Source of the DNA: Somniosus microcephalus
Lineage: Eukaryota
Direction of reading: 5' to 3'
NCBI GenBank assembly: GCA_052327205.1
Contig: CM126210.1
Span: 106,082,001-106,146,000, forward strand
DNA: 64,000 nucleotides
Below are positions 1-64,000 of this stretch, piece by piece. Made by a program: the position numbers and the translations under genes. The notes under the pieces were generated by a model. It saw only the letters and a list, made by a program, of their open reading frames with translations, made no database searches and was not told the DNA's origin. The number at the start of each line of letters is the position of its first letter. Position 1 is the first letter of the stretch.

Positions 1-935
1 TCTTAATCAATCTTTTGGTTATTTTTTGCTGTCTTTTGAAGACTTCCCAACCTTCTTTCTTCCCACTAGATTTGGCTACCTTTATATGCTACCTTGTTTT
101 TAGTCGAATACTATCCTTAATTACTTTACTTAGCTACGGATGGCTGTAATTTCTTTTACACCTTTTTTTCCTCAGTGGAATATTTTTTTTTTGAAAGTTG
201 TAAAATAACTCCTTAAAATGTACACCACTGCTCATGTACTGTATTACCCTTTAATCTATTTTCCCAGTCCACTCTAATCAATTCCGCTCTCATACCTTCA
301 TAGTCTCCTTTATTCAAGCTCAGTACGCTTGTTTGAGATCCAACCTTCTCACCCTCTAATTGAATATGGAATTCAACCATGTGATGGTCACTCATTCCAA
401 GGGGATCCTTTACTAGGACATTTTTAATTAATCCTGACTCATTACACAGAACCAAATCTAAGGTTGCTTGCCCCCTGGTCGGTTCAGTTACATACTGCTC
501 AAGAAACCCATCCCTAATACACTCAATGAACTCTTCCTCAAGGCTGCCCTGCCCAATTTGATTTGTCCAGTTAATATGATAGTTAAAATCCCCCATAATT
601 ATAGCTGTTCCCTTATTACAAGCCCCAACTATTTACTGATTAATACTCCATCCAACAGAGTTGCAACTATTAGGAGGCCTATAGACTATGCCCACTCGTG
701 TTTTTTCCCCTTATTATTCCTTATCTCCACCCAAACTGTTTCACTATCCTGATCCTTTGACCCAATATCATTTCTCTGTATTGCAGTGATTCCTTCCTTT
801 ATTAACATAGCCACCCCACCTCCCCTTCCTTCCTGCCTGTCCTTCCTGATTGTGAAATACCCTGGTATGTTTAATTCCCAGTCATGGTCACCCTGCAGCC
901 ATGTTTCTGTAATGGCCACAAGATCATACCCATAT
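1..935 (-). mobile_element. CR1-type LINE fragment, ORF2 AP-endonuclease region (frameshifted)
   Basis: ORFs 686-1039 (YDLVAITETW...RKDRQEGRGGGVA) and 213-596 (MGDFN..I.W...PTRGQATLDLV...SDHHMVEF) carry typical LINE APE motifs; runs off the window start. Confidence 0.9.
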
Positions 936-2210
936 GTCTGGTGACTGTGTGCCCTCAGAGGCAGGAGGCTCCTATGAGGAGTCGTCTTCTTCTTGCTCCT
1001 GGACAGCAGGGGTGGGGGATTTGCTCTCGATGGACCCAAGGAAGAATAAAGAGATTAGTTAGATATTTCATATGAAGAATGGGTACAGATACCATTATGC
1101 ACATGATGACCATTTACTGGATGCTGACATCAGTCCCCATATGAGTGACTGGTGTGTGCCATGTAGCTGTATGATATGTAATTCTGTCACCGGGTTGCTG
1201 AGATGTCCCCCTCTCTCCATCTCCCACCTCCAGCAGCTCAGCAACTCCAGATATTTCTAAAGCAGCCTCCTTTGCTGTTGTAAGGTTTGCAAATGAGGGA
1301 GGGCCACCACCAGTTCTCTCCCTCTTCCTCTTATTGTGGGCTCTCTTTTCCTGCAAGAAGGGAAAGAAGAGAAGGTTGAGTGAGATTGATGGAATGAGTG
1401 CAAGGAATGGATGGGTTAGATCTTTAGATCTTTATGATGGAGTGGGGTGCCAAAGCCAAGTGGCCTCCTTATGTGTTGTTAGTTGGTATGATTGCACTAG
1501 GATGAGGGTGAGTGTGAGGGGTGGCAAGTGAGACGGGGATGTTATAATGTAGATAGAGAGAGTGCAAGGTATGTTGGTGTGAGTAAGGATGTGCAGGAGT
1601 AGGGTTGGGAAGGCAGAGTGATGGGAATGCGATGAGAGGCACAGCAGGATGAAATTGAGTGTAGCTTTGCACTCACCTTCCCTGATCTAATGAGATCATT
1701 GAAACATTTGTGGCACTGCACCCAGGTCCTCCTGACCACACCCCTGCTGCTTACCTCCTCTGCAATCTCCAACCAGGCTCTTTTTGTCTCCTGGGGAGGT
1801 CTCTTCCACCCATTGGAAGGGAAGAGGACCTCCCTGTGTGCTCTGACTCCGTCCAGAAGCATATGGAGGACTTTGTCGGAGAACGTGGGTGCAGCCCTCT
1901 GCTTCTGTGCAGTCATTTACAAAGTGTTTGCAGCACTCCAATACTGTAGTGCACTGACAGCACTATCCTAGATGAACCTTTAAATGCAATGTGGCCATGG
2001 CTCCTTTAAATATCCCGGCTGAAAACGCGTCATCAATGACATCATCAGATCCGCACCATTTAATTTGGTCGGGTAACGTGCAGGGCGGGCTTAATAGGCC
2101 CAATTGACACAAAGTCGTTTTCTGGAGCGGGATGGAAACAGCAACAGGGTCCCAACCCGCCATGGCGACCGCCCGCACCCAACCCTCCCAGGTCAGGCAA
2201 ATTCCCGCCC
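936..2210 (-). mobile_element. Partial Harbinger transposon (Myb/SANT-gene end)
   Basis: Ends ...AAATTCCCGCCC|TAA at 2210; 1500-2210 closely resembles 15400-16101; contains Myb exons; other end not located. Confidence 0.75.
1191..1916 (-). pseudogene. Harbinger Myb/SANT-like DNA-binding gene, exons 1916-1677 and 1350-1191
   Basis: MTAQKQRAAPTFSD...AWLEIAEEV...RTWVQCHKCFNDL then EKRAHNKRKRERTGGGP; GTGAGT donor and TTGCAG acceptor; NAIF1/MSANTD-like pattern. Confidence 0.8.
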
Positions 2211-2713
2211 TAATGGTGCACATTTGTGCCTTAGCATTGCTTCACATCTACTGCAGCTGGGTGAGTTATCTTAGTCTGCTAAGTAGAGAGTTTTGTGAGG
2301 ATAAAACTGGCCAACAGTCATGCTGCCACTTGGTGCATTCCTAATTTTCTGCAGTCTTGAGGCTGGTCACAAAGTGGCTTTTATAACAATTATGGAGACA
2401 TAACTGTGTGAGTGCTGACCAAAAAGGAAGAAAGAACTTGCATTTATATGGCACCATTCATTACCTCAGTATGTCCAAAAGCATTTTGCAGCCAATTAAT
2501 TACTTTTTGAAGTATATTCACTGTTGCAATGTAGGGAAATATGGCAGCTCATTTGCGCACAGCAAGATAAATGACCAGATTATCTGTTTTAGTGGTGTTG
2601 GTTGAGGGATAAATGTTAGCTAGGACAGCAGGAGAACTACACTATTCTTCTTCGAAAAGTGCCATAGGATCTTTTACATCCAGCTTAGAGGGCAGACAGG
2701 GCCCTGGTTTAAT

Positions 2714-3476
2714 GGGCCAGAACTTCGGGTCCCCACGGGTGAGTACGCGCTGGGTACTCACACGTAGGCCCAACAAAAGTGCCAGTTTCGTGCATGCACT
2801 GCGCATGCGTGGGAAACCGGAACATCCGTTCCCTTAAAGGAAGGTGTTCACAGGTCGAACGCGTGCACCGGAGAGGCAGCGCGTACGCCTGGAACTTCCG
2901 TTTTTTTTGCAGGTTTCTCCGGGAGGGTAAGTCTCTAGCAGCTACACTTTTAAAAAGCAGTTGCAAGGCCTGCTTTTAACAAGGTAAGTGGTGAATTAAG
3001 TAAAATTAAAACATTTTTACCACAGGGTTATTATTTTTAAATACTTTAAAGAAAGGTAAGTTTATTTTTAGCCCCGTTAGAAACTGTGGTTAATTTTTTC
3101 AAAAATTTTAATTATTGTTTAAAATAGTTCTTTTATGTAATTTATAGTTATTTTAAAAATGTGATTTAAAAAAAAATTTATTTGAAGTTTTAGTTATGTT
3201 TTGGGGCTGAATTGCATTCATAGATTTGACAGCTCTTCCTGTCAAATCTATGAATACAGATTCCCTGCTACCATTGGCTCTCCATGGCCCACGTGACCCC
3301 AGGGGACGCTTCGAACTAACTGCGCCCCTGTGATACGCAAGCACTGCACGCCGGCAGTTGGAGGAGGCCCAGGATCGGAATCCCACGCAGGCCCACAGCA
3401 CAGCGGCCGGCGCACTAGGTAAGTGCAGGTCGGAGGCTTGCACCCGCTGGAAGCCTCTGACCCGAATTTCTGGGCC
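2714..3476. mobile_element. Harbinger-type MITE, family B (GC-rich arms, AT-rich core)
   Basis: Imperfect 18-bp TIR GGGCCAGAACTTCGGGTC / GACCCGAATTTCTGGGCC; AAT duplication; related to 10246-11005. Confidence 0.8.
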
Positions 3477-3586
3477 AATATCTCATCCAAAAGACAGCAC
3501 CTCTAGCATTGCAGCACTCCCTCTACTGCACTTAAAGACAGCACCTCTAGCATTGCAGGACTGCCTCTACTGCACTTAAAGACAGC

Positions 3587-4279
3587 GGCCTAGAAATTGA
3601 GTTTTGGCGCAGCCAGGGCTTTAGCGCCGGAAGTTAGTGCCGGCGCTAAGTCCCCCTGCGCGCGCCAAAAATTCAGTAGCGCCGCGCCCAAACGGCTGCC
3701 GGCGCTACTGGAGGGTTTCAGCGCCTCCCAATGGGCGCTAACTGCCCCATTGCGGCGCTGTTCCGGCGCTGCGGCACCCGATGCGGTGCGGCAGGCTGGG
3801 GGCGTGCAGGCCTCCTCCTCCCGTTAAGGAGGAGCTGCCTGCACCCGGCCGCGGCCCGCGCAAATCAGCTTAAAAATGAGCCCGGCACCTCGGACAAGTG
3901 CCGGGCTTGCATCTGTTCCGGGGGGGGGGGGGGGGGGGGGAGAAGTCCGGGGAGGGAGCTGCGGGCAGGCGGCCGGCGGGAAAGTGGCCGGCCGCCGCGG
4001 GGCCTTTAATGCGCCGGCGCAAACTGGAGTAAGGCACCTCTGACAGAACGTTGCTTGCGGCTGCCACGGGCGAGGCGGTCGCAACTCAATTTCGGAGTTC
4101 GGGCGGGTTACCACGGCAACCGGGACGCTGCGCACACCGATGACGTCATCGGTGCCGGCGCAGCGCTACTGGTGCAATGCCGATTTAGGGCCCCAGGGAA
4201 TTTTTAAACTGGCCATAACTCTGGCGCTAGTCCCTCTAGCGCCTCAAAAGCGGCGCTAAGGCAACTCAATTTCTAGGCC
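3587..4279 (+). mobile_element. Harbinger-type MITE, family A, copy 1
   Basis: TIR GGCCTAGAAATTGAG / CTCAATTTCTAGGCC; AGC duplication; CpG-rich. Confidence 0.9.
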
Positions 4280-4326
4280 AGCACCTCTAGCATTGCAGCA
4301 CTCCCTCTACTGCATTTAAAGACAGC

Positions 4327-5023
4327 GGCCTAGAAATTGGGTTCTGGTCTTGCCAGGGCTGTAGCGCCAGAAAGTTTGCGCCAGCGGTAATGCGGCAGCG
4401 CCTGACGAAAATTCGGGTGCGCCGGGCCCAGACGGCGGCGGGCGCTAAAACCCTCCTTTAGCGCCTCAAAACGGGCGTGAACTTGGGTTTCCCGGCGCTA
4501 ATCCCCCGCTGCGGCACCCGATGCGGTGCGGCAGGCGGGGGAACTGCAGGCCTCCTCCTCCTGTTAAGGAGGAGCTGCCTGCAGCCGACAACTGTCCGGC
4601 GGATTGACCCGACATCTGAGCCCGGCACCTCGGGGAAGTGCCGGGCTCGCATGAGACACTGATCAGGGCCGCGGGGGGGGAATGCAGGAGTCCGGGAAGG
4701 GAGGTGCGGGCAGGCGGCCGCCGGGAACGCGGCCGGCCGCCGCTCCACCTTTATGCGCCGGCGCACACTGGGGGAAGACTCTGTTGCCAGAGTCTTAGTT
4801 GCGCCTGCCACGGGCGAGGCGGGCGCAACTGAATTTCGGCTTGGGGCCGGGTTACCACGGCAACCGGGACGCTGCGCACACCGATGACGTCATTGGTGCC
4901 GGCGCAGCGCTACCGGTATACCGCCGCGGAAGGGCCCCAGGCAATTTAGGAACCGGCGCCAATTGCAGCGCTAGGCCCTCTAGCGCCGCAAAATCGGTGC
5001 TAAGGGCACTGAATTTCTAGGCC
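4327..5023 (+). mobile_element. Harbinger-type MITE, family A, copy 2
   Basis: TIR GGCCTAGAAATT / AATTTCTAGGCC; AGC duplication; colinear with copy 1 but diverged. Confidence 0.9.
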
Positions 5024-6172
5024 AGCACCTCTAGCATTGCAGGACTGCCTCTACTGCACTTAGACAGCACCTCCAGCATTGCAGCACTCCCTCTACTGCA
5101 CTTAAGTCTAAGCCTAGATTATGTGTAGACGTCTCTCGAGTGAGGCTTGAGCTCACAACCTTCTGACTCAGAGGCAAGAGCGCTACTACTGAACCAAAGC
5201 TGACATCAGAGAGTGGTACACCTGAAAGTAGGAAGTAAATAAGAAATTTTAAAGCAATATATTACAGAATGTTTCATTCTTAGCCTTAGCCAGATTGCCC
5301 CTGTTCAGGTTAATTACAGTTGTTGAAAGCTCCTGCTGCTGTAGATGAGTTCACCTGTGGCTACATTTTAATTTCCCCAATGCAGTAACATTTTATTGAA
5401 TGAAAAAGATATTTTAAGTTTTCATTGTGATGTGTTCTGTTTCCTCTGGCTTTGCATCATAGTAATATTTCACTTCTTCTCTACAGAATAGTGTACAATC
5501 TCCAGTACTGTATTAAAAATGAAGTAAAGTTCTTTAAAAAATATTTCAGACAATGCCTGTAGGCTGTGAAGCAGTCCTGTAGAAGACTGCAGTAATACTA
5601 ATTGAAGCATATTACTTCTGTCACTTTAACTCATTTGTCATTTAAGAGTGAGATAGAATGGTTAGACCAGTGCAGTACTTCGCTGTATCTGTTCCAGATT
5701 ACATTTCACACTTGTTGTAGATATACAGTATCCAAAATCATTTCGGCTAAAATTTCATCTGTTTATATTCTATTGTTAAATGGAAATGAAACATTTCTGT
5801 TACATAATAAAAGCATGTTGAAAGAGATTACATAATAAGCTTTGTTTATCTTTATTTATCACATCTTTTAAGTAGTAAGCATGCCAAACTAATATATTTT
5901 CCATTTTGGACCTGTTTTTACTGTTGACAAGCATTGTAGAATGCCCTTTAAGGTGTCCAAATTTGATGTCTTGGGCTACATAGGTGCATTGGGTGCCACA
6001 TATGAAATTTAAATCCATGTTACCATTAATTTGCATGTATCTTAAGTTTCTGATACTGGCAGGCCTTGGTGTTCTGATTGGAATGTATTCACCAATGAAG
6101 CAGCAGCACTAAAAGCAGCCCTTTCCAAATCTCCAGGCCCACAAAATTTGAACAGGATAAATTGCAAATAAA

Positions 6173-6861
6173 GGCCTAGAAATTCATTAAGGCGCTGCCA
6201 GCTTTGCACCCAGTTAACGCCTAAAGGGTGATTTTGCGCCAAAAATGAGTTTGCGCAGATATTCAGCGCAGCGGTATTGGCGGCGGTAGCCGTTAGCGCT
6301 GCGCCGGAACCGATGACGTCATCGGTGTGCGCAGTGCCCCGGTTCCGCCCCGAAACCGTGCCGATCCCCATGTTTAGTTGCGGCCGCCTCCTCCGAAGCG
6401 GCCGCAAACAGTGACCAGAAAACGGGGCCGTCCTGCTGCCTTAGTGGGGCCGGCCGCTTTTGCGGCGGCCGCCTGCCCGCACCTCCTTCCCCGGCCTCCT
6501 CCACCCGCCCCCCCGCGGCATTGCCGGCTGCTTTCCGCGAGCCCGGCACTTCTCCGTGGTGCCGGGCTCATTTGCCGGCACTATCCAGTGGCGATCTCCC
6601 CGTTGCAGGCAGCTCCCCCTTAAGAGAAGGAGGAGGCCTGCAGTACCGCAGCCTGCCGCTGCGCAGCGCCTGGCGCAGCGGCGCCAAGAGTGCTGATATT
6701 CAGTGTCAGCGCACCAAGCGGAGGCGGGCACACCCTGGTATAGCGCCCGCTTCCGAATTGGGGCGCTAACAATGAATATCTGATGATCGCTATAGGCTTC
6801 CCGCCCAGCGCTAACTTTTGGGCGCTAGGCAGCTGGCGGGGCCATAGTGAATTTCTAGGCC
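6173..6861 (-). mobile_element. Harbinger-type MITE, family A, copy 3 (reverse orientation)
   Basis: TIR GGCCTAGAAATTCA / TGAATTTCTAGGCC; AAA duplication; same internal palindromes. Confidence 0.9.
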
Positions 6862-7067
6862 AAAACGTCTAAGCATAAATAGGACTGTATTGCCTGGGTT
6901 TTGAGGGTAGATTACTTACTAGGGCCGGTGGGAGGTGGTGTGTCTGCATGTGGCCCCACAGCTGCAGGTTGGACACCACTGCTTTAAGGGTATGTCCCTT
7001 GTAAGTAAAGCATTCCAGTTAAACAGTCAATCTCATTAATACACAAAACAGGATAAAAACCATCCGG

Positions 7068-7380
7068 GTTGGAATATTCACCACTCGCCAGGATAGGGGT
7101 GGTCACAACAATGCTCAAAAAAGTTCAACACTACCCAAGACAGAGCAATTTGGTTGACCTACATCCTGCCAATGGAATCAATATCCGCCTCCTCCATCAT
7201 CAGCACACCGTGCCTGCAATATGTACAGTCTACAGAATGCACTGCAGCAACTTGCCATGATTACTTCGACAGCACTTCTCTCCCCTGAGACCTCTACCAT
7301 CAAGAAGGATGAGAGCAGCTACATCACAAGAACACCATCACCTCTAATTTCCCCACCATCCAGACTTAAACATATACCAA
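7068..7380 (+). mobile_element. Degraded LINE 3' fragment (CR1/L2 group)
   Basis: EYSPLA...TT.LKK... and LHHQHTV.A.CTVYRMHC resemble the post-RT C-terminus of CR1/L2-group ORF2. Confidence 0.55.
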
Positions 7381-7471
7381 GAACAAATTTTAAAAATTAA
7401 CTGCGTATGAAAACTGCCACCTGTTGACTGTACTGTATATGAGTTAATGTAGTCCAGGCAGCATGTTGCTT

Positions 7472-9558
7472 AAATAACAACAGAAAATGCTGGAAATACT
7501 CAGCAGGCCAGGCAGCATCCGTGGAGAGAGAAACAGAGTTATCATCAGGGTCCCAGACCTGAAACATTGGGGTCAATTTTCTGGCCGCCGTTGGGCAGCT
7601 TTTCATGCGGCCGGGGGCCGAAAATCGGCGAAAAAGCGGGCCAGGACCCCCCCCCCGCCAGCCTGATTCTCCGCCCCATCCGACTTTCGGACCGCTGTTT
7701 CCCCGCGACCTGCTTCAGTCCCGGCCGCCGCTGGCGGGACTGGTCGTCGGAGCACTAACAAGCAATTATCAGCTTGTTGAGGTAGTTTTTCCGGGGCCGT
7801 TGCAACTTTGGGGCTTTCCCCACATCAAACCCGCCTGCGGGGAACCCCGCTGCTGAGACCTGGCGTGAAGCTTGCCGGTTTGCTTGCTGTCAGCTGCAGG
7901 TCAATCGGAGAAGCTGCGATTTAAAGGGACAGCACTTGTATGTTGAAGGACCTTGTTGTTGCAGGTTTGGGGCTACTTCTTCAAAGCTTAGGCACAGCTG
8001 TGGAAGGTTGCAGCCTCACACACTTCTCCAATGCAATCTCCTGGGAAGCCCCTCTCGCCACCCTCACTCAGCGCTTCCTCAGCGGAGGCATCTACGAGAA
8101 GCATGGAACACCTTTATTTCCTTCCCTTCTTGCCATTAGAGGATCTTCAGCAGCAGAGGCGGCAGCAGCAGAACCAGGAACAGCAGGATCAGCAACAGGA
8201 GAATCAGGCTGCTGCTCACTCACCTGAAGCTGCACAAGCCAGAAGGGGCCAGCGCTTGGAAGTGACTTGAGAGCACCTTGCTGCGCTTTAGGGGGCCATG
8301 GGGATCAGTATCTGCACTGGCAGTCTACTCAGAAGGACTTCCATGAAGGTCTGGTTTCTCTGTTCAATAGATGGCCAACGCTCCTCCAGAGATGTCATTC
8401 TCTTATGAGCACTCACCATGTTTTCCGTACCCTGGCGAGTTATCTCCTCCATGGAGGTTGCTAACCTTTCCATGGTGATGCGTTCATGCGCCAATGACTC
8501 CACAAAGGCTCTGCTCATGGTCGCTATGGACTCCTCCATTCGCTCCACACTCGCAGCGACCCTGGAGACAAAACCTGCCAGAGACTCCTGCATCTATGCA
8601 TGGAGATCCATCACCTCTTCTCTTGCGGATGGACCCAGAGGCAGAGGGTCGACATGCAGCGCAGCTGAGCTGAGCTGGCAGAGTCCTGCACCCTCCGACG
8701 AGGACACTCCACTGCTGTCCCTGTCTCCAGAATCTGCTGAGGCTCACTTGTGAGCTGTGAAACACCAGGTGACAACACTACTCTATGTCCCGAAGGTCCC
8801 CCCGAGGTGTGAGTGTCTGCGCTGGTGCTGGGTGCACTTACTTCTGCTGACGCTGCGCTCTCAGAGGTTGGAGCTTCCTCTGAGGAGTCTGGCTGCACAG
8901 CCTCTTCCTCCTCCACAGTGAGGACGGGGGCTCTGGCTGGTACTGTGGGGGAGTTAAGGAAGGAGTTAGAGATGTAATGCCAAGGTTCTTCTGGTGACTC
9001 CCAGCGAGTTGGCATCTGCTGACACCTGCATCCATGCAGCATTGGTCTCAGTGGGAGGCCTCTTCCTCCCTGACCTAGGGAAGAGGACCTCCCTGTGGGC
9101 CCTAACCCCATCCAATAATGCCTGCAGTGAAGCCTCGTCAAATTTGAAGGCAGCTCGGCCTCTGCCGCTGGCAGCAGCTGGTGCAGGCTCCTCTGCAATT
9201 GTGCAAGAGTGGCTGAGAAGCCTGCAGAGGTGGAGAAGCTTGCTGGACACTTTGAAAGCACCACGAATGATGACATCATACTGTGGGGATTTCTGACTCG
9301 AATTGGACAATTAGCAAGGCTTCCCACATGCTGGGAATTAATTGGCCACTTGAGGGAAAATTGCGTGGAGCTGGCTGACACTTTTTTATGTGTGTCAGAA
9401 ACCCCACATTCGGGGAAACCTGACCATTTCCCACACAAGCCGAAAATTGGGGCTATTAACTCTGTTTCTCTCTCCATGGATGCTGCCTGGCCTGCTGAGT
9501 ATTTCCAGCATTTTCTGTTGTTATTTCAGATTTTCGGCATCCGCAGTATTTTGCTATT
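7472..9558. mobile_element. Short foldback element (Penelope-like terminal repeat with inversion), split by a Harbinger insertion
   Basis: 69-bp inverted repeat, 7472-7540 vs 9458-9526, one mismatch; GGGTC..GACCT-GAAAC in the loop; Penelope assignment is inference. Confidence 0.55.
7569..9454 (+). mobile_element. Non-autonomous Harbinger deletion derivative
   Basis: ATT duplication; starts GGGGTCAATTTTC, right TIR degenerate; Q-rich transposase N-terminus (8103-8255) joined to Myb-gene remnants on the minus strand; homologous to 48296-52553. Confidence 0.85.
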
Positions 9559-10245
9559 GTAGCATGTTGCTTAAGCCTGTTTTGAAATTATATTGCAACT
9601 TTCAAAATATTCAGAATTGTAATAATGTATCAGCCATAAGTGATACTCTTGTTTATTTTGAATGTTTGATATTTTAACAGAACTCTGAGAAGCCAAAGGA
9701 CTATGGACATTTTATTTATATGGAAACTGAAAGTTGCAAACATGTTTATTTTTAAGTCAACATGCTTATGTATTATTAACCATTGAAATATTGCTACCTT
9801 TTTGAAATTGCTGAAAAATAGTTTCAATTTTGTTGTGGTATCTTTATTGTCCAATGTTTCAACTTCAGAAGAAATAAACTACTTTAAGCAATTTTTTCAC
9901 TTTATACTTTACAACAACCAAAATGACTGAGGCTGGCAGAATTCACCTTCTAGGACACCCTAAGTTAAAATGTCTGTTGGTTATGAATTTTAGTTTCTCT
10001 TTTATGAGTCCAGCATGCTTGGATAACCAGTGCATCATCACTAAAAACATTTTTTGATTTACAGTGATTTTAATTCTAGGTTCCTTTCAAAGTAAAATGG
10101 ACAAGTCCATTCTTGTTCATTTTGTTTAATTTTGACTAAGTATGAATGTTTTGTTTAGCACTATAGCATAACATTTCATGATTTATATTGCAGTGTTTGA
10201 TTTTGAAGTTCTGAGGTTTAATTCAATGTGGCATAAAAGAACATT

Positions 10246-11005
10246 GGGCCGTATATTCCAATCCCTACGGGTGCGTACGGGCTGTGTACACACCCGTAGG
10301 GCCATCGGAAGTGCCGGTTTCAGGCATGCCAAGCGCATGCGCTGAAAACCAGCATTTCCGATCTGTCAAGAATGCTCTTGATAGATTGGACGCCTGCCCT
10401 GGAGAAGGGCCTCTGCGGGCGGATAGTTCCGCTTTCTGCAGAACCTCCGCCCACAGAAAACCCTTAGAAATCTTACGCCTGGTAAAAGCAGGCGTAAGGC
10501 CTGCTTTTACCAGCATAAGATTTGAAAAAAGTAAAAAAAAAAAAAAAAATTTCTCTCATTTATCATTTAAAAATACTTTAAAAAAGCTAAGTTTATTTTT
10601 AGCCCGGAAAAAACTTTAATTATTTTTTTCAAAAAATTAAACTTTTGTTTGAAATAATTAATTTATTGTAATTTCAACTAATTTTAAAAAGGTGATTTAA
10701 AAAAATATTTATTTAATGTTTTACAGTGTTTTTGGGATGATCTCCATTCATATATTTGATAGGTCTATCTGTCAAGTGTATGAAGGGCGATTCCCTTCTT
10801 TGATTGGCTCCCCATGGCCCACGTGATCCCAGGGACGCTTGCGAACTGCCTGCGCCCCTGGGATACCTGGGCCCTGCACATTTCGAGTTGGAGAGGCCCA
10901 GGAGCAGAAATGTCCGGACCTCAGGAGCCCTCTGGTAAGTCTGTAGATTTTTTCCAGATCGGAGGCCTCCGCACACGGGAAGCCTCCGATCGGAAAATAC
11001 GGCCC
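10246..11005. mobile_element. Harbinger-type MITE, family B
   Basis: TIR GGGCCGTATATTCC / GGAAAATACGGCCC; ATT/AAT flanks; colinear with 2714-3476. Confidence 0.8.
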
Positions 11006-11023
11006 AATGTTAAAACCTGGTAC

Positions 11024-11324
11024 TGCCTACCAGTAAGAGAAATTTTACAGCATCAACTTTTGTATTGCGTTCTGTTGAAAAAAAACCTTCCAAAGTCAGT
11101 GCACTGAATTTACGTTTATACTATACAATTATACAAGCCATTATTCTCATATCTAAGCCATTTTGTGAATGATTTTCCAAACCTATATCAACTAATTTTC
11201 ATTATTTTTTAGAATGGGGTGAGAAATTTAAATGAACAGCACTCATTTTCTCACCTTAGAAGGATTTTTCTAACAGAATGTAATACATTTATTGACGCTA
11301 TAAAATATCTCTTACTGGTAGGCA
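11024..11324. repeat. 33-bp inverted repeat pair (probable old MITE)
   Basis: TGCCTACCAGTAAGAGAAATTTTACAGCATCAA (11024-11056) vs its reverse complement at 11292-11324, 3 mismatches. Confidence 0.7.
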
Positions 11325-12277
11325 TTGAAGGAAACTGTTAAAAGCACCAGAAGAATACTGAAGCGAAATCTTGTGCTTAGGTTAAAGTTTGATTATCTCA
11401 GTGTTACTGCTAAATAAAAAGTGAAACATTCCTCCTGATAATTTTAGCGAAAAAACTCGGCATGAGTTTTAAACGGGTTTTCCTAGTTTCACACTAACAC
11501 AGCTATTATCAACAGGAGGAATTTCACCCCATAAATATTGATGACCTCGTCTGAATTAGGCTGTAAGGGAATGTACAGCTTGTATTATATGAGAAAAGCT
11601 TTAGATAGTGCATGGTAAGATTTGACATCTACATAATAAAATTACAATCAGATTAATTTTGCATTCAACTAAATGGAATTTAAAGAAAAATGTTTTATTG
11701 AAAGAAATTTAGAAGTAGCATTTTGGAAAACATAAGCAGTTGCTTATCTTTACCAACTGTAATGTTTTTGTTTTACTTTTCTTAGAGATCAAACTCAGTT
11801 CTAAAATTTATGATAGCATATCACATGAATCTTAATAATGGTTTTATGTGGGAAAATACATTATCATTTGCCTAATAATGAATTGACTTTGAGAAAGCTA
11901 TATTAAACTATCAGGGTGGATTCGCTGATTGCGTGCAGTGGTAGCGCTCACACTGATTTGGTGAGGGTGGGGGGGACATGAGTCAGAGAATTGGGTAAAC
12001 AGCTTGTTTTGTACCTCTTGCGCAGAAAGTGCAATTTGTTTGCCCGGTTCATACACCGAGAAGTAGCGAGTTACAGCTTAGGTGGACTGCCTGCACCCAG
12101 CCTTACTCAAGTAGCCATATCTACAGGCCCAACAGCTACCTGGATATATTCCATGAGACTTGCCTTTGCTGCCTATTTTTAAAATGGTTGAGGAAATAAT
12201 AATTCCTTCAAATTTGATATAATTTGTTCTTTGTGTATCTGTACAAAAACTTTTATAAGGAAGATAAAAAGGAAAAA

Positions 12278-12480
12278 GGTGCAAATGCTGGAAATCTAAA
12301 ATAAAAGCAAGAACTGCAGGTCAGCATCTGCAAAAGAGAAATGACGAGTTGTGACATTTTGGTTGTGTACCCATAGTCAGAATTTTTTTTTGATAAATAG
12401 TACGTGACTGAAACATCATAAACGACCTTTTCCTTTTACAGATGCTGACTGATCTGTGGATTTCCAACATTTTCTGTTTG
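12278..12480. mobile_element. Degraded foldback element related to 7472-9558
   Basis: AAATGCTGGAAAT...CAGCATCTG and CAGATGCTG...ATTTCCAACATTTTCTGTTT arms. Confidence 0.45.
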
Positions 12481-13105
12481 TACCCTATTTCATGAGCCTG
12501 TTCATAAAATTAGTGTCATCTGGTCTTCCTGGTACACAATAACTGTCAGATTGTTTGACCTTCCTTAAACTTAAAATAAAATAGGATTTGTAGAGTACTT
12601 CTTCAGAGTACAGTTCTTTAAACAAATGCATTTTTGTGACATTGCTGCTTCTGTTACACATTTATAAAAGGGATAAATGAGTATGGATAAACCACAAATT
12701 GCATTTGTTGCAGATAATTTATTAATAGGATGCAATAAAAATGAAGGGATATATTTCATTGGCTGGTAAAAATAATATTGCTGTGTTAGGGTAATCTTGG
12801 ATTTCTTGGGACAGTTCTTCATCATCATTTAAAATCAGTTACATAATTACATAAGTATAAGGTTTACAGTGTGCTGCATAAAGCATCATATTTTTAATGG
12901 ATTAGGGTCAAATTTGGCAGTTCTTGCACATGTATCTACTGCTAAGTGCATATTGTGAATAAACTATGCCATAATGATAGTAGTCCTTGGGATCTTTGGG
13001 GGGGAAATCAGAACTTTGCTAAGTCCAAGGCTTCTGCATGGCTCAGCTTTAATCAAATTACTAGCCTTGTTAAGTGCTGCTACAGCACTTGAAAGACAAG
13101 TATTA

Positions 13106-13279
13106 GGCCCCGATTTTAACCTCACCTGCGCAGCAGGAGCAGGGAGACGTTTGTGCCGGATGTCCGTTTTACACAACGCCCAATTTTATGCTCAATTGAA
13201 AACAGTGGAGCATAAAATCAGGTGGGGTGTGAAATGGTCATCTGCTCTGTTCCTGTTGGGTTAGGTTAAAATCAGAGCT
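13106..13279. mobile_element. Short Harbinger/Tourist-type MITE
   Basis: GGCCCCGATTTTAACC / GGTTAAAATCAGAGCT imperfect TIR; TTA duplication. Confidence 0.65.
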
Positions 13280-13570
13280 TTAATATCATTTTATTTTTCC
13301 ACATACACATACGAACGTACGGAAAAGGACAGGAAAAGACCACCTGGTCCATCAAGCCCATCCCATCCAGAAATAGTGCAAACTTCGTGAACCATCAACC
13401 TACCCTCCAGTCACGCAATCTCCTAGAAGAGGCAAAAGAAATTTAGGCCCATTTATGAAGAACTCTCTGACCCTTGAAGGCAATAAAAAAGGCTTCAGAA
13501 GACTGCAATAACTCATGTCAGTAATCGCAGGTAGCTCTCACCTACATTCTATAACTTGAGATGTCCTTGA

Positions 13571-16101
13571 GGCCGGAATTTTCCAGGGTGGTAGCGGGCG
13601 CGATTGGTGGCGGGTCGGGTGGGAAAGTTGTTATTTTTGACAGCGAGTCGGGAACCTGTTGTCATCCTGCTCCCACACGTCTTTCCCCCAGGCACGTCTG
13701 TCATGGCGGAGCCGACCCAACCAGCAGCGGCGGGCGACCCAATTGAAATCATTATCAGGTAGTTTACAGGCACTTAACAGCCTTTTTTCATTTACTTTTA
13801 AAATTTCCCTGAATGGCCACAGGATTCACACAGCTCTGGAACCACGTCTGCCAACCTGAGGTGGGAGTTCTGTGGCCGTTGCTCCAGTTGATTACTTGAC
13901 AGCATCAAATGTACAGTAAAAGCTCCCACCTGACAAATGATCACTTTCCTCAGGCAGAAGCTCAGTCCATTTCCAGCACAGATTCTGAAAGCTGCAAGTC
14001 TTTCCAGAAAAGACTCCATCCAGTCTCACCTCATTGGAAGAACTCTCTCACTATTGACAGAATGCATCTGTCATCTGTACTTCACCTGTCATATATTCCA
14101 TCAACATAGGTGTTCTTTATACTGTCTCAACGTGGTCCTCAGAATCGGACCATGATCAGCCCCAACACAAACAGCACCAGGCACACCAGCAGCACCAACA
14201 ACAACACCAACCTTCTCCACAATCATTTGATGCTGCAGAGGGCACCAGCACCCGAGCACATTGCTGCCTGGGAGGCGAGGGATGGCCTCATCATACCAGA
14301 TTTAGTTAACTTTGCGCTGTACACCCAGATGGCTGCCACATGATGCGCCAGGTTGGCATCATCCCACATCAACACCATAAAACATCCCTACAATGACCAA
14401 GCCATTCCTTTCACACTCATCACCATTGCGGGGGATTACCGTTATGTCTCACCATTCACTGCAACTCACTAAGCCACTTCCAAGACTGAAAAGTGTTGAA
14501 AATAAGGATTTTTATGTTTGACACAAGGGGCTGGATTTTGCCAATGGGGAGCTTTTGAAGGTGGGACTCCCACTTGTCGGGTTTCAGTCCCGCCTCCATC
14601 AACTTCTGGCTAACCCACGCTATTTTCCCTTGATTGACCTTGTTAAGTCCGCCTAGCAGGCTTAGCAGGCCAATTAAGGGAAAGCCGGTTACAACATTTT
14701 TGACAGATGAATTGTCATCGTTTGACAGCTCATGAAGCTGTCAAACACAGACATTCTCTGTAGTTTGATGAGTTCTTGAATTCAAGACCTCATCAAACCT
14801 CTTTCTTTTGTAGAAATTAGATGGTTGCTGAATTGGAGAATGCAACGGGCGTCCGTCATCTCTACTGCGGAGGTGCGAGACTCTCTGCATACCCACCGAC
14901 TGAAGCCTGCAGGAAGAAACAAAGATAAGTAAACTTTTTCTAACACTTTGCACTTACCTCAGATACTTACCTCTCCACACTTGCACCCATCACTCACCTC
15001 CACAGCACACTTTTGGACCCCGCAGACCCCCGCAGACCCACTACTTGCCTCGGTGACCCTGGCGAATTTCGGAGCCTTCGGGAAGCCCGCACTTGTGTGG
15101 GCAAAATGGGGATAATCCTATTTTCTGCCTGTTAACTACCTGTTAACAGGCAGTTAAATGGCTGTAATACCTTCCCGCCTCCAAGGAGACGGGACCCGGC
15201 GCGGGACGGCTACCCACCTCCTGGCAAGGTGGCATGGTGGTGGGTTGGGGGCGGGTTGGGCACCCGCCCCCAAATTCTGCCATTTTCCCGGCAGTCCCAC
15301 CTCCAAACCCGCCTCCCCAGGGCTGGCAAAATCCAACCCCACATTAACAGAAACTTTACATAAATATTGGATAAAACACCCAAGTGGGTGACTACACTAG
15401 GGTGAGTGTGAGGGGTGGCTAGTGAGATGGGGATGTGATAATGTAGATAGAGAGCGAGGGATGGGTGGAGGTGCAAGGTGTGTTGGTGTGAGTAAGGATG
15501 TGCAGGAGTAGGGTTGGGAAAGGCAGAGTGATGCAGATGTGATGTGAGGAACAGCAGGATGAGGGTGAGTGTGGCTTTGTACTAATGTTTCCTGATCTAA
15601 TGAGATCATTGAAATGATTGTGGCACTGCACCAAGGTCCTCCTGACCACGTCCCTGCTTGTGACCTCCTCTGCAATTTGCAACCAGGCTGTCTTGGCCTC
15701 CTGGGGAGGGCTCTTCCACCCATCGGAAAGGAAGAGGACCTCCATGTGTGCTCTGACTCCCTCCAAGTCATTGGATAACCTGGGTGCAGCCCTCTGGTTC
15801 TGTGCAGTCATTGTCAGTGTTTGCAGCACTCCAATGCTGTAGTGCACTGACAGCACTATGTTAGATTAATCTTCAAATCTAATGTGACCATGGTCCCTTT
15901 AAAAATCCTGGTGACAACGTGTCATGAATGACGTCACCAGACCTGCTCCATCTAATTGGGCCGGGTAACGCGCTGGGTGTGCTTAATAGGCCCTATTAAG
16001 GTAAGTTCATTTTCAACAGCGGGATGGAGCCAGCCGCAGGGTCACGACCCACCACGGACACCACCCACACTGGACCCGCCCAGCTAGGCAAAATTCCGGC
16101 C
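13571..16101 (+). mobile_element. Non-autonomous Harbinger derivative with Myb exon-1 remnant
   Basis: TIR GGCCGGAATTTT / AAAATTCCGGCC; TGA/TCA flanks; transposase C-terminal remnant HIAAWEARDGLII at about 14258-14308; Myb exon MTAQNQRAAPR...AWLQIAEEV on the minus strand at about 15590-15811. Confidence 0.8.
14527..15340. mobile_element. MITE nested in the Harbinger derivative
   Basis: 17-bp TIR GGGGCTGGATTTTGCCA / TGGCAAAATCCAACCCC, one mismatch; duplication unclear. Confidence 0.75.
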
Positions 16102-17782
16102 TCAGGAACTCATCCAGCTCCCCTATTGATGGACTGCAGTGGACTCATTCTTGCCACTCTTTTTGGTCATCTGTTCCAAAGGTTAATGGCTCTCTGTGAA
16201 AATAAATACTTCCCAGCATTTAACTAACTCTGTCATATTTCAAATTCATACTCCCTAGTTCTCGCATCTCTATCTACCTCCAATAACATCCACCCAGACA
16301 GAATCTTTTCCCTTCATCATTTTAAAAACTTCAATCATATCTCCTTGAAATCTACACTTCTCCAATGAAAGAAGCTCCAATTACTTGAGCCAATCCTGAG
16401 AGCTAAGAGCCCTATCATTCTGGTTGTCCTTCTCTGGCCCTTCAAGATCTTTAAATTTCATGCCACGAAAGTAGGTCATAACTGGATGCAATATTCTAAA
16501 AGCAGCCATTCCAAGATATATAACTTAATATTGTATTTCTAGTTTTGCATTGAACTGTCCAAGCAATACACCATGACATTCTGTTTACTTTCCCTTTGGC
16601 CTCACAACACTGGTTGTGGAATTGTAGTGTTTTATTACTGTGACCTCAGATCTCTCTACTCTGCAACCTTTAGTGGGTAGCTCTGCATGGCATACACATG
16701 CCTGGAATTTCACAGACCCAGTGCATCACACTTTTTTTTACTATATTGAAGGTCATCTGCCAAACACGGACCCATTCTTCCAATGCATGTAAATCAGCCT
16801 GTAACCTATTCCATCTAGATTTCTAACTCCTGCACACATTTTTGTGTCATGGCAAACTTGAGAATTGTTTCCTTAATGCATTCATTCAAATCATTGATAA
16901 AGATGATGAAGAACAAGAGTCCCAATACTGATCACTGCAGGACTCCACTTGTGACTAGGCTCCAGGCAGAGCTACTTCTGTTAGTTACTACCCTCTGCCT
17001 ATCAGAATGTAACCGATTCACTACCCAATTTAAGATTTACTCACCAAACCCATACGACCAGACCTTACATGATAGCCTACTATGCGGCACTTTACTGAAG
17101 ACTTTCTAGAAATAAAGTTATGCAATGTCAGTTGGGCTACCATCATTCACCAACTTCATCATGTCTTCAAAGAATTCACTCGGCTAGCGAGACAGGACCT
17201 CCATTTCCAAAAGCCATCCTGGAATTCTCTAATAACTGTCACATTTTCCTAGCAGCCATACAGCACATCCTCTAATAACACCTTCCAACATATTACTGAA
17301 GTCAAGCTATCTGACCTATCATTCCCAGAATGTGTCATACTCCCCTTCTTAAATATTGGCACAACATGGACCTCGCTCCAATCTGTCGGAATAATCCCAG
17401 ACCAAAATAAAGTCTTAAATATATAAGCTAATGACTCTCATAATGCATTCCCACACTCTAGGATGAATGTCATCAAGTCCCACAGGCCTATCAGCCTTAT
17501 GAGTCATAATCCTTGCCAGGATCATTTTCAGATTAACTTTCAAGGATTTAATTTTGAGAACACCGTTAACCATCACCACTGGAAATTTAGCATCATCTTC
17601 AATCGTGAAGTATCCAGTTAGCAACTCAGCCACATCTTGGTTCCCAATCCTATCTTGGTCTGCAAAATCTCTCAAAAAAAGTCTTTTATCAGAATAATCC
17701 CAGACCAAAATAAAGTCTTAAATATATAAGCTAAGGACTCTCATAATGCATTCCCACACTCTAGGATGAATGTCATCAAGTC

Positions 17783-18688
17783 ATGGGGGTATGATTAAGA
17801 AGTTTGCAGATGATACTAAAATCGACTGTGTGGTTGATACTGAAGAAGGAAGCGGTAGACTGCAGGAAGATATCAATAAATTGGTCAGGTGGGCAGAACA
17901 GTGGCAAATAGAATTCAATCCGAAGAAGTGTGAGGTAATGCATTTGGGGAGGCTAACAAGGAAAGGGAATACACATTAAATGGTAGGACACTGAGTAGTG
18001 TAGAGGAACAATGGGACCTTGGAGTGCATGTCCACAGATCCCTGACGGTAGCAGGCCAAGTAGATAAGGTGGTTAAGAAGGCATACGGAATGCCGTGGCA
18101 TAGAATACAAGAGCAAGGGGGTTATGCTTCAACACTAGTTAGGCCTCAGCTAGAGTACTGCATGCAGTTCTGGTCACCACATTACATGAAAGATGTGATT
18201 GCACTAGAGAGGGTACAGAGGAGATTTACAAGGATGTTGCCGGGAGTAGAGAATCTTAGCTATGAGGAAAGACTGGATAGGCTGGGTCTGTTTTCCTTGG
18301 AACAGAGGAGGCTTATTGAGGTGTATAAAATTATGAGGGACATAGATAAAGTTGATAGAAAGGACCTATTTCCCTTAGCAGAGGGATCAAAAACCAGGGG
18401 GCACAGATTTAAAGTAATTGGGGAAGGTTTAGAGGGGATTTGAGGGGAAATTTCTTCACCCAGAGGGTTGTGGGGGTCTGGAACTCACTGTCTGAAAGGG
18501 TGGTAGAGGCAGGAACCCTAACCACATTTAAAAAGTACTTGGATGTGCACTTGGGATGCTCTAACCTGCAGGGCTACGGACCAAGAGCTGGGAAGTGGGA
18601 TTAGGCTGGATAGCTCTTTGTTGGCCGGCGTGGACACGATGGGCCGAAATGGCCTCTTTTCATGCTGTAACTTTCTATGATTCTATGA
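17783..18688 (+). mobile_element. 5'-truncated CR1 LINE (RT C-terminus and 3' UTR)
   Basis: [33 protein letters not shown]; TTCTATGA tandem tail. Confidence 0.95.
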
Positions 18689-18927
18689 TTATCACTCTGC
18701 TGATATAATTGAAAAGATCTTACTGCCACTGCCTCTTTCCTACTGCTGTAATAGCAGATTTTGTTAACCTCAATTGTATCTTATACCTGTCTCTACTTTC
18801 TTGACAGTTAATTTCTTTACATTCGGTAAAATATCTTTTTGAGGATATTTTGTGCACAAAACTTGCTAAATAGCCATTCGAGCTTCACTTTACCATGTAC
18901 TCTCTTTTGTTATCCAAGGAACATATA

Positions 18928-21272
18928 GGGGACAATTTTAACTCAGCCGTGAGGCGGGCTTTGAGGCATGTGGGGGGTTAAAATTGCAAAAACTGGGGGT
19001 CGGGACCCCCCCGCCTGGTTCCCGACCCTGAGCCATTTCAACCCAGGCGTGTCTGATGGTCCCGAATCAGTCCCACCTCCAACAGGCGGGACTGGTCTTT
19101 AAGATGCTTAATCAGCAATAATTGGCCTTTATAATGCCATTTTAACAGGCCCTTGCATTTTTAACCCTTTTCCCACGTAAAACACGCCTGGTGGGGATCA
19201 CGCCTGTGAAACCTGGCGTGAGCACTATTGGCTTGCTGACTATCAGCTGCAGGTCAACCATTAAAGAGGAGATTTGATCAGTCATCATTTGCAGGTGGCA
19301 GGACTTTGTTGTTTCAGGCCTGGGGCAACTTTTACCAGGCTTAACCACACCTGTGGAAGATTGGAGCCTCACACACATCTCCAGTGTGACCTCCTGGGAA
19401 ACCCCGCTCGCCACCTTCACTCAGCGCTTCCTCATTGGGGGCATGTACCAGAAGCATGGGAGCCATTTATTTCCCTGCTGCTCACCCACCTGAAGCTGCA
19501 CAGGCCAGAAGGGGCCAGCGCCTGGAAGTGGCTTGCGAGCAGCTTGCTGCACATCAGGGGGCCATGGGGACCCGTATCTGCACTGGCAGTCCTACTCAGA
19601 AGGACTTCCATGAAGGTCTGGTTTCTCTGTTCAATAGATGCCCATCACTCCTCAAGAGATGTCATTCTATTCTGAACACTCACCATGTTTTCCATACCCT
19701 GGGGACTAACCTCCTCCATGGAGGTTGCCATCTTTTCCATGGTGATGCGTTCATGCACCAATGATTCCACAAAGGCTCTGCTCATGTGATGGACCCAGAA
19801 GCAGAGGGTCGACATGCAGCTGAGCCGAGCTGGTAGAGTCCTGCGCCCTCTGACGAGGACTCTCCACTGCTGTCCCTGTCTCCACAATCTGCTGATGTTC
19901 ACTTGTGAGCTGTGATACACCAGGTGACAACACTACTCTGTCCCGAAGGTCCGCCCGAGGTGTGAGTGCCTGCGCTGGTGCTGGATGCACATATTTCTGC
20001 TGACGGTGCACCCTCAGAGGTTGCAGATTCCTCTGAGGAGTCTGGAATCTCAGGCTCTTCCCCCTGCACAGTGGGGACGGGGGCTCTCGATGGTCCTGTG
20101 GGGGAGTCAAGGAAAAAGTTAGAGATGTGATGCCAAGGTTACATGCACATTGCATTTTGCAGATGATCATAAGTCCATATGATGTAGCTTCAGAATCATT
20201 ATCAGCGACTCATGCAATGTCAGTGAGAGAGATGGAAAACTATTCTGTCACCAGCTTGCGGGGATGCACCTGTCTGTCCTTCCCCAACGTCCACATCTGT
20301 ATCATCCCCGACAATCTCCAGGACGGTATCCTCCCAGGGGGTGAGCTGGGCTAATGAGGGTGGCCCTCCTCCTGTCCTGGCTCGCTCTCTCCTGTTGTGA
20401 GCTCTCTTTTCCTGCAATGAGGGAGACAAGTGGAGGTTGAGTGAGAATGAGGGAGTGAGTGTAGAGATTGCATAGCATTGATACTTAGAAGGAGACAAAG
20501 ATGGAGTGAAGTTGCAAGACCAAGGGCCCTCCCTGTGTGTTGTCAGTTGTGTTCAAAGCATCAGAGTGAGAAGGAGTGTGAGGGCTGCATGGTTGAATAG
20601 TTATGTGAATGTGAGCATAGAGAGAGAGGGAATGGCTAAGGGTGCATGGATGTGAGTGTCAAGTGGGATGTGGCGGAAGAGATTGCTAAAGCTGAGTGCT
20701 GGTGAGGAAGGGCAATGGGGATCAGATTGAGGTGATGGAAACTTCATACTTACTTTTCCAGTGCGATGAAGGTCATGGAATCTTCTCCTGCACTGCATCC
20801 AGGTGCACCGTTTGAGCCCCAAGGAGTTGACTTCCCCAGCCACCTGTAGCCACACAGCCTTGGTCTGACTGGGAGGCCTCTTCCTCCCTGAAGAAGGGAA
20901 CAGGACCTCCCTGTGGGCCCTAGCCCCATCCAACAATGCCTGCAGTGATGCCTCATCAAAATTAGAAGATGATCTTGGCCTCCCGCTGGCCATTGTTCCT
21001 GTAGGTTCCTGTGCCATCAAATGCCAAAAGGTTGGCAGCCTGCAGAAGAAGCAAGGCTTGTTGCAGACCTTAAATGCAGCAGCAATGATGATGTCATATT
21101 ATGCAACATTCTGAATGGAAATACTCGTTTGCCAAGGGTTCCCACATGTTGGAAATCAATTGGCCAGTTGAGTTAAAATTGCATCAATCTCACACATCCA
21201 TTTAGATTTGTGTGGGAAACACGAAATTCGGGGAACCCGACAATTGCCCGCACCTGAGTTAAAATCAACCCC
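18928..21272 (+). mobile_element. Non-autonomous Harbinger derivative retaining the Myb gene
   Basis: TIR GGGGACAATTTTAACTCAG / CTGAGTTAAAATCAACCCC; ATA duplication; very similar to 48296-52553 but lacks the transposase core. Confidence 0.92.
19530..21017 (-). pseudogene. Harbinger Myb/SANT gene: exon 1 21017-20754, exon 2 20411-20252, exon 3 from 20095 (frameshifted, truncated)
   Basis: FDEASLQALLDG...WLQVAGEVN...WMQCRRRFHDL; GTAAGT and GTGACA donors; TTGCAG and CCACAG acceptors; exons 1-2 open. Confidence 0.8.
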
Positions 21273-22433
21273 ATATAGTTTCCCTGTCCATTTGTATAGA
21301 TTTGAAATAAATCAAATTTTCTTCTGTATTACAGTTGTTCCTTTCTAGCAGCATCCCCAATAAACCTTCTGCAAATACTCCCTCACTCTTGAAAGTTTAG
21401 CCTCCTTGAAATCTGACGCTAACATTAAATTATGTGCAGCAGTAAATAATTTAACCAACTGAAATCTGATTATTTTAATTAAGGAAAAATGTTTTGTAGT
21501 ATATTCATGGAATAAACATTGACCATTGATTATAAAAACATGTTTCAAGACATGCCAAATTTCTTTATATAGAGGTAACATGCTTTACCCAAAAACTAAT
21601 GAGATTATTTCCAAACTGGATCTATCTACTGCATTAGCATAACATATTGTGAGTGTTGGCTTAGCTTATAATTTTTACTTTGTAAGTGTATAGCTTATTG
21701 AACTTTACAATAAATTACAAGACAAAATCAGTTATTCAAACCATTCAGGAGTTGGAAAATATTTGAATGTGCCAAAATTTGAGCTATGTAACACAACACA
21801 AATACTGCACACCTATTTTACAGGTGCTTATCTTCATGCATGAAGCACTCATTCCTTGGTTTTGAAAAAATGCATTTAAGGCTCTGGAAGATAATTGATT
21901 ATTCCTAAACTTTTGCTAAAAACAGCAGTGGGGCAGTTACACCCAGTGCACTATTTTGGTATGTGTATCACATTTATATTACTGCATAGTTTCAATATGC
22001 AGTGTTCAGATAAACAATGTTGCATTGAACTACTGAGCAGGGATGTCGCATCTTTCTGGAAGGGTTGTGGGAGTTTTCTGAGATCCTCCCTACATATTTT
22101 GTAAACATTTTGCATTTCTAGCTATTCTCCTTTAGCATTGCTAACAGGGAATCTGGAGTCTGGAGTACGGTTATGATGCTTAGCTGATAACCTGGCCTGT
22201 GCTTCTAAAACCAGGAGCAGGAGTAGGCCATACGACCCCAATTGACGGAATGTCACTGTTTCAACCTGGGGGCGTGGATTGTTTTGTGGGCGGGGCCTTA
22301 TTTGGGAATTAGGAACATTCTGAAAATTATAGCTACTTAAAAATTGCAGAAGCTGATCAAAGGGTGGTTATAATTGCTTGTAAATTTCCAGCTCTAGATT
22401 AATGATTGACTTTCTTTCTCTGTTTTTTTAAAG

Positions 22434-22514
22434 ACTGTTTTGCATGTGGTGTGTGGCGGACATGCACTAGATACAGGACTTCAAACTAACTGATCTCCCA
22501 TGGCACTGCTCACT
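22434..22514 (+). other. Candidate host exon (non-coding or 5' UTR)
   Basis: Pyrimidine tract TTTCTTTCTCTGTTTTTTTAAAG acceptor and GTAAGT donor; stops in all three frames; ends ATGGCACTGCTCACT. Confidence 0.3.
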
Positions 22515-22946
22515 GTAAGTTTGAGGATGCACTTTTATGATGGGAGATAATACCATGAATCTTTCATTTTAATCGGCAGTATGTTTTAAAGAGCTGGTGT
22601 CCTGCCTCTCTCAATCTACCCAAGAGTGAGCAATGCTTACAGCTGGTTATTGTAATAGCTGCTCGTACAGTTGACATGCTCCTCTTAAAGCAATTTAATT
22701 CAAACTGTAATTTTAAGAATGCGGGTAAGCTGATCGCTTGCCAACTGTATGGACAGCTGTTTCAGTAACCAGCTAGAGATTTTCTTCAATGTTAGGCGGG
22801 CTGAGAGAGACAGAACACAAGCATTTCAAAACATACCGCTGATTAAAATTGTATTTGTCTCCAACTATCTCTCTCTCTCCTTTTGAGTATGTCCCTCCTT
22901 CATTCTGTCCTCTTGCTTCTGTATGTTTATCTGTAACATAGGTTGT

Positions 22947-23701
22947 GGGGTAGAGTTTCCGCTTTGAGTGCAATCGGGTAATTGCGCCAAAATGCGCTTG
23001 AAATTGTGCTGGTTAGGTTACGCTTCAAGTTTCCACTAAAATTCATTTGCATAATTACAAACGTCAAATCTTCCATGAGCCAGCGCAATCAGGCAGCATA
23101 ATCAAACATAATTGTTTCTTTTCTTTCCATTCCTCAATGCATTTAAGAGTGGCAACCTGGTGCATTTTTATTAATACAGCTGAAAATCAATTTATCAGCA
23201 TTTTTAATAAGGGCGTCCAGTCCTCCGCCTGTGAGTAACCTGATTTAAAATCACTGAAAATGACTTAAAAAACTATACTGAACCATTTAATAGTTTCATT
23301 GTTGTACACTAGTCAGTTTCTTAGTAAATGAAATATTTTTTGACATGAAGAAAACTTTTGAAACGTGCCTACTGGTGCCTGTTCATCTAAGAAAATAACT
23401 GCAATTTGAACAGCCTTCCCAGTCCACCGCAATAAGAACATAAGAATTAAGAGTAGGCCATACGACCGCAATTGGCGGAATCTCACAATTTCAACCTGGG
23501 GGCATGGACTATTTTGTGGGCGGGGCCTTATTTGAGCAAATTGAATCTTGAACCAGCGTAAAAGATAGTGGAAAATATGAGTGTAAGTGATTCTGGGTGC
23601 AACTCACCTATGCTTTAAATTCCCCAATCTTTTGCGCTGGTTGGGATTATTCTGCCCAGATTACACTGGAATCTGGCTGCAAGACTAGCGGAAACTTCCC
23701 C
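22947..23701. mobile_element. Degraded Harbinger-type MITE
   Basis: GGGGTAGAGTTTCCGCT / AGCGGAAACTTCCCC imperfect TIR. Confidence 0.55.
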
Positions 23702-25614
23702 CCCCCCCCCATATCTTTTTCTATATGCATGGTTTTCTGTATTTATGTATTTCATTCATTATATTTAATTGTCTCTTTCACATTTTCTCCCTTTTCTCTC
23801 TGTATATCTCTTCTATCTCCTTCCATCCCCTGCACACTGCCTCTCTTAAACATTTTAGTCTTTTTGTCTCTCTCTTTCCCTTTCTCCATACAATATCTTT
23901 CTCTATTTCTCTTTTGTCTCCCTCCCTCATACACTGTCTCCCTCATACTTGCTTGCTCCCAGCCTCTCTCTCTCTTTCTTTATCTTACACACAGGGTGAG
24001 ACTTTCAACTATCGGCTGACAATTCTTGCCTGTAAATGGGTGTCCGGCAGGTGAAAACCTGGCGGTGACATTGTGGACCCATTTGCGCTTTCAGTCAGGA
24101 CTTTAAATGAGCGCCCAGTATTCCCGCCTAAAACAAGTGGGAGGCTGTTTAAATATGCAAATCGGGATCCTACACTTGTTGTTGGGCTCCGATTGTAACT
24201 TTTAAGGAGAAGTGGATGAAGCATGCCAGTCCCACTCTGTCCAGGTGTTGATAGGCCTCTCCCAAAATGTACGTTTTTTGTTTTTTGTGGTACCAAGGAA
24301 AGTAGTAGTCCTCTGAGCCCCACAAAAATTTTCTAAGCTGCTGCCAACCCGTTTCCCCCTCTCCACCATTATGCTCCTCCCAACCCCCAACAGGTCTTAA
24401 CTGGTGGTGAGCTGCAGTGGGACGCCTGTTTGGGACCTGCAGCTCGCTAAGAAAGTGTTAATGAGATTGAACCTGAAAATGGATTGGGCCTCCCGACTGC
24501 TGCATTGGGTGGGGCACCGTGGACGCTCTGCCAATAATGCGCCCATGCAGCGCCCAACCAGTACGTCTCCGCCAGTGTGTCTCCCTTTTTCTCTCTTTCA
24601 CTGACACATAGAAGGCTGATTTTTCTCTTGACTCCTACAATGGTGCAACTTCAAAAGAGCAGGACTTTCCCCTGCCCGTTGTGCGTGCCCTAGACCCTTG
24701 CTAATTTTCCAGCGTTAGGTTATTTTAATATGGGGGGTAGGCTACCAATGGGATTCCCACCTGTGTCTGGGTGACTGCCTCAGGGTGGAAGGGAAATTGC
24801 TGCTGCGGACTTTGGGAACAAAATTTGTGGATGTAGGTGTGTAGTTGATTAATCTTGTAATTTAGATTTTAAATTACCCTTCTCATGCCATAGGAATGTT
24901 GTATGTCAAGAACATGTTTCTAGCCCAGTGTTGCTCTGGCACAAATGATGGGAAATGTGTTGTATTTTAATATATGCATCCATATTTAGGTAAAAGTATT
25001 GAATGCCCAAAGTCGCTTCTAGCAGGAAATCTTGAAAGTGGCAGCAGTTAGTGTGGGGTTGGCAGAGTGGCATCCTACCTAATTTTCCTCCTGTGCACTC
25101 TGGAATTACATGGAGAGGAAAATCTGACCCAATGTCTGTCTCTGTGTGCATCTGTCTGCCTCTCTGTCTGTCTCTCTCTCTCCCCCGACTGCTTTCCCCC
25201 TTCTACAATCTGATGTATGGTGCTATGCACGAATATTCCTTTCTGTAACACTTTCCATTCCAGTAATTATAATGGAAAAGCCACATTTAAACATTTTATA
25301 ATGGGGAAAACTGCATATAAGCAGTTGTTTGTCATGGTTTGCTGATGGACTAATCAAATCACTGAGAATGCTTTTTAAAATTCTCAATAACTGAAATCTC
25401 TAAGGTGCAAAATAAGTTTTGAATAGTTTTTTTTTAAATTTGCATATTTCACATTTACATAATAACATTTATGCAGTATTGCTTTCATAAAGTCTTTACT
25501 TCAAGGCTTCAGCCTGTTGCAAAAGCCTGAGCTTTGATGGGATATTTTTACCTCACAACAGTTATCCAGAGCCTTCAATCATATCTGTTCATTATGAACA
25601 TGTGCATTTTGCAG

Positions 25615-25764
25615 AATTTATGAGCACGCATTCTATGCATCATCATGACTGGAAGAGTAGAAAGGTGTGTCCCCGTATCCCCTGTGACTTGAGTTATATT
25701 TTTGCCTTTTCCAAAAAACACATTGGAAAAAGCTAGAGATTGAATTCTGAAAGCTTTATTTCAG
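25615..25764 (+). other. Candidate host exon (non-coding)
   Basis: TTTTGCAG acceptor; consensus CAG|GTAAGT donor; 150 nt; no fully open frame. Confidence 0.25.
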
Positions 25765-26418
25765 GTAAGTCTGGTGTTATTAACAATTGTTGTGTTCTAT
25801 TATGAATTGCTTAGGCAGACAGCACCTGTGATCAGCAGAACCTGTTAAAGTGGTTTCTTTGCTGACGGTTAGAAAAGGAGAATGGATTTTTTTCATCACT
25901 CGCCTGTTTATTGCTGTTAAAAATAGTTATAAATCTCCCATGTGAACCATTTTTGAGGTTTAAAGATACATGCACACACTTTAGAAAACTATATAAATTA
26001 TGACATTTTAAGTATTTTATGAGGTATTTTTATTTATTTATGGAAATTTATGTTTATTAAGTATGTCAGTGAACTCCCTAAGGGTAAATTTTCTGCCTCT
26101 CTCTTCCTGGTTTATGGCAGGAGTGCATACTGGCGAAATGCGAAATCCCAGCCTGTGGTTTCTGCCAATTAATTTTAAGAAGCAGAAAAATTAACTAAAG
26201 TGCTTTAAATCTGGAACATAAAGAGGATGGGATAAATAGTGGTGGTAGCTGTGGGGAATGGGGGTGGGGTGGGGAATAACTGACAGCACAAAAGTGGCCG
26301 CAGACCGGTTGGAGAGGAGGCTGACTGGTGGTAACACGGTGGTGCTAAAACCACTAAATGTACCAGCACTGAACATTGGTAAACTTCCTACAGTTTGTCT
26401 AATCTTATCTATTAAGCA

Positions 26419-28193
26419 CTAGCTGAAGTGCCCGGCGGTGCCGAGGCTTTTTCGAGGGCATGTTGTTGTTGGAAGAGAGAGAGAGAGCGACTGGGGGGAA
26501 GAGAGAGAGCGACTGGGGGGAAGAGAGAGAGCGACTGGGGGGAAAGAGAGAGAGCGACGGGGGGAAAGAGAGAGAGCGACTGGGGGGAAGAGAGAGAGCG
26601 ACTGGGGGGAAGAGAGAGAGCGACTGGGGGGAAGAGAAGGCGGGGAGGGCAGGGAGGGGGAGGGAGGGCAGAGAGGGGGAGGGAGGGCAGGGAGGGGGAG
26701 GGAGGGCAGGGGGTAGGAGGGGGGGAGGAGGAGGGGCGGAGGGGGGGAGGAGGGGGGGAGGGAGTGGGGGAGAGGAGGGGGGAGGGAGTGGGGGAGAGAA
26801 GGGGGGAGGGGGAGAGAAGGGGGGAGGGGGGAGAGAAGGGGAGGGGGGGAGAGAAGGGGGAGGGGGAGAGGGGGAGAGAAACAGAGGGAAGGAGAGAGAG
26901 AGGGCGAGTCGCCTGCGGCCGCAAATGGAGCCAAGCCCCGAGAACAGGCGTGAGCCGGCTTGAGGCTGAGACGGCCACGCCCGGTTGCCGGGGTAACCCT
27001 TCCCCCCCCCTTCCGAGCCCCCGTCCTCCCGAGCACCGGCCGCGCCGCCCCCCCGAGAGCCCCGCACTCCCGAGAGCCCCGCTCTCCGAGCCCCAGCCGC
27101 CCCGCCCCGCACTCCCGAGAGCCCCGCTCTCCGAGCCCCGCCCCGCCCCGCACTCCCGAGAGCCCCGCTCTCCGAGTCCCGGCCGCCCCGCCCCGCACTC
27201 CCGAGAGCCCCGCTCTCCGAGCCCCGGCCGAGCCGGCTTGAAGTCCGCCGATTGCGGCTGTGAGAGACGGCCGGCGGACCCGGTTGCCGGGGTAACCCTG
27301 CCCGCTCACCAAGCCCCGCCCGAGATCCGCACTCCCGAGAGCCCCGCCCCCCCCCCCCACCCGAGCCGAGCGGGGAACAGAGAAAGACGCCGCGTCTCAG
27401 CTGCTCCTGCTGCGCGCGCACCCTGACCCTCGTGACCCTCGTGGCTGACACCGATGCCCCGGGTAACGTGACACCGGGCGGGGGGGGGGGGCGGTGCGGT
27501 GTGTGAGGAGCTTAGCAGAAGCCGTGGGACAATTACCTAGCTCGGGCCTGGCTGGGCAAGAAAGGCCCAGGCTTTGAGGCCTAACAAAAACGGGGAAAGG
27601 TAGGAAAAAGAATCTTCAGGTTAGAGAAAATATTTACAAATGAATGAAGTTTTTTTTAAAACAATTTAATAAAAGCAATTTTATTTTGCTGGAAATGTAT
27701 ATTTGAAAAGAAAGATGCAGAAAGCAGGAAAAAGAATGGAAGCAAGATGGCGGCTGCTCACCTCGGTTCAGAACGATAAGGCCCGCCCACACACGCACCG
27801 ATTGGTCGACCGTCAGGTCACCAAAGCGTAGGATTGGTCAATCGTCCCGTCACTCGACCGTAGGAGGGCCAGGCCGCACGCGCCAGCAACCCGGCGTACG
27901 ATTGGTCGACCTCGAGGTCACTCTGTCGCTAATGAGCGGATAATGAGATGCTAATGAGCGGAATGTTGAAGGTTTTTCGGATACCGCGGGCGCGATTTTC
28001 GTCCGGCCGAAACGTAAATACGCTTATCATCGTTTTGGAACGGTGAGCTTTCTTTCGACGTAACGCACACGTAGGTACACTCTGTAACTTTTGAGCGCAT
28101 AGCCGGACAGACGCACACCCGAGGACAGACAGAAGGACAGACAGAAGGACAGACAGATAGACAGACAGAAAGAAGTATCCGTTTATATATATA
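26419..28193 (-). mobile_element. Non-autonomous Helitron, unit D (founder; its first 4 nt TCTA displaced to 32493-32496)
   Basis: Minus-strand 3' end GCCTCGGCACCGCCGGGC hairpin, 7 nt, CTAG|T; 5' (TA)nAAA followed by (CTGT)n; no TIR or TSD. Confidence 0.8.
26476..26637 (+). repeat. About 22-bp minisatellite GAGAGAGAGCGACTGGGGGGAA, followed by a G-rich polypurine tract to about 26900
   Basis: About 7 tandem units read directly; variants at 29428-29560 and 30890-31010. Confidence 0.9.
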
Positions 28194-29368
28194 CTAGCTG
28201 GGCAGCCCCGCGTTGCGAGGGCAATTTTGGGGCGCGAGGGCAATTTTGGGGCGTTTGGTCTCCCTGCCCCTGTGTGTCCCCCCTCTCCCTGTCATGTCCT
28301 CTCCCTGTCCTATCCCTCCCTCCCCTCTCTCCCTCCCCTCCCCTCCCCTCCCCTCTCTCCCTCCCTCCCCTCCCCTCCCCGTCTCCCTCCCTCCCCTCCC
28401 TGTCTCCCTCTCCCCCCCCCACCCCTCCCCTCCCCCACTCCCCTCTGTCCCTCTCTCCAGCCCCTCCCCCTGCCTAGCGCCTGAGGTCCGGTGCCGTTGC
28501 TGAGGTCCCCCGCGTATCACGCGGCTGATGGACGGCCGCTGCGGGCGGGCGGGCAGCGCATGCGCGGTGAGTGTGGGCGGTGCATGCGCGGTGAGTGCGG
28601 GCGGCGCATGCGCGGTCAGTGCGAGCGGCCCGCGGGAGCCGGCAAAGCCGTTAGCGAGCGGGAAACTTCGGGCGGCGCGCCCGCGCTCCGTCCGCGACAC
28701 CTGAGAGGGGGAAGTAGAGAGAGACAGAGAGGGAAGAGGAGAGAGGGAAGAGGAGAAGGAGAGAGAGGGAAGAGGAGAAGGAGAGAGAGAGAGGGAAGAA
28801 AGAGAGAGAGAGAGAGAAATTTTTTCAGCTTCAGGCCCCGAGTCCCCCCTGCGCGAGGGTGAGGAGGAGGGGGGGGGGGGTTGCTAAACACAATATAAAA
28901 CTCAAATAAATTGTTAATTAATTGCCTAACACATAATTGAAATATTTACCTTAGTTCCCTAACACACAGAAAGTGTGGGGGAAAAAATCGTGGAAAATCA
29001 AGATGGCGGCCACTCACCTCGGTTCAGAAGGATAAGGCCCGCCCACACACGCACCGATTGGTCGACCGGTCAGGTCACCGAAGCGTAGGATTGGTCAATC
29101 GTCGAGTCACTCGACACTCAACTGTAGGAAGACCTCGACGTCACACGGTCGCTAATGAGATGCTAATGAGCGGAACGCTGAACGTTTTTGGGATACCGCG
29201 GGCGGGATTTTTGTCCGGCCGAAACGTAAATACGCCTATGACCGGTCCGGAATCGCAAGCTTTCTTTTGAGGCGACGCGCGCGTCGGTACGCTCTGTAAC
29301 TTCCAAACGTATAGAGACCAGGCGGACAGACAGACAGACAGACAGAAGAGCCGCTTTATATATATAGA
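28194..29368 (-). mobile_element. Non-autonomous Helitron, unit C (shared 5' module, different body and 3' end)
   Basis: 5' A|TCTATATATATAAA; 3' GCCCTCGCAACGCGGGGC hairpin, 7 nt, CTAG|T. Confidence 0.8.
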
Positions 29369-29370
29369 TA

Positions 29371-30829
29371 CTAGCTGAAGTGCCCGGCGGTGCCGAGGCT
29401 TTTTCGAGGGCATGTTGTTGTTGGAAGAGAGAGAGAGAGCGCGACTGTGTGGGGGGGGGGGGGGAGAGAGAGAGAGAGCGCACGACTGGGGGGGAAGAGA
29501 GAGAGTGACTGGGGGGAAGAGAGAGAGAGCGCGGGTGGGGGGAAGAGAGGGCGGGGGGGAAGAGAGGGCGCGGGTTAGGGCGGGGGGGAGGGCGGGGCGG
29601 GGGGGAAGGGAGGGGAGCGGGGGGAGGGGGAAGGGAGGGGGGAGGGGGAAGGGAGGGGGGAGTGGGGCGGAGAGGGAGCGGCGGGGAGGGCGGCGGGGGG
29701 GAGCGGCGGGGAGGGCGGCGGGGGAGGGGTGGGGCGGGGGGAAGGGAGGGCAGGGGAGGGGGGAAGGGAGGACGGGGGAGGGGGGAGGGGCGGGAGGGGG
29801 GGCGGGGGAAGGGAGGGCGGGGGAGGGGGGCAGGGGAAGGAAGGGGAAGGGGGGGAGGGAGGAAGGGAGGGCTTGAGGCTGAGAGACGGCCACGCCCGGT
29901 TGCCGGGGTAACCCTGCTGCGCCGCCCTGCCCCGCACTCTCGAGAGCCCCGCTCTCGAAGCCCCAGCCGCCCCGCTCTCCGAGCCCGCCCCGCACTCCCG
30001 AGAGCCCCGCTCTCCAAGCCCCAGCCGCCCCGCACTCCCGTTGCCGGGGTAACCCTTCCCGCTCACCAAGGCCGAGATCCGCACTCTCGAGAGCCCCGCC
30101 CCCCCCCGCCCGAGCTGAGCGCGGAACAGAGTCTCACCTGCTCCTGCTGCGCGCGCACCCTGACCCTTGTGGCTGACGTCGTTGCCCCGGGTAACGTGAC
30201 ACCGGGGGGGGGGGGGCGGGGTGTGAGGAGCTTAGCAGCAGCCCAATTACCTAGCTAGGCCCTGGCTGGGCAAGAAAGGCCCAGGCTTTCAGGCCTAAGA
30301 AAAAAACGGGGAAAGGTAGGAAAAAGAATCTTCAGGTTAGATAAAATATTTACAAATGAGTGATTTATTTTAAAACAATTTAATAAATTCAATTTTATTT
30401 TGCTGGAAATGTATATTTGAAAAGAAAGACGCAGAAAGCAGGAAAAAGAATGGAAGCAAGATGGCGGCTACTCACCTCGGTTCAGAATGTTAAGGCCCGC
30501 CCACACACGCACCGATTGGCCCGGCGGCACACGCCAGCAACCCGGCATACGATTGGTCGAGCTCGAGGTCACTCTGTCGCTAATGAGCGGATAATGAGAT
30601 GCTAATGAGCGGAACGTTAAGGTTTTTCGGATACCGCGGGCGCGATTTTAGCCCGGCCGAAACGTAAATACGCTTAAAACCGTTTTGGAAAGGTAAGCTT
30701 TCTTTCGACGTAACGCACGCGTAGGTACGCCCTGTAACTTTCGAGCGCATAGCCGCCCAGACGCACACGTGCAGACAGACAGAAGGACAGGCAGAAGGAC
30801 AGACAGAAGGACCAATTTATATATATAGA
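29371..30829 (-). mobile_element. Non-autonomous Helitron, unit B
   Basis: 5' TCTATATATATAAA; 3' hairpin and CTAG|T identical to unit D. Confidence 0.8.
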
Positions 30830-32492
30830 CTAGCTGGAGTGCCCAGCGGTGCCGAGGCTTTTTCGAGGGCATGTTGTTGTTGGAAGAGAAAGAGAGAGAG
30901 AGCGACTGGGGGTGGGGGGGGGGGAGAGAGAGAGAGAGAGCGCGACTGGGGGGGAAGAGCGAGAGCGACTGGGGGGTAGAGAGAGAGCGACGGGGGGAAG
31001 AGAGAGAGAGATGGGTGGAAGGGAGGGCGGGGGGGGAAGGGAGAAGGGAGGGCGGGGGGAAAAGGGAGGGCGGGGCGGGAAGGGAGGGAGGGGGGAAGGG
31101 AGGGCGGGGGGGAAGGGAGGGAGGGGGGAAGGGAGGGGGAAGGGAGGGAGGGGGGGAAGGGAGGGCGGGGGGGAAGGGGGGTAAGGGAGGGAAGGGGAAG
31201 GGAGGGAAGGGAGGGCGGGGAAGGGAGGGTGGGGGGGCGGGGGGAAGGAAGGGGTGGTGGAAGGGGGTGGCGGGGGGGAAGGGGGTGCGGGGGGGAAGGG
31301 GGAGGGGAGAGGGGGGGAGGGGAAGAGGCGGGGAGGGCTTGAGGCTGAGAGACGGCCACAGCCACGACCGGTTGCCGGGGTAACCCTGCCGCGCCGCCCC
31401 GCCCCGCCCCGCACTCCTGAGAGCCCCGCTCTCGAAGCCCCAGCCGCCCCGCCCCGCACTCCCGAGAGCCCCGCTCTCCGAGCCCGCGGAGCTCCGTGCT
31501 GCCCCACGCACTGACATGGCCCCGCCCTCCCGAGCTGTCTTGAAGATCGCCCCGCCCCGCACTCCCGAGAGCCCCGCTCTCGAAGCCCCAGCCGCTCCGC
31601 CCCACACTCCCGAGAGCCCCTCTCTCCGAGCCCGCGGAGCTCCGTGCCGCCCCACGCACTGACATGGCCCCGCCCTCCCGAGCTGTCTTGAAGATTGCCG
31701 ATTGCGGCTGAGACGGCCGGCGGGCCCGGTTGCCGGGGTAACCCTAAGCCCCGCCCGAGATCAGCACTCCCGATAGCCCCGCCCCCCCGCCCGAGCCGAG
31801 CGGGGAATAGAGAGAGAGACGCCGCGTCTCAGCTGCTCCTGCTGCGGGCGCACCCTTTAGTAAGGTCGCGGCGCTGGGCTGAGGCCCGCCCCTGCAGCCT
31901 TCGAGTGGGGCCAGGAGGTGCCTAGCTCGGGCGTGGGTGCGGAGGAGATGCCGAGGCTTCGAGGCCTACCTGGAAAAACGGGGAAAGATAGGAAAATTAA
32001 TGAGATTAGATAAGTTAATAACTTTCTAAATCATTTTTTTTAAAAACAATATGTGTTTTAAAAGCAACGTTTTTTTTAAAGACGCAGAAAGCGGGAAAAA
32101 GAAAGGAAAAGTTTGGAATCAAGATGGCGGCGACTCACCTCGGTTCAGAACGATAAGGCCCGCCCACACACGCACCGATTGGCCCGGCGGCACACGCCAG
32201 CAACCCGGCGTACGATTGGTTGAGCTCGAGGTCACTCTGTCGCTAATGAGCGGATAATGAGAGGCTAATGAGCGGAACGTTAAGGTTTTTCAGATACCGC
32301 GGGCGCGATTTTAGCCTGGCCGAAACGTAAATGCGCTTAAAACCGTTTTGGAAAGGTAAGCTTTCTTTCGACGTAACGCACGCGTAGGTACGCCCTGTAA
32401 CTTTCGAGCGCATAGCCGCCCAGACGCACACCTGCAGACAGACAGACAGATAGACAGAAGGACAGACAGAAGGACCGATTTATATATATAGA
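30830..32492 (-). mobile_element. Non-autonomous Helitron, unit A
   Basis: 5' A|TCTATATATATAAA; 3' GCCTCGGCACCGCTGGGC hairpin and CTAG directly abutting the TC of unit B; internal tandem duplication of about 150 bp at about 31400-31696. Confidence 0.8.
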
Positions 32493-32714
32493 TAGATTGG
32501 TTTGTAGGGTTATCTGAAGCTCAGTGGGAAAAATCTCATCTCCCAGTGACAGGTCTTCCCTGCCACCTCCAAGTTTGCATTGCTGAGCTAGACTAGCTGG
32601 TCAGTTTCAGCAGTGGCAAGAAGTGCAGCAGACCTGCTTGGTTAAGGTATCGGTTTATTGAGTCTGCAACAGATGGTTGACTTGATTCTAACCTTCCATC
32701 GCCAAGAAGGACAA

Positions 32715-33900
32715 TCATTCTACTAGTGTCAAGCTTGGGTTTGAGCCCTCACTATGTGGACAGCAGGTTTGCAACCCAATCAGTTTAGGCATTAAGCTTT
32801 GTTTATATGAAAATGTGTTCTTATATCCGGTCTTGGGTAATGCCCTCCAGCAGATGTCGGTCAAAAGTCTGATTTTTTCCATTTGCCATAGAATGGACAG
32901 TGCCTTCAGAATGGTGGAAATACATACAAGAGTAGCTTGCGTTGTGGCAGCCACCTTGATGTTCTACACGTCTAAATCCAGTGCTGTGTACCAGAACTAC
33001 TCTTCACAAACTATTTAACCTGGCTCCTCATTTGAGGGCATTGGCAAAGGGACATGCCTGATGTGCGAGATGTGCCTGATGTGCCTGCATGAGACTCAAA
33101 GCCCTAAGGCGCAAGTTGGTGTAATTCTTTTGAGATGCAAATTAATAATACCATACTTGAGGCATCCACCATGATATCCCATTGGTTGGTCCATTGTTCA
33201 AGATGTTGAGCAGAATGCACACTGGATCCTTAGGTGAGTCTACCAACAACACAGTATTATCTGCAAAAAAGAATGCTGCAGTTTTGCAAAAATGCCCAGA
33301 ACAGACAGTTCAAGGCTGCCCCTTACAGTGTTATTCATTGTATCATAACAAAGAAGTTTAATAGGTTGGATAATGGTGGAAAAACTTCCCTCACTCGTCT
33401 TCAAGGGAAATTGGCTCAGTGAGTCTCTCTGCTCTTACATGGATCTTGGAGCTGGAGTACCCATCCTTGATGAAATAAAAGATTTGTCCATTTACTCCAT
33501 AGCTCTCAGCTTCTTCAGGCGGACTATATGAAACATTAGGTCAAAAGTCTTACGAAAAGGATGCAGGAAGTGGAAAAATTCATATTCATGCAGTAGGGAT
33601 GCTCTTCTGAAGTTGGATTTAAGGAACATCTGGGGCTTTACCATTCATCTGTCGGTTCTATACTTGATCTGAAAATGCTTTATGGTAATATGGGTGCCAA
33701 ACTTGGCGTGAACATTCCTGATCTTGATTAGCATTAAAAAAAAGTACATAAAAAGTAATGCATTCTTCAATAAAGTTTGATAGACTGTATTAATTTTTCC
33801 TGTGTCCAAGTAGCGCACACAAGTGTTTTTGAATGAGGCATCTTGCACTGCACTGTATATTCCATTATTCAGTCAAGAGTGATTTTTCTGCCCTCACAAT
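32715..33900 (-). mobile_element. Highly degraded LINE reverse-transcriptase remnant
   Basis: Minus strand near 33270-33190 reads FADNTVLLVDSPKD...LNILEQW, resembling the RT (Y/F)ADD region; boundaries approximate. Confidence 0.4.
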
Positions 33901-36900
33901 TGGATGTAACTGCTGACACCCTTGAATTTTATCTGCAGTCCATTTAGTCCTTTCCAAAGCAATTTATGTATAAAAGTCTTGTTTTTATGTGCACGTTTCT
34001 AGGTGATCTAATGTTATAGAATCACTTTGACCAGTCAGATTGCAGAACCAGAGACCACTGTCCCTTCAACCAATTGCCTTATCAATATGCTCTGCCCACC
34101 GCCCACCAGCCGATCAGCTTTTTCTGTGGCTAGATTGGCCAAAATGAGTGTTGAACACCATTAAGACTTCCCGTCTGTACTTGTACACATCCATTTTACA
34201 AGTGGAAATTCACTAGTAAAGGTTTATTATTGGTTTTAAGAAACTTTGCTTGTTAATCACCACATAAATATTTGAACAACGTGAAACAGTATATGAGAGC
34301 ACCAATGGAGTAGTGGGTGAATGCATGCTCTGTTTAGTACTGAGACATACAGAGCAGGAAGGCTGACCCTTGGTCAATGCTGAGCTCATTTAAATCAGCT
34401 GTGAGAGAAGCAAGGACAATCCAATTGGCCCCAGTGCTCATAGGAAAAAATCAGCCAAGGCACTTGCTCTCGGTTGGCACAAAGTGAGTCCTCCTGCAAA
34501 ATGCCTGTGTGTAGTTTATCGGGTGAGGACAGATTGGGCTAAGCTGTGATTCCTGCCACTGCCCCCCACAACCCCAGATAGACTACCTTGCTGACACATA
34601 TACAGAAGAGAGAAAACTGGATAAAAAGTATAAAGCTATATATGGAAGATGCACTTATACACCAGATTTTATGGTCATCAAACCTTTGTCATGATGCTTA
34701 ACTAATGAGAACATGAATGAATATAAATAGATGGACTACTTTAATAAAAACCTGTGCAAAAAGCTTCTTAGCCTGTTGTCAACAAATTTGCCTCCTTGAG
34801 TGGGTGAATAACATTGTCTCTTCATAGCTTTAATGTGCTTTTCTTTTCCAAAGTCCTTACATTAGTTCAGTTAAAGAATGATATGGTTCTATTTGTGTCA
34901 CTGATGTAGTTACAGCCAACTGCTGCTTGACTCAGATGATGAAAGTGCCATTTGTCTGAGTGTTCACTTCCTTTTGGACAAATTCATATGATAGCTTCAA
35001 CAAAAGTACTTGACACAGTCAACAGATGCCTTTTCAGAATGCTTAAAGAAACTTAATCTTCTTAACAGTGTGGCTTCACCTGCAATTCATGGACAAAATT
35101 ACCTTCACAAATAAAATGATGAGTTATACAGTAGAAGTGCACATTGCACCAAAAATACGGTAGCTGAAAATTGCAGTACAGTACCTCTGTACAGGGTGCT
35201 AGAGGGAGGGGAGAGAAAGGAACAAATTATCATTTCCAAGTTGCTGTAGCATTCTTTTGGGGTCTGGAAAGCAGCCTGTGATATTCCCTCCTCAGCAACA
35301 GAAGTGAGGACTTAGAACATTGTGGAATTTTAAAATAACTGATTTGGTATGTAAAAAAAATTAAGAAAAGAAAACTGTCTTCCACTGTGCAACCTGAGTA
35401 AAATGTAAAAAATTCCAGCAATGACAACTCTCAGAATCATTGCTGGCTAGGAGTAAGCCATTCAGTCCCTCGAGCCTGTTCTGCCATTCAATTAGATTAC
35501 ATTTCATAAAATTTCATAGAATTTATAGCACAGAAACAAACCATTCAGCCAAACTGGTCACAACGCCCATTGTTATTAATGTGCAAATTGGCCAGCAAGT
35601 TCAGGGAATGAAGAGATATGCCGTGAGTTGCGAATCTTCAGAATTTGCTGGTCGATTTACGCCGCTCCGCCATTTGCCTCGCACAAAGGGCATCTCACCC
35701 TTAGCCTCCTCGTTATTTTTAAGAACCTGCTGGATTTGCACATTAAACTAGCCACAGAATGTTGGGGCTCATAATTAATAATGTAAGTACCCTTTTAACA
35801 ACATGATAATTGTTAATGCAATGCTAATCAATCGCTCCGGCTCAGAATGAGAACAATGTAAAATGTTGAGTCTCAATCTTGAATGTAGGAAATTGTTAGA
35901 GATTTAAAAAATGTCAAATTTTTAATTTTTTTCTTCTTTTTCCTTTCTGTCTCTTTTTTTCCCTCTCTCTTAATCCAATCTTTCTTTCACCTCTCATGGC
36001 CAGAATTTTCCCCTAAAAAACAGGGTGGGTTTGGAGCATGGGGGCAGTTAAATTGTTAAAAATCGGATTCCTGACCTGATCCCGCCTCCGACCTGTCCAC
36101 TTACAGTTTTAACGGGGATGGGTAGCCAACCCGCCGCCAGAGGACGGTATCTTAATTTAAATATGGTAATGAGGCTAGAAGCCTTTTTTTTCACCTCCAT
36201 TTTGTATTAACTGCCTGTGGACGGGTTTCACACAATATGCTTTATACCTACCTCCTGGATCCAGGGTGTATGTACCTTTAAGGGAATAACTGGTTTTAGA
36301 CTGCAGTACCGGCAGTGACCACCCCTGTATAAAAGGCCCTAGCAGGCTTCTGTATTTCAGTCTGACGTTGCCTCCTGTTCAGTAAAGTACCTGTTAAACT
36401 GTTCTCCCGAAGTCTATGTATTATTGAGGCGCGGACTTTACAGTGGCGATGAGTAAGTTCGAACTCACCTGCAGTGTGGCATCATCTCACGGGGATCTCG
36501 CCCTGAGAGGAGGGTTCTGGAAGGTCGTAGTCTGAACAACGGGCGTCGACCGAGGGCAACCGCCCAAAGAATTCATCGGTGTTCGGAGAATTGCGGGAGA
36601 GACTGTGGAGAGCTGTGCTTGGCTCCCCAGTTAAGGTGTTCCAGCAAATCGTGCTGGTAGCAGGTAGCACACTGACCCTTCCGGACTGTGGCGGGCTCAA
36701 GCTCGATCGAGCGGCTGTACAAAATGGGCCACGCAGCGTCGCCGGGAAAAGAAAACGAGAGAGAGAGGGTGGAGCGCACAGGGCGCGGTCGGTGCTCAAG
36801 AACAGGGCAGCGGAGAGAAAATAAACGGGGGGAAGGAAAGCGAGACGTGCCGAAGCTGCGGGTCGCTGCCATTACCCTGTAGAACGCTAGGAGCAGCGTG

Positions 36901-36907
36901 GCAGCAA

Positions 36908-37025
36908 GGGGAAGAAGCAAAAGCGCGGGAGGCGCCATTTTATCCCGTTGGGGAAGAAGCAAAAGCGCGGGACGTGCCATTTTATTCCATTGGGGAAGAA
37001 GCAAAAGCGCGGGAGGCGCCATTTT
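36908..37025 (+). repeat. 42-bp tandem repeat, about 3 units, in the Gypsy leader
   Basis: GGGGAAGAAGCAAAAGCGCGGGA(G/C)G(C/T)GCCATTTTA at 36908, 36950 and 36992. Confidence 0.9.
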
Positions 37026-37037
37026 AAATCACCCAAG

Positions 37038-37832
37038 ATGCCGAAAAGTGGCAGTATCACTGCTTTCGACAATGAGGTAGAAGACTGGACCACGTATGTG
37101 GAAAGAATTGAAGTATACTGCAAGGCGAATGAAGTGGCCGATGGAAAGAGGGCGTCGGTATTATTAAATCTGATGGGCGCGAGTACATACGGTCTATTGC
37201 GGAATTTAATTACCCCAGCTAAACCAATGGAGAAAAGTTTTGAGGAGATTGTTCATATCTTACAGGAACACCTAAGCCCTACACCACTGCTGATAGCAGA
37301 AAGATTCAAGTTCCATAAAAGAAACCAGCACAAAGATGAGCGCAATGCTGACTATCTTACGGAACTACGCAACTTATCGAAACACTGCCAGTTCGGAGCA
37401 GGACTGGCAGACACCTTACGGGATAAGTTTGTCTGCGGGCTCCAGAGTGAAGGAACCCAGAAACGACTACTTTCAAAAAAGGACCTGACACTAGAACAGG
37501 CTTTCAGCGTGGCAGTATCCTATGAAGCAGCAGCACGGGGAGCTGCGGAAATACAACAGAAACCACAAGAATACAGCGCTAACGAAATGGCGTATGGAGC
37601 CGAAAAGTGCTATCGCTGCGGCAGAACAACCCATGAGCAGAAGGACTGCTGGTTTAAAGACAAAATATGCAGGCAATGCGGGAAAATGGGACATATAGCA
37701 AGAGTCTGCAGGTCGGGAAAGAAGACCAACACGACAAGAACTACTAAGGAACAGTACAGGAAAGTAAAGAAACTGACAGATAGTAGTTCAGAAGATCAGG
37801 AGAGTGATAAGGACCTGAGAGCAGGCGACTAA
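37038..37832 (+). CDS. gag: Gag with two CCHC zinc knuckles
   Basis: MPKSGSITAFD...WTTYVER...LRDKFVCGL; CYRCGRTTHEQKDC and CRQCGKMGHIARVC. Confidence 0.88.
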   Translation: MPKSGSITAFDNEVEDWTTYVERIEVYCKANEVADGKRASVLLNLMGASTYGLLRNLITPAKPMEKSFEEIVHILQEHLSPTPLLIAERFKFHKRNQHKDERNADYLTELRNLSKHCQFGAGLADTLRDKFVCGLQSEGTQKRLLSKKDLTLEQAFSVAVSYEAAARGAAEIQQKPQEYSANEMAYGAEKCYRCGRTTHEQKDCWFKDKICRQCGKMGHIARVCRSGKKTNTTRTTKEQYRKVKKLTDSSSEDQESDKDLRAGD

Positions 37833-37849
37833 GTTTAAAGTTACACAAC

Positions 37850-40800
37850 GTGATCGCAAAGGAAGATCACCGAACCATTTGGGTCACCTTCATGATAGCA
37901 GGGTCCCCAGTAAAGATGGAATTGGACACAGGATCAGCCCTAACTGTCATGAATCGACGAGACTATGAGCGGCTATTCTCACACATACCCTTAAAGGACA
38001 CGTCCATTGTATTGAAGACATACACGGGGCAAAAGGTCTACCCCAGAGGAAAAATAAGGGTGCCAGTTAAATATAACGGCAAGGAAACACAGAAACTATA
38101 TATGTATATACTACGAGATGGTGGACCACCATTATTGGGACGTGAATGGATCCGAAAAATACAATTGGATTGGCATTCCATTCTGGCGCTAACTGTGACT
38201 GACAAAAAGGATGATGACGTCGCACCTGGACGTCTGTCACAAATTCTATCTGACGCGGAAGAGGTGTTCCAACAAGGACTTGGGACTCTAAAAGGAGTAA
38301 AGGCAACCATAAAGATTGAGGATAACGCAACCCCAAAATTTTTCAAGGCCAGACCGGTGCCATATGCGATCCGCCCAGCCGTTGAAGCTGAACTGGAGAG
38401 TCTGGAGCGTTCGGGTGTGCTGTCCAAGGTGGACTGGAGCGAGTGGGCCACACCCATCGTTCCTGTAATGAAGAAAGCATTGAGCAGCACGCCTGGGGAG
38501 CCAAGGAAGGTTCGCATCTGTGGGGACTTCAAGGTGACTGTGAACCCAGTTCTGCACACAGTACAGTATACACTTCCGCGGATAGAAAATATTTTCACCT
38601 CACTATCTGGAGGGAAACGTTTTACAAAGATTGATCTGGCTCAAGCGTATCTACAAATGGAGGTGGAAGAAGCATCTAGGAAGTACCTCACGATAAACAC
38701 TCACAAAGGCCTTTACCAGTACAATCGACTGGTATTCGGGGTAGCATCGGCCCCGGCTATTTGGCAGAGGGCAATGGAACAAGTCCTGCAAGGGATCCCA
38801 GGGACCCAGTGTTATTTGGACGACATCCTGGTTACGGGCGAAAATGACAATGAACACCTTGCCAACCTGGAGCAGGTGCTCACGAGATTGCAGGAATATG
38901 GGCTACGAGCCAACCGCCCCAAATGCGAGTTCTTCAGGAGACAAATCTCGTATTGTGGCCACATGATTGATGAGGAAGGGTTGCATAAGTCGCCGGACAA
39001 GATTGAGGCTGTAGTCAAGGCTCCAGCACCGGAAAATGTGTCGCAACTGAGGTCGTTCCTCGGGTTGGTGAACTACTACCATAAGTAGTTGTCGAATTTA
39101 TCTACAATTCTGCACCCACTGAACGCCCTGCTTCAAACTGGAGTAACATGGAAATGGAGTCATGAGTGTAAGCGTGCCTTTCAGGAATGTAAATGCCTAA
39201 TCACTTCAAAAGAAGTATTGGCCCACTACAACCCAACATTACCGATTCGGTTGGCATGTGATGCGTCACCTTACGGCATTGGAGCGGTGCTGTCACACAA
39301 ATTCTGTGACGGTTCAGAGAGGCCAATAGCCTTTGCATCGCACTCGCTAACCTCAGCCGAGCGTAACTACGCCCAGATTGACAGGGAGGCCCTCAGCCTG
39401 GTGTGGGGGGTGAAGAAGTTCAATCACTATCTGCACGGGCAGAAATTCACCCTACTGACTGATCATCAGCCCTGGTCTCAATTTTTAACCCAAAGAAGGG
39501 CGTTCCGGTGATGACGGCGCAACGGCTGCAAAGATGGTCACTTTTTCTAGGGGCACATCAGTACGACATAGAGTACAAAGGTACGAAACAGCATGGAAAC
39601 GCTGATGGGCTGTCGCGCCTACCGTTGCCTACGGTGGAAGAAGCACCTGCAGTGGACCCTGTGGAGATATTCCATGCGACCATAGTCGAATGTTTGCCTG
39701 TTACAAACGCAAGTATTGAGAAGGAAACCCGAAATGACCCGACACTCTCTCGGGTCTATGATTTGATGGTGAAGGGATGGTCAGCATATGGCGACTCACT
39801 GTTGCCAGCATTCTCGCCAAGGAGAGAACAGCTGTCAGTGTGCCGGGGAACCTTGATGTGTGGATCCCGAGTGGTAATTCCACCCAAGTTGAGAGATAGA
39901 GTACTCAATGAGCTTCACGAGGGTCATCTGGGAGGGGTAAAAATGAAGAGCCCAGCCATGGCGTTTGTGTGGTGGCCGGGAATCGATAAAGAAATCGAGG
40001 ATATGACCAAGAGATGCACAGGATGCCAGAAGGTCCAAAACGCTCCACCACAGGCCCCGCTACATCCATGGGAGTGGCCCTCATCTCCATGGCAACGGGG
40101 CAGGGTACACATTGATTTTGCTGGTCCATTTATGGACTCAATGTTTCTAATCGCTGTGGACGCCCATTCGAAATGGCCAGAGGTCATTAAAATGTCCTCC
40201 ACCACCACGGAGAAAACTATTGCAGTCCTAAGGACCATCTTCGCCAGGAATGGGTTGCCAGAACAGAATTGCTCCGACAATGGGCCATAGTTTGTGTCTG
40301 AGGATTTCCGGAGGTTCCTGAAGAATAATGGTGTGAAACATTACACATCTGCCCCATATCATCCAGCCACAAATGGATTGGCTGAGAGGTTTGTTCAGAC
40401 CTTTAAAAAGACCATAAAGGCAATGTATAATGACGACATACCACTACAACACAAGGTGGATAATTTCTTGTTTGCTTACCGGAATGCGACACATGCAGTA
40501 ACCAACCAAACTCCAGCCGTACTGTTTTTCAACCGAAGACTAAGATGTCGCTTGGATTTGCTCAAACCAAACATAAGACGAGATGTTGAGGATAAGCAGT
40601 TCCAGCACATAAATGAGAAGCCAACCAGGAGCTTCAAGATAGGGCAACCAGTCTTGGCCCGCGACTACCGAACAGAAAAATGGTAGCCTGGAACGATATG
40701 CACACAGCAGGGACCACTAATGTACACAGTGGACGTTGGAGAGAGAATCGTGAGACGCCATGCTGACCAGATTCTAGAGTCACAGGAACAAGCCAAACCT

Positions 40801-40992
40801 ATACCACAAGCAGGTGCACCTGGTAATGAGCCCGAAGTACAGATTGCGTCTACCTCAGAAGCAGGGGTATTGGAAGCTGACGAACCAACCAATGACAATG
40901 AGCCAGAATCGACTCCACCGCAAGAACAGGATACTCGAGAAAGGCGCTATCCAGTCAGGATCAGGAAGCCTCCTCAAAGACTGAACTTATAA
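37850..40992 (+). pseudogene. pol: Pol (protease, RT, RNase H, integrase), disrupted
   Basis: LDTGS, YLDD, CDASPYGIGAVL, H..H..C..C, HIDFAGP, SDNGP, NGLAER; stops at 39086, 40288 and 40684; frameshift near 39475. Confidence 0.95.
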
Positions 40993-43017
40993 ATGACTAT
41001 TTCAGTTGATGTATATAGTACCAAGAAAATTGTAATTGTAATTAGTTATTATTTAGTTGTTAAATGAATGTTATGTACTGTTTATCTAAAAGGGGAGGAA
41101 TTGTTGTGTATGTACCTTTAAGGGAATAACTGGTTTTAGACTGCAGTACCGGCAGTGACCACCCCTGTATAAAAGGCCCTAGCAGGCTTCTGTATTTCAG
41201 TCTGACGTTGCCTCCTGTTCAGTAAAGTACCTGTTAAACTGTTCTCCCGAAGTCCGTGTATTATTGAGGCGCGGACTTTACACCTACCTAACCCACTCCC
41301 CGCTATCAGAAACCTGTCATGAGGCCTCCGATCCCCACCATGAGGCATCCCCCCACCGCCACCCCACTGATGATGCTGAGGCCAGCCACAATCCTCCGGT
41401 TGCTGGCCCTGATCCTCTGGCCCCCGACCCCCATTCCTGATCCCCAACCCAGCCCATACTGATCCCCCCAGTCCCCAGCCAACACCCCCAATCCTCCAAC
41501 CCCCTCCCGATCCCCAGCTGATCCTCCAACTCCCTCCCGATCCCCGACCCCCTGACGATCCACCGGCCGACCCCCCCCCGCCCCCCCCCAGCCGACCATG
41601 CCGATACCCCCCCTGACCCCCAACCGTACTGACACCCGCCCAACTGATCTGTGACTATGCCGACACCGCAATTCCTCCCCCAGACCATCCCCTTGCATCT
41701 GAGGCCTAGGATTCCCACCCGCAGCCAGCCAGCCTCTCAATCTGGCTGGCTGCGAGCGGGAATCCAAGGCCTCATATTCAAATCAGGCCCTGCCGTTAAA
41801 GTCAGCAGGCCCTGTGGGAAACCCAGCTTACCGGGTTTCCCGCCCACCTCAGAGGCCACCGGCCCCAACCCGCCTCCTTTGAGAAAATTCCGACCATTAT
41901 TTCTCATTCTGTACCTGATTTTACTCTACTTCATCCTTCTTCTCTGCCATTCCTGTTTTTTACTCAATACTTAAATCTCATTGGTTAAGGAGATACATTG
42001 TTGGTCCTGTGCCTCACTAAGGTCCCAGATGCCCCGTTGCACTCGTCGCACCATTATCAGCTTGCACTTCCAGCAAGTTACAGCGCAAAACTTTTTTGAG
42101 CTGAAGAGTGCAGGAAAAATCCAACTAATGGTACATGCCGCATGATGCCCAGCTCCAGCAAGATTTGGCCTCATGTCTTTGTTTTCACTGGAAAATCTTT
42201 GCTACTGGTTTTTCTAAACGATTGTACTATAGTATTAGTTTAACTGTTTTGATTGCCATCTGGGCTGAAGCTTAATCATTAAGTTCCAAACCAATAGTGC
42301 TTAACACACAAAACATACCTTCAGTTGTTGGGTCCTAGCATCAAACGAGTAGCTGTCAGCATGGTGTGAGAACAACAATGCTACCTTCATAAAAAACTTG
42401 TTCTTCTAGAATAAAAACTGATTGGTACAGGGGAGACAGTCTACACTTAAACCAATTAGGGACAAAGAAACTTGTGAGGAACATTGAGACAGCAATCGAA
42501 AATCATTCCTGCTTCTGTGGCCCCCAAGGAATCCTACCGAAGATTTAAAAATATTACTTACCTTGGGCATCCTGCCAGGTTTCTCTGGCAGGTTTGATAC
42601 CAGATGGGCCTCCCTCTACCTGAGTCATCGCATATCTAACATCACAGCGCCAATTACATCATCGGGCTGCTACTTTTAAATTTAAATTGAGCCCCCACCC
42701 AGCTGCAGCAGGAGTCTCAGCCAACTTCAAAGTCAGCGAAGATGAAATATCACCGGGTAGGAATGGTGCGGCATTGGGCTAGTAAGTGGACTCGGCTGAA
42801 TTTAACACTTTCCATGCACAGTTCCCGCTGGGCAATCGGCGGGGGGGGGGTGGTGGTTCAGAACCAACTCCATTGTTTATTTTTAGTAAAACACTATTAG
42901 TAGTTGTGAGATAAAAACTACATTTTGTATTAATTTAACTTCAAGAAACATAAAAGCAACTAGTGTGTTCCATTGTAGAGTCCAAAGTAAGTCCATAAAC
43001 ACTACGGCAAACTTACT

Positions 43018-43765
43018 GGCCCAGACTTTGCAGTCAGCGGTGAACAAACGGCGCTAATCATTCATTACGCTTACACTTGCCCATAGACTTTCTGTGGGCT
43101 TTTGCACTGCGACTTGCGGGGATTAGGAATCTAAAGCAGCGTGGTGCCCTTTACAGGGGATCTGGGACCTGTGTGATCAGGAAAAGCAACAGTGTGTCTC
43201 CTTAACCAACCAGATTGAAGATTCCTTACTGAGCCACACAGAGTCTAAACCAGGAAGTGTAAGTTAGAATATATAATTCAATGCCAAATCATGTACAGAA
43301 AGCAAAATAAAGAGAGGGAAAGGAAGATGCAATTAAGAGAGAGAGATAGAAGAGACAAAAAGAAAAATATTTAATTTTTTTATCTCCAACAATAATTAAA
43401 ACCTGGAGGACTGAGACTCCATACTTTTAAAAGTAACTTTTCAGTGCCAGAGAGGTTGTTTTGCAGTAATTAAGACTTATCATGCCGTTACAAATTCACT
43501 TAAACTTGAGTGGACAAGCCCTAACTTTTTCTGGTGTGTTTAATGGGTATATAGTAAGTAAGTACAGCAACTTCACGCCCTTCATGTATTTGAATGCCAC
43601 GTCTCTCGGCGAGCTACTGTTTGAACGAGGCTTTTGGAGGAGCATCTTCCTGATTTCCGCGTTTAACAGAGCATGTCCAGATGCCGAAAATTGCTGTCCG
43701 ATTCACTCCTTAATAACGGTGAGCACTGATAGCCTCACCGTTATTCTTACTGTAAAATTAGGGCC
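43018..43765. mobile_element. Degraded Harbinger-type MITE
   Basis: GGCCCAGACTTTGCAGT / ACTGTAAAATTAGGGCC imperfect TIR. Confidence 0.55.
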
Positions 43766-45199
43766 ATAATGGTTTCTAATACTCGTGATTAGGAAACTGA
43801 ATGAACTTCATTAGTTATCTCATGCTTTGCACAGGATGTTGTATATTGGTACCACATTATGATGTACTTATTTGAAGGTAAAATCATGATTCACTTTCTC
43901 TGCTATGTATTAAAAATGTCAACACAATATTTCCTCAACGTTAATTTTGTTGCATACATTCAATGCCACAAAGTTATTTCACTCAAATTACTATTGATAA
44001 CGTTGTAAGGCCCATTTTAGTTAATCAACAAGAATTAATGGTTTTAAAGATATACCATCTGTACTGTATTTTGTCACCTTTAACTTGTTTTTGTATTAAA
44101 TTACTTTCATGTAAATAAATTCTTGATATTCCACAAAATAGTGTTTTTATATGCAAGATATCATGTGGACATAAAATAATTTGCTGAAATACTCCATGCA
44201 TACAAAAGCCAAGCTGAAGAAAAGTTATTTCCTAGTTCTCCGTTATAAATAAGACGTTTGATAATATGTAACTAAGCATACGCTGTTGTTTTCTAATTTA
44301 TGTTTTAAATGCAGCTATGTAACGCAGAGGAGTAAGAAGCTTTTCATCTTCTGAATAGAATGTTTTGACTTTAAACTCAATAGACATATCTTTTTAGATA
44401 TACAAATCCACACATATACTAGTAGGAATAAAATAATGAAACTAGAATCAATAGGAAGGATTTGAATTTACCCACTGTGTAGGAGATGTGTTGTTCCATG
44501 TATATTTAAGTCAGTCATGCACTTCTATGAGACAAGAATATAAGAAAATAAACGTGTCTTTCAGTTTGCTTCATGCTGATCAAGGCATGAAATATATAAA
44601 AACAATCATTTTGATTTAGCTGTCATTGAGGCTAGAACTCATTTGTTACTGTAGACTTACCTCAGCTACTTTAATATGTAATAGCCACACTGTTCTGTAA
44701 AATATTATCTGAATGGTTTAGGAAACATTTGTGTACTGGCCGCGCTGGACGTGCTCCTATCTAGCTATCCAGCAAGTTAAACACTCATTCAAAAATAATT
44801 CTTCTGAAGCGGTTGCTGTTTTGAAGCTTTTACTTGAACAAATTTGTGAAACTGTAAACAAAGACAAAGTATGTTTTGTACATAAACTGAGTACTATACA
44901 TTCGATATTACATAAGATATAAACATATTTACAACAGTAGAATAGGCTAATTGTATAACTAACTAACATTTGAACTAACTTCTGTAACTATTAAATATTA
45001 ACCTTTTATAAACATAGTATTATCAAAATACTACTCTGACAACATTGCTATTATGCTAAGAACCAAAGATACTCACAGATATTGCGCTTGGCCTAACATA
45101 TGAAATCAGATTACGTTGGATTGTAAATGGAACCTCTCATGGCAGATTCTCCATTACTCAAGTCAGGTTCTTCCTGGCAAAACTGCTTCCTGGGGTCAA

Positions 45200-45292
45200 C
45201 AGGAAGAAAGGTAGGAAGGTCAAATGACCTCTCACAGGAAGAAAGGAACAAAGGTCAAATGACCTCACACAGGAAGAAAGATCAGATGACCT
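45200..45292 (+). repeat. 35-bp tandem repeat, about 2.6 units, containing the AGGTCA-AA-TGACCT palindrome
   Basis: Units start at 45200, 45235 and 45270. Confidence 0.8.
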
Positions 45293-45321
45293 TTCCAGCA
45301 TACAAACTGTTAACACAATAA

Positions 45322-45340
45322 CCGCCACCAGAGGGTGCTA
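45322..45340 (+). promoter_or_regulatory. Candidate CTCF binding site
   Basis: CCGCCACCAGAGGGTGCTA vs CTCF core CCACCAGGGGGCGCTA; motif match only. Confidence 0.55.
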
Positions 45341-45857
45341 TTGCATGTAAAAATGTCCAGAATGTCACATAATGTCCATCGGTCCAGAACAATTTGCATT
45401 GTTATTTGAGTTTTTATCAGGAAAGTAACAGATGAGAATTTTAGTGTATCAGGAGTAACGATGCTTGTTAAATTTGTAAAGTTTAGTATTATCTTTCCAA
45501 TTGCATTTTATTTTGCCATGGTGCTGTATAAACAAACTAACCTAAGTTTGGATTTTCAGGGTGATTCAGCAAGAATTGACCCTACTTCAGGAAATTTGAC
45601 CCTTAATTCAAGACAATTATAGCTATCCCGCATTCAATCAGAAAATGTTTCCTACTGCTTGTAAATTGCTGGTTCCAGGTCAGAAGAACTCCTCATGAAA
45701 TGACTGCCTTTTTTTGATTGTGTTGCATTTCTAAAAAAGTATGACACTTTGAAGAGTAACATCTTGAGTGTGTAAGAAGTGCACTGGGCACAAGACTTTT
45801 ATATGAATACTAGTGAATATCCTGTGGCATTACTCAAGATGAATTGCAGGAGACATA

Positions 45858-47525
45858 GGGGTTAAATTGGGCCATGTAGTGCCCAATTTTTAGGCGCTAC
45901 CTAAGGTTCAAATGGTGTCTAAAATGCGCGTGCACACTTCCGATGGGAAGTGCGCAGGATGCCATTTTGGTAAAGAGGGTTTGCACACATGCGCCGAATG
46001 ACCGCCAGCAGCATGCAGAGCAGCAAGATCATAACACAAATCAGTGTGCAGTGCTGATTTTAAGCCAGTGCTGCCATTTTGGAACTTAACGCTCCAGCCA
46101 ACACTCTGTCTTAATCTTGCATAGCTGAACACGATGTTAAACGGCATCAAGGACCCCCACCAGCGCTATTTAAAGGGATCATGAAGTACTTACTTGGCTA
46201 AAGTTTACTCTACAGGGTGTGGCCTAGCTGGTCTTGCAGTAGTTTTGTGTAATTTAAAATATTGTGGTGAAAGTAGTTGCTTCCAGACATGAGTGGCCTG
46301 GTCGGGCTTCCTGTGGGAATTGAACATCACCAGGAGAATGAAGAGAGGCCACACAGAGTAAGATAAGCTACTAGAAGAGGGAGGAGGAGGATGGGGAGCA
46401 GCGCACTCAGCAGGTGGCCATATCCACGGATGGTCTTCAGGGAGCAATTCTCTTACCTCAACGTCAGCGAGGACCAGTGCATGAGACATCCTCAGTTCAA
46501 AATGGAGATCATGACTGAAATCTGCCAACTGCTCAGCCACATCTGCAACCTCAAAGCAGGGCAAGGACAACATTGTCTGTTGCTGTCAAGGTGACCGTGG
46601 CTCTTAATTTTTATGCCTCTAGCTCCTTTCAGGCTGCTGTTGGAGATATAAGCAACATCTCTGTATAAGGGAGGTCACTGAGGCTCCCTATACAATGAGA
46701 AACACATCTTATTTTGCATGGATTGCAGGCTCTCATGGTATAGGGTGCCATTGACTGCATGCACATTGCCTTGCATGCTCCTCATCTGAACTATTCATCA
46801 ACTGAAAGGGATTCCACTCCCTCATTGTGCAGCTGGTGTGCGACCACAGGCAGCGCATCATGCAAGTGAATGCCAGTTATCCTGGCAGCAATCGTGATTC
46901 TTTCATTCTGTGGCAGTTGAACCAACACGGCAAGTCAAAGGCTGATTACTGGGTGACAAGGGTTATCCCCTTAGGACATAGCTCACGACTCCGGTCAGGA
47001 ACCCAAACACATGCACAGCAGACCTACAATGAGAGCGATGCAGCCACAAGGAACATTATAGAGCACACCATCGGCGTCCTCAAGCAACGCTCCCGCTGCC
47101 TGGCCCTCTGGAGGAGCCCTGCAGTACTCAGCTGAGTGGGTATCGAGATTTCTGGTAGTATGTTGCTTGCTGCACAACATGGAACAGACTTTGCCACCGC
47201 CTATCAGGCAAGAAGCTGAGGTGCAGGAGCATGAGCAAGAGGAGGAGGAAATGGAGGAGGAAGTGCAAGAGGAAGTGGAGGAAGAGGAAGGGACGCTACA
47301 ACATAGACAGCCCCTTTTGCCTGTGCTCTACATGATCAGATTATTCATAAATGATACTAGTAACCTTAACTACACCTCCCCATTCACCAACAGTCCCACA
47401 CTGCTTACCTTTCCTCCATCACTGATCATCACATATCTTTCTGAGAACACATATTGGTTCCTCCCTCAGTTCATTGCAGAAATAAAAACCACCACCAAAT
47501 GTGAATTCAAATCCAAATTTGGTGT
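45858..47525 (+). mobile_element. Degraded Harbinger with HARBI1-type transposase remnants
   Basis: GAIDCMHI at about 46745; QLVCDHRQRIMQVNASYPGS.RDSFIL; TRNIIEHTIGVLKQR; acidic tail; many frameshifts; ends uncertain. Confidence 0.75.
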
Positions 47526-48818
47526 ATAATTTGTGCAATGGAGTGATGAGATGTGTCTGTTCCTGCAATTACAATGCAAAACTCCCAGTCCCAGCCATGC
47601 TGTCACAGGGAGATATTGAGTGAAGATTAGCTATTGCCTCACAGAGGAGCTCTCAGTAGAGCTATCAACTTCCCCAGAAATGCTGCACCCATTATTTTTA
47701 AGTGAGTTAATAATTCCTCTTCTCCCATTAATCATCAAGTGTGGGGAAAATGTCCTTCCTGTTCATTGCTTCTCGCGCTTGGTACCTTGTTCACACCTCC
47801 TCCTTCCATTGCTCTGATAGGAAACTTCCAATTTCCACATTTTTACTCTTATTGTAGTGGTACTAATGTCAGCAGTTTGGTAAGACTAATGTCCTATATA
47901 AATCAAACTTTCTTGTTTTTCTTGTCAGCATGTCATGCCTGATCTAATGCAAGGCCTACTGCAGTTGACCCATTATATCTGAACAGCTGAAATTGTACCC
48001 CGGGGTGGACAAACCTAGTAAGATAGCAGTTGCAAACAGCACCTTCCACTCAGTCTACATAATCCATTTGAAAAACAATCTGTATGTCATTACTGTGGTT
48101 TACAGACACGAGGAAAATATTTATTTAAAGCATTTCTTCCCTCAGGGGATACACGTACAAATTTTCTAGACGATTGTAGGATTAGAGAATGGATGCTGAC
48201 TTCAAAACTCATCAACCATGAAACAATAACAGAGGATGTTTCCAAAGGAAGTAGATTTTAATGGCAAATTATCTTATCACAGCTTTTGATGCATTGGGGT
48301 CGATTTTAACTGAGCCGTGGAGGCGGGCTTTGAGGCGTGCGGGGGGGGGTTAAAATCGCTAAAACTGGCGGGCAGGACCCCCCCCCGCCTGGTTCCCGAC
48401 CCCGAGCCATTTTAACCCAGGCCTGTTTGATGGTCCCAAATCCAACAGGCGGGACTGATCTTTAAGGCCCTTAATCAGCAATAATTGGCCTTTATAATGC
48501 CATTTTAACAGGCCCTTGCATTTTTAACCCTTTTCCCACGTAAAACACGCCTGGTGGGGATCACGCCTGTGAAACCTGGCGTGAGCACTATTGGCTTGCT
48601 GACTATCAGCTGCAGGTCAACCATTAAAGAGGAGATTTGATCAGTCATCATTTGCAGGTGGCAGGACTTTGTTGTTTCAGGCCTGGGGCAACTTTTACCA
48701 GGCTTAACCACACCTGTGGAAGGTTGGAGCCTCACACACATCTCCAGTGTGAACTCCTGGGAAACCCCTCTCGCCACCCTCACTCAGCGCTTCCTCAGCG
48801 GAGGCATATGTCAGAAGC

Positions 48819-50060
48819 ATGGGAGCCATTTTTCTCCTTCCCTTCTTGGCATTAGAGGAGCTCAAGCACTAGGCCTGGCAGCAGCAGAACCAGGAACAAC
48901 AGCAGCACCAGCAGCAGCAGCAGGAGCGACAGGCTGCTGCTCACCCACCTGAGGCAGCACAGGCCAGAAGGGGCCAGCGCATGAAAACCTGTCGGCGCAG
49001 GAGATACCCCCCAAACAGGGTCTACAGATACAGGGTCAGCTACCTCAACATGACTGAGCAGCAGTGCCAAAGGCGGCTCCGACTTTCGTGACAGGTAGTG
49101 ACTGACATCTGCGCAATGATACAGCAAGACCTGCTGCCCAGAGGACCAGGTGGACACTCCTTACCAGTGGCCATCAAAGTCACCACTGCACTCAACTTTT
49201 TTGCCTCAGGCTCATTCCAGGGATCATCAGCAGACATCAGCGGCATCTCCCAGTCGGCCGCACACACTTGCATCACACAGGTAACCGATGCCCTCTTTGC
49301 CCTCGCGCACAATTACATCCATTTCACCAGGGATCGTGCAAATGTGATGGCGCGAGCGGTTGGATTAGCTCATCTGGCAGACTTTCCAAGGGTGCAGGGC
49401 GTCATTGACTGCACACATGTGGCCCTTAGGGCACCCCATCGCAATCCAGGTATTTTTGTCAACCGCAAGGGCTTCCACTCCCTTAACGTTCAGCTGGTGT
49501 GTGACCACAAGAAGGAGATTTTGCATGTTTGTGTCATGTACCCTGGCAGTTGCCATGACTCCTTCATACTGCACCAGTCTAGTGTGCCTCCGCTATTCAG
49601 GCCGCCAGACCAACTTCACGGATGGCTACTTGGAGACAAGGGCTTTCTCCTGAGGACTTGGCTAATGACGCCGTTGAGGAGGCCAGCCAACGAAGCTGAG
49701 GAGTGCTACAACTCCAGCCACATTTCCACCAGATCCATAATCGAGCAAACCATCGGCTTGCTGAAGATGCGCTTCAGATGCCTGGATAGATCAGGTGGAG
49801 CCCTACAGTACTCAGCAGCCAGGGTCTCCAGAATCATCATGGTTTGCTGTGCACTCCAGAACATGGCACACTGTCGTGGCTTGCAGATTCCTGAGGACCA
49901 AGTGGCTCCTCACATACCCTCCTCAGATGATGATGATGATGAGGATGAGGAGGGCGAAAATGAGCATCCCGCAGAGGGCCATCAACCAGCGGCAGCATTA
50001 CGCGAGAACATTGCTGCCCGGGATGCAAGGAACGCACTCATCCTGACCAGATTTGCTTAG
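48819..50060 (+). pseudogene. Harbinger (HARBI1-like) DDE transposase with two in-frame stops
   Basis: In-frame ATG at 48819; TAG at 48870; TGA at 49089; [53 protein letters not shown]. Confidence 0.93.
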
Positions 50061-50316
50061 CCTAGTAAATCAAACTCTTTTGTCTCGCAGCTTCTTACCT
50101 GAGCATCGACAATGGCCAAACCCTGCGGATTCCTAGCTACTTGACCAGCATCCTGACAACTGCAAGTAACCCTAAGCCCTCAATGTGAAAGCCCCATTTG
50201 CAAAATGACACACGCCAGAACTGCAACAGTTGCCATCAGAATTTTTATGCACAAGAACCAACTGATGGCATTTTTACAATATACACAACATTTCACCCAA
50301 GTGACTACCCTTGTGA

Positions 50317-52301
50317 CTACTTGTGCTTTATTTTCCTCTTACGTGTGCTCCTACGTAGTGGTTCCCCTGTGGCTTCAGCAGATGTGGAGGCCCCTTGCTC
50401 ACTTTCCTGCTGCTCCTGTCTCAACACCTTTGGCGGGCATCCTCTGGGGTGGCGAGCCTGTGAGGGCTCGTCAGCAGTCTGCTGCTCCTGCGGCTGTGCA
50501 GGGGTTGAGACGTCTATCTCACTTGGGTGCGGACTCCGGCGGGGCTCTGACCGAGGGCTCTGCAGTGGCATGGAAGTGTGAGCGCTTGGAGAGGAACCCC
50601 CACTTCCTTGAGGCCTGCCACCAACCTCCCTCTCATGGGTCAGCTACCCCTCAGCGCTTGCAAGTGGCTTGAGAGCACCTTGCTGCACACCAGGGGGGCC
50701 ATGGGGACCCGTATCTGCAATGGCAGTCCTACTCAGAGGGACTTCCATGAAGGTCTGGTTTCTCTGTTCAATAGATGCCCATCGCTCCTCAAGAGATGTC
50801 ATTCTATTCTGAACACTCACCATGTTTTCATACCCTGGCGACTAACCTGCTCCATGGCCGTAGCCCTCCTCTCCTCTACCGTAGCCAGCCTTACCACGGA
50901 GGCAGCAATCATTTCCACGTAGGTAGCCATCCTTTCCGCGTTGATGCGTTCATGCGCCACTGACTCCACAAAGGCTCTGCTCATGTTCGCTATGGACTCC
51001 TCCATTCGCTCGACACTCGCAGCGACCCTGGAGGCAAAACCTGCCAGAGACTCCTGCATCTGTGTATGGAGTTCCATCACCTCTGATCTTATGGATGGAC
51101 CCAGAGGCAGAGGGTCGACATGCAGCTGAGCCGAGCTTGCAGAGTCCTGCGCCCTCCGACGAGGACTCTCCACTGCTGTCCCTGTCTCCACAATCTGCTG
51201 ATGCTCACTTGTGAGCTGTGATACACCAGGTGACAACTCTACTCTATGTCCTGAAGGTCCCCCCAAGGTGTGAGTGTCTGCGCCGGTGCTGGGTGCGCTT
51301 ATTTCTGCTGACGCTGCGCACTCAGAAGTTGCAGATTCCTCTGAGGAGTCTGGAATCTCAGGCTCTTCCTCCTGCACAGTGGGGACGGGGGCTCTCGATG
51401 GTCCTGTGGGGGAGTCAAGGAAAAAGTTAGAGATGTGATGCCAAGGTTATATGCACATTGCATTTTGCAGATGATCATAAGTCCATATGATGTAGCTTCA
51501 GAATCATTATCAGCGACTCATGCAATGTCAATGAGAGAGATGGAAAACTATTCTGTCACCAGCTTGCGGGGATGCACCTGTCTGTCCTTCCCCAACTTCT
51601 GCATCTGTATCATCCCCGACAATCTCCAGGACGGCTTCCTCCCAGAGGGTGAGCTGGGCTAATGAGGGTGGCCCTCCTCCTGTCCTGGCTAGCTCTCTCC
51701 TGTTGTGAGCTCTCTTCTTCTGCAATGAGGGAGACAAGTGGAGGTTGAGTGAGAATTAAGGAGTGAGTGTAGAGATTGCATAGCATAGATACTTAGAAGG
51801 AGACAAAGATGGAGTGAGGTTGCACGACCAAGGGGGCTCTCCTAGTGTGTTGTCAGTTGTGTTCAATTCATCAGAGTGAGAGGGAGTGTGAGGGCTGCAT
51901 TGTCAAATAGTTAGGTGAATGTGAGCATAGAGAGAGAGAGAATGGCTAAGGGTGCATGGATGTGAGTGTCAAGTGGGATGTGGAGGAAGGGATTGCTAAA
52001 GCTGAGTGCTGGTGAGGAAAGGCAATGGGGATCAGATTGAGGGTGATGGAAATTTCATACTTTTCCAGTGCGACTGCATCCAGGTGCGCCGTGTGAGCCC
52101 CAATGAGTTGACTTCCCCAGCCACCTGTAGCCACACAGCCTTGGTCTGACTGGGAGGCCTCTTCCTCCCTGAAGAAGGGAACAGGACCTCCCTGTGGGCC
52201 CTAGCCCCATCCAACAATGCCTGCAGTGATGCCTCATCAAATTTAGGTGCAGCTCTTGCCCTCCCGCTGGCCATTGTTCCTGAAGGCTCCTGTGCCATCA
52301 T
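50317..52301 (-). pseudogene. Three-exon Harbinger Myb/SANT gene, damaged
   Basis: Exon 1 52301 to about 52061 (deletion near its end relative to the 20.7-kb copy); exon 2 about 51719-51560; exon 3 from about 51404 with a coiled-coil-like segment and basic tail RRSTRKRKIKHK; frameshifts. Confidence 0.85.
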
Positions 52302-53771
52302 AAGGGGAAAGCTTGGAAGCCTGCAGAAGAAGCAAGGCTTGCTGTGGACCTTAAATGCAGCAGCAATGATGATGTCATCGGAGGGGACTTGCAGTCATGA
52401 AAAACCCATTTGCAAAGGCTTCCCACATGTTGGAAATCAATTGGCCAATTGAGTTAAAACTGCATCAATCTCACAGATCCATTTAGATTCATGTGGGAAA
52501 CACAAAATTCGGGGAACCCGACAATTGCCCGCACCTGAGTTAAAATCGACCCCATTGTGTCTGGAATTCTTGCAAGAGTTGATAAGGTACAACTTCTAAG
52601 ATTTCAAAAAAATTGAGCACAACAGGTACAGTGCAAATCAGGAAATTATATTTGGTTATGATTCTATGAATTTGGTCTCTGATTCATAGCTGTGTAAATT
52701 CAGCGCAGGATATGTAGTATTATACCACCAAATGGAAAGCTATGTTGCTACATTGCTTTAAGTGAGACCATCAAGTGGTTTGCTGCTGGGTTACTGGTAT
52801 GTAATTCCATCACTCTCACGTGGAGTGTTCAGCAAGTACTGCACAACATTCTTATGTGGAAATTATGAGACTATAAACCAAGTGTGCATATAAAAGAACC
52901 TCTTCCCAAGAAGCAAGACTATAGTCACAAACAATTAAGATGGTTTTATTCTTATATTCTGACTTTATGTAAAGAAATTATCAAGGATGTTATCTTACTC
53001 CACCATTAAAGAACTGCTATATGAAGTACGTAGCTTGCATGTTGGATAGTCCTTGGGGTAGATTTGTAACTTGCCGTCTGGGCGTAAGACTGGTACAAAC
53101 TGCCTGATTTTCATTTTCATTTCCAACGTCAGTTTTACACCCATGCGGTGAAAATTACCACATGTGTAAATAAAGTGGTGCTTAGTATTATCTTACTTAG
53201 TTCTTGACTGCAAATTAGCATTCTTTTTGAGAGAGCTTTGAAGAGACTGTAGAAGTTTCTATCTGAGTAATGGAGTGTTGCAAACCTTTCAAGATAACAA
53301 TATGAAAACATTATGACATATGCCGAGGCTGCTCCCTCCTTATGTAATGACTGTTTCTTTTAGTCATTTCCTCTACGTTGTTATCACAGTTACCTCCTCA
53401 TGCACTTTCACAGCTAGAATTATATAATTATGGTGTGGGAATTGTGGGATGAAATACCTTGGGCTGAATTTTTACCTTGGAGTTGCGTTGGGTGCGGGAC
53501 GGCCGTTGATCGCGTGGAGAACCCAGAAGTTGGAGAAGCACCTTTTGCAGTGGCTTTTTAATGAAGCCACTGCAATTGAATCAGACATCCGGGTTTCCCG
53601 ACCACTTAACTGGAGCGGGTCCAATGACGTCACAGGTGACTCGACTTCAGCTGAGCTATTTAAAGGAGCAATGGACAGATGTCACTTGAAGGCTGGTGAA
53701 GGTGGAAGCCAGGTTGTGACAGAGGAGAATTGTTTGCGCTGTACAACTTTGACAATACTATATCCTTAATT

Positions 53772-55010
53772 ATGCAGAGTCAAAGGCAGAAAGCAGCCCC
53801 CAGGTTTAGTGATGCCTCCTTGGAGATATTACTCCAAGGAGTGAGGGCCCGAAGGGACATCCTCTACCCTTCTGATGGGAGGAAGAGGCCAGTGGCACTG
53901 ACCAAAACTGCATGTCTGGAGATAGCAGAAGTGAACAGCAGGAATGTTGTTCAAAGAACATGGATCCAGTGTAGGAAATGTTTTAATGACCTCATGAGAT
54001 CAGGAAAGGTGAGTACAATGCCACATTGCTCTACATCCTGATGTCACCCCAACCCCCTCACTCTGCCTTCCCAATCCTATTCCTGCATGTCACTCCTCAC
54101 ACCAACCTATATGGCCGGTGCACCCATCCCTCACTGTCTATGCACCTACTCACATCCCCATCTGACCATGCACCACTGACACCACCCTCATCTTAATGCA
54201 CTGTTACGCCTCTCCCTCATAGCCACTTTCAACAGATGTTGCCCGTCCACCCCTTACACTCATTCCATCACTCTCACTCAAAAGTCTCTTGTTTCCCTCC
54301 TTGCAGGAGAAGAGAGCGCAGACTGGATGAAGATGCTGAACCTCGGGGGGGGGCGTCGACAAAGCGGATGATTGTTGAGGAGCAATAAAAAATGCGGAGG
54401 TTCTGGCAGCTTTTCCAGCCACAATCTGCTCGATTGTAGGGAGAATAGAGGAGTCCGCCTTCAATATGAGCAGCATGATGTCGCAGGCGATGGCTATGGT
54501 GTGTTCATCCATGGAAAGGGTGGCCACCTGCATGGAGCATCAAATGTGGCAGTCGAACGAGTGTATGCTTGCTGTGAACAACAGGTTGCAGACTTTGATT
54601 GCAGCCATATCTAGGGTGGATAGAATCCTAGAGTTGGCCCTTAATCGCCCCATTGATGTGCAGCAAAGTGCTCTCCAGCTCCTTGCTCGCAGGGAAGTAC
54701 GGGTGGGCCATGAGAGGGATGATGGTGAGAGGGGACATGGAAGTGGGGACTCTGCTCAAAGCGCTCCCACTTCTCCCCCATTGCTCCCTCTCAGTCAGAG
54801 CCACACATACTGCCTCGTATCCTAATGGCCAAGTCTGCCCCTGCACAGGTGCAGGAGGAGCAGTCTTTGGCAGGGCCCTCACAGGCTCCAAAACCCAGAG
54901 GACATCCGACAAAAGTGTTTAAGCAGTCAGAGAAGTGAGCAGGCTGCCTCTGCTGAAGCCACAGGGGCTGCACGTTGTAGGAGTTGTAGAAAGAGAAAGA
55001 AGACATAATT
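53772..55010 (+). pseudogene. Harbinger Myb/SANT gene remnant (exon 1 53772-54008, exon 2 from 54307)
   Basis: MQSQRQKAAPRFSDASLEILL...RTWIQCRKCFNDL; AAG|GTGAGT donor; TTGCAG|GAGAAGAGAGCG acceptor; 3' end approximate. Confidence 0.8.
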
Positions 55011-55315
55011 GTAGATGCACAAGGGTAGGTACATGGGTGTGTTATAAAAGGTTAGGTGGTTAAGTTTCTGTTGATGTTGTGAGCCACATAAAATTGTTTC
55101 TTTGCACCACTTTCCCGTCTTGTCCATTTTTGCCTGTTGCCTGGCAAGTGGCCTCATCAGTTGGAATGAATGGTAAGACATTCCTTAACCTTGAGCAATG
55201 GGTGTGTGTGACAGGAATGGTTTGGTCATTTTAGAACTGTTTTGTGGTGGTGCGGGGTGGGGCAGGGGGGAAGCTGGTTCAGCATCTGGGTGCCATATGG
55301 GTGCACTGGTGCAAC

Positions 55316-56392
55316 TTAACTAAATCGTGCCATTATGAGGCCATCCCGGGTCTCCTGGGCAGCAATGTGTGCCGCTGCTGGTGCCATGTCCACTTCAGGT
55401 TCCGATTCCTCCTCCTCTTCTGAAAGAGGCTCTGCACTCTGCGCCTTGCTCTTCCTACAGCTCCAATCCTCACTGCTGCACATGTTGTGCAGAGCGCAGC
55501 ATACGACAGTCATTCTGGAGACCCTGCCTGGTGCGTATTGAAGAGCTCCTCCAGATCTGTCCAGGCATCTGAAGCGCATCTTCAGCATCCATTTGCTTGC
55601 TCTATTACACATCTCGTCGTCATCTGGCTTTAATTGTAACACTCTTCGGCCTCATTGCTTGGCCTCCTTGAGGGTGTCATCAGCCACGTCTTCAATGGAT
55701 AACCCTTGTCTCCAAGCAGCCAGTTGGTAACTCTGGTCGGAGGTGCGAAGAGCTGAGGGAGGGTGGACTGGCGCAGGATGAATAAATCCTGGGAATCTGG
55801 CGCACAGATGCATGATGATCTTTTTGTGCTTGCAGATAAGCTGTACATTGAGGGAGCAAAAGCCCTTACAGTTCACGAACATTCCTGGGTTATCTGAGGG
55901 TGCCTTGATGGGTACATGTGTGTAGTCGATGATGCCCTGCACCTGTGGGAAGCCAGCCAGAGACACAAAGCCGAGCACCCGCTCAGTCTGACTGGCTTCA
56001 TCAGTGGCAAAGTGTACATAAGTCCCTGACTTGTCAAACATGGCATTGGTCACCTAGGTGCTGTACTTGTGGGCGGCCGACTGCAAGATCCTGCAAATGT
56101 CTCCTGCAGATCCCTGGAAGGAGCCTGAAGTGAAGAAGTTGAGGGCGGTGGTGACTTTGACCGCCACTGGTAACGCATGTCCACCAGGTCCACTTGGCAG
56201 CAGGACTTCTTCCAGCAGGCTACAAATGTCTGCCACGACCTGACGCGATAGCCTGAGCCTCCTGAGGCACAGCTGTTCAGTCATGTCCAGGAAGCTGATC
56301 TTCTGCCTATATACCCTGGGTTGGAGGTATCGCCTCCTGCGAGATGCACCCCTGTGCTCATCTCCTCCCTCCTGTGCTGCCACAGTGGCCAA
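55316..56392 (-). pseudogene. Harbinger transposase, frameshifted
   Basis: [55 protein letters not shown]. Confidence 0.92.
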
Positions 56393-56879
56393 TGTGCTCT
56401 CGCCTTGCTTTCACTGGCGAGGTTCAGCAAACCCGGGAATCCAGTGGACAGCCAGTAAAAGCTGCAACATCAGGTTAAAAAGGCTGTTAATAGCCTCTTA
56501 ATAACCTCTATACTGCTTTAATTAGGTCACTCGCCTCTGGTGCGCTAACTATGCACCCGAATTAAAGGCGGAAGCCGGTTGGTTGAAGCCGGCTTCCTGA
56601 CACGCTGTCAATTTCAGCGCTTTTAACTGCCCACCCTCTCGTAAATCCGCACTTTTAAAATTAAAAATTCAGCCCCTTAAGTTTATCATTAAAGATAACT
56701 CAGAACAAATGACATATATCTAATTAAACTATTATTGCAATTACCAATATGTCAGTAATGTTATTCAAAGTGTCTGTCTATTTGCTTGCTTATTTTTGAC
56801 CACTGCTTCACACAATTTTGTTTTGTTTTTTGCTGAGGTAGGCAACATTCTAAAGGTCAGCATGTAATATTTGACATTA

Positions 56880-59410
56880 TTTACATAAAAAGAGTAGAAA
56901 TTAAGATCAGTTTCTCAGAATGGTTAGAAATGGGTGATGGTGTCCTACAGGGTTATTTCCTGGGATTGCATCTATGTACATCAGTGATTTGCATATTGGG
57001 CTAGAGGGAATGGTGTCCAAATTTGAGGACAATTATTATTCATTCTAGGGATATAGGTATTGCTGGAAAGGCCAGCATTTATTGCCCATCCCCAGTTGTC
57101 CTTGAGCAAGTGGTGGTGGGTCTTATTCTTGAACCACTATAGTCTGTGTGGTGAAGTTGCTCCGACAATGCTGTTGGGTAGTGCCAGGATTTTGACACAC
57201 AGACGATGAAAGGCCAACTCCCTAGCCAACATAGTAAACAATTCTGAAGACCAAAGGAAACTGCAAAGAGATGGTGGGATGGGAAAACAAGCGGGCAGAT
57301 GGAATTCAGCATCAGTAGATGTAAGTGGGTACATTTAGGTTGAATGAAAATAACAGAGGAATTTGGGGTTTCAGGTTCGCAAGACATTAATAGCAGCACC
57401 TCAGGTGAATAAGACCTTAAAAAAGCTAATGGAATAATAGGTTTTATAGCAAGAGGTATCTTACATAAAAGTCAAGACCTCATTGAATTTTTTGAAGAGG
57501 TAACAGAGAGAGTAGACAAGGGTAATGCAGTAGATGTAATTTATCTAGATTTTCAAAAGGCCTTTGATAAGATACCACGTAATAGACTAATGATTAAGGT
57601 CAGAGAATGCAAAGTCAGGGGCCAATTGCAGATTGGATAGCTAGCTGGCTTCAAGACAGAAAACAGAGAGTAGAGGTAAAGGGTAGCTTATTCACAGTGA
57701 CAGAAGGTGGGTAGTGGTGTTCCACAAGGATCAGTGCTGAGACCACTGTTGTTCACAATTTATATTAACGATTTAGACTTTGGAATCAAAAACATAATTT
57801 CTAAATTTGCAGATGACACCAAATTGGGGTGGGATAGTCAATACTGAGGAGGACTGCAATAAATTACAGGAGGACATTAATAAACTTGTAGAATGGGCAT
57901 ATAATTGGCAAATGAATTTCAACACAGATAAATGTGAGGTATTACATTTTGGTAGGAAGAATAGGGAGGTCACTTATTACTTGGAGGGGGTGAGTGTGGG
58001 TGGGGTAGAGGAACAAAGGGATCTCGGAGTACAAATACACAAATCACTGAAAGTAGCGACACAGGTTAACAAGGCCATAAAAAAGCAAACCAAGCACTAG
58101 GGTTTATTTCTAGAGGGATAGAATTGAAAAGTAGTGAAGTTATGCTAAACCTGTATCAAACCTTGGTTAGACCACACTTAGAGTACTGCGTACAATTCTG
58201 GTCGCCATATTATAGAAAGGATATAGAGGCACTGGAGAGGGTGCAGAGAAGATTTACAAGGATGATACCAGAAATGCGAGTGTATACCTATCAGGAAAGG
58301 ATGAACAGGCTGGGTCTCTTTTCACTTGGAAAAAAGAAGGCTGAGGGGTGACCTAATAGAGGTCTTTAAAATTATGAAAGGTTTTGGTAGAGTAGATACC
58401 CCTTGTTTTGGAGAGTGTTTCCACTTGTGGGGAAGAGAATAACTAGAGGCCATCAATATAAGATAGTCACCAACAAATCAAATAGGGAATTCAGAAGAAA
58501 CTTCTTTACCCAGAGGGTGGTGAGAATGTGGAACTCGCTACCACAGGGAGTAGTTGAGGCAAATAGAATAGATGCATTTAAGGGGAGGCTAGATAAGCAT
58601 ATGAGGGAGAAGGGAAATAGAGGGTTATGCTGATCAAGTTAGATGAGGAAAGACGGGAGGAGGCTCGAGTGGAGCATAATCACTGGCATGGACTGGTTGG
58701 ACCGAATGGCCTGTTTCTGTGCCGTATATCCTATGTAATCCTATGTAATGGTGACTCTATATAAAACCATAGTAAACCAATAGCAGTTTTGGGATCCACA
58801 CTATAAGAAGGATGTTGTGGCAATAAAAAAGAAAGACTTGAATTTATATAGCGCCTTTCATGACCACCGGACGTCCCAAAGCGCTTTACAGTCAATGAAG
58901 TACTTTACAGCCAATGAAGTCAGGAGGGTGCACTGCAGATTCACTAGGATGCTGCTTCAAATGAGGAAATATAAATACAACAAAAGACTTGAAAAATTGG
59001 GGTTGATTTTATAAGAACAGAGAAGATTACAGGGCAATTGGACAGAAGTGTTTAAAATTATGAAGATAGAATAGACAGAAGCAGACCATTTCCAATGGTT
59101 GCAGGGTCTAGAATGAGGGCATGTAGGTATAAGATTAATTGTAAGAGATTTAGGACAGAGAGCAGGAGAAACTTGTTTTCACAGAGGAATGCGAAGCTGT
59201 GGAATGCACTACTGGATGTAATGATTGAAGCATAGATCATGTCAATATTTAAGAATAGGTTAGGTAGGTGGATGAAGGAAAGGAGAATAAAGGGATATGG
59301 AAACTAGGTAGGCAAATAGGTTCAAGTGGAGGTTAAACACCAACATAGACAGGTTGGGCCGAACTGCTTGTTTCTGTAATTTCTGATGTAATTTGATAGT
59401 TTCTGTAATG
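56880..59410 (+). mobile_element. Old CR1 LINE with nested younger CR1, a LINE 3' fragment (about 57036-57216, minus) and a SINE tail (about 58822-58920)
   Basis: G.GVLQG and SKFED remnants; TTCTGTAAT tail at about 59372-59409; sequence continuous across the inserts. Confidence 0.65.
57477..58749 (+). mobile_element. 5'-truncated CR1 LINE
   Basis: [46 protein letters not shown]; CCTATGTAAT tandem tail. Confidence 0.95.
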
Positions 59411-59790
59411 ATTAATGGGATACTTAATTATAGAAAGAATTGTTGGATTATTTGTGTAATTAGTCAAGTGAACTGAAAATTTACACCAAAACAAAGTAGC
59501 TCAGAGCAATAACATTAAAATGTGAACAGGTAACAGGATGACTAAAGGATGAACCACTTTCTTGACCAACATTGGTGCAGGGCCTCATGTGTAGTCGGGG
59601 TTCTCCCTTGTTTCCTGTTCTAGTTAAAGTGCATTTTCCAGTGGATTAACAGTGGAGCATCAATGGCATCAGTCTTGATGTCTGCCACCTAAACCATGCT
59701 TACTCGCTGATGAAGGAAGAAGGTTTATTTTCCATCAGGCTCATCTGAAGGCAAAGGAAATAAATATATATATTGAAGATCCCATGGGAC

Positions 59791-61464
59791 ATAGAAACAT
59801 AGGCCTAGAAATTGAGTGGGGTTAGCGCCCATTTTGAGGCGCTAGAGGGCCTAGCGCCGCAAGTACAGCCGATTGAGAAATTCACTTGGGCGCTGCCATC
59901 GGCGTTAGCCGGTTGCGCTGCGCCGGCACCGATGACGTCATCGGTGTGCGCAGCATCCCGGTTGCCGTGGCAACGCGCCCGAACGCCGAAATTGAGTTGC
60001 GGCCGCCTCGCCCGTGGCAGCCGCAACCAACGATTTTTCAAAAGTTCGCTACGGGTCTTAGCGCCGGCGCATTAAGGTCGCGCGGCGGCCGGACGCTTTC
60101 CCGGCGGCCGCCTGCCCGCACCCCCCTCCCCGGACTCCTCCAACACCCCCCCGCGGCACAGATGCGTGTGGGCCGCGAGCCCGGCACTTCTCCGAGGTGC
60201 CGGGCTCATTTTTCTCCACAGATCAACGGCCAGCGGTCGGGTGCAGGCAGCTCCTCCTTAACGGAAGGAGGAGGCCTGCACTTCCCCAGCCTGCCGCACT
60301 GCATCGGGTGCCGCAGCGGCGGATTAGCGCCGCAATGCGGCAGTCAGCGCCCATTGCGAGGCGCTGACACCCTCCAGTAGCGCCGGCAGCCGTCTGGGCG
60401 CGGCGCTACTGAATTTTTGGCGTGCGCAGGGGGACTTAGCGCCGGCGCTAAATCTCCGGCGCTAAAGCCCTGGTGCGGCACCAACTCAATTTCTAGGCCA
60501 TAGAAACATAGAAGATAGGAGCAGGAGTAGGCCATTCGGCCCCTCGAGCCTGCTCCGGCATTTAATGAGATCATGGCTGATCATCCAAATTCAGTACCCT
60601 GTCCCTGCTTTCTCCCCATATCCCTTGATCCCTTTAGCCTTAAGAAATATATTTAACTCCTTCTTGAATATATTTAATGAATTGGCCTCAACTGCCTTCT
60701 GTGGTAGAGAATTCCACAGGTTCACCACTCTCTGGGTGAAGAAATTCCTCCTCATCGCTGTCCTAAATGGCTTACTCCTTATCCTTAGACTGTGACCCCT
60801 GGTTCTGGACTCCCCCGCCATCGGGAACATCCTTCCTGCATCTAGTCTGTCTAGTCCTGTTAGAATTTTATAAGTTTCAATGAGATCCCCTCTCATTCTT
60901 CTAAACTCCAGTGAATATAAGCCCAATCGACCCAATCTCTCCTCATATGTCATTCCTGACATCCCAGGTATCAGTCTGGTGAATCTTCGCTGCACTCCCT
61001 CCATGTCAAGAACATCCTTCCTCAGATAAGGTGACCAAAACTGCACACAATACTCAAGGTGTGGTTTCACCAAGGCCCTGTACAACTGCAGCAAGACATC
61101 CTTGCTCCTGTACTCGAATCCTCTCGCTATGAAGGCCAACATACCATTTGTCTTCTTAACCGCCTGTTGCACCTGCATGCTTACCTTCAGCGACTGGTGC
61201 ACAAGGACACCCAGGTCTCGTTGCACTTCCCCTTCTCCCAATCTATTGCTGTTCAGATAATAATCTGCCTTCCTGTTTTTGACACCAAAGTGGATAACTT
61301 CGCATTTATCCACATTATACTGCATCTGCCATGCATCTGCCCAATCACCCAACCTGTCCAAATCATACTGGAGTTTCTCTGCATCCTCCTCACAGCACAC
61401 ACGCCCACCCAGCTTTGTGTCGTCTGCAAACTTGGAGATATTACATCTAGTTCCCTCGTCTAGA
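59791..61464 (-). mobile_element. Young 5'-truncated CR1 LINE, with a MITE in its tail
   Basis: Open frame 61462-60591 ([11 protein letters not shown]...LEYCVQFWSP...); (TTTCTATG)n tail; GGGAC duplication at 59786 and 61465. Confidence 0.95.
59802..60499 (-). mobile_element. Harbinger-type MITE, family A, copy 4
   Basis: TIR GGCCTAGAAATTGAGT / ACTCAATTTCTAGGCC; ATA duplication. Confidence 0.92.
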
Positions 61465-61705
61465 GGGACTAATCGAAGAAGACCAGGGAGTTTTCTACGT
61501 GTCCAGGCCAATGTTTATCCTTAAACTAACCAAAAGAGATTATCTAGTCATTTATCCTATTGATGTTTGTGGAACTTTATGTGTGTGCATTTCTCTACCT
61601 TAAAACAGTGACTATGCTTCAAAAATACTTAGTTGGCTATGAAGCACTTTGGCACTATTTGTGGTCATGAAAGGCGCTATACAAATGCAAGTTCTATCTT
61701 CCTTC
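61465..61705 (+). mobile_element. 3' part of a Deu-domain SINE
   Basis: Reverse-complement match to 2430-2680; ends GAAAGGCGCTATACAAATGCAAGTTC. Confidence 0.65.
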
Positions 61706-62199
61706 TTTCTTATTTGTGGTAGATGTAATGGCACAGTTGTGTTATGAGTTTTTTTGAAGTTCATTCCTGTTGCAATATCGAAAAATATCAGCAAAGTTTT
61801 AACACTATAGCAACTCATTGGCATTGTTCCTAGTTCTCACTTTTGATTTGCAGGAGTTCTAATTATCCATGTGTGGAATTCATGGAATTCTAAGATCCAG
61901 AAGTTCCCACTGGATTGACCTGTCTGAAAATTACTGGCTTTGACAGACTACATTGATTTTACATGTTATATGTCTCAAGGGCACCATGGAATGCGGTGGA
62001 TTAAAAGCATGTGTTGCTTGTGATCACTAATTATCATACAGCATAAATGACAATAACAGTGAGAATACAAGTTTTCTGTTGCTGTTTTTCTTGTGACCTT
62101 GTATACCTAATTATTTGAATAACAGTTTAGTTCCCAGATAGCAATAGTTACTGCACAATACCAAGAAAATTGAAGGTCACATAGTTCATTGTTATGCCC

Positions 62200-62434
62200 T
62201 GTGGTAAACCACTGTCATACCTGTCTGTGTCTGTATGTGTATTCCACTAGGTACAGGTCTGGACATGCCTCGGCTGACTCCTCCCACTATTCCAGGTATA
62301 TAAGTGACTACCTCCCAGTCCCTTAGTATTCTGGACGGGTCGACCACTCGAGACAAGACCTTCATTCTTTAGTTAATAAAAGCCTGATTGTTACTCGCTC
62401 AACCTCAGTCTTTTGAGTAATTGATGGCGCATCA
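62200..62434 (+). mobile_element. Solo LTR (235 bp)
   Basis: TG...CA ends; 5-bp TGCCC duplication; TATATAA at 62297; AATAAA at 62375. Confidence 0.85.
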
Positions 62435-63379
62435 TGCCCCATTTACCAAACAACTAACGATAATAGCTAGAACTGACTAGACTGAATAACTGTAACCTTC
62501 CCATTAAATCGTTTGCAAGTCTTTTGTAGGCTGGATGTCATATTTGACTGAAAGATTTCCCCAATTTCACTTTGTATAAATGACAACTGGTCCTCACATT
62601 TTAGGCAGGATATATTATTTGATTACACCAGGTAGCATTGCACTTCACATTTAAAAAGTTAGTCCTCGCAAATGCTTTATTTCACTTAGTCATGTCAACT
62701 CTTTTCATACACAGCTGATAGAAACATTCCTTCTCAGTTGCAGTGGTTGTGTTTCATGAATTAAAATGTGTTATCACAATTCTGTAATTATTGGGAAAGA
62801 TTATGCAAATGCTTCAAATTTCTGTCCAAACCTTATGCGACAGTTGATGGAAATAGGTTCAATGGGATTTGCTTTCTTTCTGAGCCTGCTGTACAATTGT
62901 ATGAGCTTAGCTCTACCTGCTGTATTAAAAGAATGTGTTAATAGAATGCAGACATTTTTTGAGTCTCATACAATCGGCCAATCAGAGAAAAAAAGGGATG
63001 AGCAATATGTCTTTGTTGTTCTTAGTTGTCACACCGAATGCCATATTTACAATTTAAACCTTGTTTCTGGCTCAAATCTAAGAGATGTGAGAGAAAGATT
63101 TCACACCTTACAGAAAATAGATTGTCTTTCCCACGCAGGGCAAGAAAGACACTGAAGGTTTATTCCCTTTAAGAACCATTAGCAGAAGATAGCTTAGCTG
63201 ATTTCATCTTTCAAAACTGCCACATCACATTTTGAAAAATATTAGATATGCCAGATACTCCAGGGTTGCAAACTCTTTTCAGAGAAGAATTTGTATTTAT
63301 TCTATGAGAGTAAGATTGGTAACTGTGGGTAATTAAATAATTGAGTTGGTGAATAATTGGTTAGTCAAAAATGGCTGGC

Positions 63380-63672
63380 TGACCTCTAAACAATGGGAAT
63401 CCCTGGCCCCTGACCGCACAAAGTGGAGGAGAAGCATCCGGGAAGGCGCTGAACACCTCGATCTCTTCGCCGGGAGCAAGCGGAAGCCAAGCGCAAACAG
63501 CGGAAGGAGTGCACATCAACCCAAGCACCCCACCCACCCGCCCCTTCAACCACTGTCTGCCCCACCTGTGACAGAGACTGTAGGTCCCACATTGGACTCA
63601 TCAGTCACCTGAGAACTCATTTTTAGTGTGGAAGCAAGTCATCCTCGGTTCAAAGGGACTGCCTAAGAAGAT
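63380..63672 (+). mobile_element. RTE-type LINE 3' end
   Basis: WESLAPDRTKWRRSIREG followed (frameshifted) by CPTCDRDCRSHIGLISHLRTH zinc finger; short repeat tail. Confidence 0.8.
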
Positions 63673-64000
63673 TAATTTGTTAAGATGACACTCTTGCCAC
63701 AGTCTTTTGAAATTATTTTGTTAACACCACATTACTAGCATCCCCCCAAAAAATTATAGAACATATGAACAGGAGTAGGCCATTCAACCCTTGAGCCTGT
63801 TCTGCTCAAATTACTTGAAATTTACTTTCTTATAAAGTGCATTTGTCCCATACTTTTAAAGATAATAAAGGTATCTCTCAAACTGCTTTGTTACTAAGCT
63901 TTAGACTGTTAGAAACATTCTAGAAGCAGACATTTTGTACAGAATTCCCTCCTCATGTGACTTCATGACATTTCCCTCTAGTGACATGAATGAATGTAAT

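Follow-up and report, generated by a model that had tools for sequence, protein, structure and literature searches.

A block of four abutting transposable units lies within a 64,000-nt window of Somniosus microcephalus contig CM126210.1 (the whole stretch of DNA analysed). The entire stack occupies 32496-26419 on the minus strand and reads, in that orientation, host-A / TCTA / unit A / unit B / TA / unit C / body of unit D / T-host, with the bracketing host bases at 32497 (A) and 26418 (T). A minus-strand read-out confirmed all five junctions claimed for it by an initial inspection of the sequence (hereafter the first-pass annotation). Immediately after the host A, TCTA (32493-32496) appears to be the severed 5′ tip of unit D. 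It is followed by unit A (30830-32492; 1663 bp), a non-autonomous Helitron1-type element running from TC(TA)5 to CTAG, and by unit B (29371-30829; 1459 bp), of a family common to A and D. A TA spacer (29369-29370), representing either bases 5-6 of the 5′ tract of D or a duplicated TA, separates B from unit C (28194-29368; 1175 bp), which belongs to a related but distinct family. The body of unit D, the probable founder (26419-28193; 1775 bp), starts with (TA)5 and ends with a hairpin and CTAG, directly before the host T. Boundaries were set from junction bases, and the family assignments of B and C from alignment.

All four units share one orientation and end in CAGCTAG, and A, B and C alike start with TC(TA)5AA. 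Excising these three in silico restores TC(TA)n to the start of D, as the first-pass annotation had proposed, in the specific form TC(TA)7. The rejoined D thus carries seven TA units against five in all three intact siblings, a 4-bp surplus that had been missed. TCTA itself is unlikely to be chance host sequence, since its frequency is 0.3% across flank positions and about 1% even given an A as the base preceding an insertion. Compositionally, the block (471 CpG, GC 0.63) exceeds all 47 equal windows elsewhere, which peak at 309 and 0.53. No further copies were found in the remaining 57.9 kb by self-BLAST of the window (matches of at least 40 bp), and no paralogues of the flanks were found within the window.

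Termini and class assignment

Helitrons start with TC, end with a hairpin followed by CTRR, insert between A and T and make no target-site duplication (TSD). The Helitron1-type ends noted in the first-pass annotation were recovered throughout: a TC start with a TA-rich left end in A, B and C, and in D only once its three pieces are rejoined, and CTAG at the 3′ end of all four. Placement between A and T holds for the outer block and, by reconstruction, for the three inner events under three of the six possible insertion orders. The 3′ hairpin of B (29382-29399) has a 7-bp stem with one bulge and a 3-nt loop, ending 11 nt before the terminus; that of D (26430-26447) is identical, and C carries a hairpin of other sequence at the same position (28205-28222; fold of the last 30 nt). 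Folding the last 30 nt placed these three where expected at -6.6 to -6.7 kcal/mol, and the hairpin of A (30841-30858), weakened by a CpG-type change, was lost. Folds of 45-nt junction pieces were no better than those of shuffled sequence (z -0.4 to -1.4), and the 45-nt fold of C gave another structure.

The absence of a TSD, also asserted in the first-pass annotation, held at the outer ends, where no direct repeats of 2-14 bp flank the block; inside the stack it is less secure, as the 4-bp TA surplus could reflect two TA duplications. The block ends are not inverted repeats of each other. Inverted pairs numbered 509, of which the longest 25 proved to be internal low-complexity tracts. With neither terminal inverted repeats (TIRs) nor a flanking TSD, the TIR/TSD-forming alternative that the annotation had left for checking, here the TA-targeting transposons (Tc1/mariner-type MITEs, MuTAnT), was rejected. 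Helentron/HINE/DINE-1 elements (the Helitron2 group, which also has subterminal inverted repeats of 12-15 bp) were disfavoured, the A^T context and TC/CTAG ends standing against TT insertion and T-rich termini; likeness to DINE-1 is limited to a 5′ microsatellite. The near-identical monomers and uniform junctions of a rolling-circle concatemer or satellite array were not found either.

Non-autonomous status was supported, and no Rep/Hel domain was detected in the 12 scanned of the window's 33 long open reading frames (ORFs) or in 900 bp of each flank. The idea that the block interrupts a recognisable repeat or gene gained no support, Pfam returning one sub-threshold match across 12 flank frames. 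Rfam returned no structured RNA in the window. Protein searches aimed at further junctions of the family found no relatives of the junction-spanning frames (0/6 and 0/108 candidates), blanks that are uninformative on copy number, and a 29-nt core used to probe for prokaryotic origin had no matches in a genome-contig collection.

Relations among the units

Unit C has about 370 bp at its 5′ end in common with the other units (identity of 79-82% over the first segment and of 95-97% over a 63-bp core), whereas its interior and 3′ end are its own, unlike those of A, B and D. The earlier description of three further, non-identical copies was therefore right as to non-identity and understated the distinctness of C. 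Units A and B are 97.4% identical across the first 234 aligned bp, with CpG transitions making up four of six differences. Unit A then diverges over about 265 bp (31854-32121, minus strand), falling to 57-71% identity to B and D in a patch bounded by 91-97% identity on its 5′ side and 79-93% on its 3′ side. This heterogeneity (chi-square 112.5) was reached in none of 100 permutations (maximum 16.0). By these alignments, the patch makes A either a chimera or a separate lineage. Amplification from one template is excluded by this patch together with the different interior and 3′ end of C, and the patch likewise bears out the first-pass argument against a simple rolling-circle dimer of A and B.

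The 63-bp core (A 32120-32182, B 30457-30519, C 28999-29061, D 27743-27805; minus strand), promoter-like in sequence, is 95-97% identical in all six unit pairs and contains what we take to be CCAAT, GC-box, splice-donor-like and YY1-like motifs. YY1-like, GC-box and X-box-like patterns were enriched over shuffles in units that are not independent, with the GC-box count inflated by internal repeats; CCAAT, donor and CRE patterns, counted singly in the same four non-independent units, mostly showed no enrichment. A putative intron-like segment (GT...pyrimidine tract AG) was delimited on the minus strand in A (31970-32138; 169 bp), B (30295-30475), C (28701-29017) and D (27581-27761), the acceptor of D being assigned by eye where the pattern search made no call. 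Just inside the 5′ end lies a (CTGT)n-type microsatellite (minus strand; A 32435-32475, B 30774-30812, D 28122-28173), shorter in C. In A, B and D, a Kozak-like ATG placed 43 nt before the 3′ terminus opens a frame for a basic peptide; this hidden ORF was discarded as a candidate, its sequence paralleling a duplicated hairpin-arm motif in C. Across 40 sites, CpG decay was seen at 4 in A, 2 in B and 4 in D, too few for ordering events.

Origin of the stack

Uniform A^T targeting fails as the source of this arrangement. With 8170 oriented A^T sites outside the block, the probability of three insertions at 6 chosen sites is 4e-10 (post hoc, uniform A^T), and at most 0.0013 such loci are expected per genome in all nine settings of assumed genome size and copy number. 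The 15 nt following the insertion points of A, B and C hold 14, 14 and 12 A/T, respectively; at least 14 are found at 1.1%, and at least 12 at 13.5%, of the A^T sites in the window (n=8170). The Helraiser transposon is reported to prefer the AT dinucleotide, an AT-rich 3′ flank, CpG islands (6.9-fold) and open chromatin (14.2-fold) (PMC4778049).

We consider it probable that serial insertion built the stack, and the first-pass proposal of successive insertions at A^T steps within a resident 5′ end was supported, three of six orders obeying the A^T rule. That separate insertions combined with passive target preferences constitute the whole explanation is about an even proposition, the passive mechanism being its less certain half. 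The junction bases, the differences among units and the A^T-legal orders were read directly, and to them we add a proposed history and a proposed transposase partner. Unit D would have entered a host A^T; C would then have inserted after base 6, and B after base 4, of the TC(TA)n tract of D, in either order and at A^T steps; A would finally have entered at the A^T bond of the 5′ end of B. A RepHel transposase with its gene at another locus may have mobilised all units in trans. Ordinary preferences would draw insertions to an A^T step that has an AT-rich 3′ flank and lies next to a CpG island; the island, promoter-like and presumed active, probably keeps the DNA accessible as open chromatin. 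Each event would recreate the target at the 5′ edge of the array with no need of a TSD, because every newcomer starts with TC(TA)5AA and brings a CpG island. Given a D with (TA)7, this accounts for all junction bases without a junction indel. Regeneration of the target has been argued to generate tandems by repeated insertion for Drosophila transposable elements, whose insertions preserve or recreate the site (McGurk and Barbash 2018, PMC5932611). That dimer model depends on TSDs. In the present stack, the site would be renewed by the 5′ end that each element brings with it; by analogy, we infer that the argument may extend to Helitrons.

Several observations weigh against such a self-renewing hotspot. 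For one such locus to be expected per genome, local enrichment must be about 70-fold and the copies must number about 1e5 (expected loci reach 1 in three of nine settings at 70-fold enrichment and in none at 7-fold), and despite the copy number required the 57.9-kb flank holds no other copy. Unit D must have carried (TA)7, a consequence of reading the junctions without TSDs, although all three siblings have five, and the insertion of C must leave exactly five TA behind it (about 1 in 6). Uniform orientation has a chance of 1 in 8 for three insertions, the TA tract offering A^T on both strands. CpG decay gives no sign that A is younger than B, and its presence points to a degree of methylation, not to an island that stayed open throughout. 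The surplus in D would be accounted for if D were an ordinary TC(TA)5 element and C, then B (or an A-B pair), had each duplicated a TA on insertion, by a register slip in the repeat or a non-canonical reaction. Such duplication would also explain the remaining (TA)5 of D without making D special, and variable TA repeats are reported as excision footprints of maize Helitrons; we nevertheless regard it as distinctly unlikely, since Helitrons make no TSD, none is seen at the A/B join or the host site of D, and no TIRs hint at a TA-duplicating cut-and-paste element.

A more active process is conceivable, and we hold it as a tentative alternative: a donor-loaded RepHel would bind a resident left end, melt it as at the start of transposition and transfer the strand at, or a few bases from, the nick site. 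It would explain three same-orientation insertions within 6 bp, the location of both hits inside D among its first 16 nt and on one strand (probability 0.004 given two hits in D; 6/46 AT steps) and the placement of A at the exact left-end bond that Helraiser cuts. Among other HUH enzymes, TrwC and AAV Rep direct site-specific integration to the sequences they themselves recognise (PMC6049929), and fungal Helitrons often bear several 5′ termini (PMC13342296, PMC5148889). Against it, the evidence is a single locus, two of the three events miss the donor nick site by 4 and 6 bp, and Helraiser showed no local hopping, its 701 events being unclustered near donor sites, a result that concerns distance in cis and not base-level targeting (PMC4778049). 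Own-end and TA-tract targeting are also inseparable here, because the window holds just one other (TA)4+ tract. The stack follows equally from Helraiser's general preferences, every new copy recreating a favourable site, so that homing of elements to their own 5′ end, the stronger claim of the first-pass annotation, was not established; one locus cannot tell active homing from a favoured landing site.

The remaining readings fare less well. A rolling-circle concatemer or tandem duplication, later altered by junction indels and gene conversion, would fit the precise circle junction at the A/B join, the close similarity of A and B over their first segment and the exact (TA)5 kept in all four units; rolling-circle replication is credited with head-to-tail arrays in the literature, and one assay found aberrant junctions in about half of the circles formed by Helraiser. 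This origin is improbable all the same, given that indels of +4, +2 and -2, each a separate event, would have to restore TC(TA)n by accident at three of the four 5′ junctions, that the drop in A-B identity is sharp and that C belongs to another family. Compatible with any of these histories, the stack might have been assembled elsewhere and moved as one composite by bypass of its internal 3′ ends. Read-through of the Helraiser end in about 11.7% of events (PMC4778049), composite Helitrons described in bats (PMC4224331) and proposed in fungi (PMC5148889), the weakened hairpin of A and similar CpG decay across units all favour this. It too seems unlikely, requiring three successive bypasses with the hairpins of B and C intact. 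Least probable is an assembly artefact joining dispersed copies: the A patch does begin right after the near-identical core, as an assembler's copy switch might, yet the joins between units fall at termini, have no overlapping sequence in common and are each different at the base level, the window contains no N, and its long low-complexity tracts are resolved and unit-specific.

Precedents and meaning for Helitron targeting

Whether tandem Helitrons arise as concatemers or by repeated insertion has been debated since 2007-2008 (PMC2267711), and precedents in maize, bats and fungi for insertion at or near a resident 5′ end make the homing idea less than wholly new. At maize r1 (BAC AF466202), two dissimilar Helitrons are joined by CTAG followed directly by TC, as at the A/B join here (Du et al. 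2008, PMC2267711). Its authors prefer consecutive insertion as the explanation and offer the step between host A and 5′ T as one possible site; the case comprises two elements with one flush join, and neither an insertion within the TA tract nor an interrupted 5′ end is described. In Myotis, Grabundzija et al. (2016, PMC4778049) describe abutting Helibat insertions and treat them as one route to new 3′ ends among 39 of 395 copies. In Fusarium, FoHeli inserts into itself near the 5′ end, with one pair of copies 2 bp apart, and a tandem of three copies in Metarhizium acridum was interpreted as a double 5′-end insertion or a rolling-circle product (Chellapan et al. 2016, PMC5148889; PMC13342296); these Helitron2-like elements differ in their termini and, in the accounts cited, show repeated 5′ pieces of 31-85 bp, not whole elements staggered by 2 bp. 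The vertebrate Helitron1 element Heli1Xen1, compared by description, resembles our units in its TC start with TATATAAA and its hairpin plus CTAG, with a different hairpin sequence, and four tandem arrays of it are reported in X. laevis (PMC12001565). HelibatN3 and other promoter-carrying bat Helitrons are likewise non-autonomous, with a promoter, first exon and splice donor (putative here); the bat promoter was traced to the host gene NUBPL and proven active, whereas the present core is promoter-like in sequence and may be captured or the element's own (PMC4778049, PMC4224331). In the literature searched, which included few subscription papers, we found no report of staggered insertion into the TA tract of a resident Helitron or of left-end homing.

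Beyond these cases, the locus offers a stack four units deep, drawn from two families, whose junctions are staggered. Joins of the flush CTAG|TC kind leave the two origins of tandems undecided; where a staggered join splits a resident TA tract, the choice can be made, since the position, order and orientation of the insertions are preserved in it. RepHel target choice has so far been described, in the source cited, in statistical terms only (PMC4778049), and a staggered stack makes the targeting question countable genome-wide. It is a tentative proposition that elements of this lineage seek out the left ends of their own and related families. RepHel would recognise a resident left end as its target and make sliding-register nicks in the TA tract, yielding polar, mixed-family arrays of promoter-bearing CpG islands at places that have already proved tolerant of insertion. 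Such homing would be a safe-harbour strategy like the origin-directed integration of TrwC and AAV Rep, possibly with an occasional 2-bp TA duplication; the likeness to these HUH enzymes, which integrate where they bind and nick, is a functional analogy, drawn for enzymes other than RepHel (PMC6049929). If stacks of this kind prove rare, the locus would be a clear example of known behaviour. If they are common in the genome, their counts against matched TA tracts would provide a direct test of left-end homing, they would offer a route to 6-kb CpG islands and to the seeds of mixed-family satellites, and annotation would have to allow that the true 5′ end of a Helitron may lie kilobases from its body.

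Structure and identity of the stacked units

Read base by base on the minus strand, the block (32496-26419) begins after a host A with TCTA and continues through unit A (32492-30830), unit B (30829-29371), a TA spacer, unit C (29368-28194) and the body of unit D (28193-26419) to a host T. A, B and C each start with TC(TA)5AA, the D body starts with (TA)5, and all four units end in CAGCTAG. This is the order proposed in the first-pass annotation, and the stacked structure is real. As that annotation also claimed, removing A, B and C restores a TC(TA)n start on D: TCTA, TA and D body rejoin as TC(TA)7, with host A before and host T after. No direct repeat of 2-14 bp was found flanking the block, in agreement with the lack of target-site duplication (TSD) stated there for Helitrons, and no inverted repeats were found at those ends.

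The units are probably non-autonomous Helitron1 elements, judging from a TC start, a left end of TATATAAA, a terminal CTAG, the A^T context (insertion between host A and T) and the lack of terminal inverted repeats (TIRs), features that agree with descriptions of canonical Helitron1 (PMC5876387, PMC12001565). A bulged 7-bp hairpin lies 11 nt short of the terminus in B and D, C has a hairpin of other sequence at the same 3′ position, and that of A is weakened by a CpG-type change. Hairpin strength showed no excess over shuffled sequence, so the evidence is hairpin position, not energy.

With 471 CpG (GC 0.63, observed/expected 0.81), the block has the highest CpG density of any block-sized stretch in the window, the maxima among 47 other windows of its size being 309 CpG and GC 0.53. 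The other 57.9 kb of the window (the flanks) show no further copy of the units in self-matches of 40 bp or more, and much of this sequence is low in CpG, which suggests a methylated, vertebrate-like genome.

Elsewhere in the window, a domain scan (12 of 33 long ORFs) identified zinc-knuckle, protease, reverse-transcriptase and integrase domains, a set we take to be an LTR retroelement, and DDE and Myb pieces, which we assume to be Harbinger-like. The LTR retroelement (36266-41282) is apparently recent, with 177-bp terminal repeats of 98.9% identity and domains spread over several frames. Related Harbinger-like pieces lie at 7795-9436, 18925-21274, 48293-52555 and 54644-56335, with DDE_Tnp_4 at 49092-50060, Myb/SANT at 20601-21098 and a 73-bp inverted pair at 7469-7541 and 9457-9529. 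GC-rich elements of ~700 bp (3490-5105 and 59802-60499) comprise a tandem pair at 3587-5023, an inverted copy at 59802-60499 and a weaker example at 6281-6862. They are flanked by copies of a 44-bp repeat, which makes tandem formation at a short repeated target possible for another element too; the 44-bp unit may resemble a SINE/LINE tail of cartilaginous fishes. Stretches at 17934-18443 and 60591-61514, without Pfam match at E 0.001, look in translation like LINE reverse-transcriptase C-terminal remnants.

Anatomy and relatedness of the units

Each unit follows a common plan of TC(TA)5, a (CTGT)n-type microsatellite, a conserved left end of ~230-300 bp and a 63-bp promoter-like core, which is 95-97% identical in all six unit pairs. 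In the segment immediately 5′ of the core, identity between C and the other units is no more than 79-82% (Fisher P 0.0006-0.01, for segment limits picked after viewing the alignment), and beyond the core C has no relationship to the other three except in the end motif. Candidate motifs in the core are a CCAAT box, a GC box, a sequence resembling a splice donor and a YY1-like motif. All four units carry the YY1-like 11-mer a single time; it is missing from the flanks and appears in no more than 1 of 200 shuffles per unit. An intron-like stretch that closes with a pyrimidine tract plus AG comes next (by pattern, 169 bp in A, 181 bp in B and 317 bp in C; D was read by eye). Promoter-carrying bat Helitrons of the HelibatN3 type have the same layout; here the promoter and splice signals are candidates read from sequence.

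Other motifs recur. A presumably POU/octamer-like 9-mer is matched twice upstream of the core in all four units (32250-32272, 30587-30609, 29159-29170 and 27936-27958; 2 matches in the flanks), making germline or early-embryo regulation possible. A segment found in C alone (28565-28665, minus strand) carries three tandem motifs that we assume to be NRF1-like and one E2F-like (2 and 3 flank matches, respectively), a putative second promoter-like segment. The minus-strand motif repeated within A (31737, 31379), B (30048, 29907) and D (27291, 26992) is X-box-like by the RFX consensus and also a short hairpin resembling the 3′ hairpin of C, and may be a relic terminator; its hairpin-like form is absent from the flanks, which give 6 matches over both strands to a looser X-box pattern.

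Identity between A and B is 97.4% across the 234 aligned bp at the start and drops to 57-71% over 32121-31854, where B and D share 93-96%. In a three-way alignment, A is odd at 80 of 250 columns in this patch versus 10 of 401 elsewhere, a clustering (chi-square 112.5) that none of 100 permutations came near (maximum 16.0); upstream of the patch, D is the odd one at 16 of 234 columns. Since point decay after insertion cannot yield such a patch, a plain A/B rolling-circle dimer is excluded, barring subsequent conversion by a further copy, which bears out the internal differences earlier raised against it. D carries an A/B-type CCAAT module and a C-type module in tandem (~27805-27870 in D, 29061-29125 in C) and so looks ancestral to, or recombinant between, two families; four alignment columns group C and D against A and B. 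The long low-complexity tract of C (28300-28470) is rich in G on the strand that is C-rich in the other three units, hence inverted or separately derived. CpG decay (4, 2 and 4 of 40 sites in A, B and D) gives no event order and does not mark A as youngest.

Probable serial insertion and the role of chance

Serial A^T insertion at a resident 5′ end, as first annotated, remains the best reading of the block. In its simplest version, which involves no duplication, D would have had (TA)7, C would have entered after base 6 and B after base 4, and A would then have inserted at the 5′ bond of B; three of the six insertion orders (C-B-A, B-C-A and B-A-C) obey the A^T rule. Its costs are one assumption (a longer TA tract) and a ~1-in-6 coincidence that five TA units remain. 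Nesting into a standard D with TA duplicated at two events is a possible alternative, though target duplication is not known for Helitrons and none is seen at the A/B join; a head-to-tail array with indels of +4, 0, +2 and -2 is a weak one, since three separate changes would have to rebuild TC(TA)n by coincidence.

AT sites are abundant, as had been stated; the sequence outside the block offers 8170 oriented A^T sites. Assuming genomes of 1-5 Gb and 1e3-1e5 copies (nine combinations), the number of triple hits expected in a genome under uniform targeting stays at or below 0.0013 in every setting; one locus is reached in none of the nine at 7-fold local enrichment, three at 70-fold and five at 700-fold. 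Given two insertions inside D, the probability of both being same-strand hits within its first 16 nt is 0.004. Targeting must therefore have been preferential on the scale of the left end; CpG-island preference alone does not suffice. The own-end homing suggested at first is not established by this, own-end and TA-tract targeting being inseparable at one locus.

Proposed self-renewing target, possible homing and precedent

Helraiser, an experimentally studied Helitron, inserts at AT and favours AT-rich DNA, especially 3′ of the site, with 6.9-fold enrichment in CpG islands, 14.2-fold in open chromatin and no local hopping (PMC4778049). Here the 15 nt after the three inner sites contain 14, 14 and 12 A/T, and 1.1% of window sites reach 14. 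Every arriving copy would set a new T behind the same A and add both a TA tract and a promoter-like island of its own; the target would thus renew itself. Target preservation or re-creation by insertion has been argued for TSD-making elements (PMC5932611), of which self-renewal here would be a TSD-free counterpart. We give an even chance to such a target, acting through ordinary Helitron preferences, as the explanation of the stack. Against it, it needs high enrichment and copy number, yet the flanks lack other copies, and CpG decay suggests some methylation. Active homing to the resident left end seems rather unlikely, even with A at the bond that Helraiser cleaves at its left end, all units in one orientation and a possible analogy in TrwC and AAV Rep, which integrate at their own sites (PMC6049929); two events lie off the Helraiser-type cleavage bond, and with one other (TA)4+ tract in the window, homing cannot be told here from a self-renewing target.

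Maize has a CTAG/TC join between dissimilar Helitrons, for which Du et al. 2008 prefer consecutive insertion, host-A/5′-T step included (PMC2267711); bats have abutting insertions (Grabundzija et al. 2016, PMC4778049); and fungi show self-insertion, one copy lying 2 bp from another (Chellapan et al. 2016), with three tandem Metarhizium copies interpreted as two insertions at a 5′ end (PMC5148889). Up to five 5′ termini have been counted (PMC13342296), and tandem arrays have been ascribed to rolling-circle replication (PMC12001565, PMC5876387). Our literature search, covering few subscription papers, returned nothing on staggered insertion into a resident TA tract or on left-end homing. Serial 5′-end insertion is already known in kind; the present locus adds an unusually deep, two-family, base-resolved case and makes the homing question countable.
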